Source: Planktothrix tepida (lineage in GTDB: Bacteria; Cyanobacteriota; Cyanobacteriia; Cyanobacteriales; Microcoleaceae). Taken from it: a DNA stretch of 64,000 nucleotides. The stretch's first letter is position 1. Each line of letters begins with the position of its first letter. Position numbers and translations under genes: made by a program. Of the stretch, positions 1 through 64,000 are shown in pieces. The stretch is from NCBI RefSeq assembly GCF_904830955.1, contig NZ_LR882970.1; one strand, given 5' to 3'. The notes beneath the pieces are model-generated. The model ran no database searches and was not told where the DNA came from. It saw only the letters and a list, made by a program, of their open reading frames with translations.

Positions 1-11433: not shown

Positions 11434-14079
11434 ATGGTAGGTCAAACCTTTACAGCCTCGAAAGAAGGGCATCAAAAGATTCAAACTGCGATCGCAGATA
11501 GAAAATGGAAAGTCAGCGAACAGGATACTAGGCCTTTGGTTATTGCTTGTTATAGGTATATTGAGGAATATCAACAAAAGCATCAGCTAAGTGATAATGA
11601 CCCTCGGTGGTTGAAAGATTTTGAACAAATTTTTCGAGTTGAAAGGGATAAACGCCAAACTCAAGAACAAAAACAGGAAAAATTAGATAAAATCAAGTGG
11701 GAAATTTTAAAAAATAATAAATTTACTTTTTTAGGAAAAATTAAAACATTGATTGATTCTGGGGAAATTTATGTTCAAAATATTTCTTGGGGAACTTGGA
11801 GCCGATTTGCTTCTCATAAAACAATATATCCAGTTAACGTAAATGCTTTTAAAATTTATTGTGCTATTCTGGATTTAGATTGGCGAAAAATAGCTGAGAA
11901 TGAACCTCAACAATTTGATAATTTTTCCTTAAAATCTAATTTAGATGAACTTCCCCATCAGCCTATATTTTATGGAAGAGAAAATGAGTTAAATCAGTTA
12001 TTAGAATGGCTGAGTAATAAACAAACAAGAGTTATTTTACTATTAGGAATGGCTGGAATTGGTAAAACAAGTTTAATCGTAAATCTTTTAGAGCAAATCA
12101 CAGATCAGTTTGAGTGTATTATTTATAAAAATTTATCTAATCCTAAGCCTTTTTCTTTATTTTTGCATGATTTAACTGAACAACCTACAAATGTTACAGG
12201 AGATATAAAACCCATTATTGATTATTTTCGTAACCATCGTTGTTTACTGATATTAGATAATTGGGAAGAACTTTTAAAATCCGAACATTTAGCGGGTTAT
12301 TACCGCCAGGAATACGAAAAGTATGGAGATTTATTAAACCAAATCGCTAAAACATCTCATCAAAGTTGTGGGCTTTTTATAAGTCAAGAAAAACCGAGAC
12401 AATTTGAACTGTTATTATCTCAACAAATGCCAGTTTATTCCTGGGATTTAAAGGGATTAGATCCAGCATCTGCTCTCCAGATTTTTGAACAGCAAGGATT
12501 GGGAAAAGATACTCAATCTTTAACTAATTTAATCAGACGTTATAGTTATCACCCTGGAGTTCTTAACCTGGTAGCACAGGATATTAAACAAGAATTTAAT
12601 GGAAATATTTTACAATATTTTAAACAAAGTTCACTCCTAGTAAGTGATGTCATTAGTAACTATATTATCCAGGCATTTACTAAACTATATAAAATCATTT
12701 CTCTGTTTCAACAAGAAGCAAAAGTATTACAAAAATTAGCTCATCCTGGTATCCCTAAAGGTTATGATTACTTTACTATTACCCCAGAAGTTTATTTAAC
12801 GCCATTACATTGTTTAGTCATGGAAAAAGTTACTGGAGAAAATTTAGAACAGTGGTTAGAAAAAAATCAAAAAATTACCGATATAAAAATGGCAATAAAT
12901 TGGTTAAAACAACTAACGGAAACTATTGCTCTAATTCATCAAGAGAAACTGATACACCGAGATATTAAACCAGAAAATATTATCCTAAAGTCTGAGGGAA
13001 CTTTAGTTTTAATTGACTTTGGTGCTGTTAGACAAATGACAACAACTTATTTAATTAAGATGGGTAAAAATGAATCTGGTACAAAAATTGTATCTCCCCT
13101 ATATACACCACCAGAACAAGAATTTACAGGTTTATGTTTTCCTCAATCAGATTTTTTTGCATTAGGGCGCACTTTTGTGAGTTTATTAACAGGAAATAAT
13201 CCTGAAGATTTTGCCAAAAACACACTTAAAGATGAATTTCAATCTTTAGCAAAATTAATTAACTATATGATCGAAGAATATCCGGGTAAACGTCCTCAGA
13301 ATACATCAATTATTTTACAATACTTAGACGCGATAGAACAAGAAAAAAACGAAAATATTAATCAAATTTTAGAGCTAATAAAACACCAAAATTATTGGCA
13401 TTATTTCTTTTTAATTCAAAAACAAAAATTTTTATTAAATACAATTCCTATAGCTACCTTTTTAGTTGTAACCTCTCTAATTTTATCTTTATTATCACCT
13501 CAAATTGCTAGACAACTTAATGATCGTGGTTTACAAGCATTTAAGCAATCCAATTATAATAGTGCTTTATGGCAATATCGTTTAGCCTTATTTTTCAATA
13601 ATAAATCTGTTTCGGCTCATCATAACTTAGGATTACTTTATGACAATCAAGAACAATTAGGTTCAGCCAAAAATGAATATCAAAAAGCTATTGATATAGG
13701 AAATTTGGACGAATCTTACAATAATTTAGCTCGTTTAGAAATCTTAACAGGTAATTACAATCAAGCTATTACTTTAATTGAGACCAGTTTAAAAATTAAT
13801 CCTAATTCTGAGATTAACCCTAAACATGATCTATATAAAAATTTAGGCTGGTCACAATTAAAATTAGGACAATTATCAGCAGCTAAACAATCTCTAAAAC
13901 AAGCTATTGACTTAAAGTTAAATCTAGCACCCCCTTACTGTTTAATGGCGCAAGTATTAGAAGCTGAACAAAAGCCAGCACAGATAGAATGGCAAAAATG
14001 TTTAACTTATTCTGCTCCAGATAATCAGCCAGAAATCAAAGAATGGCAGGAATTAGGAAAGCAGAAAGTTAAACAATAA
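11434..14079 (+). CDS. Multidomain STAND protein: N-terminal HTH-like domain - NB-ARC NTPase - Ser/Thr protein kinase - TM segment - TPR repeats
   Basis: Walker A is ILLLGMAGIGKTSLI. A GHPGVLN motif is present. The kinase catalytic loop is HRDIKPENIIL, with DFG and a PPE motif. A hydrophobic segment is IATFLVVTSLILSLL. C-terminal TPR-like units follow. Confidence 0.8.
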   Translation: MVGQTFTASKEGHQKIQTAIADRKWKVSEQDTRPLVIACYRYIEEYQQKHQLSDNDPRWLKDFEQIFRVERDKRQTQEQKQEKLDKIKWEILKNNKFTFLGKIKTLIDSGEIYVQNISWGTWSRFASHKTIYPVNVNAFKIYCAILDLDWRKIAENEPQQFDNFSLKSNLDELPHQPIFYGRENELNQLLEWLSNKQTRVILLLGMAGIGKTSLIVNLLEQITDQFECIIYKNLSNPKPFSLFLHDLTEQPTNVTGDIKPIIDYFRNHRCLLILDNWEELLKSEHLAGYYRQEYEKYGDLLNQIAKTSHQSCGLFISQEKPRQFELLLSQQMPVYSWDLKGLDPASALQIFEQQGLGKDTQSLTNLIRRYSYHPGVLNLVAQDIKQEFNGNILQYFKQSSLLVSDVISNYIIQAFTKLYKIISLFQQEAKVLQKLAHPGIPKGYDYFTITPEVYLTPLHCLVMEKVTGENLEQWLEKNQKITDIKMAINWLKQLTETIALIHQEKLIHRDIKPENIILKSEGTLVLIDFGAVRQMTTTYLIKMGKNESGTKIVSPLYTPPEQEFTGLCFPQSDFFALGRTFVSLLTGNNPEDFAKNTLKDEFQSLAKLINYMIEEYPGKRPQNTSIILQYLDAIEQEKNENINQILELIKHQNYWHYFFLIQKQKFLLNTIPIATFLVVTSLILSLLSPQIARQLNDRGLQAFKQSNYNSALWQYRLALFFNNKSVSAHHNLGLLYDNQEQLGSAKNEYQKAIDIGNLDESYNNLARLEILTGNYNQAITLIETSLKINPNSEINPKHDLYKNLGWSQLKLGQLSAAKQSLKQAIDLKLNLAPPYCLMAQVLEAEQKPAQIEWQKCLTYSAPDNQPEIKEWQELGKQKVKQ

Positions 14080-14140
14080 TGATTTTATAAAACCAAACTA
14101 GACTGCCTATAATCTAGGCAAATCTAGTTAGAATTACAAA

Positions 14141-14314
14141 CTACTTTGTTCCTCCTGTATTACCATCTGGACAATTATGATTAACCTTAACTTCAAAAGG
14201 ATCTGGAGAAGCAAAAGCAGGTTGATTATAAGGCAAAATATCACCCATGAATCTTACAGTATGAACCATTAAACTCACAATCAGTAAAATTTGGGTTAAA
14301 GAAAGACGTTTCAT
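14141..14314 (-). CDS. Possible small secreted peptide (57 aa; below the ORF-track length cutoff)
   Basis: ATG...TAG ORF translating to MKRLSLTQILLIVSLMVHTVRFMGDILPYNQPAFASPDPFEVKVNHNCPDGNTGGTK. It has an N-terminal hydrophobic signal-like segment. It lies in the 0.5-kb gap between two STAND genes. Coding potential was not verified. Confidence 0.25.
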   Translation of the reverse strand: MKRLSLTQILLIVSLMVHTVRFMGDILPYNQPAFASPDPFEVKVNHNCPDGNTGGTK

Positions 14315-14560
14315 CACAGATTACCTCTCAATAATGGGATGAGAAGCTCGTTGGCCAACTGTGCTTACTCGTATATTTCCAGAATGCTTGATAATGAATG
14401 GTTTGAAGGCTCAGTTTGTTCAATCTACTTGGCGAAATAAAATGAACTAAAACTGAACCCTTAAACCTATAAATCAATGTTCTCGTAGCGAGTCAAAATG
14501 GTCGATACAGCAAAAATCTAGTTAAAATCAGGACTTTAACATCTGATATAATGAGAAGTC

Positions 14561-14600
14561 AGGTAAAGTCAGGTAAAGTCAGGTAAAGTCAGGTGAGGGT
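14561..14600. repeat. 4 x 10-bp tandem repeat (GTCAGGTAAA) immediately upstream of, and overlapping the start of, the NB-ARC gene
   Basis: The sequence reads aagtcaggtaaagtcaggtaaagtcaggtaaagtcaggtgagg directly. Confidence 0.85.
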
Positions 14601-14610
14601 GTTTAATCTT

Positions 14611-16005
14611 ATGACAGAGCAATTCAGCAACTTAAGTGAAGATGAAGCTTTGGAAGTAGCCAACAGATGTTTTTATGAAAAATTTGGAGAGAAACTTAGT
14701 GATATTGAGACAATTATTTTTAGAGAATCTTGGCAGAAAAAAACTTACAATACAATAGCTGAGAGCCATGCTTATAGTCAAAACTATCTTCAAAAAGATG
14801 TAGGAAATAAATTTTGGGATAAACTTTCAGAAGCATTAGGAGAAAAAGTAACTAAAAGGAATTTTAAAGCAGCTATTGAACGAAATTGTAAAGGCTATCA
14901 ACAAACCAATACTTTTGGTGGTACTCCTAAAGAGTATAGTGAAGAAACTTGGCAAAAAGAAAAAACTTATGGTCAATTTGTAGGACGAAATCCTGAAATA
15001 GAAGAACTCTTAAAATACCTAGAATCTGAACAAAAAAATAAAGTTTTAGGGATAATTGGAATACTGGGTATCGGTGGTTTAGGAAAAACTGCCCTTTGTC
15101 ATCAATTAGTATCCCAAGCTTATCATGCTAAATTATTCTCAAAAATTGCTTGGGTCAGAGCAAAAGTATATCAATATTATCCGGAACAAAATCAAACTAA
15201 TTCTAGCTCACGAGATTCTCGTTTAACCTTAAAAGATGCTATTAAAGACATTGGGAGTGAACTCAAATTACCTCATTTCGTATTACAAGATATTGAAAAG
15301 TGTAAAATTGAAATCAGTAAGATATTAAATAACACGCAAACTCTAATAGTTATTGATGGTTTAGAAGACACAGAAAGTCCTAAAGAATTAGCTAACGAAC
15401 TACGGAGTTTATTAGGGCAAAGTACCTTGATTTTAACCAGTAGAAAGGGAACAGAGAGTGATATTTTTGAATATAGACTTGGTAAATTAAATCGTGATGT
15501 ATCGCGTGAATTTATTCAAGTCATTTCAAAAGAAAAATATCCAGTTAGTCAAAATCCTATTCTTCAAGCTACAGAAGCTGAAATGGAAAAAATTTTAAAG
15601 ATTACTGATGGAATGCCTTTGGCGATGAAGCTTTTGGCCAGTCAATTGAAAAATTTGGATTTAGATCGCATTGTTGAACGCTTTGAGAATGTACCAGAAG
15701 GACAAGCATTGTATGATTATCTTTTTGAAGATAGTTGGCAAGAACTTTGTAATTTAAATGCTGTTTGGACTCAACATTTATTAATTAATCTTGCGGCTCG
15801 TAATCAACCCGTTCCGGTGAGGTTATTGTATGATCTTACTGATCAATTATCAAAAAACGAAGTTGATCATGCCTTGAGACTTTTAGTTAGATTATCTCTA
15901 GTAGATGTAAGTTCAGGATTAAGTAAACAAGTATCTTTACACTCTTTTACAGCCCGTTATTTTCGCTATACATTAAGAGAGAAATATGAACAACTTACCC
16001 AATAA
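14611..16005 (+). CDS. STAND NTPase (NB-ARC) with an N-terminal domain of unknown function of about 150 aa
   Basis: Walker A is VLGIIGILGIGGLGKTALCHQL. Walker B is LIVIDGLED. A GMPLAM motif is present. The ORF-track start at 14593 is a GTG. The first in-frame ATG (MTEQFSNL) is at 14611. Confidence 0.7.
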   Translation: MTEQFSNLSEDEALEVANRCFYEKFGEKLSDIETIIFRESWQKKTYNTIAESHAYSQNYLQKDVGNKFWDKLSEALGEKVTKRNFKAAIERNCKGYQQTNTFGGTPKEYSEETWQKEKTYGQFVGRNPEIEELLKYLESEQKNKVLGIIGILGIGGLGKTALCHQLVSQAYHAKLFSKIAWVRAKVYQYYPEQNQTNSSSRDSRLTLKDAIKDIGSELKLPHFVLQDIEKCKIEISKILNNTQTLIVIDGLEDTESPKELANELRSLLGQSTLILTSRKGTESDIFEYRLGKLNRDVSREFIQVISKEKYPVSQNPILQATEAEMEKILKITDGMPLAMKLLASQLKNLDLDRIVERFENVPEGQALYDYLFEDSWQELCNLNAVWTQHLLINLAARNQPVPVRLLYDLTDQLSKNEVDHALRLLVRLSLVDVSSGLSKQVSLHSFTARYFRYTLREKYEQLTQ

Positions 16006-17344
16006 TGTTGAATTTTATAAAAATTATCTGAATTTATTGTATTCTAGTCCAGATACCTGGAGTCAAAACTGGTTAAAAAAAGCTCAAAAACTTAATGAAA
16101 AATTATTTAGTAATCAACCAGAACAATCAGAATCAGTAACAGAAATTATTGGGCAATTGCGAGATATTTTTGAGCAAATTAATTATGATGTTAATCAACA
16201 GAATTATGATGTTAATCAACAAAATATAAGAGATTATTGTCGAGTAATATTTAATTATTGTGAATTAACCCAAGATTGGCGAGATTGGGGAAATTGGACT
16301 GAACAAGAAATTGCTAAAGGTGTAGGAACAGATGCACCTTGGTTATATTGTGGTTTAGGACGTTATCTCGAAGAAATTGGTCAACTTCAAAAATCTATAG
16401 ACTATCATCAAGCAGGAATTTTAGCCAGTCAAGAAGCTGGTGATAAAATATTTTTAGCTTGGAATCATTTAGGAGCAGGAATAGCACTTCAACGTTATAA
16501 TCAACCTGATGATGCAGAAAGACATCTTTTGCAAGCTTTAAAACTATTTGAACAGCAAAATCATCTTTATTTACAAGCAAATACATTAGCTAATCTAGGC
16601 AGTTACTATGATCGATTTGACAAAAGTAATCTTGCTGTTAATTGTTATCAAGAATCGGCATCGATTTTGCGAGAAATAGAGAACTATTTTGATTTGGGTC
16701 GGATTCTTTATAGCCAGGGAATTGCTCATTTGAACCTGAACCAAATCAAGGAAGCGGAATTAGTTTTCTTAGACGCTCAAGAATTATGTGAAACAACAGA
16801 AAATTGGTATTTTCTTGCCTTGAGTTATTATGGAATGGGTTGGTTAGAATATAAAAAAAGTCATTTTCTAAAATCTAAAGATTTTTTGGAAAACTCCCTG
16901 CGACAAATTAAAAAAGCAAAGGAATTGGGAACAGGAGCAAGTCGGTTATCTTTCCCTGAAATTGAGGGAAATATCTATATTTTAGCAGCAGCAGCTTATA
17001 GCAAAGGTTCTCAGCCAAATTTTGAAGCTGCTGAAAGATATTTAGATCAGGCAGAACTAGCTTATAATCAGTTAGATTATGCTACAGAAAAGCTGCTTAA
17101 TGTACTTGCAAATCGAGCAAGAATATATGAATATTCTGAAAATTGGTCTCAAGCGATATTAGCTTTTTCAGAATTATTGAAAGAAGGAAAACGCTTAAAT
17201 TCCATGAAAATAATTGGAGATGCTGCTATCCATCTCATTCGTATCTACTATAAAAAATCAGCGTCCTTGGGAGAATGGCTGAAACTGTTGAATCAATTAG
17301 GTTATTTGGGCTTTATAAGTTTAGCAAAACGATTTCACCGTTAA
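15986..17344 (+). CDS. TPR/repeat protein, split sensor half paired with NB-ARC gene 14611..16005
   Basis: It overlaps the upstream NB-ARC gene by 20 nt in a different frame. It is a helical repeat protein with TPR-like W/Y/A/L periodicity. Confidence 0.6.
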   Translation: MNNLPNNVEFYKNYLNLLYSSPDTWSQNWLKKAQKLNEKLFSNQPEQSESVTEIIGQLRDIFEQINYDVNQQNYDVNQQNIRDYCRVIFNYCELTQDWRDWGNWTEQEIAKGVGTDAPWLYCGLGRYLEEIGQLQKSIDYHQAGILASQEAGDKIFLAWNHLGAGIALQRYNQPDDAERHLLQALKLFEQQNHLYLQANTLANLGSYYDRFDKSNLAVNCYQESASILREIENYFDLGRILYSQGIAHLNLNQIKEAELVFLDAQELCETTENWYFLALSYYGMGWLEYKKSHFLKSKDFLENSLRQIKKAKELGTGASRLSFPEIEGNIYILAAAAYSKGSQPNFEAAERYLDQAELAYNQLDYATEKLLNVLANRARIYEYSENWSQAILAFSELLKEGKRLNSMKIIGDAAIHLIRIYYKKSASLGEWLKLLNQLGYLGFISLAKRFHR

Positions 17345-17386
17345 GCTACTATTATATTATTAATTATTAGCCACTATTTATTTAAT

Positions 17387-18535
17387 TCAACTTTGTTTAA
17401 AACTGAAGAATAAAACCTGAGTTTTATGATAATCATCTTCACCCATTAAGACTAAACTTTGATTTCCATCCGGTAAACGAGAGCCTAACGTCATTCCATT
17501 TAACTGTTGTAAAGATATTCCTAAATCTTGTAAATCAAGTAATAATTTTTTTCGCACAGGTTGTACTTTAATTAAGTCTCCTTGTAAACTCACCATACGA
17601 GAGGTGTCCGTTGCATCTCCGGTGAATAACTGATAAATTTTACCCGTGTCTTTTGATTGTTCTAAACTCAGTAATATTCCCCCTTTAGCCGCTGCAATAT
17701 CCACTAAGCGTTGAGAGGTTTCATCTAGTAGATATAAGGTTTCAGAAACTAGAAAAGAAGCTCTATCTGCGATGACATAATGCAATAATCTTAATTTAGT
17801 TGAATTTTCTGGATCTCGATCTTGAATTAAAGGTTTTTCTGTCACCGTAAATAATCTAAAGGGATCTCGACCATCGGGACTAAAGCCATCGGGAGAAATT
17901 GTTAAGCCTTTAAAGCCAAATTTAGGTTCGACTCCTTGGGTTTGTTCAGATTCATTAAATTGGGGAAAATAAAAGGGAGAAAGAGGAACAGTATTTTTTA
18001 ATTGTCCGGTTATTAAATCGTATTCAGCAATTAAGGGAGGAGTGTTAACATTTTCTAAATTTTCCGTCGAAATAAACACAGAATGACGCGGAGAAAAGGC
18101 AATACTTTCAGGGTAAACTTGATTTTCCAAAAGCGGTTGATCCTGTTTATCCTTGAGTATTGTTAATCCGTCTATGGTAATATCTTTTAACGGGATAGAT
18201 TCAGACGGATCTAAGGTAAAGTTCAAGGTGTAAAACTTAGCTGGGGACTCTGTTTTTGCTGTATCTGATAACCCATAAAATCGAATTCTGCTATCCGTTG
18301 AGGTTCCATACCCCGGAACTTGATAAGTCAGAGATGATAACTTCTCGACAGATTGATGTTTCAATGTTGTTGAGTTTGATAATTCATATTTCCCTAAAAA
18401 ACTGAGCGATAAATCAACAAACATTCTCTCCTCTGCGGACACTTGCGGAATAGAACAAGCGGTTAAAAATACCAAACTACAGAATAAAATTGCCAGATTT
18501 TTAAAAAAGCTTTTATATTTTTTGCCAACTCTCAA
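17387..18535 (-). CDS. Predicted lipoprotein of unknown function (possibly phytase-like/esterase beta-propeller family)
   Basis: Signal peptide plus lipobox: MRVGKKYKSFFKNLAILFCSLVFLTAC. Family assignment is weak. Confidence 0.5.
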   Translation of the reverse strand: MRVGKKYKSFFKNLAILFCSLVFLTACSIPQVSAEERMFVDLSLSFLGKYELSNSTTLKHQSVEKLSSLTYQVPGYGTSTDSRIRFYGLSDTAKTESPAKFYTLNFTLDPSESIPLKDITIDGLTILKDKQDQPLLENQVYPESIAFSPRHSVFISTENLENVNTPPLIAEYDLITGQLKNTVPLSPFYFPQFNESEQTQGVEPKFGFKGLTISPDGFSPDGRDPFRLFTVTEKPLIQDRDPENSTKLRLLHYVIADRASFLVSETLYLLDETSQRLVDIAAAKGGILLSLEQSKDTGKIYQLFTGDATDTSRMVSLQGDLIKVQPVRKKLLLDLQDLGISLQQLNGMTLGSRLPDGNQSLVLMGEDDYHKTQVLFFSFKQS

Positions 18536-18668
18536 TTTTCTTTCCTCCTGAATTCTATCCTGCTATTATCCCATATTTTATCAGGTTTCAGTAGCATTGA
18601 CGGTTGCTTCTAGGGTACAATTGATTTATGCTGGCTATAATCGCTTTTAAGAATACACCGTTAACCTT

Positions 18669-19994
18669 ATGATCAATCGCAAAAGTCTTACCATTCAAAC
18701 ATTAAATTATATTGTAATGGTTGTTGTTATAATTTTATATGGTTTCGGAAATATGGGAATTGCGATCGCAGAAAAGAAAAAAGAAACTGAACCTGAAAAA
18801 CCCTTATTAGATGATTTTTCTCCTAACCCGTTATTCAGTAAAGAACCCGACCATTTACTTCCTTCTCCCCCTTCTGAAGGACAAATTTTAGGCAAAAGTC
18901 AACAGGACATATTAGAACCAGAATTAGCCAAACTGAATGTAGAAGCCACCGCATTATTAGCCGCCCAAAATATTCCGGGTGCGTTTGAATTATGGAACCG
19001 AGAGTTAAGAATTCGTCGTTATTTTGGATTATCTCAAGAAATTGCTGCTTTAAATCGGGTGGGATTAATTGCTTGGAATAATAGTCAACGACTCTATATA
19101 AAATTTATCACTGAACGTCTGGATCAAATTTTACAAAAACTGCAAACAGAAAAGAATAATAATTTAGAATTATGGCAATTTTTGGGATTAGCTTTTAAGA
19201 ATGTTAGAGCTAAAAATCAAGCTTTAATTGTTTATCAAACTTTATTAGAAACGGCTAACAAAAGTCAAGATATTTTAGCCGAAGAACAATATTTTAATGA
19301 GATTGCTCAAATTTATATGAATTGGTTAGATTATCCCAAAGCCTCGGAAACCTATGAAAAACTATTAGAATTACAGCAGGAAATTCGTACCGTACAAGGG
19401 GATAGGCTACCTCCTCAACCCCAACCAGCTACACCCGAAAATCCCAACCCGACACCACCACCGAGTGAAGTGCGATCGCTGCAACAATTAGCGTTTATTT
19501 ATGAACAAATTGGAGAATATTTAAAGGCTATTTCTGTTCGGGAAAGACTAGCAGGCTATTATGCAAATCAACCTAATTTATTTCCCATTCCTGAAATTAA
19601 ATTAGCCATTGGTGGGAATTATGAAAAATTAGGACAATTTGAACAAGCCGGATTAACTTATCAGGAAGCTTATGGTATTGCGACCTCTATTCAACAGTTT
19701 GATAACGCCAGTGAAGCATTAGGAAGATTAGGGAAACTTTATCGTTCTCAAAACCAAATTAAAACCGCTTTAGATATTTATCAAGCTCAAGTTTTAGTCA
19801 ATCAACAAGCTTATAATTATTATGGCATGATGAATGCTTATGATCAAATCGGGGATATTTATTTATCTCAAAAAGCCTATCAATCTGCGATCGCAGCCTT
19901 TCAACAAGGATTAGCCTTAGCACAACAGTTAAAATACAGAGAGGATTATTTTGTGAAAAAAATTGATATTGTTAACCGTCAAATGAATCAATAA
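18669..19994 (+). CDS. Membrane-anchored TPR-repeat protein with a Pro-rich linker
   Basis: The N-terminal TM segment is IVMVVVIILYGFGNMGIAIA. The Pro-rich stretch is PPQPQPATPENPNPTPPPSE. Several TPR-like units are present. Confidence 0.6.
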   Translation: MINRKSLTIQTLNYIVMVVVIILYGFGNMGIAIAEKKKETEPEKPLLDDFSPNPLFSKEPDHLLPSPPSEGQILGKSQQDILEPELAKLNVEATALLAAQNIPGAFELWNRELRIRRYFGLSQEIAALNRVGLIAWNNSQRLYIKFITERLDQILQKLQTEKNNNLELWQFLGLAFKNVRAKNQALIVYQTLLETANKSQDILAEEQYFNEIAQIYMNWLDYPKASETYEKLLELQQEIRTVQGDRLPPQPQPATPENPNPTPPPSEVRSLQQLAFIYEQIGEYLKAISVRERLAGYYANQPNLFPIPEIKLAIGGNYEKLGQFEQAGLTYQEAYGIATSIQQFDNASEALGRLGKLYRSQNQIKTALDIYQAQVLVNQQAYNYYGMMNAYDQIGDIYLSQKAYQSAIAAFQQGLALAQQLKYREDYFVKKIDIVNRQMNQ

Positions 19995-19995
19995 T

Positions 19996-20042
19996 CAGTT
20001 GTCAGTTGTCAGTTGTCAGTTGTCAGTTATCAGTTATCAGTT
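19996..20042. repeat. STRR-like heptamer tandem repeat (4x CAGTTGT + about 2.5x CAGTTAT)
   Basis: The sequence reads cagttgtcagttgtcagttgtcagttgtcagttatcagttatcagtta directly. It sits between convergent genes and overlaps the stop of 20030..20683. Confidence 0.9.
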
Positions 20043-20683
20043 AGAAGAATATTGTCATTAATATTTTCAATCCAATTAAAAATAGGATCGTTAGGATGAC
20101 AATGGTAAACGACTTGATATAACTCTCTAATTAACTGTTTAACAATGGTTGGATTTAATTTTTCTAAGTTATGATCATGAGGCATAACCATCAACAGCAT
20201 CTCTGTGGTTTTAGTGCCATCTAAAGCAGGTAAAATATAAATAATATTTTTTAACGTTTTTGCTCCTAAGCGTGTATAAAATCCGACTCTGCGTTGCTTT
20301 AATTCCCGATCTTCTCCAAAATCAGGATGTTCAACTTCTAAGACTAAAGTTTTAGATTGGTTTTTAACGAAATCAATTATATAATTCAAAAATTGAGAGC
20401 CGATTTTAATATTTCTTAAATGGGGAACTGTTGCTAAATAAGCTAATAAGATAAAATCCTGACTGGGAAGAAAATATAAAATTGACATTAAAGCCAATTG
20501 ATCTTGATAATAACCCCCCCAGAGTTGAGCTTTTTTCGCTAGAATTGCTTCTTGTATGCAAGCAACCGAAACTCGTTCATAAGCAGGAAATGTTTGTTCA
20601 TAAAGAGCGATCGCCACTTTAAAATCAGGATGATCAGGATTTTGAATGAGCTTAAATTGAATTTGCGGATTAGTTGAATACAT
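20030..20683 (-). CDS. GNAT-family N-acetyltransferase-like protein
   Basis: RNIKIGSQFL resembles GNAT motif A (R/Q-x-x-G-x-G/A). At 217 aa the assignment is moderate. Confidence 0.45.
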   Translation of the reverse strand: MYSTNPQIQFKLIQNPDHPDFKVAIALYEQTFPAYERVSVACIQEAILAKKAQLWGGYYQDQLALMSILYFLPSQDFILLAYLATVPHLRNIKIGSQFLNYIIDFVKNQSKTLVLEVEHPDFGEDRELKQRRVGFYTRLGAKTLKNIIYILPALDGTKTTEMLLMVMPHDHNLEKLNPTIVKQLIRELYQVVYHCHPNDPIFNWIENINDNILLTDN

Positions 20684-20824
20684 AGGAGATTTTAGTTTAA
20701 AGGGAAATGATCGCCGTCCAGAAACCAGGTTTCTCCACAGATCTTAATTTGATACCATTAATCTCCCATAGAAACCTGGTTTTTAGTTCACGCAACTTAA
20801 CCCTACCATAAATCCGCACACCTC

Positions 20825-20853
20825 TTGACAGTATGTTACAAATGTAATATAAT
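20825..20853 (+). promoter_or_regulatory. Consensus sigma70-type promoter (TTGACA-17 nt-TATAAT) about 40 nt upstream of rtcB
   Basis: TTGACA lies at 20825-20830 and TATAAT at 20848-20853 with an exact 17-nt spacer. A second TTGACA is at 20853. Confidence 0.5.
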
Positions 20854-20891
20854 TGACATAAATCAATATTTAGATAGACTATAAAACTCTT

Positions 20892-22073
20892 ATGCCTTAC
20901 GAAACCTTAAAACTTTCCACCCCTAAACCCGTCCTATCTTGGGCAAATCATGAGTTAGGTTCCGAAGAAACCAAAATGGCAAAAAACGTCGCTTCTTTGC
21001 CCTTTGTGTTTAAGCACGTTGCTTTAATGCCCGATGTTCACTTAGGAAAAGGGGCATTAGTTGGTTCTGTTATTGCTACAAAAGAAGCCATTATTCCAGC
21101 GGCTGTGGGCGTTGATGTGGGTTGTGGGATGTGTGCCGTTAAATTACCTTTTATTGGCGAACAAGTCGAGGGAAAACTCAAAAAAATTCGCCAAGAAATT
21201 GAAGCTGCTATTCCAGTTGGATTTAATGACAATAAAGAAATTGAAAAAGCTGTTACAAACTGGCAAGGATGGCGAGAATTTAAAGATCTACATTCTAAAG
21301 TTCAAAACTTAGAATCAAAAGCCATGAAACAAATGGGATCTTTAGGAGGGGGTAATCATTTTATTGAACTGTGTTTAGATGCAGAAAACAACGTTTGGTT
21401 AATGCTGCATTCTGGTTCTCGTCATATTGGTAATATGTTAGCCCAGAATCATATTGACACTGCAAAACATCTAGCAAAATTAGCTGAACTTAAACTACCT
21501 GACCCTGATTTAGCTTATTTTGTATCAGGAACTCCCGAATTTGCAGCCTATTGGAATGATTTACAATGGGCACAACATTATGCTCGATTAAATCGAGATA
21601 TTATGATGGCACGGTTTAAACGAATTGTAGAAAAAGCCATTGCGGGAGGTAAACCCACCAAACCTTTATTAGAGGTTAATTGCCATCATAATTATTCTGA
21701 AAAAGAAGTGCATTTTGGCGAAGAAGTTTATGTTACTCGTAAAGGTGCAGTTCGGGCAGCAGAACAAGATTATGGGATTATTCCAGGTTCAATGGGAGCA
21801 AAATCTTTTATTGTTAAAGGCAAGGGAAATCATGATAGTTACTGTAGCTGTTCCCACGGCGCAGGGCGTTTAATGTCTCGAACTAAAGCCAAAAAACAAT
21901 TTAGTTTGGATGATTTAATTCAACAAACTCAAGGGATTGAATGTCGCAAGGATGAAGGAGTGATTGATGAAATTCCCGGTGCTTATAAACCCATTGATGA
22001 AGTCATGAAACAACAATCCGATTTAGTTGAAGTGGTAGCCACTTTAAAACAAATTCTCTGCGTCAAAGGGTAA
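20892..22073 (+). CDS. rtcB: RNA-splicing ligase RtcB
   Basis: MPDVHLGKGALVGSVIATKEAIIPAAVGVDVGCGMC shows the conserved RtcB metal-binding motifs. Further matches are NHFIEL and HSGSRHIGN, the C-terminal His, and a length of 393 aa. Confidence 0.85.
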   Translation: MPYETLKLSTPKPVLSWANHELGSEETKMAKNVASLPFVFKHVALMPDVHLGKGALVGSVIATKEAIIPAAVGVDVGCGMCAVKLPFIGEQVEGKLKKIRQEIEAAIPVGFNDNKEIEKAVTNWQGWREFKDLHSKVQNLESKAMKQMGSLGGGNHFIELCLDAENNVWLMLHSGSRHIGNMLAQNHIDTAKHLAKLAELKLPDPDLAYFVSGTPEFAAYWNDLQWAQHYARLNRDIMMARFKRIVEKAIAGGKPTKPLLEVNCHHNYSEKEVHFGEEVYVTRKGAVRAAEQDYGIIPGSMGAKSFIVKGKGNHDSYCSCSHGAGRLMSRTKAKKQFSLDDLIQQTQGIECRKDEGVIDEIPGAYKPIDEVMKQQSDLVEVVATLKQILCVKG

Positions 22074-22084
22074 AAATTCCGTAG

Positions 22085-22124
22085 GGGCGAGGTCTTCTCG
22101 CCCTCTAACTTAAAAATTTTTTTT
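22085..22124 (+). terminator. Probable rho-independent terminator of rtcB
   Basis: GGGCGAG-gtctt-CTCGCCC forms a 7-bp GC-rich stem at 22085-22103. A T-run (tttttttt) follows at 22117-22124. Confidence 0.5.
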
Positions 22125-22177
22125 GTATCAAAAAATAATCATTATTTAATGTAGGCTATAGGGATAAAACCTGACTC

Positions 22178-23029
22178 CTAGGATTGTTTATACTCTGTAA
22201 CTAATGTTAAACTCAACCATTCTCCTTTATCATTATATTGACGAATTAAACGCTGTCGAATATCAGGCTTAATTAACCAACCTGCTTCAAAAAAGAAGGG
22301 TTTTCTTAACTCTACTCGTTCAGGAATTGTAGCAGATGCCCCATCCGGCAATAATATGACTCTAACTGGGTTTTTCCCTTGATCAAAGCGAATCATTGAA
22401 CCCTCAATTCTAGCTTTTGAGGATATTTTAATGTCTTGAACCCCAAACGTTAAATTTTGCAGCAGTTGATATTTACTATCAGACTCTAATTGCAACTGCA
22501 TTCGAGTTGGATAAATATCAGGAGAACGTAAATCAGGATAAAGGGTAATTCCTTCACCTTTCCACTCTCCTAATAAGGCTTCAAGGGTTAAAGCAGGGCG
22601 TTCAATATCATTGCTTCCCTGACGTTTTTCTCGAATTAAAGTTAAGCTTTCTAAATAACCATCAAGATTAAATAATTCTACTAGGCGCAACCGTCGATTT
22701 TCATGAATAAACCCAAACTCTGCACCAGATTTTGAAATCGGAGACAGTTGAATAGTGCCTTGAGAAAAAGTACCATTCTCAAAAAATAAAATATCTCGTC
22801 CCAGAGATTGGTATTCTCGAACTAATTCTTTAATTTCCGGTTCAAGTGTTGGATCGGAATTAGGATAAAATCGTTTTAGGGTTAGGCGGGCTGTTCGATT
22901 TTCATTAAAACTTTCTAGGGTAAGATGACTGGGAATATCATTAATGAGTTCTCCTTGGGGTGAGAACTGGGTAAAAGACCCTTGCCATTCTCCCAGATTT
23001 TTTAGAAAACTTTTCCATTGACTGTTCAT
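22178..23029 (-). CDS. Conserved hypothetical protein (possibly DUF3598-like)
   Basis: Long ORF with a W/G-rich N-terminus (MNSQWKSFLKNLGEWQGSF). Domain family is uncertain. Confidence 0.5.
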   Translation of the reverse strand: MNSQWKSFLKNLGEWQGSFTQFSPQGELINDIPSHLTLESFNENRTARLTLKRFYPNSDPTLEPEIKELVREYQSLGRDILFFENGTFSQGTIQLSPISKSGAEFGFIHENRRLRLVELFNLDGYLESLTLIREKRQGSNDIERPALTLEALLGEWKGEGITLYPDLRSPDIYPTRMQLQLESDSKYQLLQNLTFGVQDIKISSKARIEGSMIRFDQGKNPVRVILLPDGASATIPERVELRKPFFFEAGWLIKPDIRQRLIRQYNDKGEWLSLTLVTEYKQS

Positions 23030-23058
23030 TTTGATTTTTATTAATTATAAGGTTTATA

Positions 23059-24012
23059 ATGTTACCAAATTATCCAATCATAACACTTTTAACAGATTTT
23101 GGCTCAAAAGATATTTATGTCGGGGTAATGAAAGGAGTTATTAGTCAAATTAATCCTCAAATTAATATCATTGACTTAACCCATGAAATTCCCCCTCAAA
23201 ATATTGCTATGTCCAGATTTTGTTTAATGAATGCTTATTCCTATTTCCCAGAAGGAACCGTTCATATTGCTGTGGTTGATCCTGGGGTAGGAACCCAACG
23301 ACGAGCGATCGCGATTAAATTTAAAAATAGCTATTTAGTCGGGCCGGATAATGGATTATTAACGGGACTATTAGAACCCTTTTTAACGTCTAAAATTGAC
23401 ATTAATTCTAATCATTTAGAATCCCCGGAAATTATTGCTGTTGAATTAAATAATCCTAAATATTGGCGAACCTCTCAACCGAGTACAACCTTTCACGGTC
23501 GAGATATTTTTGCGGCGGTTGGTGCTCATTTAGCCTCTGGTATTCCCCTAGAACAATTGGGAACCTTCATTGACCTAAAAACGTTAGTACGCTTATCTTT
23601 ACCATCCTGTCGATTGACTGATGATGGCATAGAGGGATGTATTCAATATATTGATGGGTTTGGAAATTTAGTCACCAATATTCCTGGGGAAGCCGTTGCG
23701 GATAAAAACTGGTATATAGCAATCAGCGAAGGTAAGAAAAAGCCCAAAAACAAAAAACACAAACCGAAAAAAAATAAACTTAAAAATAAGAAAAATTCTA
23801 AAAAAATATTGCAAACAGAGCAACATAAACTTGCGGGTTTATCTTGTCTGATTCCAAAAGGTCAAACCTATGGAGATTTGCCATCAGGTCAATTGGTCGC
23901 CTTAGTAGGTTCTCATCAGTGGTTAGAAATTGCCATGAATGGGGGAAATGCTCAACAACAATTAAAACTAGATTTAGGAGCAAAAGTCCAGGTGATTATC
24001 AGTCATCAGTAA
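23059..24012 (+). CDS. SAM hydroxide adenosyltransferase family protein (DUF62; fluorinase/chlorinase-like fold) with a poly-Lys insertion
   Basis: The N-terminal LLTDFGSKDIYVGVMKGVI matches the hallmark DUF62 motif. An insertion SEGKKKPKNKKHKPKKNKLKNKKNSKK is encoded by an A-rich tract at about 23735-23815. Confidence 0.75.
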   Translation: MLPNYPIITLLTDFGSKDIYVGVMKGVISQINPQINIIDLTHEIPPQNIAMSRFCLMNAYSYFPEGTVHIAVVDPGVGTQRRAIAIKFKNSYLVGPDNGLLTGLLEPFLTSKIDINSNHLESPEIIAVELNNPKYWRTSQPSTTFHGRDIFAAVGAHLASGIPLEQLGTFIDLKTLVRLSLPSCRLTDDGIEGCIQYIDGFGNLVTNIPGEAVADKNWYIAISEGKKKPKNKKHKPKKNKLKNKKNSKKILQTEQHKLAGLSCLIPKGQTYGDLPSGQLVALVGSHQWLEIAMNGGNAQQQLKLDLGAKVQVIISHQ

Positions 24013-24169
24013 TTAGGGATTGAAAATAAAACCCTACATCTAACAACCTCACCATTACGGAAAAATCCCTGGTGAAACATCCCTACAACCCTACAGGGTT
24101 TTCTACACTTCTCGCTCCCAGTTCAATTTGTCATTATGTAAATTAGGTAGACAACATTAGGGCTGTGAA

Positions 24170-24475
24170 ATGAAAGATCTTATTCAATCCTTTTATAATT
24201 GGTATCGCGTTACCCTACGGAATACAAAATATCGTTGGGTTGTGATTTTAGGAAGCTTACTTTATTTAGTGAGTCCGATTGATATTTCTCCTGACTTTCT
24301 ACCCGTTGTCGGATGGTTAGATGATGGGATAATTGCGACCATTTTAGTCACTGAAGTATCGCAATTACTCATTGAAGGTTTAAACCGCCGCAAACAAACC
24401 CGTCAAGGGACAGAGGTTAATGAAGTTGAATCTGTGAACCGTGACCAAACCGTTGTAGACGTTTCTGTCAGCTAG
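24170..24475 (+). CDS. DUF1232 (YkvA-like) small membrane protein
   Basis: LLYLVSPIDISPDFLPVVGWLDDGIIATILV matches the conserved DUF1232 P-x-D-x-I-P-D...G..DD motif. Confidence 0.7.
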   Translation: MKDLIQSFYNWYRVTLRNTKYRWVVILGSLLYLVSPIDISPDFLPVVGWLDDGIIATILVTEVSQLLIEGLNRRKQTRQGTEVNEVESVNRDQTVVDVSVS

Positions 24476-24645
24476 ATTAATTTTTTTGATATAAATCTTA
24501 AAAGGGAGTAGAGAAAATTAACCCTGATCTCTACTCCCTGTTTTAATAATAATTAATAGGAGGAGACATCTTTATTGATAAAATCAAGGAATATAACCCC
24601 AAAAAATCGGGTTTAATTCTCAGGAAACATTCATTCCCATCCACC

Positions 24646-25980
24646 ATGAAGACTCTGACATCTAATACCCCTCCCAAACTTAATTGTTGCGATCGCAAAA
24701 CTCTTCTCAACTATTTTCAGGATGCTTGGCAACTCGAAGATCTGCTCCTAAAAAGTTTAGTCGGAGAAGATACATTTTATCTGAATCCTGACCCTTTGAG
24801 AAATCCGCTCATTTTTTATCTCGGGCATTCGGCGACTTTCTATATCAATAAATTAATGCACGTTGGATTATTAGAAGAAAGCCTTAATCCAGACTATGAA
24901 ATTCTGTTTGGAGTTGGGGTTGATCCCGCAACACCCACCGAATTAAATCAAGCGATCGCCCATTCGGAATGGCCGGAGGTTGCATCGACTTGGAAATATC
25001 GAGAACAAGTCTTAGAAAGACTATCAGAATTCATTGAAAAAACGCCGATTACTTTGCCAATTCTTCCCGATCATCCCCTGTGGGCGTTAATCATGGGAAT
25101 TGAACATCAGCGCATTCATGTCGAAACCTCTTCGATGTTATTTCGTCAGCTTCCCCTAGAGCGAGTTCAACGCCCTTCAGACTGGAAATATGCCCCGTCT
25201 AATAATTTCACTCCTGAGAATGAAATGGTAAAAGTTGCAGGTGGAATTGCAAAACTGGGCAAAACTTTTGATGATCCAACTTATGGTTGGGATATTGATT
25301 ATGGTTCACGCACTGTTGAAGTTGCACCTTTTTTAGCGAGTAAATATCTCATTACCAATCGCGAATTCCTGGATTTTGTTAAGGCGGGTGGCTACGAAAA
25401 TCAAGACTATTGGGATAAAAAATCTTGGCAATGGAAAACTGAAAATAATATCCAACATCCCAAATTTTGGCGATTAGAAAAGGGCAGTTATAAATATCGC
25501 GCCCAGTTTGATGAAATGGATGTACCGTTAGATTGGCCGGCGGAAGTCAATTATTATGAAGCAATGGCTTATTGTCGTTGGAAAGGTGAAGGAACTCGGT
25601 TAATGAATGAAGCTGAGTACAATGTTGCTACTTACGGTAATGGTTTAGTCGAAGATGTAGACCATTATAATCTCAATTTTAAATTCGGTTCACCGAGTCC
25701 GGTGGGATTGTTAGAAACGGCAAAAAGTTACTCTGGACTTTATGATTTGCGGGGGAATGTTTGGGAATGGTTGAGTGATCATTTAAACCCCCTTTCAGGG
25801 TATGAACCCCATTTTCTTTATGAAGATAATTCTGCTATCTTTTTTGATACTCAACATCAAATGATGTTAGGAGGCTGTTGGATCACAAATGGCACGGAAG
25901 CTTTAAAATATTATCGCAATTGGTTTCGTCCGAATTTCTATCAACACGCTGGTTTTCGGATTGTTCAAGATATTAACTAA
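24646..25980 (+). CDS. EgtB-like sulfoxide synthase (DinB_2 N-domain plus FGE-sulfatase/SUMF1-like C-domain)
   Basis: N-terminal LIFYLGHSATFYINKL is DinB-like. C-terminal GNVWEWLSD and RGG-type motifs are typical of the FGE/EgtB family. A length of 444 aa fits EgtB rather than OvoA. Confidence 0.6.
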   Translation: MKTLTSNTPPKLNCCDRKTLLNYFQDAWQLEDLLLKSLVGEDTFYLNPDPLRNPLIFYLGHSATFYINKLMHVGLLEESLNPDYEILFGVGVDPATPTELNQAIAHSEWPEVASTWKYREQVLERLSEFIEKTPITLPILPDHPLWALIMGIEHQRIHVETSSMLFRQLPLERVQRPSDWKYAPSNNFTPENEMVKVAGGIAKLGKTFDDPTYGWDIDYGSRTVEVAPFLASKYLITNREFLDFVKAGGYENQDYWDKKSWQWKTENNIQHPKFWRLEKGSYKYRAQFDEMDVPLDWPAEVNYYEAMAYCRWKGEGTRLMNEAEYNVATYGNGLVEDVDHYNLNFKFGSPSPVGLLETAKSYSGLYDLRGNVWEWLSDHLNPLSGYEPHFLYEDNSAIFFDTQHQMMLGGCWITNGTEALKYYRNWFRPNFYQHAGFRIVQDIN

Positions 25981-25982
25981 TA

Positions 25983-26025
25983 CAGTTATCAGTTATCAGT
26001 TATCAGTTATCAGTTATCAGTTATC
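25983..26025. repeat. STRR-like heptamer tandem repeat (6x CAGTTAT)
   Basis: The sequence reads cagttatcagttatcagttatcagttatcagttatcagttatca directly. Confidence 0.9.
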
Positions 26026-26130
26026 AATACCCTTACCTGGAAAAAATAACTCTATCTTTAGATAGATGTTATGTTTAATATAACATCTGGTATGGTTCGA
26101 GCTAATTATTAATCCTTTTTACCTTTTGTT

Positions 26131-26388
26131 ATGAAGGCTACAGAGCAACAAAGAGTAGCACAGTTAATTCGTGAAACTCGTCAGTGTCTGAATTTGTCTC
26201 AAGTTCAATTTGCCTTAAAATTAGGGGTATCATTCCAAAGTGTCAATCGATGGGAGAATGGGCGAACCAAACCCCTACCTTTAGCCTTAAATCAGATTAA
26301 GCAATTACTTGATCAGATGAGTGCTTCGCCAGAACCAACTCTGCAACAACGAAGTCGGGATCTTCTGGCTCAATATTTTTCCGACTAA
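26131..26388 (+). CDS. XRE-family HTH transcriptional regulator
   Basis: LNLSQVQFALKLGVSFQSVNRWENGRTKP is the classic XRE HTH. It lies 24 nt upstream of the hybrid kinase gene. Confidence 0.7.
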   Translation: MKATEQQRVAQLIRETRQCLNLSQVQFALKLGVSFQSVNRWENGRTKPLPLALNQIKQLLDQMSASPEPTLQQRSRDLLAQYFSD

Positions 26389-26412
26389 GGACTAAAATAG
26401 GGGTTCAAAAGA

Positions 26413-29400
26413 GTGAACATTAACCTCTCAACAGATTCGTTCAGTGGGCAAGGGGAAATTCATCAGTTAATCTGTACCTTAGATTGGTCAAAAACCCTTC
26501 TCGGCCCACCGTCCCAATGGCCTCAGAGTTTACGAACCGCCGTCAGTATTATCTTAAACTCTCGCTATCCGATGTTTATTTGGTGGGGCGAAGAATACAT
26601 TAACCTCTACAATGAAGCGTATCGCCCCATTTTAGGAACCCGAAAACATCCTCAATTTTTCGGACAATCTGCGAAAGATTGTTGGGCTGAAGTCTGGGAT
26701 GTCGTGGGACTCTTAGCCGAAAGTGTGCTGCATACAGGTCAGCCTACCTGGTCAGAAAATCTGATGCTGATCATGCACCGTTCCGGTTATACCGAAGAAA
26801 CCTATTTTACCTTTTCCTATAGTCCGATTACCGACGAAAGTGGCGGAGTCGGGGGTATTTTTTGTGCTGTAACCGAAACCACCGAACAAATCATCGGAGA
26901 ACGACGACTGCAAACCCTGCGGGAAATTGCCACAGCCACCACCGACGCTAAAACCGTTGAAATAGCTTGTCAGCGTGCAATTGAGGCGATCGCATCTAAC
27001 AACATGGATATCCCCTTCGCCCTGCTGTATCGCATTCAAGATGGAAAACAAGCTTATCTTGCGGGAACCGCCGGAATAGAACCGAATCATCCCATTGCCC
27101 TATCCCCGATTAACTTAACCGAAAATTCTGATCCTTGGGAGTTAAATCTTGTTAACCAAACTGGGGAAACACTGCTATTAGAAGACTTAAATACTCGGTT
27201 TGACAGCTTACCGATGGGGGTTTGGGATGAACCTCCCCAGGCTGCGATGGTCATCCCCTTAACTCAAAAGCCCCAATCTCAGTTAGCCGGATTTTTAATC
27301 CTAGGAATTAGCCCCCGACGTGCCTTTGATGACTCCTATCGGGGGTTTTTTGATTTAATTGCCAATCAAGTCGCCATCGCCATCGCCAATGCTCAAGCCT
27401 ACGAAGCTGAACGACAACGCTCCGAAGCCTTAGCAGAACTCAACCGAGCCAAAACTGCTTTTTTTAGTAATATTAGTCATGAATTCCGCACTCCATTAAC
27501 CTTAATCTTGGGTTCCTTAGAAGAAACCCTTCTCAGTCCCAACTCCCTCAATCTTGATCAACAGGAACAATTACAAGTCGCCAAACGCAATAGCTTACGA
27601 CTTCTCAAACTCGTGAATACTCTCCTCGATTTTTCCAGTTTGGAAGCCGAACGATTTCAAGCGGTTTATGAACCCACTGATTTATCAAGGTTTACCACAG
27701 AACTTGCAAGTATGTTTCGTTCGGCTATTGAACGAGCCGGAATGCAGTTGATCATCGATTGTCCTCCCCTCCCAGAACTTATCTATATTGATCGGGAAAT
27801 GTGGGAAAAAATAGTTCTCAACCTCCTTTCAAACGCCTTTAAATTTACCTTCAAAGGCAAAATTACAGTGTCTCTGCGGTGGATGGGGGATCACGTTCAA
27901 CTGAATGTTCAAGATACCGGAATTGGGATTCGCAGCAAAGACATTCCTCATGTATTTGAACGGTTTCATCGTGTTTCCGAAGCGCAAGGCAGAACCTATG
28001 AGGGATCGGGCATTGGTCTATCCTTAGTCAAAGAGTTAGTCCAGTTGCACGCAGGTACGATTGAAATTAGCAGTATTCCAGGGGAAGGGAGTTGTTTTAT
28101 CGTGTCCATTCCCTCTGGCTGCGCTCATCTGGATACTGATCAGATTTGTCAGACAACTCGCTACAATTCCTCACCCCTAGAAGCCACAGCTTATTTAGAA
28201 GAGGTAATGAGTTGGGAAAATCCGTCTTGCATCGCCCCGTTAAAACCTTTTTTATCCCCTACTTCCCGCATTCTGCTGGTAGAAGACAATGGGGATATGC
28301 GGAATTATATGCAGCGTTTGTTGAGTCAACACTATCAAGTCGAAAGCGTTCATCATGGGTTAGCAGCCTTAGAAGCGATTCATCGTCAGAAACCGGATTT
28401 AGTCGTCTCTGATATTATGATGCCGGAATTAGATGGTTTTGAACTGCTGCACACCCTACGACGAGATCCCAGAACTCAAGAAATCCCCATTATTCTTTTA
28501 TCTGCTCGGGCTGGAGAAGAAGCGACTATTGAAGGCTTAGAAGCCGGGGCTGATGATTATCTAATTAAACCGTTTTCAGCCCGTGAACTTTTAGCTCGTG
28601 TCCACTCCATTTTAGAACTTACTCGACTGCGACAGGAAGCCACAATTCGAGAACAAGAATTAAATACCACAAAAGCCCAGGTGATTGATATTCTCGAAAG
28701 TATTACCGATGGCTTTTTTGCCTTAGATCATCAGTGGCGATTTACCTATATTAACCAAGCTTCAGAACGGCTATTTTTGAAAACCAGAGGGGAATTATTA
28801 GGGTGTAACCTATGGGAAATTTATCCTAATTTTTTAAAATCTATTGAAGCTCAAAAACTGCATCAAGTCATGGAAAATCAGGAGGCAGAACATTTTGAAA
28901 CTTCAACGATTCATCCGGGATTTTGGTATGAAGCCCACGTTTATCCTTATCAAGAAGGTTTAGCCGTTTATTGGCGAGATATTACCGAACGAAAACAAGC
29001 TGAAGTTTCCCTGCGTCAAAGCGAAGAACGATTTCGGGTGGCTCAAGAATTATCCTTAGATGCCTTTACTATTTTGCAAAGTGTGCGAGATGAAACGGGC
29101 AAAATTATTGATTTTGAGTGGACTTATGTTAATCCGAAAGCGGCTGACGTTTTACACCAAACCATTGAAAAGTTAATTGGTCAGCGACTTTTAGAAGTGC
29201 TTCCAGGGAATAAAACCAATAGTGATTTATTTGAACGTTATGTGCGAGTAGTAGAAACCGGAGAACCCCACGATATTGAGTTATGTTACCAATCGGAAGG
29301 AATTATGGGTTGGTTTCGGAATATGTGTGTTAAAATTGGTGATGGTGTGGCGATTTCTTTTAGTGATATTAGCGATCGCAAATTATCAGAAGCAGCCTTA

Positions 29401-31797
29401 CTCCAAAGTGAAGAACGATTGCGAGTTGCCCTTAAAAGTGCACCGATTACTTTATTTAATCAAGATCAAAATTTACGCTACACCTGGATTTATAATCCCT
29501 TTCTTCAACAATCTGTTGATGAAATTATCGGTCGCAGCGATTTTGACTTACTCCCACAAGAACAAGCATCCCAACTGGTTCAACTCAAACGCCAGGTTTT
29601 AGAAACCGCTACCGGGGCACGGGAGGAACTTTGTTTGATTATCCAGGAACAGAAATATTATTTTGATTTAACCATTGAACCCCTACGCAATACGGAGGAT
29701 GAAATCATCGGAGTTACTTGTTCTGGGGTTAATATTTCCGACCATAAACAAGTGGAATTAGCCTTACGCCAAAGTGAAGCCTTGGCTAATGCACGGGCTG
29801 AGGAATTGAGAACCTTTATGGAAACGGTTCCGGCTGCGGTTTGGGTTGCCCACGATCCCCAATGTCATGAGATGACAGCAAACCGGGCTGCCCATCAATT
29901 GGTACAGTTACCGTCTGGTAGCATTGTTACGGCTACCCCGGAAGATGGAAGTTATCCTTTTTTATTCACAATTCAACACCAGGGGGTTGATATTCCCCTG
30001 GAAGAGTTACCCATGCAAATAGCGGGACGCACGGGGGAGGATGTTGAGGCAGAATTTGAGTTTGTCTTTGAAAATGGGGAAGTTCGGTATATTTATGGTC
30101 GGGCGGTTCCCTTACGCGACGAGGGGGGGAAAATTCGAGGGGTTATTGGTGCGTTTTTAGATATTAGCGATCGCAAACGAGCCGAAGAGGAACTACGAGA
30201 ACGCGAACAACGGTTTATTACCTTATTTCATGGCATGGAAGATTGGGTACTGGTGTACCATCTCACGCCAGATTACCAACCCGGAACGTTTATCGAAGTT
30301 AATCAACAAGCGTGTAACAAGTTAGGCTTTAGTCGGGAAGAACTGCTTACGATGTCTGTGGCGGATATTGTGGGTTCATCCTGGGTTTATCCCCAAGCCA
30401 ATATAGAACAACTACTTCAGCAGAAGCGTTTGGTGGTGGAATCGGTGCATCGCACCAAACAGGGACATCGAATTCCGGTTGAAGTCAGTGCGACTCTGTT
30501 TACCCTCAATGGTTTACCAACGGTACAAGCGATTTGTCGAGATATTACTGAACGAAAACAAGCCGAACAAGAGCGAGAAAAACTGTTAACCCGTGAACGA
30601 GCCGCCCGGGAAGAAGCAGAAGTTGCAAACCGAATCAAAGATGAATTTTTAGCGGTTTTATCCCATGAGTTGCGATCGCCGTTGAATCCGATTTTAGGCT
30701 GGACAAAACTGTTACAAACTCGCAAATTTGATGCAGCAGGAACCGCCCGCGCCCTGGAAACGATTGAACGCAATGCCAAATTACAAACCCAATTGATTGA
30801 AGATTTATTAGATATTTCTCGAATTTTACGCGGAAAAATGGCGTTAAATATGGAGCCCGTTAATTTAATTTCCACCATTCAAGCCGCTTTAGAAACCGTG
30901 AAATTAGCCGCAGAAGCAAAGGGAATTCAGGTGACGTTTGAGGTGATTCCCGGCGAAGGTATGGGGGTGATTCCTCTGCGACAAGTTTTGAGAAGTCCCG
31001 AGGCCTTGTTCCCGGAATCTCAATCTTTTATCAATGTTTTAGGAGATAAAACTCGGTTGCAACAAGTGATGTGGAATTTGTTATCGAATGCGATTAAATT
31101 TACTCCTTCTGGAGGCGTTGTCGAGGTGCAATTAGAGTGTCGAGAAGGTCAAGCTCAAATTCAAGTTAAAGATACGGGAAAAGGAATTAATTCTGAATTT
31201 TTACCCTTTGTTTTTGACTATTTTCGTCAAGAAGATAGTACAACAACTCGTAAATTTGGTGGTTTAGGATTGGGATTAGCCATTGTTCGCCATCTCACAG
31301 AATTACATGGAGGAACAGTCAGCGTTGATAGTTTAGGAGAAGGACAAGGTGCGGTGTTTCTCGTCCAGTTACCTTTAATGGCTTATGAGCGGGAACAACC
31401 TCAATCTCCAACAATAGAGACTGAGGAAATTGACTTAATGGGGTTAAAAATTTTAGTGGTTGATGATGAAATTGATATTCGGGATTTAGTCGAATTTATA
31501 TTAGAACAAGCTGGGGCTGAAGTGAGAGTTGCTAACAGCGCACGGGAAGCTTTGGGTTTGATGTCGGAATTTTCGCCGGATGTGTTAATCTCGGATATTG
31601 GGATGCCAGAAATGGATGGTTATGGGTTAATTGCAGAAGTCAGAAAAACATCATCCATTCCTGCGATCGCTTTAACAGCTTATGCTGGAGAAACGAACCA
31701 GGCTTTAGCTCTAGCGGCTGGATTTCAAGTTCACCTCGCCAAACCCATAGAACCTGATGAGTTAGTTCTTGCTATTATTAATTTAACAAAAAAATAA
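26413..31797 (+). CDS. Giant hybrid sensor histidine kinase (1794 aa) with two kinase cores and two receivers: GAF - HisKA/HATPase - REC - multiple PAS - HisKA/HATPase - REC
   Basis: The first H-box is FFSNISHEFRTPL with HATPase (GSGIGLS). REC1 is ILLVEDNGDMR...VVSDIMMPELDGF. PAS repeats carry the ...DISDRK... signature. The second H-box is FLAVLSHELRSPLN with HATPase (GGLGLGLAI). REC2 is ILVVDDEIDIR...LISDIGMPEMDGY. Confidence 0.85.
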   Translation: MNINLSTDSFSGQGEIHQLICTLDWSKTLLGPPSQWPQSLRTAVSIILNSRYPMFIWWGEEYINLYNEAYRPILGTRKHPQFFGQSAKDCWAEVWDVVGLLAESVLHTGQPTWSENLMLIMHRSGYTEETYFTFSYSPITDESGGVGGIFCAVTETTEQIIGERRLQTLREIATATTDAKTVEIACQRAIEAIASNNMDIPFALLYRIQDGKQAYLAGTAGIEPNHPIALSPINLTENSDPWELNLVNQTGETLLLEDLNTRFDSLPMGVWDEPPQAAMVIPLTQKPQSQLAGFLILGISPRRAFDDSYRGFFDLIANQVAIAIANAQAYEAERQRSEALAELNRAKTAFFSNISHEFRTPLTLILGSLEETLLSPNSLNLDQQEQLQVAKRNSLRLLKLVNTLLDFSSLEAERFQAVYEPTDLSRFTTELASMFRSAIERAGMQLIIDCPPLPELIYIDREMWEKIVLNLLSNAFKFTFKGKITVSLRWMGDHVQLNVQDTGIGIRSKDIPHVFERFHRVSEAQGRTYEGSGIGLSLVKELVQLHAGTIEISSIPGEGSCFIVSIPSGCAHLDTDQICQTTRYNSSPLEATAYLEEVMSWENPSCIAPLKPFLSPTSRILLVEDNGDMRNYMQRLLSQHYQVESVHHGLAALEAIHRQKPDLVVSDIMMPELDGFELLHTLRRDPRTQEIPIILLSARAGEEATIEGLEAGADDYLIKPFSARELLARVHSILELTRLRQEATIREQELNTTKAQVIDILESITDGFFALDHQWRFTYINQASERLFLKTRGELLGCNLWEIYPNFLKSIEAQKLHQVMENQEAEHFETSTIHPGFWYEAHVYPYQEGLAVYWRDITERKQAEVSLRQSEERFRVAQELSLDAFTILQSVRDETGKIIDFEWTYVNPKAADVLHQTIEKLIGQRLLEVLPGNKTNSDLFERYVRVVETGEPHDIELCYQSEGIMGWFRNMCVKIGDGVAISFSDISDRKLSEAALLQSEERLRVALKSAPITLFNQDQNLRYTWIYNPFLQQSVDEIIGRSDFDLLPQEQASQLVQLKRQVLETATGAREELCLIIQEQKYYFDLTIEPLRNTEDEIIGVTCSGVNISDHKQVELALRQSEALANARAEELRTFMETVPAAVWVAHDPQCHEMTANRAAHQLVQLPSGSIVTATPEDGSYPFLFTIQHQGVDIPLEELPMQIAGRTGEDVEAEFEFVFENGEVRYIYGRAVPLRDEGGKIRGVIGAFLDISDRKRAEEELREREQRFITLFHGMEDWVLVYHLTPDYQPGTFIEVNQQACNKLGFSREELLTMSVADIVGSSWVYPQANIEQLLQQKRLVVESVHRTKQGHRIPVEVSATLFTLNGLPTVQAICRDITERKQAEQEREKLLTRERAAREEAEVANRIKDEFLAVLSHELRSPLNPILGWTKLLQTRKFDAAGTARALETIERNAKLQTQLIEDLLDISRILRGKMALNMEPVNLISTIQAALETVKLAAEAKGIQVTFEVIPGEGMGVIPLRQVLRSPEALFPESQSFINVLGDKTRLQQVMWNLLSNAIKFTPSGGVVEVQLECREGQAQIQVKDTGKGINSEFLPFVFDYFRQEDSTTTRKFGGLGLGLAIVRHLTELHGGTVSVDSLGEGQGAVFLVQLPLMAYEREQPQSPTIETEEIDLMGLKILVVDDEIDIRDLVEFILEQAGAEVRVANSAREALGLMSEFSPDVLISDIGMPEMDGYGLIAEVRKTSSIPAIALTAYAGETNQALALAAGFQVHLAKPIEPDELVLAIINLTKK

Positions 31798-31953
31798 AGC
31801 GGTTAGGAATCGGATGGGGTTGTCACCCCAACAAAAACCTGATAAAATTATAGGTATAGCCCTCGCACCTTTCTGAAAATAGGGCAGCTAAAAAAATACG
31901 ACCCGTAGAAGATTGAGATAACTTCAGCTTTCACCCCAATTTGGTGCTGTGCT

Positions 31954-34260
31954 ATGACTATTTCTAAGTCGGTTTCGACTAACGGTAAACTTTCTAAAGA
32001 TACTGTATCATCCGAGTCTACAGAACCATTAACCGTGTCCGAGAAAGTTGAACCCCTTCAGGATTGGAAACAGAGTTTAGAACAGTTATTCTATTTACAG
32101 CGCTGTAGTCATCTGTTGATGGCAGTAATTGAGCCACAAACTTTAATCTTGCGTTATGGAAATGAATTATTTTGTCAAGTTTCTAAGATTCATTCAACTT
32201 TATTAGGGTCAGAAACGGGATTATCGGCGAAGTTGCTGGGAAAAAATAAAAATCCTAAAATTGAAGACGGACTCTTTAACGGCTTAAATATTAAAATTTC
32301 AGATCTCTTTCAACAGTGGGATAGTTTAACCTTTGAACAACTCTATCGTTATCATCTCTTACATCACATTCTGAAGCAATATTATGACATTGATTTACAA
32401 TCTTTACAACTCTTTAATCAGTCGGCGATCGCTATTTTAAATTCAGCTAATACTTCAGAACAACGATTTATTCAAATTTGGTTAAATTCCGATTTATTAC
32501 AGATCACAAAACTTAATTCTCAACTCGATGACTTTGCAGAGTTTAAATTTAACTTAATGCCCTTCTCTGAGCGAGAAAGTTGGTTTTTAAAACCTGGAAA
32601 TTTAGATGACATTGCCCAAAAATTAAATTTAGAAAACTATCAAGTCAAGGGAGTATTTTTGTTAGAAGGATTAGAGATTACAGAATCCGAACAAATGCGT
32701 CGTCTTACCCATCAATTAATTAGTCGAGATTTAATAGTCCAATCTCAGCAATGGGAAAATATTCAACAACAATTACAAGCTTTATTTCGAGTTAAAACTT
32801 GTTTAGTCATGAGAATTCAAGGACAAGAAGCCAAATTATCCCAGAGTTTAAATAATAATCCCCTTCACCAACCCATCATTTATCCTCTGGATACCTTAAA
32901 AGATTCTCCGATGTTACAAGCACTTCAAGACAATCAAGTCATTAATATTCCCGACCTGAGACAACAGTGTTTTACAGATTGTGAACGCTATTTAAGAAAG
33001 CTAAATATACGTTCGGTTTTATTAATTCCCTTAGTGATTCAATCCGTTAATTTACAAGGAAGTCAACAAATTTTAGGGGTGGTAGGATTAACGAGTGATC
33101 ACCCCAACCATTTTACCTTAAGTGATGTTAAAAATGCCTATCAATTAATCCCAGCTTTTATTACAGCATTCTGCCATTGTTTACAAGAACAATTCACAAA
33201 CTTACGCAATATTCATCCTTCCGTTGAATGGCGATTTTTACAAGAAGCAGAGCGCCGGAGTTGGGGATTTCAACCCGAAACAATTATCTTTGAAACCGTT
33301 TATCCCCTCTATGGAATTTCTGATATTCGAGGTTCATCAGAACAACGAAATCGGGCGATTCAGGTAGATTTACTAGAACAATTTCAATTAGCTATTAATA
33401 TTGTAGAAGCTTTATGTGAAACCCAAAAATCCTCATTAGGAGAACAGCTTAAACTGGATTTACAAGACTATATTACTCAACTTAAAACAGAAATTAATGT
33501 TGAAATTGAAATGAGTTCAACGGATTATTTGAAAGAGCATTTAGAAATTTATTTTGATTGTTTTTCTCAGTGTAGTCCCAAGGTACAAACTGCTTTAAAA
33601 CAGTATAAAGAAGCTTGTAACAATGAACATGGATGTGTTTATACTGCCCGATCTTACTATGATGAAATGTTAAACCTAATTACCTATCATTTACAACAAG
33701 TTTGGACACACTGGCAAGAGCAAATGCAGGCTATTCTTCCCCATTATTGTGAAATGGAATTTAGTGATGGAATGGATCATATTATTTATGTTGGAAAGTC
33801 CATTGATTCTCGGTTTACCTCCTTTCATATCCGCAGTTTAAGATATGAACAACTGAGGGCAATGTGTGATTGCGCCCGCAGGATATTTCGCTTAAAATCA
33901 GAACAAAAAATAACCCTAGATTTAGCCCATTTAGTCTTAGTCCAATATACCCCGATTGATATTTTTCATGATGAGAATACCGAAGGTATTTTTGCTGTTC
34001 GAGGAACCCGTGATATCCGGTATGAAATTGTTAAAAAACGGATTGATAAAGGCGTGGATAAAGACACCAAAATTCGCATTACCCAACCCGGAATGCTAAC
34101 CCTAGTTTATTCAACAGAAGAAGAATGGCAAGAATATGAACAATATTTTCGCTATTTGCATCGGGAAGGGTGGGTAGATTCTCAAATTGAATTTGGAATC
34201 GTTGATCCCCTTCCGGGCGTTAGTGGGCTAAATTATGCGCGTGTTGCTATTCTGGAATAA
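31954..34260 (+). CDS. Large conserved hypothetical protein (768 aa), possibly GAF-like region
   Basis: Long uninterrupted ORF with no confidently recognisable motif. Confidence 0.55.
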   Translation: MTISKSVSTNGKLSKDTVSSESTEPLTVSEKVEPLQDWKQSLEQLFYLQRCSHLLMAVIEPQTLILRYGNELFCQVSKIHSTLLGSETGLSAKLLGKNKNPKIEDGLFNGLNIKISDLFQQWDSLTFEQLYRYHLLHHILKQYYDIDLQSLQLFNQSAIAILNSANTSEQRFIQIWLNSDLLQITKLNSQLDDFAEFKFNLMPFSERESWFLKPGNLDDIAQKLNLENYQVKGVFLLEGLEITESEQMRRLTHQLISRDLIVQSQQWENIQQQLQALFRVKTCLVMRIQGQEAKLSQSLNNNPLHQPIIYPLDTLKDSPMLQALQDNQVINIPDLRQQCFTDCERYLRKLNIRSVLLIPLVIQSVNLQGSQQILGVVGLTSDHPNHFTLSDVKNAYQLIPAFITAFCHCLQEQFTNLRNIHPSVEWRFLQEAERRSWGFQPETIIFETVYPLYGISDIRGSSEQRNRAIQVDLLEQFQLAINIVEALCETQKSSLGEQLKLDLQDYITQLKTEINVEIEMSSTDYLKEHLEIYFDCFSQCSPKVQTALKQYKEACNNEHGCVYTARSYYDEMLNLITYHLQQVWTHWQEQMQAILPHYCEMEFSDGMDHIIYVGKSIDSRFTSFHIRSLRYEQLRAMCDCARRIFRLKSEQKITLDLAHLVLVQYTPIDIFHDENTEGIFAVRGTRDIRYEIVKKRIDKGVDKDTKIRITQPGMLTLVYSTEEEWQEYEQYFRYLHREGWVDSQIEFGIVDPLPGVSGLNYARVAILE

Positions 34261-34271
34261 GGCAATAACCC

Positions 34272-35681
34272 TTACTCGTTCATCGTTTTATAGGTAGAAA
34301 CAGCAGAAGGTGAACTGCGGTTGAGATATCGGAAAATCCAATATTTAAACACCGCATCTAGGATAACCGGAAAAGTAGCAATAAACAGAAAATTAAAATC
34401 CCGATTTTCAGGGAGTCCAAAATGTCGCGCTGTACTTTCTAATATTACTTCCCAACCGTGGGGAGAGTGGAACCCCACAAACATATCGGTGGATAAAATA
34501 ATGATAAACGCTTTAGCACTATCACTCAATCCATAAATTAAATCCCCCATAAAGGATTTCAGAATCTCTACCTCTTTCCGGTTTGAAACTAGCACAAAAC
34601 AGAACATGAAAACAGCGATAATATCAGCAAAAACATTTTTGATGGCGTTACTTCCGTCAACTTTATATTCTTCCGCTAATTCTTTGGCTTTTTCCTCTAA
34701 TTTTTCATCGAGTTCCTGTGGGGTTAGGGGAGGAGCTTGACCAATTAAGGTTTGAAATTTCAGCCGTTGTTCATAATGCTGAAGTTCAACAAAAGCTTCC
34801 TCCTCCATATTAACATTCAGAAAAATAGGCGTTTGCTCTTGATTGGTAAAAATTCGATCCACAAGGGGGCCGACTACAAAATTTTTAGCCAATTGTTGCG
34901 TGAGTAAGGGAATTAAAATTAACAATAAAACAAATCGGATAGAAACAAGGGTTTTGATTTTAGATTTTCGATAGTTTTGGATCATTTCAAACTCAGATTC
35001 TGGTCTGAGTTCCTGTTGAACCCGATTTAAAGTTCTCAGTAAAGATCGAGGAAGAACACTGGGGGAAGGTTTAGTCGTTAAATCCTGTTGAATTGTTTTT
35101 CCCGAACTCGAAGTCGGACTTCCATTATTCAAAGATTTATTCGTTCCCGGAGTATTTGTAATGCTAAGATCTTGATTAATAACTGTGTTCCGCAGCGATA
35201 GAGATTGATTCGTAGGAGCGTTCATTAAAGCAACGGAATCTTCCGGTGGCATGGGGTGGTATCGCGAAATCACCGTATCAATATAATCGAGCTTTTCACA
35301 GATAATAGAAATAATTTTAGAGTCAGGTAATGAACCATTCCTTTCCAGGTTATGGGTGATTTCACCGTTCACCGTTGAGGCTGGATTGAGTTGTTCAGAT
35401 AATCCCAAAACAGAACGACTAGCATTAAATACCATTAAGCGAGTCTGAATCATTTTGAGATGTTTTTTCAGTTCAGAATTAAAATAAGCCAGAGTGCGAT
35501 CGCTATATTCAGCATGAGATTCCGAGGGAATTTTTTCCCCTTGAAAATGCTCATTTTCCAGGGAACGAATCTTCAAAGCGGCATCATAAGCTTGATCTAA
35601 AGCTCGTTCAGGCGTATCACGGAACCATTGATTCGCATTCCCAAACCATCGTTTTAAGAAATTAGAGCTAGAAGTCGTCAT
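34272..35681 (-). CDS. pxcA: Proton-extrusion protein PxcA (CemA/Ycf10 family)
   Basis: The C-terminal domain has GFHSPHGWE and TFPVILDAVFKYWIFRYLNRSSPS, essentially the CemA family signature. N-terminal extension and length (469 aa) are typical of cyanobacterial PxcA. Confidence 0.85.
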   Translation of the reverse strand: MTTSSSNFLKRWFGNANQWFRDTPERALDQAYDAALKIRSLENEHFQGEKIPSESHAEYSDRTLAYFNSELKKHLKMIQTRLMVFNASRSVLGLSEQLNPASTVNGEITHNLERNGSLPDSKIISIICEKLDYIDTVISRYHPMPPEDSVALMNAPTNQSLSLRNTVINQDLSITNTPGTNKSLNNGSPTSSSGKTIQQDLTTKPSPSVLPRSLLRTLNRVQQELRPESEFEMIQNYRKSKIKTLVSIRFVLLLILIPLLTQQLAKNFVVGPLVDRIFTNQEQTPIFLNVNMEEEAFVELQHYEQRLKFQTLIGQAPPLTPQELDEKLEEKAKELAEEYKVDGSNAIKNVFADIIAVFMFCFVLVSNRKEVEILKSFMGDLIYGLSDSAKAFIIILSTDMFVGFHSPHGWEVILESTARHFGLPENRDFNFLFIATFPVILDAVFKYWIFRYLNRSSPSAVSTYKTMNE

Positions 35682-35684
35682 AGT

Positions 35685-35717
35685 TCAGTTATCAGTTATC
35701 AGTTATCAGTTATCAGT
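35685..35717. repeat. STRR-like heptamer tandem repeat (about 4.5x CAGTTAT) at the pxcA start
   Basis: The sequence reads cagttatcagttatcagttatcagttatcagtcag directly. Confidence 0.9.
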
Positions 35718-35758
35718 CAGGAGTCTTCAAGTGTCCCCTATCGTATGACTTGTGACTG

Positions 35759-37981
35759 TTGCCTCCTACTTGCTCTGTCCTGTCTGCTGTCTACTGTCTT
35801 TTTGATCGGTACAATGTACGGGATATCTTAGCAAATTTCTATCGGATTGCTGTGCTGTCTCCTGCTTTGTGGATTACTGGAGGTTCCCGTAGTGGCAAAA
35901 CCACTCGCCTCATTGAGTTATTTTGTGAATGGACACCTGTATTGGGAACACGCCCCAACCCCCAACGGGGGAAAAAGAAAACGGAAAAAAGCCGATTAAA
36001 GCTTCAACTCACGGGGACGACGACCTTAATTTTTGCGGCTAATAGTGATAATCGGATGGTCTTAGCAGAGCGTTTGACCACTACACCCCAGGGACAATAT
36101 TCTTTTTACTCCACAACCCCTTTAGGCTTTTTTCAAGATGAAGTGATTCTATTTTGGCCCCTATTAGTCGAAAAGTTAGGGTTAAAAGCTCAATTTCCCC
36201 TGCGATTACGTCCTGAAACTGAACAGGAACTTGCACTGGCACTTTGGAGTCGTGATCTAGAAATCCACAGCTTAGAACGTCCAGGGATTAGCGTTAATCG
36301 TAGGGTGCGCCAAGTCTTGGATCTTCTACAACTGGCTGCTCTGAGTGGAACCTCCATTGAAGACATTCCTCAGATTTTACAGCAGGGGTTTGACTCCCGC
36401 AGACAGACAATAGAAACCCTGAATCAACAAATCGGTTTTTGGTTGAAACAGTGGCAAAACTGGTGTTTAGAACGGGGGTTACTCACCTATGGGATAATTG
36501 CAGACCTCTATGGTCAACACCTGCTGCATCATCCCATCTATCAAAAACACTTACTGCGTCGATATCCAGTGGTTTTAGCTGATGATGTGGATGAATATCC
36601 CGCCCTCGCTCGCCACTTGTTTGAGTTCTTTCTGGAGCAGGGAAAAATGGCTGCATTTACCTACAATCCAAAGGGGGCTGTACGGTTGGGGTTAGGGGCT
36701 GATCCCAATGACCTCGCCAGTTTACAATCCCGTTGTCGTGTGGAAACCTTAGACTCACCCCAAGGTTTAGGAAAAGACCTGGCGCAACCAATTTTGGAAT
36801 TAGTGTTTGAAAATGCGATCGCCTTTCCCGACTCCCTATTATTTTCTCCTAATATTAAATCGATTCAAACCCTATCACGGGCTGATTTACTGCGACAAAC
36901 GGCTGAACAGATTATTGCAGGCGTAAAAACAGGTCAAGTACAACCGGATGAAATTGCTGTTATTGCTCCCGGTTTAGATGCCATTGCCCGTTATACCCTG
37001 CGAGAACTGCTCAACCATGCAGGTATTACGGTGGAGTCGATGCAAGAACAACGTCCCCTCGTCAGTTCTCCCCTGGTTCGAGCTTTATTAACCCTCATGG
37101 CCTTGATTTATCCGGGAAATGGTCGCCTTGTCCACCGAGATGCGATCGCAGAAATGCTGGTAACTCTCAGTTATGAAGGGAACAGGGAATTGTCAACCCC
37201 TGTGATTGACCCTGTACGGGCTGGTCTGTTGGCGGATCATTGTTTTGTGCCAGATTGGGAAAATCCTCGGTTGCTTCCGGTGACGGCTTTTCCCCGTTGG
37301 GATCGGTTGGGATATCAAGCGACCCAAGCTTACCAACAGATTCTGCATTGGATTGAAGTTCAACAACAACAGTATCAACAACGACTCTTAGCCAGTCCGG
37401 TGGTGCTGTTAGACCGGGGAATTCAGCAATTTTTAATTCATGATTCTAGTTTAAGACCCGATCAATTGTCCGTCCTGCGAGAGTTAATGGAAACGGCAAT
37501 TCATTATTGGGAGGTGCAGAATCGTTTACAACTGCAAACTGGTGTTACCCCTTCAGAACAAGTGGGTCAGTTTATTCAGTTATTGCGTCTAGGAGTCGTT
37601 TCTGCGAATCCCTATCCGATATCCAGTTTGGGGATTAAACCTGGGGGGGTGACTTTAGGCACGATTTTCCAATATCGGGCCAGTCGAGCATCCCATCGTT
37701 GGCACTTTTGGCTTGATGTAGGATCTCCCTTGTGGTTAAGTGGGGGAGCAAGTATTCTGTGGGGAGCACCCCTGTTTTTAAGGGAACGAGAGCATCGTCC
37801 CTGGACAGTGGAAGAGGGGTTGGAAGCTGATCTACAACGATTACGTCGTATTATTGTAGATTTGTTGAGTCGGGTCAGCGATCGCTTAATTCTGTGTCAC
37901 AGTGATTTAGCGGTTAATGGCCAAGAACAACTGGGCCCCCTTTATCAGTTATCAGTTATCAGTAATCAGGATTATTATTGA
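35759..37981 (+). CDS. P-loop NTPase, distantly UvrD/AddB-like (degenerate helicase motifs)
   Basis: Walker A-like ITGGSRSGKTT near the N-terminus. VVLADDVDEY resembles helicase motif II. The C-terminal codons run into a heptamer repeat (QLSVISNQ). Assignment is weak. Confidence 0.45.
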   Translation: MPPTCSVLSAVYCLFDRYNVRDILANFYRIAVLSPALWITGGSRSGKTTRLIELFCEWTPVLGTRPNPQRGKKKTEKSRLKLQLTGTTTLIFAANSDNRMVLAERLTTTPQGQYSFYSTTPLGFFQDEVILFWPLLVEKLGLKAQFPLRLRPETEQELALALWSRDLEIHSLERPGISVNRRVRQVLDLLQLAALSGTSIEDIPQILQQGFDSRRQTIETLNQQIGFWLKQWQNWCLERGLLTYGIIADLYGQHLLHHPIYQKHLLRRYPVVLADDVDEYPALARHLFEFFLEQGKMAAFTYNPKGAVRLGLGADPNDLASLQSRCRVETLDSPQGLGKDLAQPILELVFENAIAFPDSLLFSPNIKSIQTLSRADLLRQTAEQIIAGVKTGQVQPDEIAVIAPGLDAIARYTLRELLNHAGITVESMQEQRPLVSSPLVRALLTLMALIYPGNGRLVHRDAIAEMLVTLSYEGNRELSTPVIDPVRAGLLADHCFVPDWENPRLLPVTAFPRWDRLGYQATQAYQQILHWIEVQQQQYQQRLLASPVVLLDRGIQQFLIHDSSLRPDQLSVLRELMETAIHYWEVQNRLQLQTGVTPSEQVGQFIQLLRLGVVSANPYPISSLGIKPGGVTLGTIFQYRASRASHRWHFWLDVGSPLWLSGGASILWGAPLFLREREHRPWTVEEGLEADLQRLRRIIVDLLSRVSDRLILCHSDLAVNGQEQLGPLYQLSVISNQDYY
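37941..37969. repeat. STRR-like heptamer repeat (TTATCAG x about 3) embedded in the last codons of the upstream CDS
   Basis: ttatcagttatcagttatcagtaatcag, translated in frame as LYQLSVISNQ. Confidence 0.85.
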
Positions 37982-38469
37982 ACTGTAAGTTGGGGAATAT
38001 TAGGTTTCGATTGGTTCAAATTGAACAAGCGAAAAAATAAGATAATATAGGAGATAGTGTTGGGACGCCACTTTTGCACAGGATCATCTACCCAAACAGT
38101 CACCCTAGAAGGTAAATTTAACCTTCAGACTAACCTATAAAATCTCACACAAGGACTTAAAATCAATGAAGTGCAAGTTTTAACTTTTCTTCTTTCTTTT
38201 TCTAAGTTCTTCATCATTTTGAATCAACAATTTTCAATTTTGGAAGGCTTCCGCAAGGAGGCTTACTCATTTTTGAAATAGAAAAATTTTACTAATAATA
38301 TTAAAATGGAGTTGGCTATGTTTGTTTTCAGGTAAACAATTGAATTCGATAAATTTATAGAAATTGATGTTACTATCATCAACCCTTCTGGGAATGCTAT
38401 AAATGAAACGAGGTTGGGGTGTAAGGAGTTAATTTGATTGCTTGGGTTTATTCATGAGGAGACTAAGAA

Positions 38470-41400
38470 ATGACAAGTGCAGCAATTAATACTGTTAGGG
38501 CCAGAGTTATTAATACAGAGGAAACCCTGTTAATTTTTCCGACAGAACTTCCGGGTATCTTTCAAAGCTTCACCGGGTTAGTTGGAGAAACGTTACCTGG
38601 TGCCAATGGTGATGTAATTTTCGTCCCTCAAAATCCCCCAGCACCCACCCCAACAACATCTCCCACCCCCACAACATCTCCCACCCCCACAACACCTCCT
38701 ACAACATCCCCCACCACACCCCCCACCACATCCCCCACCACACCCCCTACACCTACACCTTCTGGAAGTGGCGGGACAAATCCGGCTCCGATTGCTAATA
38801 ATGACTTTTTTCAGACGAACTTTGAACAAGCAACTTTTTTTAATGTTCTGGAAAATGATTCTATTCCCGGAGGAAGTGGAACCAGTATCAGTATTGCTCA
38901 ATTTAGCTCAACTTCTAATGGAACTTTAGTGTTTAATGGGGCTGGAATTTTTACTTATACTCCTGACCCGAATTTTTTTGGAGTCGATAGTTTTAGTTAT
39001 ACGATTGAACAAGGAACCGCCCCAGCCCAAGTTTTTATTCAAGTGTTAGCGGGGAATCGCCCGATTATTATTGAAGGAATTGGTAAAGGAACAGAAACCA
39101 GCGATTATATTACAGGTTCCTCTGGAAATGATGTGATCAACGGTTTAGGTGGAGACGATACCATCTTTGGTTTAGCGGGAAATGATGAACTTCGAGGGGA
39201 TGAAGGCAATGATACCCTCTACGGTAATGAAGGAAATGATAGCCTCACCGGAGGAGAAGGTAACGACGAACTCAATGGCGGCAAGGATAATGATTTTCTC
39301 GATGGTAGTGAAGGAGATGATACTGGATTAGGACAACTCGGAAACGATACCGTCATTGGGAATTTGGGAAATGATAGCCTTTATGGAGGTCAAGGAGGCG
39401 ATAGTGTTAGAGGTGGAGAAGGCAATGATCTTGTCTATGGAGATAAAGGTAGTGATGTCCTCTGGGGGGATGCTGGAAATGATACGGTAACAGGCGGAGA
39501 CGAAGCAGACTTGTTGTTTGGAAATGACGGTGCTGATAGTCTCCAAGGAAATCAAGGCAACGATACAATATTTGGTGGCGTTGGTAACGATACTGCCTTC
39601 GGAGGCGAAGGAGATGATCAAATTTCGGGTGAAACTGGAGATGATTTTCTCTGGGGTGGTAAAGGCATTGATACCCTCACAGGTGGCTCAGGAAATGATA
39701 CCTTCGTGATGACTCCCGAAAGTGGAGGAGGGAATTTAGAAGACGCTCAAATTGTGAATGATTTTGAATTGGGCGATCGCATTGGTTTAGCTGGGGGTTT
39801 ACAATTTAGTGACTTATCGATTACCCAAAGTGCTGAAAATGCCGGGAATACGATTATTAGAAACGGCAGTGCAGGAGATTATATTGCCGTTCTCATTGGG
39901 GTAAATAGCACCACCATCAACGCGGATAGTTTTACTCCCATTTCCGGTACGATTATTCCGATTCCAACTCCATCTCCAACAACACCACCGACTCCAACAA
40001 CACCACCGACTCCAACAACACCACCCACACCAACAACACCACCGACTCCAACAACACCACCGACTCCAACAACACCACCCACACCAACAACATCTCCCAC
40101 CCCAACAACACCACCAACTCCAACAACTCCCACACCAACGACTCCACCGACGCCAACCACTCCCCCGTTACAACCCCCCATTGCTCAAAATGACACCGTA
40201 AAACGAACTCCCGATGGTTCTGTCACCTTTAACGTGTTAGTAAATGACACCGACCCCCAAGGAAGTCAACTCACGTTAGTCAGTACCGGGACAGTTGCCA
40301 ATGGTAGTGTAGCGATTACCTCTGGAGGAAATATTACGTTCACCCCTATTCCAGGTTTTACAGGGCCATCAACCTTTCCCTATACCATTCAAAACAGTTA
40401 TGGCTTAACGTCCACGGCTCAAGTCTTAATCACTGTTAATGTTCCCCCGACATTATTAGTGAATAATGGGATTATTATTGCGCTTAATGATGTGGAAAAT
40501 CTTACTGCTGGAAATCTTTTGGCAGTAGACCCTGATAATCCCCCGAATGAAATTTTTTACCAAATTACTCAAGAACCCAGCTTAGGGAATTTACAAGCCA
40601 TCGGGTCTACACCTCAAGTTATTAATGTGGGAGAGAGGTTTACTCAAGAAAATATTAACAACGGTTCCATTGAATATAATTCTCGAAATCTATCAGGAGA
40701 AGACGACTTTCTTTTCGTTCTCACTGATAACATTGGGACGACAACCCAGAATGCCTTTAGTATCACCATTGTTGATGATATTATTTCCGGTACGGACGGC
40801 GATGATTTCATTACAGGTAGTGGTTTAAGTGAAAATATCAGAGGATTTGCTGGAAATGATACCCTCTTAGGACTAGGCAACCGAGATGTTTTACAAGGAG
40901 GAAGCGGACGAGATTCTCTCGATGGGGGAGAAGGAAATGATGTTGTGCAAGGAGATGAAGAAGACGATATTCTCCTGGGTCAAATTGGGAATGATTCTCT
41001 ATTTGGAGGTCAAGGAAATGACTCTCTGGATGGAGGTGCAGGTCGCAATACCTTGTTAGGAGAAGATGGGAATGACACCTTAGTTGCTGGAGATGATAGT
41101 AATTTACTCTCCGGTGGGAATAATGATGATATTCTCATTAGTGGTATTGGGAACGATACCCTTTTAGGGGGCAGTGGAAATGATTCCCTCACTGGAAATG
41201 CTGGAGATGATTCTCTGTATGGAGAAGAAGGACAAGACCTAATTTTTGCCGGAGTGGGTCGAGACTTAGTTCTCGGGGGTGCAGATAACGATACTATTGA
41301 TGCCGGAGAGAATAACGACACCATTTTTGCTGGTGATGGCAATGATTCTATCACCGGTGGAGATGGAGACGATACTATTAGTAGTGGTTCAGGGGCAGAT

Positions 41401-42105
41401 AGCGTTTCAGCAGGAACGGGAGATGATTCCATCTTTGGTGAAGCTGGAAATGACTCGATTTTGGGTGATTTTGGAGAAGATACTATCTATGCTGGAGATG
41501 GCTTAGATAGTTTGTTTGGGGGAATTGGTAATGACGTCATCTTTGGGGATGGTGGCAATGACACAATCTTTGGTGGTGAAGATGATGATACCTTAGCTGG
41601 AGGCTCCGGGGCTGATAGTTTAATTGGGAATGTGGGTAATAATTCTTACTACTATTTAGCTCCCGCAGAAGGCGTTGATGTGATCACAGAATTTAATGTT
41701 AATGGCGATGATCGATTCCTGTTTAGTTCTCTTGGTTTCCCCGGTTTTACCACCGCAGAAGGAACCGTTGTTCCTCTACAAGGAATAATCGTTTCTAATC
41801 TGGGTTCTACAGGGGATGATATTAGTAATAAACAAGTGATCATTTTCCAAGATACCTTTGATAATGTTCAAGCGGTCAATGCAGCTTTGAAAAATCAAAA
41901 AGGTTCCAGTGATACTGCCGCTTTCTTTGTCTATCGCAATAACTTGTCTTATGCCGCTTTCCCGGGTGCTTATGTGATGGGCTATGATCCAAATTTAAGT
42001 GATGATAGTCTCCCGGCTTTTGATTTAGGAATTTTACCGTCTATTGATCCAGCAACCAGCAATATTAGTACCTTAATTACGCCTAGTGATTTTGTCATTA
42101 TCTAG
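38470..42105 (+). CDS. Giant secreted RTX-type protein (1211 aa): N-terminal conserved domain, Pro/Thr-rich linkers, hemolysin-type Ca-binding nonapeptide repeat blocks, cadherin-like beta domains
   Basis: Dozens of GGxGNDxLxG nonapeptides. PTPTTPPT linkers occur at aa about 60-95 and about 500-560. Motifs of the form ANDTDP..D.LT...V.....G.V resemble cadherin-like domains. No N-terminal signal peptide, which suggests a T1SS substrate. Confidence 0.8.
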
Positions 42106-42206
42106 TTGACAGTTGACGATTAACTATTGGTACAAATAGCTGGTAAGGGCAGGTTCTCTTAGATCTTTGTGAATAATCACTCATCTGGATGAACCTGTCC
42201 CTACGA

Positions 42207-42248
42207 CTAATTACTGATTACTAATTACTGATTACTAATTACTTAATC
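42207..42248. repeat. Alternating heptamer tandem repeat (TTACTGA/TTACTAA x about 5) immediately upstream of the second RTX gene
   Basis: The sequence reads ctaattactgattactaattactgattactaattacttaat directly. Confidence 0.85.
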
Positions 42249-42250
42249 TT

Positions 42251-45200
42251 ATGACAAGTTCTGCTATCAATACAACTCCTGCTACTTTAGCCTTAAGAAT
42301 TTCTCCGAGTAATGGTTTGTACAATACAGGAAATGGAATCTTAATTTTTCCGACCACAGAATTTTCGGGTAAATTTGAAACATTCCCTGGAAATATTCAA
42401 AATTTAGTCCCCCTTTCTAGTGGCATCGGAACAACTTTACCTGGGGCTGCTGGGGGAGTGCTTTTTGTACCGGATGAACCGATTTTAGAAGCGATATCAA
42501 TTGAAACGAATACACCTGTTTATTTAGCCAAAACAGCAGATGGTCAATATCAAACTTTAGAGGGTCAAACAACAGGAGAGATTCAAGCAGGGCCAGCCGG
42601 AAGTACAATTTTTGTTCCCGATGGATATACCCCTGCAACCCCTAGCCCTACAGCAACTCCCAGTCCAACTGCAACTCCTAGCCCTACAGCCACACCCAGT
42701 CCCATAGCCACACCCAGTCCCACAGCCACACCCAGTCCCACAGCCACACCCAGTCCCACAGCCACCCCTAGTCCTAGCCCCAGCGAGTCCCAACCCATTC
42801 GGATTCAAGGTGCGGGCACAGGTACAGAAGGTGATGATACGATTCTGGGAAGTAATCAAAATGATACGATTTCTGGCTTAGACGGAAATGACAGTATCTT
42901 TGGTTTAGGAGGAAATGACCTTCTACAAGGAGATGCAGGACAAGATCAAATTAATGGTAATGAAGGAAATGATGCCATTGTCGGAGGCGCTGATGATGAC
43001 TGTTTGCGTGGAGGTCAAGGGGATGATTTGATCTTCGGTGATGCCGGGAGTGATCTGGCTTTCGGTGATCGAGATAATGATACCTTGAATGGCGGAACCG
43101 AGGCAGATAGTTTATATGGTGGCCAAGGCAATGATAGTATCCGAGGGGGAGGCGAAGATGACCTCCTCTATGGGGATAAAGGTAATGATACGCTATCGGG
43201 TGAAGTGGGTAATGATAGCGTTAACGGAGGAGATGGAGACGATATTTTATCAGGAAATTCTGGTCAGGATTTCTTGAGTGGCGGTGCGGGAGATGATCAA
43301 CTCTTTGGTGGCGGAGATGACGATAGTTTAGTCGGAGGTCAAGGGGCGGATATCCTCTACGGAGATTTAGGAAATGATACTGTCTCTGGCGGTGATGATA
43401 ACGATCAACTGTTTGGAAATGCCGGAGATGATGTTCTCAATGGAGATAATGGAGCGGATAGTTTATATGGAGGTGCGGGGGAAGATATTCTCAATGGCGG
43501 TAAAGGTCGAGATTTCCTCTCCGGTGATGGGGGGAATGATTTATTAGCAGGGGGAGCCGGAGTAGACACCCTGACTGGAGGTGCGGGAGATGATATTTTT
43601 GTTTTGGGTTATGTTATTACTCAAGCTCCCAATGGGGGCAGCTTTATTACAGGAACTACAGGCGGAACCAGTATTGAATTAGCAGATATTATTACAGATT
43701 TTACCACAACTGATCAGCTTGGGTTATCGGGAGGATTAACATTCCAAGATCTCGAAATTTCCCAAGGTCAAGCCTCCAATGCCAGTAATACAATTATCAA
43801 AGATAAAAATACGGGTGAATTTTTAGCGGTTTTACAAGGGGTTAATGCGACTACCTTAAGCGAATCTAACTTTGTTCTTGACCCCACTGTCCCTCTTCCT
43901 CCCACAACTCCCCCAACCCCAACCCCAACAACCCCACCGACCCCAACCCCAACAACCTCACCGACCCCAACCCCAACAACCCCACCGACCCCAACCCCAA
44001 CAACCTCACCGACCCCAACCCCAACAACCCCACCGACCCCAACCCCAACAACCCCACCCCACCCCACCCCAACAACCCCACCGACCCCAACCCCAACCAC
44101 TCCACCGACCACGACCCCAACCACTCCACCCATACCAACTCCCTCTCAACCCACACCTCCTCCGGTTGAACCCCCAACTCCAGCCGTTTTGCAGGCTGAA
44201 AATGATACGGTATCGGGTTTACAAAATAGTTTATTGGAGATTCCCTCTAATACAATCACCAGTAATGACACAGGGGTTGGACTGCTGACGGTGACAGAAG
44301 TTACTCAACCGTCTAATGGGACAGCAGTTTTAAATCGGGATAGTAGAATGATTACTTATACTCCTGATAAAAATTTTTCTGGTTTAGATACATTTGATTA
44401 TCAAATCCGAGATGATAATGGAGCAACGGGAACGGCTACTATTACCGTTGAAGTTATATCTATTAATGAGCCTCCAATTTTAGATCTTAATAGTTCCCAA
44501 CCGGGCAATAATTACAGCACTGTTTTTGTGGAAGGGACAACTCCGGTCGCAATTACTGGAAGTGTGAGTATTCTTGATGCAGATGATTCAGATTTGACTT
44601 CAGCAACGATTACTTTAATTAATAGTCCCAATGGTGACGTAGAAGGTTTGTCAATACAAGGAGCCTTACCTTCAGGGATTACAGCAGGAGCTTATGATCC
44701 GACAACAGGAATTATTCTCCTAACCGGAACAGCACCCATTTCTAGCTATGAAATTGCACTGTCTCAAGTTGTTTATAGTAATACTTCCCAAAATCCTGAT
44801 CCTGAAAATCGAATCATTGATGTAGTCGTTACGGATCATGAAAATGATAGTAATATTGCAATTAGCACAGTTACTATTGATGCGGTTAATAATCCTCCCG
44901 TTAATACGGTTCCAGGAACACAATTAACAAATGGTAGTCAACCGATTGTATTTAGTCAAGCTAATAATAATCAAATTTTGATTAGTGACCCGGATGCTGA
45001 TGGAAACCCGATTCAAGTTACCTTAACAGCTAGTACGGGAACTTTAACCTTGGGTGCAACACCGGCTAATGTGGAAATTTCTGGCGATGGAACAACAACA
45101 GTAACCTTAGTAGGTCGTCTGGAAAATATTAATACGGCTCTTAATGGTTTAACGTTCGCACCTCCTGCATCCTTGAATACCTCGGCAACTCTCCAAATTG

Positions 45201-48200
45201 TGACAACGGATAACGGAAATACAGGTAGTGGTGGCCCCCAAACAGCTTCTAGTACGATTAATATTAATCAGCCGAATCAGCCACCGAATGCGGTGAATGA
45301 TAGTGTGGTGGGGACGCAAAATCAACTCTTAACAATATCCTCTTCCACTCTCTTAGCAAATGATACCGATCCGAATAATGATCCGTTAACGATTACTCAA
45401 GTTAGTAATCCCACAAATGGAACTGTTACCCTCAGTAATGGAAATGTTCTGTTTACCCCAGTCAATAACTATACAGGGCCGGCTAGTTTCTTGTATACCA
45501 TTAGTGATGGTCAGGGCGGAACCAGTAGCGCGACGGTTAATATTAATATTAATCAGCCGAATCAGCCACCGAATGCGGTGAATGATAGTGTGGTGGGGAC
45601 GCAAAATCAACTCTTAACAATATCCTCTTCCACTCTCTTAGCAAATGATACCGATCCGAATAATGATCCGTTAACGATTACTCAAGTTAGTAATCCCACA
45701 AATGGAACTGTTACCCTCAGTAATGGAAATGTTCTGTTTACCCCAGTCAATAACTATACAGGGCCGGCTAGTTTCTTGTATACCATTAGTGATGGTCAGG
45801 GCGGAACCAGTAGCGCGACGGTTAATATTAATATTAATCAGCCGAATCAGCCACCGAATGCGGTGAATGATAGTGTGGTGGGGACGCAAAATCAACTCTT
45901 AACAATATCCTCTTCCACTCTCTTAGCAAATGATACCGATCCGAATAATGATCCGTTAACGATTACTCAAGTTAGTAATCCCACAAATGGAACTGTTACC
46001 CTCAGTAATGGAAATGTTCTGTTTACCCCAGTCAATAACTATACAGGGCCGGCTAGTTTCTTGTATACCATTAGTGATGGTCAGGGCGGAACCAGTAGCG
46101 CGACGGTTAATATTAATATTAATCAGCCGAATCAGCCACCGAATGCGGTGAATGATAGTGTGGTGGGAACGCAAAATCAACTCTTAACAATATCCTCTTC
46201 CACTCTCTTAGCAAATGATACCGATCCGAATAATGATCCGTTAACCATTACACAAGTTAGTAATCCCACAAATGGGACGGTTACCCTCAGTAATGGAAAT
46301 GTTCTGTTTACCCCAGTCAATAACTATACAGGGCCGGCTAGTTTCTTGTATACCATTAGTGATGGTCAGGGTGGAACCAGTAGCGCGACGGTTAACATTA
46401 CTGTTAATCCCAATCAACCCCCAACCCTAGACTTAAATGGTAGCCAAGCGGGAAATAATACCCAAGTAGCCTTTCAACAAGGACAACCTGCTGTTGCGAT
46501 CGCGAGTGGGAGTAGTATTGTAATTACGGATGCAGACAATACCACCATCCAGTCCGCCACAATTACTGTAACAAATCCACTCAATGGCGGTGGGGAAAGT
46601 TTATCAGCTAATGGTTCGTTACCTTCGGGGATTACCGCCAGTAGTTATAACAGCACCACCGGAATTTTAACCTTAACGGGGAATGCCTCACTAGCGGCTT
46701 ATCAAACCGCCATTGGACAAGTTGTTTATAACAATACAGCTAATCCTCCCAATACCACCACCCGCCTAGTACAGGTTCAGGTGAATGATGGAACGAGCAA
46801 TAGTAATACAGCGGCAAGTACCATTACGGTGATTGCTTTAAATCAGCCTCCTGTTGCTGTTACCGATGGCCCAATTTTTACTAACAATAGCATCCAATTC
46901 CCGATTTCTCCCTTAGCCAATGACACTGACCCCGATGGAGATGCTCTAACGTTAACTTCTGTGGATAATCCTCCCACCGCCCAAGGGTTAGTGACTCAAG
47001 CGGGGTCATTAGTTCAGTATACTCGCCTGGGAAGTAATACCGGGGTGGATAGTTTCAACTACAGTATTAGTGATGGTCAAGGGGGGACGGCGACGGGTCA
47101 GATTAATGTTGAATTGTTACCCTTAGCGGATGGGACTCCGAACTTAGTAACGGGAGGCAATTTTGGCGATAACCTCAATGGTTTGGGGGGAAATGACACC
47201 CTAACCGGTTTGGGGGGGAATGACACCCTGCGAGGAAATGACGGAAATGATAGTTTATCCGGTGGAAGCGGAACAGATCTGTTACAGGGAGGAATTGGAG
47301 AGGATACCCTGAATGGCGGTTTAACACCGGATACGATGACCGGAAATGAGGGAATTGACCAATTTCGTTATGAAACTGCTAATGATGGCGGTGGGTCGGG
47401 TTTTAATGCAAGTTCTAATACCGAGATTAAAGCTCAAATTGGAAGTGCTTTATATGATACTATCACCGATTTTGAAGGATTAGGGGCTGCGGTCGGAGAT
47501 CAGATTAATTTTGCCACAACGGTGATTCAATCCTTTGCAAATATTGCCACAACGGTACAAACCAATATTACTGGAGATGTGATTCCGGGTACAAGTCCAG
47601 GTCTATTTGCCTTTAATGATGGCAGTAGCACTTACCTAATTTATGATGGTAATGGTGATAATACAACGGGTAATGATTCTCGAATTTTGGCAAAATTAGA
47701 CAACGTTAATGGTGTGACAACCCTTAATGTTAATGACTTTGCTGGAATTGCTGGCTTAAATCTTCCTCCAGTAGTTCAAGGGAATACGACCGTTAATATT
47801 ACTGAAGATATAACTCAAAATTTGGGAATTTCATCCCCAGTTGATCCCAATAATGACCCGTTAATTATTACTGTTAATAGTATTCCTGATAGCACTAAAG
47901 GAATCGTCCGTATTACGGGTCAAACTAACTCTATTATTATTGGTCAAACGTTAACGAGTGCTGAAATTAGCCAATTAGAATTTGTACCAAAAGCTAATGT
48001 TAATGGTTCAGCCGGGGTGTTTTTATATACCGTGAGTGACGGTGAAAATCCTGCGGTCAGTCAAACCGTTACGATTAATATTACGGCCGTTAATGATTTA
48101 CCTGTTGCGGTTAATGATGGCCCAATTTTCACCAATAATAGTATCCAATTCCCCATTTCTCCCCTGGATAACGATACTGACCCCGATGGAGATGTTCTAA

Positions 48201-49003
48201 CGTTAACTTCTGTGGATAATCCCCCTACAGCACAAGGGTTAGTGACTCAATCGGGGTCATTAGTTCAGTATACTCGTCTGGGAAATGCTACCGGGGTGGA
48301 TAGTTTCAACTACACTATTAGTGACGGTCAAGGCGGAACAGCCACTGCTAATATTACGATTAACCTGTTACCTGTTGCTGATAATAACCCTAACTTAGTA
48401 ACGGGAGGCAGTTTTAGCGATAACCTCAATGGTTTGGGGGGAAATGATACCCTCGTCGGTCTGGAGGGGAATGACACCCTGCGGGGAAATGATGGTAATG
48501 ATAGTTTATCGGGGGGAAGTGGCAACGACCTTCTCGATGGAGGTGCAGGACAAGATAAGCTGTTTGGGGGTTTAGGACGGGATAGCCTCATTGGTAACTT
48601 AGGGGAAACAGACCTATTTATTTATAGTGATGCACTTGATGGAGGCGGTACTGCTTTTAATGCGGTGGGAACTACAATTACGACTCAAATTGGCAGTGGT
48701 TTCTATGATTCCATTAACAATTTTGAAGGTTTGGGTCAAGTGGGGGGTGATCAAATTAGCGTATCAACCAGTTTAATTGCAGATGCAGCTAATATTCTCC
48801 TCAGTGTACAAACGAATCTTTCAACCGATGTCTTGCCTACAAATAACCCTAGTCTATTTGCCTTTGATAATGGTAAGGATACTTACTTAATCTATGATGG
48901 CAATGGGAATAACACATCAGGAAATGATTCTCGAATTCTAGCTAAATTAGAGGGAATTACAGGCGTAACATCCTTGAATTCCGATGATATTATTCTGTTT
49001 TAG
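42251..49003 (+). CDS. Giant secreted RTX/cadherin-like protein (2250 aa), paralog of 38470..42105, with 4 identical tandem 95-aa domains and a duplicated C-terminal module
   Basis: Same N-terminal domain (MTS...ILIFPT...LPGAAGGVLFVPDEP), PT linkers, RTX nonapeptide blocks, and cadherin-like ANDTDPNNDPLTITQV domains. The C-terminal ...SRILAKL...GVT.LN..D... motif is shared with the first protein. Confidence 0.8.
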   Translation: MTSSAINTTPATLALRISPSNGLYNTGNGILIFPTTEFSGKFETFPGNIQNLVPLSSGIGTTLPGAAGGVLFVPDEPILEAISIETNTPVYLAKTADGQYQTLEGQTTGEIQAGPAGSTIFVPDGYTPATPSPTATPSPTATPSPTATPSPIATPSPTATPSPTATPSPTATPSPSPSESQPIRIQGAGTGTEGDDTILGSNQNDTISGLDGNDSIFGLGGNDLLQGDAGQDQINGNEGNDAIVGGADDDCLRGGQGDDLIFGDAGSDLAFGDRDNDTLNGGTEADSLYGGQGNDSIRGGGEDDLLYGDKGNDTLSGEVGNDSVNGGDGDDILSGNSGQDFLSGGAGDDQLFGGGDDDSLVGGQGADILYGDLGNDTVSGGDDNDQLFGNAGDDVLNGDNGADSLYGGAGEDILNGGKGRDFLSGDGGNDLLAGGAGVDTLTGGAGDDIFVLGYVITQAPNGGSFITGTTGGTSIELADIITDFTTTDQLGLSGGLTFQDLEISQGQASNASNTIIKDKNTGEFLAVLQGVNATTLSESNFVLDPTVPLPPTTPPTPTPTTPPTPTPTTSPTPTPTTPPTPTPTTSPTPTPTTPPTPTPTTPPHPTPTTPPTPTPTTPPTTTPTTPPIPTPSQPTPPPVEPPTPAVLQAENDTVSGLQNSLLEIPSNTITSNDTGVGLLTVTEVTQPSNGTAVLNRDSRMITYTPDKNFSGLDTFDYQIRDDNGATGTATITVEVISINEPPILDLNSSQPGNNYSTVFVEGTTPVAITGSVSILDADDSDLTSATITLINSPNGDVEGLSIQGALPSGITAGAYDPTTGIILLTGTAPISSYEIALSQVVYSNTSQNPDPENRIIDVVVTDHENDSNIAISTVTIDAVNNPPVNTVPGTQLTNGSQPIVFSQANNNQILISDPDADGNPIQVTLTASTGTLTLGATPANVEISGDGTTTVTLVGRLENINTALNGLTFAPPASLNTSATLQIVTTDNGNTGSGGPQTASSTININQPNQPPNAVNDSVVGTQNQLLTISSSTLLANDTDPNNDPLTITQVSNPTNGTVTLSNGNVLFTPVNNYTGPASFLYTISDGQGGTSSATVNININQPNQPPNAVNDSVVGTQNQLLTISSSTLLANDTDPNNDPLTITQVSNPTNGTVTLSNGNVLFTPVNNYTGPASFLYTISDGQGGTSSATVNININQPNQPPNAVNDSVVGTQNQLLTISSSTLLANDTDPNNDPLTITQVSNPTNGTVTLSNGNVLFTPVNNYTGPASFLYTISDGQGGTSSATVNININQPNQPPNAVNDSVVGTQNQLLTISSSTLLANDTDPNNDPLTITQVSNPTNGTVTLSNGNVLFTPVNNYTGPASFLYTISDGQGGTSSATVNITVNPNQPPTLDLNGSQAGNNTQVAFQQGQPAVAIASGSSIVITDADNTTIQSATITVTNPLNGGGESLSANGSLPSGITASSYNSTTGILTLTGNASLAAYQTAIGQVVYNNTANPPNTTTRLVQVQVNDGTSNSNTAASTITVIALNQPPVAVTDGPIFTNNSIQFPISPLANDTDPDGDALTLTSVDNPPTAQGLVTQAGSLVQYTRLGSNTGVDSFNYSISDGQGGTATGQINVELLPLADGTPNLVTGGNFGDNLNGLGGNDTLTGLGGNDTLRGNDGNDSLSGGSGTDLLQGGIGEDTLNGGLTPDTMTGNEGIDQFRYETANDGGGSGFNASSNTEIKAQIGSALYDTITDFEGLGAAVGDQINFATTVIQSFANIATTVQTNITGDVIPGTSPGLFAFNDGSSTYLIYDGNGDNTTGNDSRILAKLDNVNGVTTLNVNDFAGIAGLNLPPVVQGNTTVNITEDITQNLGISSPVDPNNDPLIITVNSIPDSTKGIVRITGQTNSIIIGQTLTSAEISQLEFVPKANVNGSAGVFLYTVSDGENPAVSQTVTINITAVNDLPVAVNDGPIFTNNSIQFPISPLDNDTDPDGDVLTLTSVDNPPTAQGLVTQSGSLVQYTRLGNATGVDSFNYTISDGQGGTATANITINLLPVADNNPNLVTGGSFSDNLNGLGGNDTLVGLEGNDTLRGNDGNDSLSGGSGNDLLDGGAGQDKLFGGLGRDSLIGNLGETDLFIYSDALDGGGTAFNAVGTTITTQIGSGFYDSINNFEGLGQVGGDQISVSTSLIADAANILLSVQTNLSTDVLPTNNPSLFAFDNGKDTYLIYDGNGNNTSGNDSRILAKLEGITGVTSLNSDDIILF
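45266..46405. repeat. 4 x 285-bp near-identical in-frame tandem repeats (95-aa cadherin-like domain units)
   Basis: Unit starts fall at 45266, 45551, 45836 and 46121. Copies 1-3 are identical by eye. Copy 4 has about 5 substitutions. Shadow ORFs 45386..45610, 45671..45895 and 45956..46180 are identical. Confidence 0.9.
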
Positions 49004-49013
49004 TTAGACTTTT

Positions 49014-49032
49014 GGGCGGGTTTTTCCCGCCC
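49014..49032. terminator. GC-rich hairpin between convergent genes (possible bidirectional terminator)
   Basis: GGGCGGG-ttttt-CCCGCCC. The downstream U-tract is weak. Confidence 0.4.
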
Positions 49033-49082
49033 CGTTCTCACCCGAAGAAACCCAAAATAAAGACACTTGAAATTCAGTTAAT

Positions 49083-49691
49083 TTATTGTTTTTGAGAGGG
49101 TGTATCTAATTTTAACTGAATGGAATTGTCTTTTTGCAACTCCACAACATTTTCAGGGGGAGTTAAACAAGTTTTTAAAACTTGATCAACGCCTAAATTT
49201 GTATTAGCTTGAATCAAGCCCACAACACAAAAAGACAACTTTTCAGGTAATACACTCCGACGACAACTATCAAGAATATTCAAGGGGTCGGATGAGTTAG
49301 TATTGCTGCTAATATTGACCACACAATTGGCTAATTCATCGGGACGCCGAACTTGCAAACAACCTGATAAAATTTGTTCTACAGGTAGGGCGGCAACATT
49401 TTTTTGCATTTGTGTGACACAATACCCCATATTTCTCGGCCTAGCTGCCATTGAACAGCCTTGAGTTGCCAATTCAACGGACAGACCAGCGTTAGTTAAC
49501 TGTTGAGTACAGTTTCTATAGTCTTGTCGCCGAATTTGCACAAAAGACGGAAAAGCAGATGCCGGAGCAACGGGGACAAACAACGGAAATAAACTCACCG
49601 TTGCCACCACTGACAACCAACGCTGATTACGGGATAGGTGAGTCAGAAGTGCTTTTTTCAACCCAGAAGACATCACAATACAACGATTCAT
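49083..49691 (-). CDS. Secreted Cys-rich repeat protein of unknown function
   Basis: The signal-peptide-like N-terminus (LSVVATVSLFPLFVPVAPASA) follows a charged N-region. Four repeats follow with paired Cys (L..C........C). Confidence 0.5.
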   Translation of the reverse strand: MNRCIVMSSGLKKALLTHLSRNQRWLSVVATVSLFPLFVPVAPASAFPSFVQIRRQDYRNCTQQLTNAGLSVELATQGCSMAARPRNMGYCVTQMQKNVAALPVEQILSGCLQVRRPDELANCVVNISSNTNSSDPLNILDSCRRSVLPEKLSFCVVGLIQANTNLGVDQVLKTCLTPPENVVELQKDNSIQLKLDTPSQKQ

Positions 49692-50066
49692 CGCGATTTA
49701 AAGTTTTGCACAATAATATCATAGGTAGGTTGACACTTCCTCACCCTAAAAGGGCGGAGATTCTTGGTTCACGGACTCAACTTATCTAAGCAGGTATGAC
49801 AACCAACCCAGATAGAGGTTGTATCTCCCCAAAAGTGTTTAGGTCTGGCGACCAACTTCCGATAGGCCCTATCGTAGCTTTTTTGAGTCTATTGAATGCA
49901 GCCCTTTGATTCTATATTTTACCTAGGTTATAGAAACTGGAGCAAGCGATAAAAATTTTAGGTGATTTAATAAAAATTATTCTCTAAATGAGATTCAAAA
50001 ATAGAATCGATTAAAAATATATTTTTAACCAATTTAAAGGTATATTTTTATTCTATTTTTGAATAT

Positions 50067-51089
50067 TTAGAGAATATCTGAAGCGACTTTAACTTGATCT
50101 CGTCCTTCTGACTTGGCGTGATACATGGCTTTGTCTGCCGCACTAATCAACTCTTGTAAATGGGATTCTTCTCCGGGAATAGAACAGGCAACCCCTAAAC
50201 TACTGGTAATATAAGAACGGATGGGAGAGGAACGATGGGGAATTTTTAAATATCGAATTTGCAGTTGAATTTCTTCAGCAACTTTACGCGCATTTTCTTG
50301 ATCTAAATAGGGTAAAATTACAGCAAATTCTTCTCCCCCATAACGGGCGACTAAATAGGGTTCTGGTTCCCTAACTCTACGAACTGCCGTTTCAATAGCC
50401 TGGGCTATTTGTTGTAAACAATAATCCCCGGCTAAATGACCGTAAGTATCATTATAAAGTTTGAAAAAATCCACATCACATAAGATCATGGAAAGATAGT
50501 CTTCTTGGCAGGATTGCCATTGTTCTTGTAAGTAGCTATAAAATTGACGACGATTGGCTACTTGAGTTAAATCATCTAAAGAAGCTAGACGTTTCAGGTG
50601 TTGGTTTTCAGCTTGTAATTTAATTAATAATTTTTGCTGCATTTCAATTTGATTTTTGAGACTTTTAATCGTTGTATCAATCGGTAAATCACCAAAGGAA
50701 AAATTCGAGGCTGTCAAGGGATTATTCGCCTCAAGGGTTGAGGTAAAGGACGTTAGATATTGTACATTCAAGTCAGAATAACTATTCATCCATAACACCG
50801 GAACATTTTCAGTGATTTTAGCTTGCTTCAACTTGTGATAGGTTTCTTGGGGATTAGCTTGGTTGGGGTCAAAGGGAATCAGAATAACGTCTGGATTCGT
50901 ATATTCTGCATGAAAAATCGCACTATCTGGATGAGGCGCAATCACAAAACTTAAGTGCAGTTGGTTCAATAATTTAACAAATGATCTAAAATTTAAGGGA
51001 TGGGTTTCTTCTATAATAATAATCATATAGGGCTTTAATTGATTTTGATTCATCACGGGCGTGCAACCTGAGAAATTTAAGTTCAGCAT
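50067..51089 (-). CDS. Diguanylate cyclase (GGDEF) with an N-terminal degenerate receiver-like domain
   Basis: RYGGEEFAVILP is the GGEEF active site. The N-terminal domain is REC-like but lacks the canonical DD pair. Confidence 0.8.
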   Translation of the reverse strand: MLNLNFSGCTPVMNQNQLKPYMIIIIEETHPLNFRSFVKLLNQLHLSFVIAPHPDSAIFHAEYTNPDVILIPFDPNQANPQETYHKLKQAKITENVPVLWMNSYSDLNVQYLTSFTSTLEANNPLTASNFSFGDLPIDTTIKSLKNQIEMQQKLLIKLQAENQHLKRLASLDDLTQVANRRQFYSYLQEQWQSCQEDYLSMILCDVDFFKLYNDTYGHLAGDYCLQQIAQAIETAVRRVREPEPYLVARYGGEEFAVILPYLDQENARKVAEEIQLQIRYLKIPHRSSPIRSYITSSLGVACSIPGEESHLQELISAADKAMYHAKSEGRDQVKVASDIL

Positions 51090-51351
51090 TTTGACCTAAT
51101 CCATTACGTCGGACTGAGTTAACTATCTAATGTTTGGTTAAAGATGACAGTGATAGCGCTTGGATGAAGCCGTGATAGTTCAAAAGCTTTGGCGTGACAG
51201 GGAAGGAAGATTTCCTGTGACTGACTGGGAAGTTTAAAAGTGATTGAGATCACAAGTTGACCTCGGTTGGCTCTGGGGTGCTGCGCGGTTGACCCTGGGT
51301 TGTTGAGGGTAGGATAGGAAAAGATAGATTTACTGTAGGGACTTTCTGGTT

Positions 51352-51738
51352 ATGTCAATGTGGCCTAGTTTAGTAACCGCTTGTGCGTTGCTGCTATATT
51401 TAGCTGTGACGATTAATGTGGGGCGTGCCCGAATCAAGTACAAAATTATGCCCCCTCAAATGAACGGAGACGAGAATTTTGAGCGAGTGGTGCGCGTCCA
51501 ACAGAACACCCTCGAACAATTGGTTTTGTTTCTCCCGACGCTGTGGTTGTTTTCGGAATGGGTGAGTCCAATTTGGGCTGCTGGTTTAGGTGCAGTTTGG
51601 GTCATCGGACGAATTTTATATGCTTGGGGATATTACCAAGTGGCTGAGAAACGGATGCTGGGGTTTGCCATCAGTTCCCTAGTAACATTTACTCTTCTTG
51701 GGGGTGCTATAGTGGGAATAATCCTTTCCAGCCTGTAG
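51352..51738 (+). CDS. MAPEG-family membrane protein (microsomal GST-like)
   Basis: Four predicted TM helices. ERVVRVQQNTLEQLVLFLP matches the MAPEG ERVRRAHxNxLExxPxF motif. Confidence 0.65.
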   Translation: MSMWPSLVTACALLLYLAVTINVGRARIKYKIMPPQMNGDENFERVVRVQQNTLEQLVLFLPTLWLFSEWVSPIWAAGLGAVWVIGRILYAWGYYQVAEKRMLGFAISSLVTFTLLGGAIVGIILSSL

Positions 51739-51794
51739 AAATTCAGATTATTTATTTTCTCAACAGTTGGTAACGCTCTGTTTTTTGGAACACG

Positions 51795-52022
51795 ATGGCA
51801 ATCGAACTTTTATCTTCAGAACAAACCCTTAACTTCGACCTCATCGAGCATCAATTGTTGCAATCGGCTTTATTACAAGCTGAAACTTTGGGTGAATTGA
51901 CAGCTTTGATTGTTAATTATACTCATTGGGAAATTATGCAAGCCTTTGAACGACTTCCCTCTCCTCAACAACAGCGTGTACAGGAACTTTGGGAAGTCAA
52001 TATTCCTCAACGTTGGCAATAA
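51795..52022 (+). CDS. Small hypothetical protein (75 aa)
   Basis: ORF only. It would overlap the alternative upstream start of the next gene. Confidence 0.35.
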   Translation: MAIELLSSEQTLNFDLIEHQLLQSALLQAETLGELTALIVNYTHWEIMQAFERLPSPQQQRVQELWEVNIPQRWQ

Positions 52023-52032
52023 TCATATTCTA

Positions 52033-53643
52033 ATGTCCAACTTTCCTGGTCAACCCCAACAATCAGAACACCAGAGTCATCCCGACCCTGATCTTAACGG
52101 TTTTGAATACCCGGTGATTGATCTTGAACCGCCTTCCCCTAAGAAACCCAATTTCTGGCGGTTCTTAGCAATAGTCGCTAGTGTCGCTTTATTGATGGGA
52201 CTCTTGCTATTTGCGAATGGGGTTTCTGTAAATACCACAATCTTTAGCAGTATTGCTCTAATGATTCTGGTTTTATGTTATCGATATCCCCGTCAAGGGT
52301 TATGGGCTTTTTTAATTTATTTACCCTTTGCGGGGACAATTTCTTATTGGGTTGGCAACGATCATTTTATTTTCCATTTAGCAAAAGATGGGTTTTATAT
52401 CCCGGCTTTAATCGGTTTAATTGTTGAATTAAGAAAAAAAAAGTTACCGCTTATTGTTCCGCCTCAACTTAGAATTCCCCTGTTAATTTTGTTCACGATT
52501 GCTATTGTTACCCTCTTTGCTGTTAATGGTGTTCAACAACGACACGCCACGGTCGATAACCAACCGTTTGCCGTGGGACTCTTCGGCTTAAAAGTTTTAC
52601 TGGGATATATTCCTCTGATTACCGGAGCCTATTATTTGATTCGGACTCGCAAAGAACTGCAATTTTTTTCTCGTTTGCAAATTATTTTAATCGTCATTTG
52701 TTGCATTTTAGGATTCATTCAATTTATATTAATAATAACGGGGTATTGTTCGGATAATAGCGGTTTACCAGAACATTTATTATTGAGGGCAAATGTGCAG
52801 CGTAAGTGTTTTGTGGGAGGCGCATTAGGATATTACCCATCGGAAAACTTTATTCGTTTACCCGGAACCTTTGTCGCGCCTTGGCATTGGTCTTGGTTTT
52901 TAGTATCCAGCACATTTTTTGGTTTTGCAACGGCCTTTAGTGACCCAAAATTGAAGTGGCGTTTAACGGGTTTAGCGGCGTTATCGTTAGTGATGCTCAA
53001 TGCCATTATTTCTGGTCAAAGAACAGCTTTGTTAGCGGTTCCATCCATTGTGATTTTGTTGCTAGTGGCGACCAGTCATATCTCACGGGTTAAGCGCTTA
53101 TTAGTGATTGTTGTAGGGATGGTGGCTTTAATTCTCGCCACATCAATTTTCGCACCAGAGGTCATGTCTGAACGAGTTGATAGCTTGATTGGACGTTGGA
53201 ATGCTGATCCCCCGGCAGTGTTTTTAACGAAACAAACGAATTTGAGTTTGAAAGCCCATCGCGGTTTTTTAGGCAATGGTTTAGGACAAGCAACAACCGC
53301 AGCCAGAGGATTAGGAAAAACACGATTAATTGAAGCTTATTATCCTAAGTTGTACTATGAAATTGGCCCCTTTGGAGTTGCCGCTTTTTTATTCCTGGTG
53401 ACAACAATTACGATTTTAGGGTTTAAATCCTATCATCAATTAATCGATCATAGTTTATGGGGTTATGGAATTACATTTTGGATTTTTATTGCTTTAATTA
53501 GCTATAATCCCTATTGGTATCCTCTCGATACCGATCCAGTGGCTGTTTATTATTGGTTTTTAGTGGGTGTCCTATTCAAATTGCCTAAAATTAAACAACA
53601 AGATCTGAAAAAAGAACAGCAACAAGAGCCCCTTCCGCTTTAA
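52033..53643 (+). CDS. Polytopic membrane protein, O-antigen ligase/polymerase (Wzy_C)-like
   Basis: About 12 hydrophobic segments. The GQRTALLAV motif region is Wzy_C-like. The start was chosen at the ATG (MSNFPGQ) after the stop of 51795..52022, rather than the ORF-track 51910. Confidence 0.5.
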   Translation: MSNFPGQPQQSEHQSHPDPDLNGFEYPVIDLEPPSPKKPNFWRFLAIVASVALLMGLLLFANGVSVNTTIFSSIALMILVLCYRYPRQGLWAFLIYLPFAGTISYWVGNDHFIFHLAKDGFYIPALIGLIVELRKKKLPLIVPPQLRIPLLILFTIAIVTLFAVNGVQQRHATVDNQPFAVGLFGLKVLLGYIPLITGAYYLIRTRKELQFFSRLQIILIVICCILGFIQFILIITGYCSDNSGLPEHLLLRANVQRKCFVGGALGYYPSENFIRLPGTFVAPWHWSWFLVSSTFFGFATAFSDPKLKWRLTGLAALSLVMLNAIISGQRTALLAVPSIVILLLVATSHISRVKRLLVIVVGMVALILATSIFAPEVMSERVDSLIGRWNADPPAVFLTKQTNLSLKAHRGFLGNGLGQATTAARGLGKTRLIEAYYPKLYYEIGPFGVAAFLFLVTTITILGFKSYHQLIDHSLWGYGITFWIFIALISYNPYWYPLDTDPVAVYYWFLVGVLFKLPKIKQQDLKKEQQQEPLPL

Positions 53644-53863
53644 TTTTTTTCAAAAACCTTGACACAAATATTCAGGGCATAAAACCAACAGGAATTGAGT
53701 AAAGCTCTAACAAAATGTTATAATTATGGCTTGTATTTTATAGAATTGACACAGTTCGGTTTAATGAGGTAAGCCACTTTACCCAATACCAGCATCCCCA
53801 GAGAAACTTTACCCAGTACACCAATAAACAATCAGAGTGGGTCTTTATTCCAACCTGTAGTGA

Positions 53864-55708
53864 TTGGGAATGACCTCAATCCGTACCCCATTTTATCTGT
53901 TTCCAATTGAAATGAATCATTACAACCTGGATTTAACAAAAACTGAAGATATTCTCATCGTTGATGATACACCGGACAACCTCCATTTATTGTCCCGAAT
54001 GCTCACTCGTCAAGGATACAATGTACGCAAAGCTTTAAATGGTGCGATGGCATTAACGGCGGCTCAAACCGTTGCTCCTGATTTAATTCTGCTGGATATT
54101 ATGATGCCAGAAATGGATGGTTATGAGGTTTGTCAGAATCTCAAAGCTAATGCTAAAACCGCAGAAATTCCAGTAATCTTTTTAAGTGCTTTGGATGATG
54201 TTCTCGATAAAGTTAAAGGTTTTCAAGTGGGTGGAGTAGACTATATTACTAAACCCTTCCAATTTGAAGAAGTTTTAGCACGAGTTCAAAATCAATTAGC
54301 ATTACGATCCGCAGAATTGGAAATTCGGGTTTTAAATTCAGAATTAGAAGCACGGGTAAAGGAACGGACTCAGCAACTTGAAGAAGCTAATGCCAAATTA
54401 TTAAAAATGGCCCTTCATGATTCCCTAACGGGTTTACCCAACCGGGCCTTATTAATGACGGATTTACACCAATCCATTCAACGATCTAAAGCTGACCCTA
54501 ATTATCAGTTTGCGGTATTATTTTTAGATTGCGATCGCTTTAAAGTTGTTAATGATTCTTTAGGGCATTTAGTCGGGGATGAACTCTTGATTTTAATTGC
54601 TCGTCGTCTTAACAGTTATATTAAACCCCAGAATACATTAGCCCGTCTAGGAGGAGATGAATTTGCAATTTTATTAACAGAAATTCCCGACTTTCCTCAT
54701 GTTATTGAATTAGCCGATCAGATTTTAGACTCTTTTTCTAAACCTTTTCATTTAGAACGACATGAAGTTTTTATTAATGCCAGTATTGGGATTGTAATCG
54801 GTCATTCAGACTATAATGAACCGGAACATTTACTGCGTGATGCAGACACAGCTATGTATCGAGCTAAAGCATTAGGAAAAGGACAATATCATATCTTTGA
54901 TCCGGTGATGCACGCCGCTGCTTTAGAGCGATTACAGTTAGAAACCGATTTACGTCGGGGTCTGGAACAGCAAGAGTTAGTCGTTCATTATCAACCAATT
55001 GTCGATTTGAATAGCGGAAAAATTGCTGGATTTGAAGCCTTAGTTCGATGGCGTCATCCTGAACGGGGTTTAGTTCCACCTGGTCTCTTTATTCCCATTG
55101 CTGAAGAAACGGGTTTAATTACTCCCATTGGCTATTGGGTTTTATTTGAAGCCTGTCATCAACTGCAAACTTGGCAAAAACAAAATTTAGTGGATTCCCG
55201 TTTATTTGTTAGTGTTAATTTATCTGTTAAACAGTTTACTCAACCCAATTTATTAGAACAAATTGATCAAGTTTTAGAACAAAGTCAACTTGATCCTGAT
55301 TGTTTAAAATTGGAAATTACCGAAAGTGCGATTATGGAGAATGATAAGGATGTAGCTATCATTCTCAAAGAACTCAGAAAACGTCATATTTTAATTAGTA
55401 TTGATGATTTTGGAACGGGTTATTCTTCCCTGAGTTATCTCCATTCTTTTCCGGTTGACACCCTAAAAGTCGATAAATCCTTTGTTCAACGTCTTAACTT
55501 AGAATCGGAAAATGTTGGCTTAATTCCTGTGATTATTAGTTTAGCTAAAACCATGAATATGAGTGTGGTTGCTGAAGGGATTGAATTACCTGAACAATTA
55601 GCCATCCTTAAAGAATTAAATTGTGGATTTGGGCAGGGATATTTCTTTTCTAAACCGTTACCCGGAGAAGAATTAATTAAATTGCTTTCATTAACTCCCC
55701 AATGGTAA
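53864..55708 (+). CDS. Response regulator with REC - GGDEF - EAL domains (c-di-GMP turnover)
   Basis: REC is ILIVDDTPDNLHLL...LILLDIMMPEMDGY. GGDEF is LGGDEFAIL. The EAL domain shows ...EALVRW..., DDFGTGYSSL and KVDKSFV. Confidence 0.85.
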   Translation: MGMTSIRTPFYLFPIEMNHYNLDLTKTEDILIVDDTPDNLHLLSRMLTRQGYNVRKALNGAMALTAAQTVAPDLILLDIMMPEMDGYEVCQNLKANAKTAEIPVIFLSALDDVLDKVKGFQVGGVDYITKPFQFEEVLARVQNQLALRSAELEIRVLNSELEARVKERTQQLEEANAKLLKMALHDSLTGLPNRALLMTDLHQSIQRSKADPNYQFAVLFLDCDRFKVVNDSLGHLVGDELLILIARRLNSYIKPQNTLARLGGDEFAILLTEIPDFPHVIELADQILDSFSKPFHLERHEVFINASIGIVIGHSDYNEPEHLLRDADTAMYRAKALGKGQYHIFDPVMHAAALERLQLETDLRRGLEQQELVVHYQPIVDLNSGKIAGFEALVRWRHPERGLVPPGLFIPIAEETGLITPIGYWVLFEACHQLQTWQKQNLVDSRLFVSVNLSVKQFTQPNLLEQIDQVLEQSQLDPDCLKLEITESAIMENDKDVAIILKELRKRHILISIDDFGTGYSSLSYLHSFPVDTLKVDKSFVQRLNLESENVGLIPVIISLAKTMNMSVVAEGIELPEQLAILKELNCGFGQGYFFSKPLPGEELIKLLSLTPQW

Positions 55709-55711
55709 ATT

Positions 55712-56740
55712 ATGAACCCAGATGAAACTTTTTCAACTCAGGGAAATTTACTCATCATCGATGATGAACCGGATAATATTCGGGTTTTGTCAGCGTTGTT
55801 AACTCAACAGGGATATTATGTCCGCAAAGCCTTAAATGCTGACATGGCAATGATCGCGATTACCGCTTTAAAACCCGATTTAATTTTACTCGATATTAGA
55901 ATGCCCCAGGTCACAGGATATGAGTTATGTAATCAGCTAAAATCCTCTCCAGACACCTATGAAATTCCTATTATTTTTATTAGTGCGCTGAATCAAGTTG
56001 AAGATATTATAAAAGCGTTTTCTGTAGGAGGGGTAGACTATATCACGAAACCGTTCAAAGTTGATGAAGTCTTGGCACGGGTCAAAAATCAGTTAACAAT
56101 TTGTCTGTTAAAACAACAACTAATCGCACAAAATCAAAAATTATTACAACAAAATAATCAATTACAAAATGAAATTAAAACCCGTAAAAAAGCTGAGGAA
56201 AATTTACAAACTGTGAACCGTCAATTGCAAAATTTAGCCTCTTGTGATAGTTTAACCAGTTTAGCTAACCGCCGACATTTTGATGAATATTTTGATCAAG
56301 TTTGGAAACAAATGATCGAAGAACAGCAACCCTTAGCTTTACTGGTTTGTGATTTAGATTATTTTAAAAATTATAATGATCATTATGGACATCCCGCCGG
56401 AGATATTTGCTTGAAATTAGTCGCCCAAGCCTTAGATCGATCTATTAATAATTCTACAGATTTAGTAGCTCGCTATGGTGGAGAAGAATTTGCCATTATT
56501 CTTCCCAATACGGATTTACAAGGAGCACTTAAAGTCGCAAAAACCATTCATCAAGAAGTCCAACGGCTTAAAATTAATCATGAGTATTCAAGGGTGAGTT
56601 CTATTGTAACGGTCAGTATCGGGATTTCTTATGGAATTCCTCAACCGAATACCTCTCCTGAAGAGTTATTAGAAATTGCTGATCAAGCCCTTTATGAAGC
56701 AAAACAAAAAGGTCGGAATCAATATTGTGTTAAAGTATAA
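55712..56740 (+). CDS. Response regulator REC - GGDEF (diguanylate cyclase)
   Basis: REC is LLIIDDEPDNIRVL...LILLDIRMPQVTGY. GGDEF is RYGGEEFAIILP. It starts 4 nt after the upstream gene. Confidence 0.85.
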   Translation: MNPDETFSTQGNLLIIDDEPDNIRVLSALLTQQGYYVRKALNADMAMIAITALKPDLILLDIRMPQVTGYELCNQLKSSPDTYEIPIIFISALNQVEDIIKAFSVGGVDYITKPFKVDEVLARVKNQLTICLLKQQLIAQNQKLLQQNNQLQNEIKTRKKAEENLQTVNRQLQNLASCDSLTSLANRRHFDEYFDQVWKQMIEEQQPLALLVCDLDYFKNYNDHYGHPAGDICLKLVAQALDRSINNSTDLVARYGGEEFAIILPNTDLQGALKVAKTIHQEVQRLKINHEYSRVSSIVTVSIGISYGIPQPNTSPEELLEIADQALYEAKQKGRNQYCVKV

Positions 56741-56741
56741 A

Positions 56742-58037
56742 TTAAAAAATAAAGATTAGCTTTAACTCCCAATTATCCCCATCTCGAATAATCTCAATTT
56801 GGTGAATAAATTCTCGAAAATAAAACCGTCGTTCAGGTTCGGATAAATCTAGCCAAAACTGTGGAATACAAACGGCTTGTGCTGTTTCTTTTAAATTAAC
56901 GGGGGGAAGTTGGGCTAACTTTCCTTGTAATTGAGAAATTTCTGTCCGCAATTTATAAGTTCTTAACTCTGCTGTTTCTAAATCTAATATTCCCGCAGTT
57001 AATAAATCAGGAATTTGTAACAAAATCTCCTGTTTTTGGTTAATCTCCTGAATCATACCTTGTTTAACAATTTGTAAATCCGGTAAATTTAAACTAGAAA
57101 CCGCCTCTGGTAAATCTTGACAAATTCGTTCAATCGTTAACTCTAATCCTGTTTGATAAGATAAGGCTTTGCACTTAGGATTTCGCGGACAATTTGTAGG
57201 ACGTAAATACAAATATTCTTGATCTTTACGATAGGTTGTAACTCGTGAAACCGTCAGGGAAGATTGACATTCTCCACAAACAACTAACCCTGCTAAAGAA
57301 CGCGGCGCACTCGCAGTTCGGGGGGGAAGGCGTTGATTTCGGCGTAATAATCGATCTATCTGGGCGGCTTCATCCCGTGAAATAATCGGAATATGGGTAT
57401 TAGAAATAATCTCCCCATTTTGATATTCTAAATCCCCTCGATAAACCGGGTTTGTTAACCATCGTCGTCCCGTTGTGACAGATATTTTTTTACCATATCG
57501 TTTTTCTAAATAGCGCACCGCACCTCGCAAAGACCCATAAATTAAAAACCGCTCAAAAAACTCTTTAACAATCGGAGAAACGCTGCGATCTAAAATATAA
57601 CGGTCTTTTCCCCGTCGATATCCGTAAGGTGCTTTACCCGGTGGAGGTAAGGTTTTAATTCGATTTTTAGCGTGTCCTTGACGAATGCGGCGACTCCGTT
57701 GGCGATTTTGAATTTCTATCAATAATTGCATTAAATCACTCCGATTAATAGGAGTTTCAGAGGTGTTAAAATCGGATTCTATTGCAATAATATTAATTTG
57801 AAATGATTCTAATTTTTGTAAGCGATCGCTCACTTCTAAAACAGAATCTCCTAACTCTTCTAACCGTCGAATTAATAAATATTCTGGGGGTTCTAAATCA
57901 CAATCTTTCAATAATTGTTCTAGTTCTTCTCTTTCGCCTAAATCTTGATAAACCCGATCCACTTCCCATCCCCAAATTATCCGATCTGGGGGTTGTTCAA
58001 ACAACGGATCAGTATAACAATAAGCAATAATTTTCAT
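56742..58037 (-). CDS. Serine-recombinase-like protein (resolvase domain plus large-recombinase 'recombinase' domain) lacking the catalytic Ser/Arg residues
   Basis: The resolvase-domain core is conserved (LLIRRLEELGDS, IIAIESDFNTSE, NRQRSRRIRQGHAKNRIK...GKAPYGYRR). The recombinase domain is conserved (GRRWLTNPVYRGDL). The N-terminal motif is YCYTDPLFEQ instead of YARVSTxxQ, and LEELGDS stands in place of LDRLGRD. Confidence 0.6.
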   Translation of the reverse strand: MKIIAYCYTDPLFEQPPDRIIWGWEVDRVYQDLGEREELEQLLKDCDLEPPEYLLIRRLEELGDSVLEVSDRLQKLESFQINIIAIESDFNTSETPINRSDLMQLLIEIQNRQRSRRIRQGHAKNRIKTLPPPGKAPYGYRRGKDRYILDRSVSPIVKEFFERFLIYGSLRGAVRYLEKRYGKKISVTTGRRWLTNPVYRGDLEYQNGEIISNTHIPIISRDEAAQIDRLLRRNQRLPPRTASAPRSLAGLVVCGECQSSLTVSRVTTYRKDQEYLYLRPTNCPRNPKCKALSYQTGLELTIERICQDLPEAVSSLNLPDLQIVKQGMIQEINQKQEILLQIPDLLTAGILDLETAELRTYKLRTEISQLQGKLAQLPPVNLKETAQAVCIPQFWLDLSEPERRFYFREFIHQIEIIRDGDNWELKLIFIF

Positions 58038-58411
58038 GCTTCATTTAATTCAATTATATTACCATCAGGATCTTGTGTAAACAAGGCAGCACGACCGGAA
58101 GCACTCATTTGAAAAGAACAATTATAAGTCATTAACTGTTGTTTCGCAGTTTCTAAATCTTCAACAGCAAAAGCCAAATGTCGATTTCGTCCCCATTTCT
58201 GATTATTAACTTGATCGTTAATTACAGTTTCAGCTTGAATTAAATGAATTTGAAACTCACCAATTTGATACCAAATACCCGGAAAATTTAACGGACGTTC
58301 AACTTTTTCTAAGCTTAACACTTGACTATAAAATTGTTCAGATTTTTCTAAATTAGACACTAAAATAGCAGCATGGAGATATTTATTGATTTGCATAATA
58401 TCCAAAAACAA
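58034..58411 (-). CDS. VOC-family (glyoxalase/bleomycin-resistance/dioxygenase fold) protein
   Basis: 125 aa with a H...E metal-ligand pattern typical of VOC. Its stop overlaps the start of the recombinase-like gene (ATGA). Confidence 0.65.
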   Translation of the reverse strand: MFLDIMQINKYLHAAILVSNLEKSEQFYSQVLSLEKVERPLNFPGIWYQIGEFQIHLIQAETVINDQVNNQKWGRNRHLAFAVEDLETAKQQLMTYNCSFQMSASGRAALFTQDPDGNIIELNEA

Positions 58412-58565
58412 AACAATATATTAATTATATAACAGTCCTAAATAAGTAGGCCTATTTTCAATTGACTCAACCCCTAGCAAATATTGAAAATCTGATTAAA
58501 TGGATGCGATCGCTAGTTGCAGAATTTTAATCATCATCCAAGGTGGGCTAAAACCCACCCTATTG

Positions 58566-59363
58566 TTAATTTTTAAAGAGTAAATTAGCGTTAGTGATAC
58601 TAACATACTCCAAGACCTTTTGTTGAAGGTCAGTTTCAATCTCTTTGGGAGTGACAGGTTGAGGATATAATGACAGAATTTCTGTAATTTCTTTGACACA
58701 CAGAGATAGCCGTTGAATATGCTTAGGTGTCATTTTGGTATCGGTGGATAAATCTAAAACCTCCTCAATAGGTGGTACCTCTTGAACTTTAGATTTATCC
58801 TCCTCTCGAACACAAGTTCCCCCATCACAGTCGATGTGTAATTCATGTTGATAATGGGTCGGAATTGCCCACCCTCTTTGTCCGGCGTGTTCATGACCGA
58901 GCTTTTCATTTTCGATATATTCACCTGCGGATTCAAAACGGTGTTCATGCCAGTAGGGGATGGTAAAATAACCAAAGGATTTCCGATATTCTTCAGAATC
59001 AACCAACTCTGAAACCAGGGCACCAACCCCATGACGAACTAAAATATCATCCCATTCATGTAGTTCTTCATTATTTTTGGGGGCTCGTCCTAAAAAATGT
59101 TTACAGGCATTTTCAATAAATTTCATATTAGAGCTATTTTCATAAAAAAGCTCTAAATAAATCGGACGAACTGCTAAACTTTTTAAGAAATGACGAATCC
59201 CTATTTTTCCTTTGATAAAATCTTTTTCTAAATCAACTAATTGTTTCCGTTCAGACTCATATAATTGCCGTTCTAAAACTTGTTGATAAATCTGTTTTAA
59301 AACAAATTCTCGTTCTTCCGGGGAAGCGTCATGACGAGTCGTTACAGGTTGAGTTAACGTCAT
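58566..59363 (-). CDS. Phycobilisome-linker-domain protein (CpcG-like N-terminal domain, atypical C-terminus)
   Basis: VLKQIYQQVLER...IRHFLKSLAVRPIYLELFYE...FIENACKHFLGRAP...EEYRKSFGYFTIPY matches the PBS_linker_poly domain consensus (YRQVF...R.Fv..la.S..Y...f...n.r.ie...kh.LGR...DS.EY...FG...vPY). Confidence 0.65.
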   Translation of the reverse strand: MTLTQPVTTRHDASPEEREFVLKQIYQQVLERQLYESERKQLVDLEKDFIKGKIGIRHFLKSLAVRPIYLELFYENSSNMKFIENACKHFLGRAPKNNEELHEWDDILVRHGVGALVSELVDSEEYRKSFGYFTIPYWHEHRFESAGEYIENEKLGHEHAGQRGWAIPTHYQHELHIDCDGGTCVREEDKSKVQEVPPIEEVLDLSTDTKMTPKHIQRLSLCVKEITEILSLYPQPVTPKEIETDLQQKVLEYVSITNANLLFKN

Positions 59364-59499
59364 AAATAAATTAAACTCCTGTGTGCATTAATATTCCAAA
59401 TCAGCCTGAATTTACCTGCTATTGTATGAGGATTGAAAATATCATTCCTGTGGCTGGGAACGAAGGAACACCCTGAAAAAAATCAACAATCAATCCGTT

Positions 59500-60006
59500 T
59501 TAAACACCACTTCGTTGAACATTTGCCATCAGTTTAGGGGGAGTATCTAACACTTCTAAAACAATATCCATATAGGGTTTTAATAACTGGTTACAGACAC
59601 TAGGTAATTGTTCTTGTAGGCTTTCTTGAAGATAGGTATAAGCTTGAAGGCACTGGACATTTTTTTCGTGGGCGGCTAAAATATTTGCCAGCCACAGCAT
59701 TAAAGATTCCTTAAAAAAGTGAGGGTCATCGCGTAACAAGGCAACAGACATCAAACACATCGTCATCGACATATCATAAACACAGCGTTTGGAATGCTTT
59801 TGCATGATTTCTGGATGAGACAGCATGAATTTCTTCAGGGCTTGTTTAATTAAACCTGCTGATTTTACCCGCAACACTTCATAGGTTTTAGTTCGAGCAT
59901 TTAAGGTCTGAACATACTGATGCAGAGGTTTGAGTTCTGCATTGGTTAAATATCGTCCGTCGCATTGGGTGATTAAGTCATCCCACGTTGAATTAATCGT
60001 TGGCAT
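59500..60006 (-). CDS. Divergent phycobiliprotein-family (globin-like) protein with a conserved bilin-attachment Cys
   Basis: GRYLTNAELKPL...KRCVYDMSMTMCLMSVALL aligns with the allophycocyanin/phycocyanin aRYLSpgEL...aTCLRDMdYYLRLvtY pattern. The Cys equivalent to Cys-81/84 is retained, but the LRD Arg is replaced by Tyr. Confidence 0.6.
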   Translation of the reverse strand: MPTINSTWDDLITQCDGRYLTNAELKPLHQYVQTLNARTKTYEVLRVKSAGLIKQALKKFMLSHPEIMQKHSKRCVYDMSMTMCLMSVALLRDDPHFFKESLMLWLANILAAHEKNVQCLQAYTYLQESLQEQLPSVCNQLLKPYMDIVLEVLDTPPKLMANVQRSGV

Positions 60007-62330
60007 TTTAATCTCCTCTGTCTAGCCAGAATCCTATCTTCTAATTTGATACAAAATTAAATCTAAGTCAAGAAATTGATGTAATTTTTAATAAAAACCC
60101 AATAATTAGTTTATTTTTACAACAGTAATTGTACGGGCAATCATGCCCAATAGATGATCCTGTGTTCACTCTTGTCAAGTGTCAAAAAACGATCCTTTGA
60201 TGAGCCTGCCCTCACCCCACCGATTAGGGAAATCACGCTATGGTGAACATTATAGATCATTGGGGAGAGCCTTACAGGAACATAGAAACATGAGATTATG
60301 CCAATATGAAAGCAGACAGGAGGCAAAAGAGATTACTGTCAACCTTAAACCGAATCTCTACCCTGTCCCCTGGAAATTTATTTCTGAGGTTTATCCCAAA
60401 AGTCCATTAAAATCAACTAAATTATGAGCGTTCTCTGATTTGAAACTGTACGCCTTTAATGAGTCAACCTTTAATTAAATACCATGAGTGTAAAAGACAA
60501 ACCTAAATTTCCCCGAAATCTTCCCATCGGAAGTATTTTATTTTGGTTGGGTGTAATCTTCTTAATTGCTAACCTGACATTACCCGGATTATTCGGGCCA
60601 CAAATTCCTCGTGTTCCCTATAGTTTATTTATTGAACAAGTGGAAGATGGGCAAGTTTCCCAAGTTTATCTCAGTCAAGATCAAATTCGCTATTTAGTAA
60701 AAGGAGAACAGGAAAAACCGGGACAAATCCTATCAACAACTCCGATTTTTGATATGGATTTACCCAAACGTTTAGAAGCCAAAGGCGTTGAATTTGCGGC
60801 TGCCCCACCTCCTCAGAATACTTGGTTTTCGAGTTTAATTGGTTGGGTAGTTCCCCCCTTAATTTTTGTGGGAATTTGGGTGGCTGTCGGACAATTCTTA
60901 CAAAGCCGAGGGGGAGGAATTGGAGGGCCACAAGGGGCACTTTCCATTAGTAAGAGTAAAGCCAAAGTTTATGTGGAAAATGATGCCACAAAAGTCACGT
61001 TCAAAGATGTGGCAGGGGTTGAAGAAGCCAAAACCGAATTAGAAGAAGTGGTGGAATTTCTTAAGACTCCCCAACGATTTTTACAAATCGGAGCCAGAAT
61101 TCCTAAAGGCGTATTATTAGTCGGCCCTCCTGGAACCGGAAAAACCTTATTAGCTAAAGCCGTAGCCGGAGAAGCGGGTGTTCCATTCTTTAGCATTTCG
61201 GGTTCAGAATTCGTCGAATTGTTCGTTGGCGCAGGGGCAGCGCGGGTTCGAGATTTATTTGAACAAGCCAAAAAGAAAGCCCCTTGTATTATCTTTATTG
61301 ATGAATTAGATGCCATTGGAAAATCACGGTCGAGTGGCGGAATGTATGGGGGAAATGATGAACGAGAACAAACCCTAAACCAGTTATTAACCGAAATGGA
61401 TGGGTTTGCAGCCGGACAAGCAACGGTAATCGTTTTAGCGGCTACAAACCGCCCGGAAACGTTAGACCCCGCCTTACTGCGTCCCGGTCGATTTGATCGT
61501 CAAGTTTTAGTGGATCGTCCTGATTTATCCGGTCGGTTACTAATTTTAGAAATCTATGCTAAAAAAGTTAAAATTGGGACGGATGTTGACTTAAAAGCGA
61601 TCGCCACTCGTACCCCCGGTTTTGCAGGGGCAGATTTAGCCAATTTAGTTAATGAAGCTGCCTTATTAGCCGCTCGAAATAAACGGGAAACCGTCAGCCA
61701 AGCGGACTTTGCAGAAGCCATTGAACGGGTAGTTGCGGGGTTAGAAAAAAAATCCCGTGTTCTCAATGAAAAAGAGAAGAAAATTGTGGCTTATCATGAA
61801 GTCGGTCACGCGATTGTTGGCGCTGTTGTTTCTGGTCAAAATAAAGTGGCTAAAATCTCCATTGTGCCACGCGGAATGGCTGCATTAGGATATACCTTAC
61901 AACTGCCAACCGAAGACCGTTTCTTACTCAGTGAAGAAGAAATGAAAGCCGAAATTGCCACCTTATTAGGGGGGCGTTCAGCCGAAGAAGTTGTATTTGG
62001 AAGTATTACCACAGGGGCTACCAACGACTTACAACGGGCGACGGATTTAGCTGAACGAATGGTTACCAGTTATGGCATGAGTAAAGTATTAGGGCCGTTG
62101 GCTTATGAAAAGGGTCAACAAAACAATTTCCTCGGCGATAATATGATGATGAATCCTCGCCGTTATGTCAGTGATGAAACGGCAAAAGCCATTGATGATG
62201 AGGTGAAACAACTGGTTGAACAAGCCCATCAAACCGCTTTGGATATCCTGAATCAAAATAAAGATTTAATGGAGCAAATTGCCCAACAAATCTTACAAAC
62301 GGAAGTCATTGAAGGGGAAAATCTGCAACA

Positions 62331-64000
<1,670 letters not shown>

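Follow-up and report, generated by a model that had tools for sequence, protein, structure and literature searches.

The streptococcal surface proteins of the Alp/Rib type (alpha C protein, Rib) contain identical in-frame repeats, each encoding one Ig-like domain, and change their copy number by whole units. The RTX adhesins MpIBP, LapA, FrhA and RtxA are very large RTX proteins that contain tandem β-sandwiches of ~95-105 residues, and the repeats that encode them are nearly or completely identical at the DNA level. RtxA of Legionella pneumophila has between 5 and 40 repeats depending on the strain (PMC7493085; PMC2257941), and the repeats of RTX adhesins are commonly lost or collapsed in assemblies (PMC7493085). 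Among cyanobacteria, SwmA of Synechococcus WH8102, oscillin of Phormidium uncinatum and Sll1951 of Synechocystis are extracellular or S-layer RTX proteins linked to motility (PMC3034196).

The gene described here is from Planktothrix tepida PCC 9214, a strain identified by exact protein matches, and shares these general properties of the RTX adhesins. It lies in a stretch of 64,000 nucleotides (the window) and contains four near-identical 285-bp units in tandem. The array is very probably a genuine in-frame variable number tandem repeat (VNTR) of whole cadherin-like domains in a giant, probably secreted, calcium-binding RTX protein; we infer that its units are gained and lost by recombination or slippage and that the domains serve as spacers. 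The features of the locus, in window coordinates, are as follows.

38470..42105, + strand: upstream paralogue, RTX / tandem-95, 1211 aa (profile matches; genus-wide synteny)
42251..49003, + strand: giant RTX / tandem-95 (cadherin-like) repeat protein, 2250 aa, holds the array (ORF, Pfam, NCBIfam)
42629..42784, + strand: Pro/Thr/Ser-rich linker 1, 18-bp tandem repeat (Tandem Repeats Finder, 42650-42774; translation)
42820..43610, + strand: RTX nonapeptide block 1, approximate limits (best PF00353 stretch, aa 388-423; motif scan)
43898..44146, + strand: Pro/Thr-rich linker 2, 24-bp tandem repeat, 9.5 copies (Tandem Repeats Finder, 43904-44130)
44192..44443, + strand: first tandem-95 domain, aa 648-731, diverged from the array unit (hmmsearch, protein-derived HMM)
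45257..45541, + strand: repeat unit copy 1, type A, 95 codons, same as copies 2 and 3
45542..45826, + strand: repeat unit copy 2, type A, no differences from copy 1
45827..46111, + strand: repeat unit copy 3, type A, no differences from copy 1
46112..46409, + strand: repeat unit copy 4, type B, last in the array, differs from A at 7 synonymous sites
46819..49003, + strand: ~417-aa module, two copies (repeat search, ortholog table, conversion analysis)
46826..47107, + strand: tandem-95 domain of C-terminal module M1, aa 1526-1619 (hmmsearch, protein-derived HMM)
47156..47371, + strand: RTX nonapeptide block 2, approximate limits (repeat search, motif scan)
48074..48355, + strand: tandem-95 domain of C-terminal module M2, aa 1942-2035 (hmmsearch, protein-derived HMM)
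48407..48595, + strand: RTX nonapeptide block 3, approximate limits (repeat search, motif scan)
49083..49691, - strand: 202-aa ORF without a family match, directly downstream in every Planktothrix locus examined

Tandem Repeats Finder places the array at 45257-46409, with a period of 285, 4.0 copies, 98% matches and 0% indels. The repeat search gives copy starts at 45257, 45542, 45827 and 46112 with identities of 100, 100, 100 and 96%. The first-pass annotation had described four near-identical 285-bp tandem repeats in the 2250-aa gene at 45266-46405, which is the same array with the coordinates shifted by 9 nt. Its claim that copies 1-3 are identical holds over all 285 nt in a direct comparison. 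These three copies constitute 855 nt of perfect 285-nt periodicity, far beyond chance, and near-perfect homology extends over 1.15 kb of the A-A-A-B array. Copy 4 had been said to differ at about five sites. It is indeed diverged, but the count was slightly low: there are seven differences in the best register, starting at 45257, and nine in the register of the first-pass annotation, where two differences at the 3' junction are added to the seven. Similarity of copy 4 to the unit fades in its final ~13 nt. No other copy of the unit is present in the 64-kb window.

The array is in frame, because 285 is 3 x 95 and the ORF is uninterrupted. All seven differences between A and B are synonymous and none is non-synonymous (dS = 0.113, dN = 0, with a chance probability of about 4e-5), so that the four 95-aa protein units are 100% identical. 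As judged from this pattern of substitutions, the amino-acid sequence of the unit is shown to be under purifying selection. The units are arranged head to tail, are near-identical and have a length that is a multiple of three, which are the properties of a VNTR.

One unit corresponds to one domain. The whole protein scores 400.7 bits against the NCBIfam tandem-95 profile NF012211 (cut-off 90) in eight stretches, which makes it a member of this family. A single array unit scores 64 bits on its own (E = 9e-18). The Pfam families Big_9 (PF17963; 437 bits, E = 8e-134) and Cadherin_5 (PF17892; 385 bits, E = 1e-117) also match in eight stretches each. AlphaFold2, run with an alignment of 61 sequences, models the unit as an all-β sandwich of seven strands with a pLDDT of 96.9. 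The Foldseek matches of this model in the Protein Data Bank are protocadherin EC domains, SraP, Rib, FrhA/MpIBP, the Sap S-layer protein and adhesin split domains. The profiles, the predicted structure and the fold matches thus agree with the β-sandwich domains of 95 aa that were proposed at first reading, and they support the view that one 285-bp unit is predicted to form one complete cadherin-like (tandem-95/Big_9) domain.

The name RTX, given to the gene in the first-pass annotation, is justified by PF00353 (HemolysinCabind), the family of Ca2+-binding RTX nonapeptides, which matches with 234 bits in 14 stretches (E = 5e-71). The protein contains seven tandem-95 domains, four identical and three diverged. 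Its C-terminal part consists of two copies of a ~417-aa module, each composed of a tandem-95 domain, an RTX block and a ~120-aa domain to which no family could be assigned. The two modules are offset by 1251 bp and are 82% identical at their starts. In the C-terminal 160 aa the only matches are to RTX repeats, and the final ~120 aa are without a family match. The N-terminal 125 aa match no Pfam or NCBIfam entry and, used as a query for homologues, return one partial match.

Neighboring ~95-aa domains are ~85% or more identical in at least 34 of the best 120 homologues, a sample that is biased by the query toward repeat-rich proteins. A search with the tandem-95 motif (NDTDPNND and similar) found 80 unrelated loci in many phyla and one distant Planktothrix MAG, which shows, at the level of motif matches, that the tandem-95 family is widespread. 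A protein look-up returned no exact match to the whole 2250-aa protein. The homologues found with a 1000-aa query are all of 1750 aa or less, and none of them is a full-length orthologue.

Orthologous loci in other Planktothrix genomes were retrieved by using the conserved downstream ORF of 200-202 aa as an anchor, and the units were counted in the assemblies. P. tepida PCC 9214 (GCA_904830955) has four units (A-A-A-B), whereas P. pseudagardhii No713 (GCA_904830925) has three (A-A-B) with the same A and B sequences. The No713 protein has 2155 aa, which is 2250 minus 95. The sole indel between the two genomes in 12.2 kb is one 285-bp unit. It is aligned at 45266-45550, although its placement among identical copies is arbitrary. 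There are 110 mismatches, of which only six are outside 47000-48750; the ~8 kb upstream contain six mismatches. Divergence in the 3' half of the gene is mosaic, ~6% compared to <0.1% elsewhere.

Planktothrix sp. FACHB-1365 has two units. P. agardhii and P. rubescens have one unit in 12 assemblies, including chromosome-scale ones, whereas some scaffolds of this clade have at least two. In a two-unit scaffold of P. rubescens the flanks are 99.3-99.4% identical to those of the one-unit alleles and the coordinates are offset by one unit. One- and two-unit alleles occur together in this lineage and within one metagenome project. A metagenome search anchored on the 202-aa gene found four loci, of which one (L093) was informative and has one unit. 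The FACHB-1365 genome, that of P. serta and the metagenome contigs are fragmented draft or metagenome assemblies, in which the counts of two and one are lower bounds if short reads were used, because short-read assembly can under-count identical units. P. serta PCC 8927 has no unit. Its draft contains an N, but this is located in the Pro/Thr linker and is not a gap in the array; the unit is cleanly absent.

Two other parts of the protein vary as well. The ~417-aa module occurs once, twice or three times in the orthologues, and linker 2 measures between 48 and 88 aa, with increments that are usually of 8 aa. The ORFs are intact in all alleles from contiguous, ungapped assemblies (1555-2480 aa). 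As read from the assemblies, the comparison shows an intragenic VNTR, with whole-unit differences (0 to 4) between related genomes whose flanks are otherwise conserved. A fixed copy number, which the first-pass annotation had named as evidence against its prediction of a variable number of 95-aa domains between strains, is not what the public genomes contain: they have 4, 3, 2, 1 or 0 units, and even PCC 9214 and No713 differ (4 compared to 3).

The array appears to be young. Because the A copies are identical while B differs from them (dS = 0.11, dN = 0), the duplications of A are younger than the split between A and B. In FACHB-1365 the two units, F1 and F2, have in common a derived Thr-to-Ser change and are closer to each other (17 differences) than F2 is to its positional counterpart in P. 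tepida (B-F2, 21); A-F2 is 20, and A-B within P. tepida is 7. These distances and the common change indicate that units within one genome evolve in concert. Recent expansion or gene conversion, as suggested at first reading, is thus in good agreement with the identical A copies, the diverged B copy and the concerted units of FACHB-1365. A conversion donor elsewhere in the window was considered and rejected, since there is no further copy of the unit within the 64 kb.

Two routes are proposed by which whole units would be gained or lost, both acting between identical copies of the unit: replication slippage, or unequal exchange by homologous recombination with sister chromosomes or genome copies as partners. 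Since the length of a unit is divisible by three and one unit equals one folded domain, each event would leave an intact protein that is longer or shorter by one rigid domain. The expected outcome is length variation and not on/off phase variation; a phase-variable contingency locus was rejected because the unit is in frame, and all ungapped alleles are intact. Because the terminal copy borders on unique sequence at one end, it would take part in fewer exchanges, which may be why it has kept its seven synonymous differences. By analogy with RTX adhesins, the domains may be spacers or extenders that set the reach of the protein or its spacing on the surface.

Secretion, surface location and the extender or adhesin role of the protein are suggested by its domain content only. 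Pfam detected no genes for a T1SS ABC transporter, a membrane-fusion protein or a TolC-like protein in 33 of the 35 ORFs of at least 150 aa in the 64-kb window; the other two, 18669-19994 (a TPR protein) and 20892-22073 (RtcB), were named by exact protein look-up. No LapG- or LapD-like genes were found in the window. As a general observation on T1SS substrates, linkage of their genes to the transporter is not obligatory. An hpsL gene (hormogonium polysaccharide) and c-di-GMP genes are located near the 2250-aa gene. A functional tie to them was rejected because this hpsL/GGDEF neighborhood is not conserved in P. agardhii and P. rubescens.

It is possible, although somewhat doubtful, that the variation is historical, that is, that the lineages differ by fixed counts, the array does not change over the time scales of laboratory culture or of populations, and the cells of one strain are alike. 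The uniform single unit in all 12 of the P. agardhii and P. rubescens assemblies would fit such stability, and the three- and four-unit states are each known from one genome. Against it, PCC 9214 and No713 are one unit apart in spite of being near-identical around the array, and the P. rubescens lineage holds the two alleles described above within a single metagenome project. Furthermore, the 570-855 bp of perfect homology in the array far exceed the minimum for RecA-dependent exchange.

A second alternative, which is unlikely, is that the protein is exposed on the surface and diversifying selection maintains its differences in copy number, which would then be more than a neutral side effect of recombination. 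Such selection could, for example, favor cells that escape cyanophage, grazers or antibodies, or tune the reach for benthic as opposed to planktic life. It would agree with the independent variation of repeats at three levels, namely 285 bp (the unit), 1251 bp (the module) and 24 bp (the Pro/Thr linker), and with the mosaic 3' half of the gene. Phage-resistant mutants of Vibrio alginolyticus had a tandem-95 repeat gene with large-fragment mutations (PMC8521149), and three to four units occur in Lineage 3, which has benthic ecotypes among its members (PMC9366434). Nevertheless, the repeated domains are under purifying selection (dN = 0), the sample is small, and benthic P. serta has no unit, the opposite of what a simple rule of more units in benthic forms would predict. 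An extended form of this proposal is improbable as well: the protein would be a hypervariable surface 'molecular ruler', in which the cassette (0-4), the 417-aa module (1-3), the linker (48-88 aa) and gene conversion between modules together provide variation that is selected, where the agents may be, for instance, cyanophage or grazer pressure or benthic as opposed to planktic life.

The first-pass annotation had warned that such an array is prone to assembly failure, and this is borne out by an earlier PCC 9214 draft, which has a single N where 45257-46161 should be, and by two sets of metagenome scaffolds with 100-N gaps inside the orthologous array. The four- and three-copy genomes are both PacBio assemblies from 10-kb libraries (PMC9366434). 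That the PCC 9214 and No713 arrays are truly of the same length and one long-read assembly was mis-collapsed is very improbable: mis-assembly is known for repeats of this kind (PMC7493085), the draft failed completely at the array, and the PCC 9214 assembly was made with older PacBio RS II data and gap closing by PCR and Sanger sequencing (PMC9366434), but the array is just 1.15 kb long compared to 10-kb libraries. Both assemblies give clean in-frame integer counts, agree in their A and B units and are free of indel errors, and other lineages, chromosome-scale assemblies among them, independently differ by whole units too.

An in-frame VNTR that changes by recombination or slippage is thus the preferred reading. 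The variation in repeat number is real but ordinary; it is well known for RTX adhesins and involves no new mechanism. This is apparently the first record, in a bloom-forming cyanobacterium, of the domain-cassette length variation known from proteobacterial RTX adhesins. The array marks a spot where Planktothrix assemblies break or under-count, and it could be used as a PCR length marker with 285-bp steps for typing Planktothrix lineages. The protein is among the most variable surface-type proteins of the genus and a candidate for work on adhesion, motility and phage interaction.

Domains of Vibrio cholerae FrhA and Marinomonas primoryensis MpIBP match the fold of the array unit in the Foldseek search. 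The known RTX adhesins have from tens to more than 100 units, whereas the P. tepida gene has four identical ones, and the domains of MpIBP and of Pseudomonas LapA are of the BIg/VCBS type, whereas the P. tepida unit is of the tandem-95/Big_9 type. The host is a cyanobacterium, unlike those of the adhesins listed. The layout differs too: LapA-type proteins have a long extender, ligand-binding domains and a single C-terminal RTX block, whereas in the P. tepida protein the extender is short, the C-terminal module is duplicated, and the first of three RTX blocks is close to the N-terminus. By Pfam and NCBIfam, its N-terminal 125 aa give no match that would mark a LapA-type retention module. Rib domains are among the fold matches of the unit, although the similarity is weak (TM about 0.5-0.6), and the streptococcal Alp/Rib proteins differ from the P. 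tepida protein in being Gram-positive, anchored by LPXTG and devoid of RTX repeats. SwmA, oscillin and Sll1951 resemble the P. tepida protein in their RTX repeats, but tandem-95 domains have not been described in them. The NF012211 family is defined by sequence only, and the P. tepida member adds to its tandem-95 domains RTX blocks and Pro/Thr linkers.

The 2250-aa RTX/tandem-95 gene of Planktothrix tepida PCC 9214 (uninterrupted ORF, 42251-49003, plus strand) contains a single in-frame array of period 285 at window 45257-46409 (Tandem Repeats Finder: 4.0 copies, 98% matches, 0 indels). The first-pass annotation had described four near-identical 285-bp tandem repeats in this gene at 45266-46405; the array is confirmed, although its left boundary had been set 9 nt off. 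The repeat search gave the following copies.

Copies of the 285-bp unit (start, copy, identity)
45257, copy 1, 100%
45542, copy 2, 100%
45827, copy 3, 100%
46112, copy 4, 96%

No further copies of the unit were found outside the array in the 64-kb window. As had been claimed, copies 1-3 (unit type A) are the same at every base in direct comparison and copy 4 (type B) is different. The earlier figure of about 5 differing sites was a small undercount, because there are 9 in the register starting at 45266 and 7 in the best register (45257). All 7 are synonymous, so that each of the four copies encodes the same 95-aa sequence.

Orthologous loci were fetched from other assemblies using the conserved 200-202-aa ORF just downstream of the array gene. 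The strain is identified as PCC 9214 by exact matches of proteins flanking the array gene. It is represented publicly by a fragmented draft and by a complete PacBio genome, and the study that produced the latter also closed P. pseudagardhii No713 (PMC9366434). The No713 locus (PacBio) reads A-A-B compared to A-A-A-B in the window, and its A and B units are identical to those of the window. Its orthologue has 2155 residues, or 2250 minus 95, and the 285-bp unit is the sole indel over 12.2 kb. Planktothrix sp. FACHB-1365 has two units with a mutual identity of 96%. One unit is present in each of twelve P. agardhii/rubescens assemblies, some of them chromosome-scale. Two units with a 100-N gap within occur in some metagenome scaffolds of the P. 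rubescens lineage; compared with the one-unit alleles, their flanks are 99.3-99.4% identical and the coordinate offset equals one unit. A P. agardhii metagenome-assembled genome has at least two units and a gap inside the array. In P. serta PCC 8927 the unit is cleanly absent at the locus (junction '...SSTISINQ|PNQPPTLDL...'); an N in this draft was considered as an array gap and rejected because it sits in the Pro/Thr linker. The series within the genus is thus 0, 1, 2, 3, 4, where counts from fragmented drafts and metagenomes are lower bounds if those assemblies are short-read. The predicted variability of the number of 95-aa domains between strains is borne out by these 0-4 units among related genomes, and copy number is not fixed (4 versus 3, 2, 1 and 0).

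A and B differ by 7 synonymous and 0 non-synonymous changes (dS 0.113; 67 synonymous and 218 non-synonymous sites). The probability that all 7 would fall on synonymous sites by chance is ~4e-5, and the unit peptide is judged from these substitutions to be under purifying selection. Because the A copies are identical, their duplications are placed much later than the divergence of A and B. Units differ less within a genome (A-B 7; F1-F2, the first and second FACHB-1365 units, 17) than the second FACHB-1365 unit does from window units (B-F2 21, A-F2 20), and a derived Thr-to-Ser change is common to both FACHB-1365 units. Such a pattern is that of concerted evolution and, together with the identical A copies, supports the original proposal of recent expansion or gene conversion. 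Unequal homologous exchange, gene conversion or slippage between units would fit these patterns, and the terminal unit would be partly shielded by its one unique flank. The variation may be historical or may be ongoing. An adaptive cause, with phage, grazers or habitat as the driver, is possible, but its only support is that three repeat levels of the same RTX gene vary and that divergence is concentrated in the 3' half of the gene.

Window 45257-46161 is reduced to one N in the PCC 9214 draft, and the RTX gene is broken there into 946- and 954-aa pieces, direct evidence of assembly failure at the array. This gap and the 100-N gap of the P. rubescens-lineage scaffolds bear out the suspected proneness to assembly failure. 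The unit count is unlikely to be an assembly artefact, however, since an array of 1.15 kb is short beside long-read libraries of 10 kb, the copy numbers come out as clean integers, and differences by whole units arise again independently in other lineages.

The 2250-aa protein passes family tests both as a tandem-95 protein (NCBIfam NF012211 'tandem-95 repeat protein', 400.7 bits, cut-off 90) and as an RTX-repeat protein (Pfam HemolysinCabind, RTX nonapeptides, E = 5e-71, 14 stretches). It also matches Pfam Big_9 (E = 8e-134, 8 stretches), Cadherin_5 (E = 1e-117) and, significantly, Cadherin_4. One array unit is one tandem-95 domain.

Domain order from the N-terminus
1, N-terminal 125 aa, matching no family
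2, Pro/Thr/Ser linker
3, large RTX block
4, second Pro/Thr linker
5, diverged tandem-95 domain and two other β-type segments
6, the four identical array units
7, two ~417-aa modules (M1, 46819-48069; M2, 48070-49003), each combining a tandem-95 domain and a short RTX block with an unassigned domain of ~120 aa

The AlphaFold2 model of one unit in domain register (window 45278-45580), built with an alignment of 60 family domains, has seven β-strands and a pLDDT of 96.9. It matches cadherin EC, SraP cadherin-like modules, Rib, FrhA/MpIBP adhesin domains and the Sap S-layer protein (Foldseek, PDB); the only solved relative by sequence is an 'RTX protein' chain (E = 5.6e-6). Family matches, model and Foldseek matches all support the 95-aa β-sandwich proposed earlier.

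Other parts of the gene vary as well. Between the window and P. pseudagardhii, 104 of the 110 mismatches over 12.2 kb lie inside 47000-48750, within the duplicated modules. Over the first 300 bp, M1 and M2 share 90% identity in P. pseudagardhii compared to 82% in the window, and P. pseudagardhii has the paralogous module's base at 54 of 98 differing sites, which suggests intragenic gene conversion between the modules. There are three modules in FACHB-1365 (2480 aa), two in most orthologues and one in P. agardhii assembly L107 (1555 aa). The second Pro/Thr linker (43898-44146) is a 24-bp tandem repeat (TRF 43904-44130) of 48-88 aa among Planktothrix orthologues, mostly in 8-aa steps; the alignment of the PCC 9214 draft breaks in it, between 43986 and 44068.

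Surroundings of the array gene
7343-17344, several STAND NTPase (NB-ARC/NACHT) and TPR genes
10234-11244, small CHAP-domain protein with RTX repeats
11434-14079, kinase-STAND-TPR fusion
35759-37981, plus strand, 740-aa ORF upstream of the RTX pair (same-position ORFs: 727 aa in P. serta, 706 aa in P. agardhii)
38470-42105, upstream paralogue, an RTX/tandem-95 protein of 1211 aa that shares the 'MTS-AINT' start and has Pro/Thr tandem repeats of its own (e.g. 40000-40157)
49083-49691, minus strand, 202-aa ORF directly downstream of the array gene in every Planktothrix locus examined
50067-56740, adjoining c-di-GMP cluster (GGDEF; response-regulator-GGDEF-EAL; response-regulator-GGDEF) and hpsL, for hormogonium polysaccharide biosynthesis (645 bits, cut-off 640)
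56742-58037, minus strand, large serine recombinase (Resolvase, Recombinase and zinc-ribbon domains), its position kept in Lineage-3 genomes

The RTX gene pair is syntenic throughout the genus. A second gap of the PCC 9214 draft is in the paralogue, where window 38540-38769 (Pro/Thr linker) is missing. The 202-aa and 740-aa ORFs are both conserved, neither matches a Pfam or NCBIfam family, and their constant association with the pair might reflect a functional link. The c-di-GMP/hpsL neighbourhood is missing from P. agardhii/rubescens loci; compared with the window, P. pseudagardhii carries an extra ~1.1 kb inserted near 51027 and is without 54209-54608, inside the GGDEF-EAL gene. Region 7343-17344 may be of a conflict or defence type. 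G+C is 30-37% over the first 24 kb (1-24000) and climbs to 40-47% over the sensor kinase and RTX gene region (26000-50000), partly because of Gly/Asp/Pro/Thr-rich coding content.

Tandem Ca2+-stiffened β-sandwich domains are extenders in RTX adhesins (PMC7493085), and gain or loss of units should by analogy alter how far a secreted or surface protein extends, leaving frame and fold undisturbed. Cyanobacterial RTX proteins of known role are surface or S-layer proteins linked to motility (PMC3034196). Placement as a LapA-type adhesin is not supported, because the layout differs from that of LapA-type proteins and neither a retention module nor a regulator was found; the window contains no type I secretion, LapG or LapD genes. 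In practice the array serves as an assembly caveat and a typing marker. Neighboring tandem-95 domains are often highly similar among the 120 best homologues. In RTX adhesins repeat number is strain-dependent and repeats are under-assembled, with 5-40 repeats in Legionella RtxA and ~120 identical repeats in MpIBP (PMC7493085; PMC2257941). The biology of the array is thus ordinary for the RTX-adhesin-like class of proteins, in which copy-number variation is already documented.

What the first reader, a model, noticed from the sequence alone, without database searches (positions are those of the whole stretch)
56742..58411. Catalytically degenerate serine-recombinase homologue translationally coupled to a VOC-family gene
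The protein has the resolvase fold and the large-serine-recombinase 'recombinase' domain. It lacks the catalytic Ser and Arg (YCYTDPLFEQ for YARVSTxxQ) and the two Arg of the LDRLGRD motif (it reads LEELGDS). Its start overlaps the stop of a glyoxalase/VOC gene (ATGA). No inverted repeats or mobile-element context are visible. It looks like a domesticated recombinase, possibly a DNA-binding regulator, rather than an active mobile-element enzyme.
Basis: seen in the sequence. Interest (0 to 1): 0.55.

Follow-up and report, generated by a model that had tools for sequence, protein, structure and literature searches.

The report
Catalytically dead serine recombinase, cyanobacteria-wide
This cyanobacterial gene encodes a complete large serine recombinase that has lost every residue needed to cut DNA yet has been inherited vertically under strong selection across many cyanobacterial orders, usually just downstream of a small VOC metalloprotein gene, so it is an ancient host-adopted recombinase with a new, still unknown, probably DNA-binding role.

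Summary
The minus-strand ORF 56742-58037 (431 aa) has all the modules of a large serine recombinase (LSR): a resolvase-fold N-terminal domain, helix E, the recombinase domain, and a zinc ribbon with a coiled coil.

The catalytic set is replaced. R8, S10, D67, R68 and R71 (gamma-delta numbering) read Y, D, E, E and D. The same holds in 251 family members, while all 31 canonical LSRs in the same alignment keep R/S/R/R.

The gene is not decaying:
- dN/dS is 0.08-0.15, and the dead domain is constrained too.
- Identity is 63-74% across Oscillatoriales, Nostocales, Chroococcidiopsidales, Pleurocapsales and Leptolyngbyales, and 42-46% in Thermostichales and Gloeomargarita.
- The protein tree follows the species tree.

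No family member was found in plasmid, phage or IMG/VR collections, and nothing nearby suggests a mobile element. A VOC gene lies directly upstream on the same strand in about 70 of 75 assessable loci. The ATGA overlap itself occurs in only 10 of 68, and three deep lineages lack the VOC.

The basic, best-conserved recombinase and zinc-ribbon modules point to a non-catalytic DNA-binding or DNA-bridging role. This is inferred; no target site was found. I found no published description. I rate it a new variant of a known kind.

The parts
56742..58037 (-). REC: a 431-aa catalytically degenerate large serine recombinase homologue (stop codon 56742-56744)
57744..58037 (-). N-terminal resolvase-fold domain (aa 1-98): degenerate and acidic, with a shortened helix-A region
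57996..58025 (-). Pseudo-active-site segment 1: aa 5-14 AYCYTDPLFE, where canonical enzymes read GYxRVSxxxQ
   Evidence: Across the family Y8 occurs in 245/251 members, where canonical LSRs have R in 31/31. At position 10 the family has D in 188, N in 29 and E in 5, with no Ser, where canonical LSRs have S in 31/31.
57843..57869 (-). Pseudo-active-site segment 2: aa 57-65 RRLEELGDS, where canonical enzymes read xRLDRLxRx
   Evidence: E60 is E in 172 and A in 44 members, where canonical LSRs have D in 25/31. E61 is E in 193 and D in 43, where canonical LSRs have R in 31/31. D64 is D in 216, N in 19 and E in 14, where canonical LSRs have R in 31/31. hhalign reproduces this mapping.
57654..57743 (-). 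Helix E (aa 99-128), basic, with the conserved motif QRSRRIRQGHAxNR
   Evidence: AF2 predicts a helix over residues 99-128. Net charge is +7. S115, R116, H122, A123, N125 and R126 are invariant or nearly so.
57318..57653 (-). Linker plus recombinase domain (aa 129-240). This is the best-conserved module and carries the motifs LPPPGKAPYGYRRGK and WLTNPVYRGD
   Evidence: Pfam PF07508 matches residues 154-234. Mean majority frequency is 0.83, and 50 of 112 positions are at least 90% conserved. Net charge is +12.
57171..57278 (-). Zinc-ribbon cysteines C254, C257, C283 and C289 (CxxC ... Cx5C)
   Evidence: Pfam PF13408 matches residues 248-292. C254, C257 and C283 are invariant and C289 is nearly invariant in 74 sequences.
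56910..57077 (-). Predicted antiparallel coiled coil (aa 321-376) with a conserved tip, GILDxET at residues 349-355
   Evidence: AF2 predicts helices 321-347 and 353-376. At the tip, G349 occurs in 228, D352 in 250, E354 in 208, T355 in 228, R359 in 249 and Y361 in 243 of 251 members.
58034..58396 (-). VOC / glyoxalase-fold gene, 120 aa from the ATG (an alternative TTG start at 58411 would give 125 aa)
   Evidence: Pfam PF00903 scores 40.4 bits. The product is 100% identical to the P. tepida VOC protein. H8, H51, H73 and E116 are at least 95% conserved in 68 loci. The closest solved structure is 3l7t, an uncharacterised protein.
58034..58037 (-). ATGA overlap of the VOC stop codon and the REC start codon
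   Evidence: Read directly from the sequence. The same 4-nt overlap occurs in 10 of 68 loci, and 20 of 68 have a spacing of 8 nt or less.
58542..58559 (-). GC-rich hairpin after the upstream phycobilisome-linker gene. It marks the 5' limit of the VOC-REC transcription unit
   Evidence: It appears as a terminator-like hit. The same hairpin is present in other Planktothrix loci.

Best explanation
REC is an anciently exapted ('domesticated') large serine recombinase. An ancestor related to the XisF-like cyanobacterial LSRs lost the nucleophile Ser and the three active-site Arg early in cyanobacterial evolution. Since then the gene has been a single-copy chromosomal host gene, inherited vertically.

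The protein keeps the parts of an LSR that bind and bridge DNA:
- the basic C-terminal half of helix E and the PPPG-KAPYGYRRGK linker;
- the recombinase domain;
- the four-Cys zinc ribbon;
- the coiled coil with a conserved tip.

The most likely mechanism is that it dimerises through the N-terminal domain and helix E, binds a specific att-like DNA site without cutting it, and acts as a regulatory or architectural DNA-binding or DNA-bridging factor.

The former active-site pocket has not simply decayed. It has been replaced by a conserved Tyr plus an acidic constellation (Y8, D10, E60/E61, D64). This suggests a new ligand, metal or partner surface.

In most lineages REC is transcribed with, and in Planktothrix translationally coupled to, a small VOC metalloprotein. 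That protein is probably its functional partner or co-regulated cargo.

Shown here: loss of the catalytic residues, retention of the fold, purifying selection, vertical inheritance, absence from the mobile-element collections searched, and conserved VOC synteny.
Inferred: DNA binding, dimerisation, and any link to VOC chemistry.
For: **Domain architecture and fold**
- Pfam finds all three LSR domains.
- The AF2 model has pLDDT 83.
- Foldseek's top hits are full-length serine integrases at E 1e-17.

**Catalytic residues lost family-wide**
- In 251 family members none has R at R8, none has S at S10, 2 have R at R68 and none has R at R71. All 31 canonical LSRs keep all four.
- hhalign confirms the D67/R68/R71 mapping.
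- These residues are the ones described as essential in Bxb1 and phiC31 (PMC12884075).

**A functional gene, not a remnant**
- dN/dS is 0.08-0.15, and 0.05-0.18 in the N-terminal domain.
- The replacement residues are themselves conserved.

**A sharply bounded family**
- Full-length representatives have at least 41% identity and at least 260 bits. The next proteins are canonical LSRs at 85 bits or less.

**Vertical inheritance**
- The NJ tree recovers Nostocales as sister to Chroococcidiopsidales, Leptolyngbyales as basal, and Thermostichales and Gloeomargarita as deepest (taxa).

**Not mobile**
- Neighbours are housekeeping genes, and synteny is conserved within Planktothrix.
- No family member is present in 72,556 plasmids, 50,697 phages or IMG/VR.

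**DNA-binding modules preserved**
- The recombinase domain is the most conserved module.
- Helix E, the recombinase domain and the zinc ribbon carry net charges of +7, +12 and +5. The N-terminal domain is -14.
- In LSRs, DNA binding is separable from catalysis. The S12A mutant of PLE Int still binds attP in vivo and in vitro (PMC9638900).

**VOC pairing**
- A VOC gene lies upstream in 68 full plus 2 truncated of about 75 assessable loci, and also in a 48%-identical deep member.
Against: - No DNA target was identified. K-mer and blastn comparisons of the regions upstream, between and downstream of the two genes across 80 loci found only AT-rich words and STRR heptamer repeats.
- The 9-bp inverted repeat upstream of VOC in the window is not conserved in other Planktothrix.
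- The strongly acidic N-terminal domain would sit next to the DNA in a canonical LSR dimer, which might weaken binding at the centre of a site.
- VOC pairing is absent in Synechococcus JA-3-3Ab, Gloeomargarita and one other lineage. VOC therefore cannot be obligatory for REC function.
- Nothing experimental is available. I found no paper on the family.
Confidence: 0.55

Rival explanations
1. REC is a non-catalytic partner, regulator or decoy for active serine recombinases in the same cell. It could co-assemble through helix E or the coiled coil with XisF-type enzymes, or occupy their sites, to control developmental or prophage excision.
For: The closest active relatives are XisF-like cyanobacterial LSRs. 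The coiled-coil tip is highly conserved. In LSRs that motif mediates subunit-subunit and RDF contacts, which is established knowledge of LSR mechanism.
Against: The family is present in many non-heterocystous and unicellular lineages, including Planktothrix, Gloeocapsa, Synechococcus JA-3-3Ab and Gloeomargarita. Its phylogeny tracks the species tree, whereas active LSRs and their elements are sporadic. The 64-kb window contains no second LSR. A 24-31% identical partner is unlikely to form specific heterotetramers.
Confidence: 0.1
2. REC is still a DNA-cleaving or rearranging enzyme that uses a non-canonical catalytic set, for example Tyr6/Tyr8 as nucleophile or a metal bound by the acidic cluster.
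For: Y6 (250/251) and Y8 (245/251) are almost invariant. D10, E60, E61 and D64 form a conserved acidic constellation where the phosphate-binding arginines used to be. Purifying selection acts on the N-terminal domain.
Against: All three arginines that stabilise the transition state are gone, and two show charge reversal. Q19 is also lost. The helix-A region is shortened. Position 10 varies among D, N, E, A, P and H in deep members. I know of no precedent for a Tyr- or metal-dependent resolvase-fold recombinase. No repeats or att-like sites flank the gene.
Confidence: 0.05
3. The conserved function is not DNA binding. REC would be a scaffold or regulatory subunit for the VOC metalloenzyme or another protein, or an RNA-binding protein, with the recombinase domain and zinc ribbon reused as interaction modules.
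For: Gene order with VOC is tightly conserved, and spacing is 8 nt or less in 20 of 68 loci. The VOC's putative metal ligands are conserved. No DNA site was found.
Against: REC exists without an adjacent VOC in three deep lineages and in several crown genomes. The most conserved and most basic segments are exactly the DNA-contacting modules of LSRs. No VOC-REC fusion proteins were seen among the hits.
Confidence: 0.15
4. REC is a decaying remnant of a defunct integrated element, that is, a pseudogene in the making.
For: Catalytic residues are lost, and Pfam's Resolvase match covers only profile positions 36-140.
Against: The ORF is intact in all 80 loci. dN/dS is about 0.1. Identity is 63-74% across orders, and the tree is congruent with the species tree. 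The replacement residues are themselves conserved.
Confidence: 0.01

Closest known systems
XisF, the fdxN-element excision large serine recombinase of heterocystous cyanobacteria (NCBIfam NF041201)
   Same: XisF is the best-scoring curated family (139.8 bits, aligned over residues 35-416). It has the same four-module architecture and occurs in the same phylum. The nearest non-family proteins in the 1.84-billion-protein search are XisF-like canonical LSRs.
   Different: The score is far below the equivalog cut-off of 375. The catalytic R/S/R/R set is absent. REC does not lie on or next to an interrupting element. It is present in non-heterocystous and unicellular cyanobacteria. Identity to XisF-like proteins is only 24-31%.
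Phage and prophage large serine integrases (A118/LI Int, Bxb1, phiC31, SPbeta SprA)
   Different: REC has no nucleophile or arginines, an acidic N-terminal domain, no att sites, no RDF and no prophage context. It is absent from phage, plasmid and IMG/VR collections. It is inherited vertically.
Tn3 / gamma-delta resolvase, small serine recombinases that also repress their own operon by binding res (established knowledge)
   Different: The resolvases are active enzymes with a simple HTH C-terminal domain and are carried on transposons. REC is an LSR-type protein, is inactive, and is a host gene.
Engineered catalytic-serine mutants of LSRs (for example PLE2 Int S12A, phiC31 Int S12A)
   Same: These show that an LSR without its nucleophile still binds its att site specifically (PMC9638900; phiC31 S12A complexes appear among the structural hits). 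This is the behaviour proposed for REC.
   Different: They are laboratory point mutants that keep the arginine pocket. REC is a natural lineage with the whole pocket remodelled and with an unknown target.
SMU1112c/YaeR-type single-domain VOC proteins (NCBIfam NF050075; PDB 3l7t)
   Same: This is the best family and structure match for the upstream gene (40.3 bits; E 8e-6). It has the VOC fold and conserved His/His/Glu metal-type ligands.
   Different: The score is below the equivalog cut-off of 140, and also below the glyoxalase I cut-offs. The second ligand position appears to be His/Gln rather than Glu. The substrate is unknown. The orthogroup seems restricted to cyanobacteria among the listed hits.

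Membership tests
Large serine recombinase (structural superfamily) | N-terminal resolvase-fold domain followed by a long helix E | tested here: met
Large serine recombinase (structural superfamily) | Recombinase domain (PF07508), then a zinc ribbon (PF13408) with four Cys and an inserted coiled coil | tested here: met
Serine recombinase (as an enzyme) | Catalytic Ser nucleophile at the end of strand 1 (S10 gamma-delta / S10 Bxb1 / S12 phiC31) | tested here: not met
   The window protein has D10. In the family this position is D in 188, N in 29 and E in 5, with no Ser, among 251 members. All 31 canonical LSRs have Ser. One deep representative (P0131) has Ser in this column in another alignment but lacks all three arginines.
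Serine recombinase (as an enzyme) | Active-site arginines R8, R68 and R71 (gamma-delta numbering) | tested here: not met
   The window protein has Y8, E61 and D64. In the family, R occurs at these positions in 0, 2 and 0 of 251 members. Canonical LSRs have R in 31/31 at each. The R68/R71 mapping is confirmed by hhalign.
Serine recombinase (as an enzyme) | Recombination sites (att, res or inverted repeats) and mobile or invertible DNA context | tested here: not met
   No flanking repeats were found. Neighbours are housekeeping genes, and synteny is conserved. The family is absent from plasmid, phage and IMG/VR collections.
Serine recombinase (as an enzyme) | DNA strand cleavage and exchange activity | not testable with these tools
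   This needs in vitro or in vivo recombination and cleavage assays.
XisF equivalog (NF041201) | Score at or above the curated cut-off (375 bits) | tested here: not met
   The score is 139.8 bits.
XisF equivalog (NF041201) | Encoded on an element that interrupts a gene and is excised in heterocysts | tested here: not met
   No element or interrupted gene is present. The family occurs in non-heterocystous taxa.
VOC / glyoxalase-fold superfamily (upstream gene) | Paired beta-alpha-beta-beta-beta VOC domain (Pfam PF00903) | tested here: met
   PF00903 scores 40.4 bits against a cut-off of 20.6, and PF12681 scores 32.4 bits against 30.1.
Glyoxalase I (GloA; NF050074 / TIGR00068) | Equivalog score, and the H/E/H/E metal ligand tetrad | tested here: not met
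   The scores are 31.9 bits against a cut-off of 165, and 26.3 bits against 120. H8, H73 and E116 are conserved, but the second ligand aligns to a Q49/H51 region rather than Glu.
Known anti-phage defence systems (PADLOC) | Match to any PADLOC model | tested here: not met
   Neither protein matches any family.

The most novel reading that the evidence does not exclude
REC would be a site-specific DNA-binding or DNA-bridging factor found across many cyanobacterial orders and built on a complete but dead large serine recombinase. Its former phosphate-binding active site would have been remodelled into a conserved Tyr/acidic pocket that senses a metal, a small molecule or the co-encoded VOC metalloprotein. 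VOC and REC together would then form a previously unrecognised signal-responsive regulatory or chromosome-organising module specific to cyanobacteria.
Probability: 0.25. Interest if true: 0.78.

Novelty: new variant of a known kind. Interest (0 to 1): 0.62.

Why it matters
Large serine recombinases are known as enzymes of phages, transposons and developmental excision elements, and they are widely used as genome-engineering tools. To my knowledge, and in the literature I could search, no catalytically dead LSR kept as a host gene has been described. This one has been retained for what appears to be most of cyanobacterial history, from Thermostichales and Gloeomargarita to Nostocales.

It would be a clear bacterial case of molecular domestication of a site-specific recombinase. 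It gives an entry point to an unknown, strongly selected function in an ecologically important phylum.

It is also a natural experiment showing which LSR surfaces matter for DNA recognition and for coiled-coil-mediated assembly when chemistry is removed.

In practice, genome annotation currently labels these genes 'recombinase family protein' or 'DNA invertase Pin-like'. That wrongly suggests mobile DNA, and integrase-mining pipelines will pick them up as false candidates.

Tried and rejected
**Search for a conserved DNA target**
- I counted k-mers in dereplicated regions 200 nt upstream of VOC and downstream of REC. Only AT-rich words and promoter-like TTTAGATT/TAAAAT strings came up.
- An all-against-all blastn-short of upstream, gap and downstream segments gave recurrent hits. 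On alignment these proved to be STRR-type heptamer repeats of Nostocales, which are generic.
- The perfect 9-bp inverted repeat ATTTTCAAT/ATTGAAAAT upstream of VOC in the window (58454-58491) is not conserved in other Planktothrix. I rejected it as an operator candidate.

**Database scans that found nothing**
- An Rfam scan of 55500-60500 returned nothing relevant.
- PADLOC returned no hit.

**Attempts to reach model organisms**
- I ran a profile search with divergent members to reach model cyanobacteria and any gene names. It returned the same crown-group proteins, all named only 'recombinase family protein'. Whether Synechocystis, S. elongatus, Microcystis or the picocyanobacteria have the gene remains undetermined.
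- The afdb50 fold library was unavailable.

**Receiver-like pocket idea**

**Internal promoter**
- A near-consensus sigma-70-like site lies inside the VOC 3' end (58081..58053). Both hexamers fall in conserved codons (FT and NII), so it is probably a coding by-product.

**Literature**
- Six full-text searches and four papers read gave no description of this family.
Full report
**What is in the sequence**

Two minus-strand ORFs fill the reported interval.
- REC runs from 56742 to 58037 and encodes 431 aa.
- A VOC-fold gene ends at 58034. It could start at the TTG at 58411. The ATG at 58396 is more likely, because the resulting 120-aa product is 100% identical to the annotated VOC protein of Planktothrix tepida.
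- The VOC stop codon and the REC start codon overlap as ATGA at 58034-58037.

Database matches support the domain assignments.
- Pfam finds Resolvase (29.4 bits, matching only from profile position 36), Recombinase (46.5 bits) and Zn_ribbon_recom (30.2 bits) in REC, and Glyoxalase in the upstream protein.
- The best curated NCBIfam family is XisF, at 139.8 bits against a cut-off of 375.

The neighbours are ordinary host genes:
- two response-regulator GGDEF/EAL genes, convergent with REC;
- a phycobilisome linker gene and a phycobilisome protein gene upstream;
- ftsH.

Nothing suggests a mobile element. The window holds no second recombinase-like gene, no flanking repeats and no GC anomaly.

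**Is the catalytic site really gone?**

I aligned the window protein with 24 family representatives, 10 canonical LSRs taken from the same database search, and gamma-delta resolvase.

I then tallied the catalytic columns in a larger alignment of 251 family members and 31 canonical LSRs:

| Position (gamma-delta) | Canonical LSRs (n=31) | Family (n=251) |
|---|---|---|
| R8 | R 31 | Y 245, no R |
| S10 | S 31 | D 188, N 29, E 5, no S |
| D67 | D 25 | E 172, A 44 |
| R68 | R 31 | E 193, D 43, R 2 |
| R71 | R 31 | D 216, N 19, E 14, no R |
| Q19 | Q 30 | P, A or T |

- Y6, D36, R45 and G70 are retained.
- An independent profile-profile alignment (hhalign, probability 100%, E 1.7e-58, 386 columns) reproduces the mapping of E60/E61/D64 onto D67/R68/R71. 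It leaves the first 22 residues unaligned, which shows how far the strand-1/helix-A region has diverged.
- No Ser or Arg is conserved anywhere in residues 1-26.
- These are the residues listed as essential for Bxb1 and phiC31 (PMC12884075).

**The fold is retained**

- An AlphaFold2 model built from a 74-sequence alignment has mean pLDDT 83 and no disordered segment.
- Foldseek against the PDB returns full-length serine integrases first: the SPbeta integrase-RDF complexes, Bxb1 and phiC31, at E 1e-17 to 1e-11. The LI/A118 integrase-DNA complex follows.
- The four zinc-ribbon cysteines (C254, C257, C283, C289) are conserved.
- Two long antiparallel helices (321-347 and 353-376) correspond to the LSR coiled coil. 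Its tip, GILDxET, is nearly invariant.

**It is a functional host gene, not a remnant**

*Conservation.* Homologues are 87-93% identical within Planktothrix and its closest relatives. They are 63-74% identical across Oscillatoriales, Nostocales, Chroococcidiopsidales, Pleurocapsales, Coleofasciculaceae and Leptolyngbyales.

*Family boundary.* In an exhaustive HMMER search of 1.84 billion representatives, full-length family representatives score at least 260 bits with at least 41% identity. The next proteins are canonical LSRs at 85 bits or less and 24-31% identity.

*Deep members.* These include Synechococcus sp. JA-3-3Ab (ABD00507.1), Gloeomargarita and Elainellaceae.

*Phylogeny.* A neighbour-joining tree rooted on canonical LSRs follows the accepted species relationships. 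Nostocales are monophyletic and sister to Chroococcidiopsidales. Pleurocapsales and Coleofasciculaceae are each coherent. Leptolyngbyales are basal to the crown. Thermostichales and Gloeomargarita are deepest.

*Selection.* Nei-Gojobori dN/dS between the window and five related loci is 0.08-0.15 overall and 0.05-0.18 for the degenerate N-terminal domain.

*Not on mobile DNA.* No family member occurs in 72,556 plasmids, 50,697 phage genomes or the IMG/VR contigs. Only canonical integrases at 27% identity or less were hit.

I examined the best 80. All came from different cyanobacterial species, with one copy each.

**The VOC pairing**

- tblastn of the window's neighbours onto the 80 loci shows a VOC orthologue (56-86% identity) directly upstream on the same strand in 68 loci. 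Two further loci have a copy cut by a contig end.
- Four loci cannot be assessed because the contig ends just upstream.
- In L016 only a 31-aa VOC remnant is left. L021, L042, L071 and L078 have other sequence upstream.
- An unsupervised clustering of all ORFs in the loci finds VOC as the only neighbour conserved beyond a single order.
- The spacing varies. Ten loci have the 4-nt ATGA overlap, 20 of 68 have 8 nt or less, the median is about 52 nt, and the largest gap is about 1.1 kb. Gene order is therefore conserved, but translational coupling is a feature of Planktothrix and a few other genera.
- Among deep lineages, a 48%-identical member has the VOC 3 nt upstream. Synechococcus JA-3-3Ab, Gloeomargarita and one other have none. 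In JA-3-3Ab the gene lies between an S1-domain gene and the chlL/chlN-type genes.
- The VOC proteins conserve H8, H51, H73 and E116, plus KWGRN and SASGR-x-A-x-F-x2-DPDGN motifs. This is consistent with an intact metal or ligand site.
- The VOC proteins match no characterised equivalog. Their only PDB sequence match is an uncharacterised protein, 3l7t.

**How it most likely works**

Conservation is highest where LSRs touch DNA:
- in the linker plus recombinase domain, 50 of 112 positions are at least 90% conserved;
- in the short linker between the recombinase domain and the zinc ribbon, 8 of 10 positions are;
- the C-terminal half of helix E carries the conserved motif QRSRRIRQGHAxNR.

Charge follows the same pattern. 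Helix E, the recombinase domain and the zinc ribbon have net charges of +7, +12 and +5. The N-terminal domain has turned strongly acidic, at -14 and pI 4.1, against -1 to +3 in canonical relatives.

LSR DNA binding does not need the nucleophile. PLE Int S12A still binds attP in vitro and in vivo (PMC9638900).

I therefore propose that REC binds a specific DNA site as a dimer without cutting it. The conserved coiled-coil tip may still mediate dimer-dimer contacts, giving DNA bridging or looping, or contact with a partner protein.

The replaced active-site residues are themselves conserved: Y8 in 98% of members, an acidic residue at 61 in 94%, and D or E at 64 in 92%. This argues for a new function of that pocket rather than mere loss. 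A metal, a basic ligand or the VOC protein are candidates.

All of this mechanism is inferred. I could not find a conserved DNA site near the operon.

**Rivals**

- *A regulator or decoy for active LSRs.* This is hard to reconcile with species-tree congruence and with presence in lineages that lack developmental elements.
- *Cryptic catalysis through Tyr or a metal.* This is not excluded, but it lacks any precedent and any recombination sites.
- *A non-DNA role as a partner of VOC.* This conflicts with REC existing alone in several lineages.
- *A decaying pseudogene.* This is refuted by the conservation data.

**Comparison with the known, and novelty**

Structurally the protein is a large serine recombinase. 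As an enzyme it fails the defining features of the family: the nucleophile, the arginines and the recombination sites. It also fails the XisF equivalog threshold.

Databases call it only 'recombinase family protein' or 'DNA invertase Pin-like'. Six full-text searches and four papers gave no description of it.

I rate it a new variant of a known kind: a naturally dead, host-adopted LSR lineage with a conserved VOC partner. Its distribution in model strains and in picocyanobacteria was not determined.

Noticed in passing
window 62330-63303: A near-perfect tandem array with a 195-nt period, 5.0 copies and 99% matches. It begins inside the last ~50 nt of the ftsH ORF (60484..62382), so each unit repeats the ftsH 3' end plus ~140 nt of downstream sequence. 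A second ftsH paralogue follows from about 63459, with 72-76% nucleotide identity to the first.
   Followed up: partly
L019, L023, L026, L032, L037, L046, L049, L059, L069, L079 and other Nostocales loci, the ~50-130 nt before the REC start codon: In Nostocales the VOC-REC intergenic gap is filled with STRR-type heptamer repeats, (ACTAATG/ACCAATG/ACAAATG)n. They run in register right into the REC ATG, so the last repeat supplies the start codon. The number of repeats differs between species.
   Followed up: partly
window 58053-58081 (minus strand): A near-consensus sigma-70-like site, TTTACA-17-TATAAT (11 of 12 matches), lies inside the 3' end of VOC, 16 nt upstream of the REC ATG. Both hexamers fall in conserved codons (Phe-Thr and Asn-Ile-Ile). 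It may be a coding by-product, or an internal promoter giving a nearly leaderless REC mRNA.
   Followed up: no
window 58454-58491: A perfect 9-bp inverted repeat, ATTTTCAAT ... ATTGAAAAT, with a 20-nt spacer lies in the putative promoter region upstream of VOC. It is not conserved in other Planktothrix loci.
   Followed up: yes
L016 5909-5998 (Kamptonema sp. UHCC 0994): Only a 31-aa C-terminal remnant of the VOC gene (81% identity) remains directly upstream of an intact REC. It is preceded by an unrelated 518-aa ORF. This is a natural case of VOC loss with REC retained.
   Followed up: partly
L085 3135-3997: In one divergent lineage (REC 48% identical, a 3.8-Mb genome) two VOC genes of 142 and 126 aa lie in tandem upstream of REC. 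The second ends 3 nt before the REC start.
   Followed up: no
window 53864-56740: Two adjacent response-regulator genes, receiver-GGDEF-EAL (614 aa) and receiver-GGDEF (342 aa), are separated by 3 nt. They converge on REC, with only one base between the stop of the second gene (56740) and the REC stop codon (56742).
   Followed up: no
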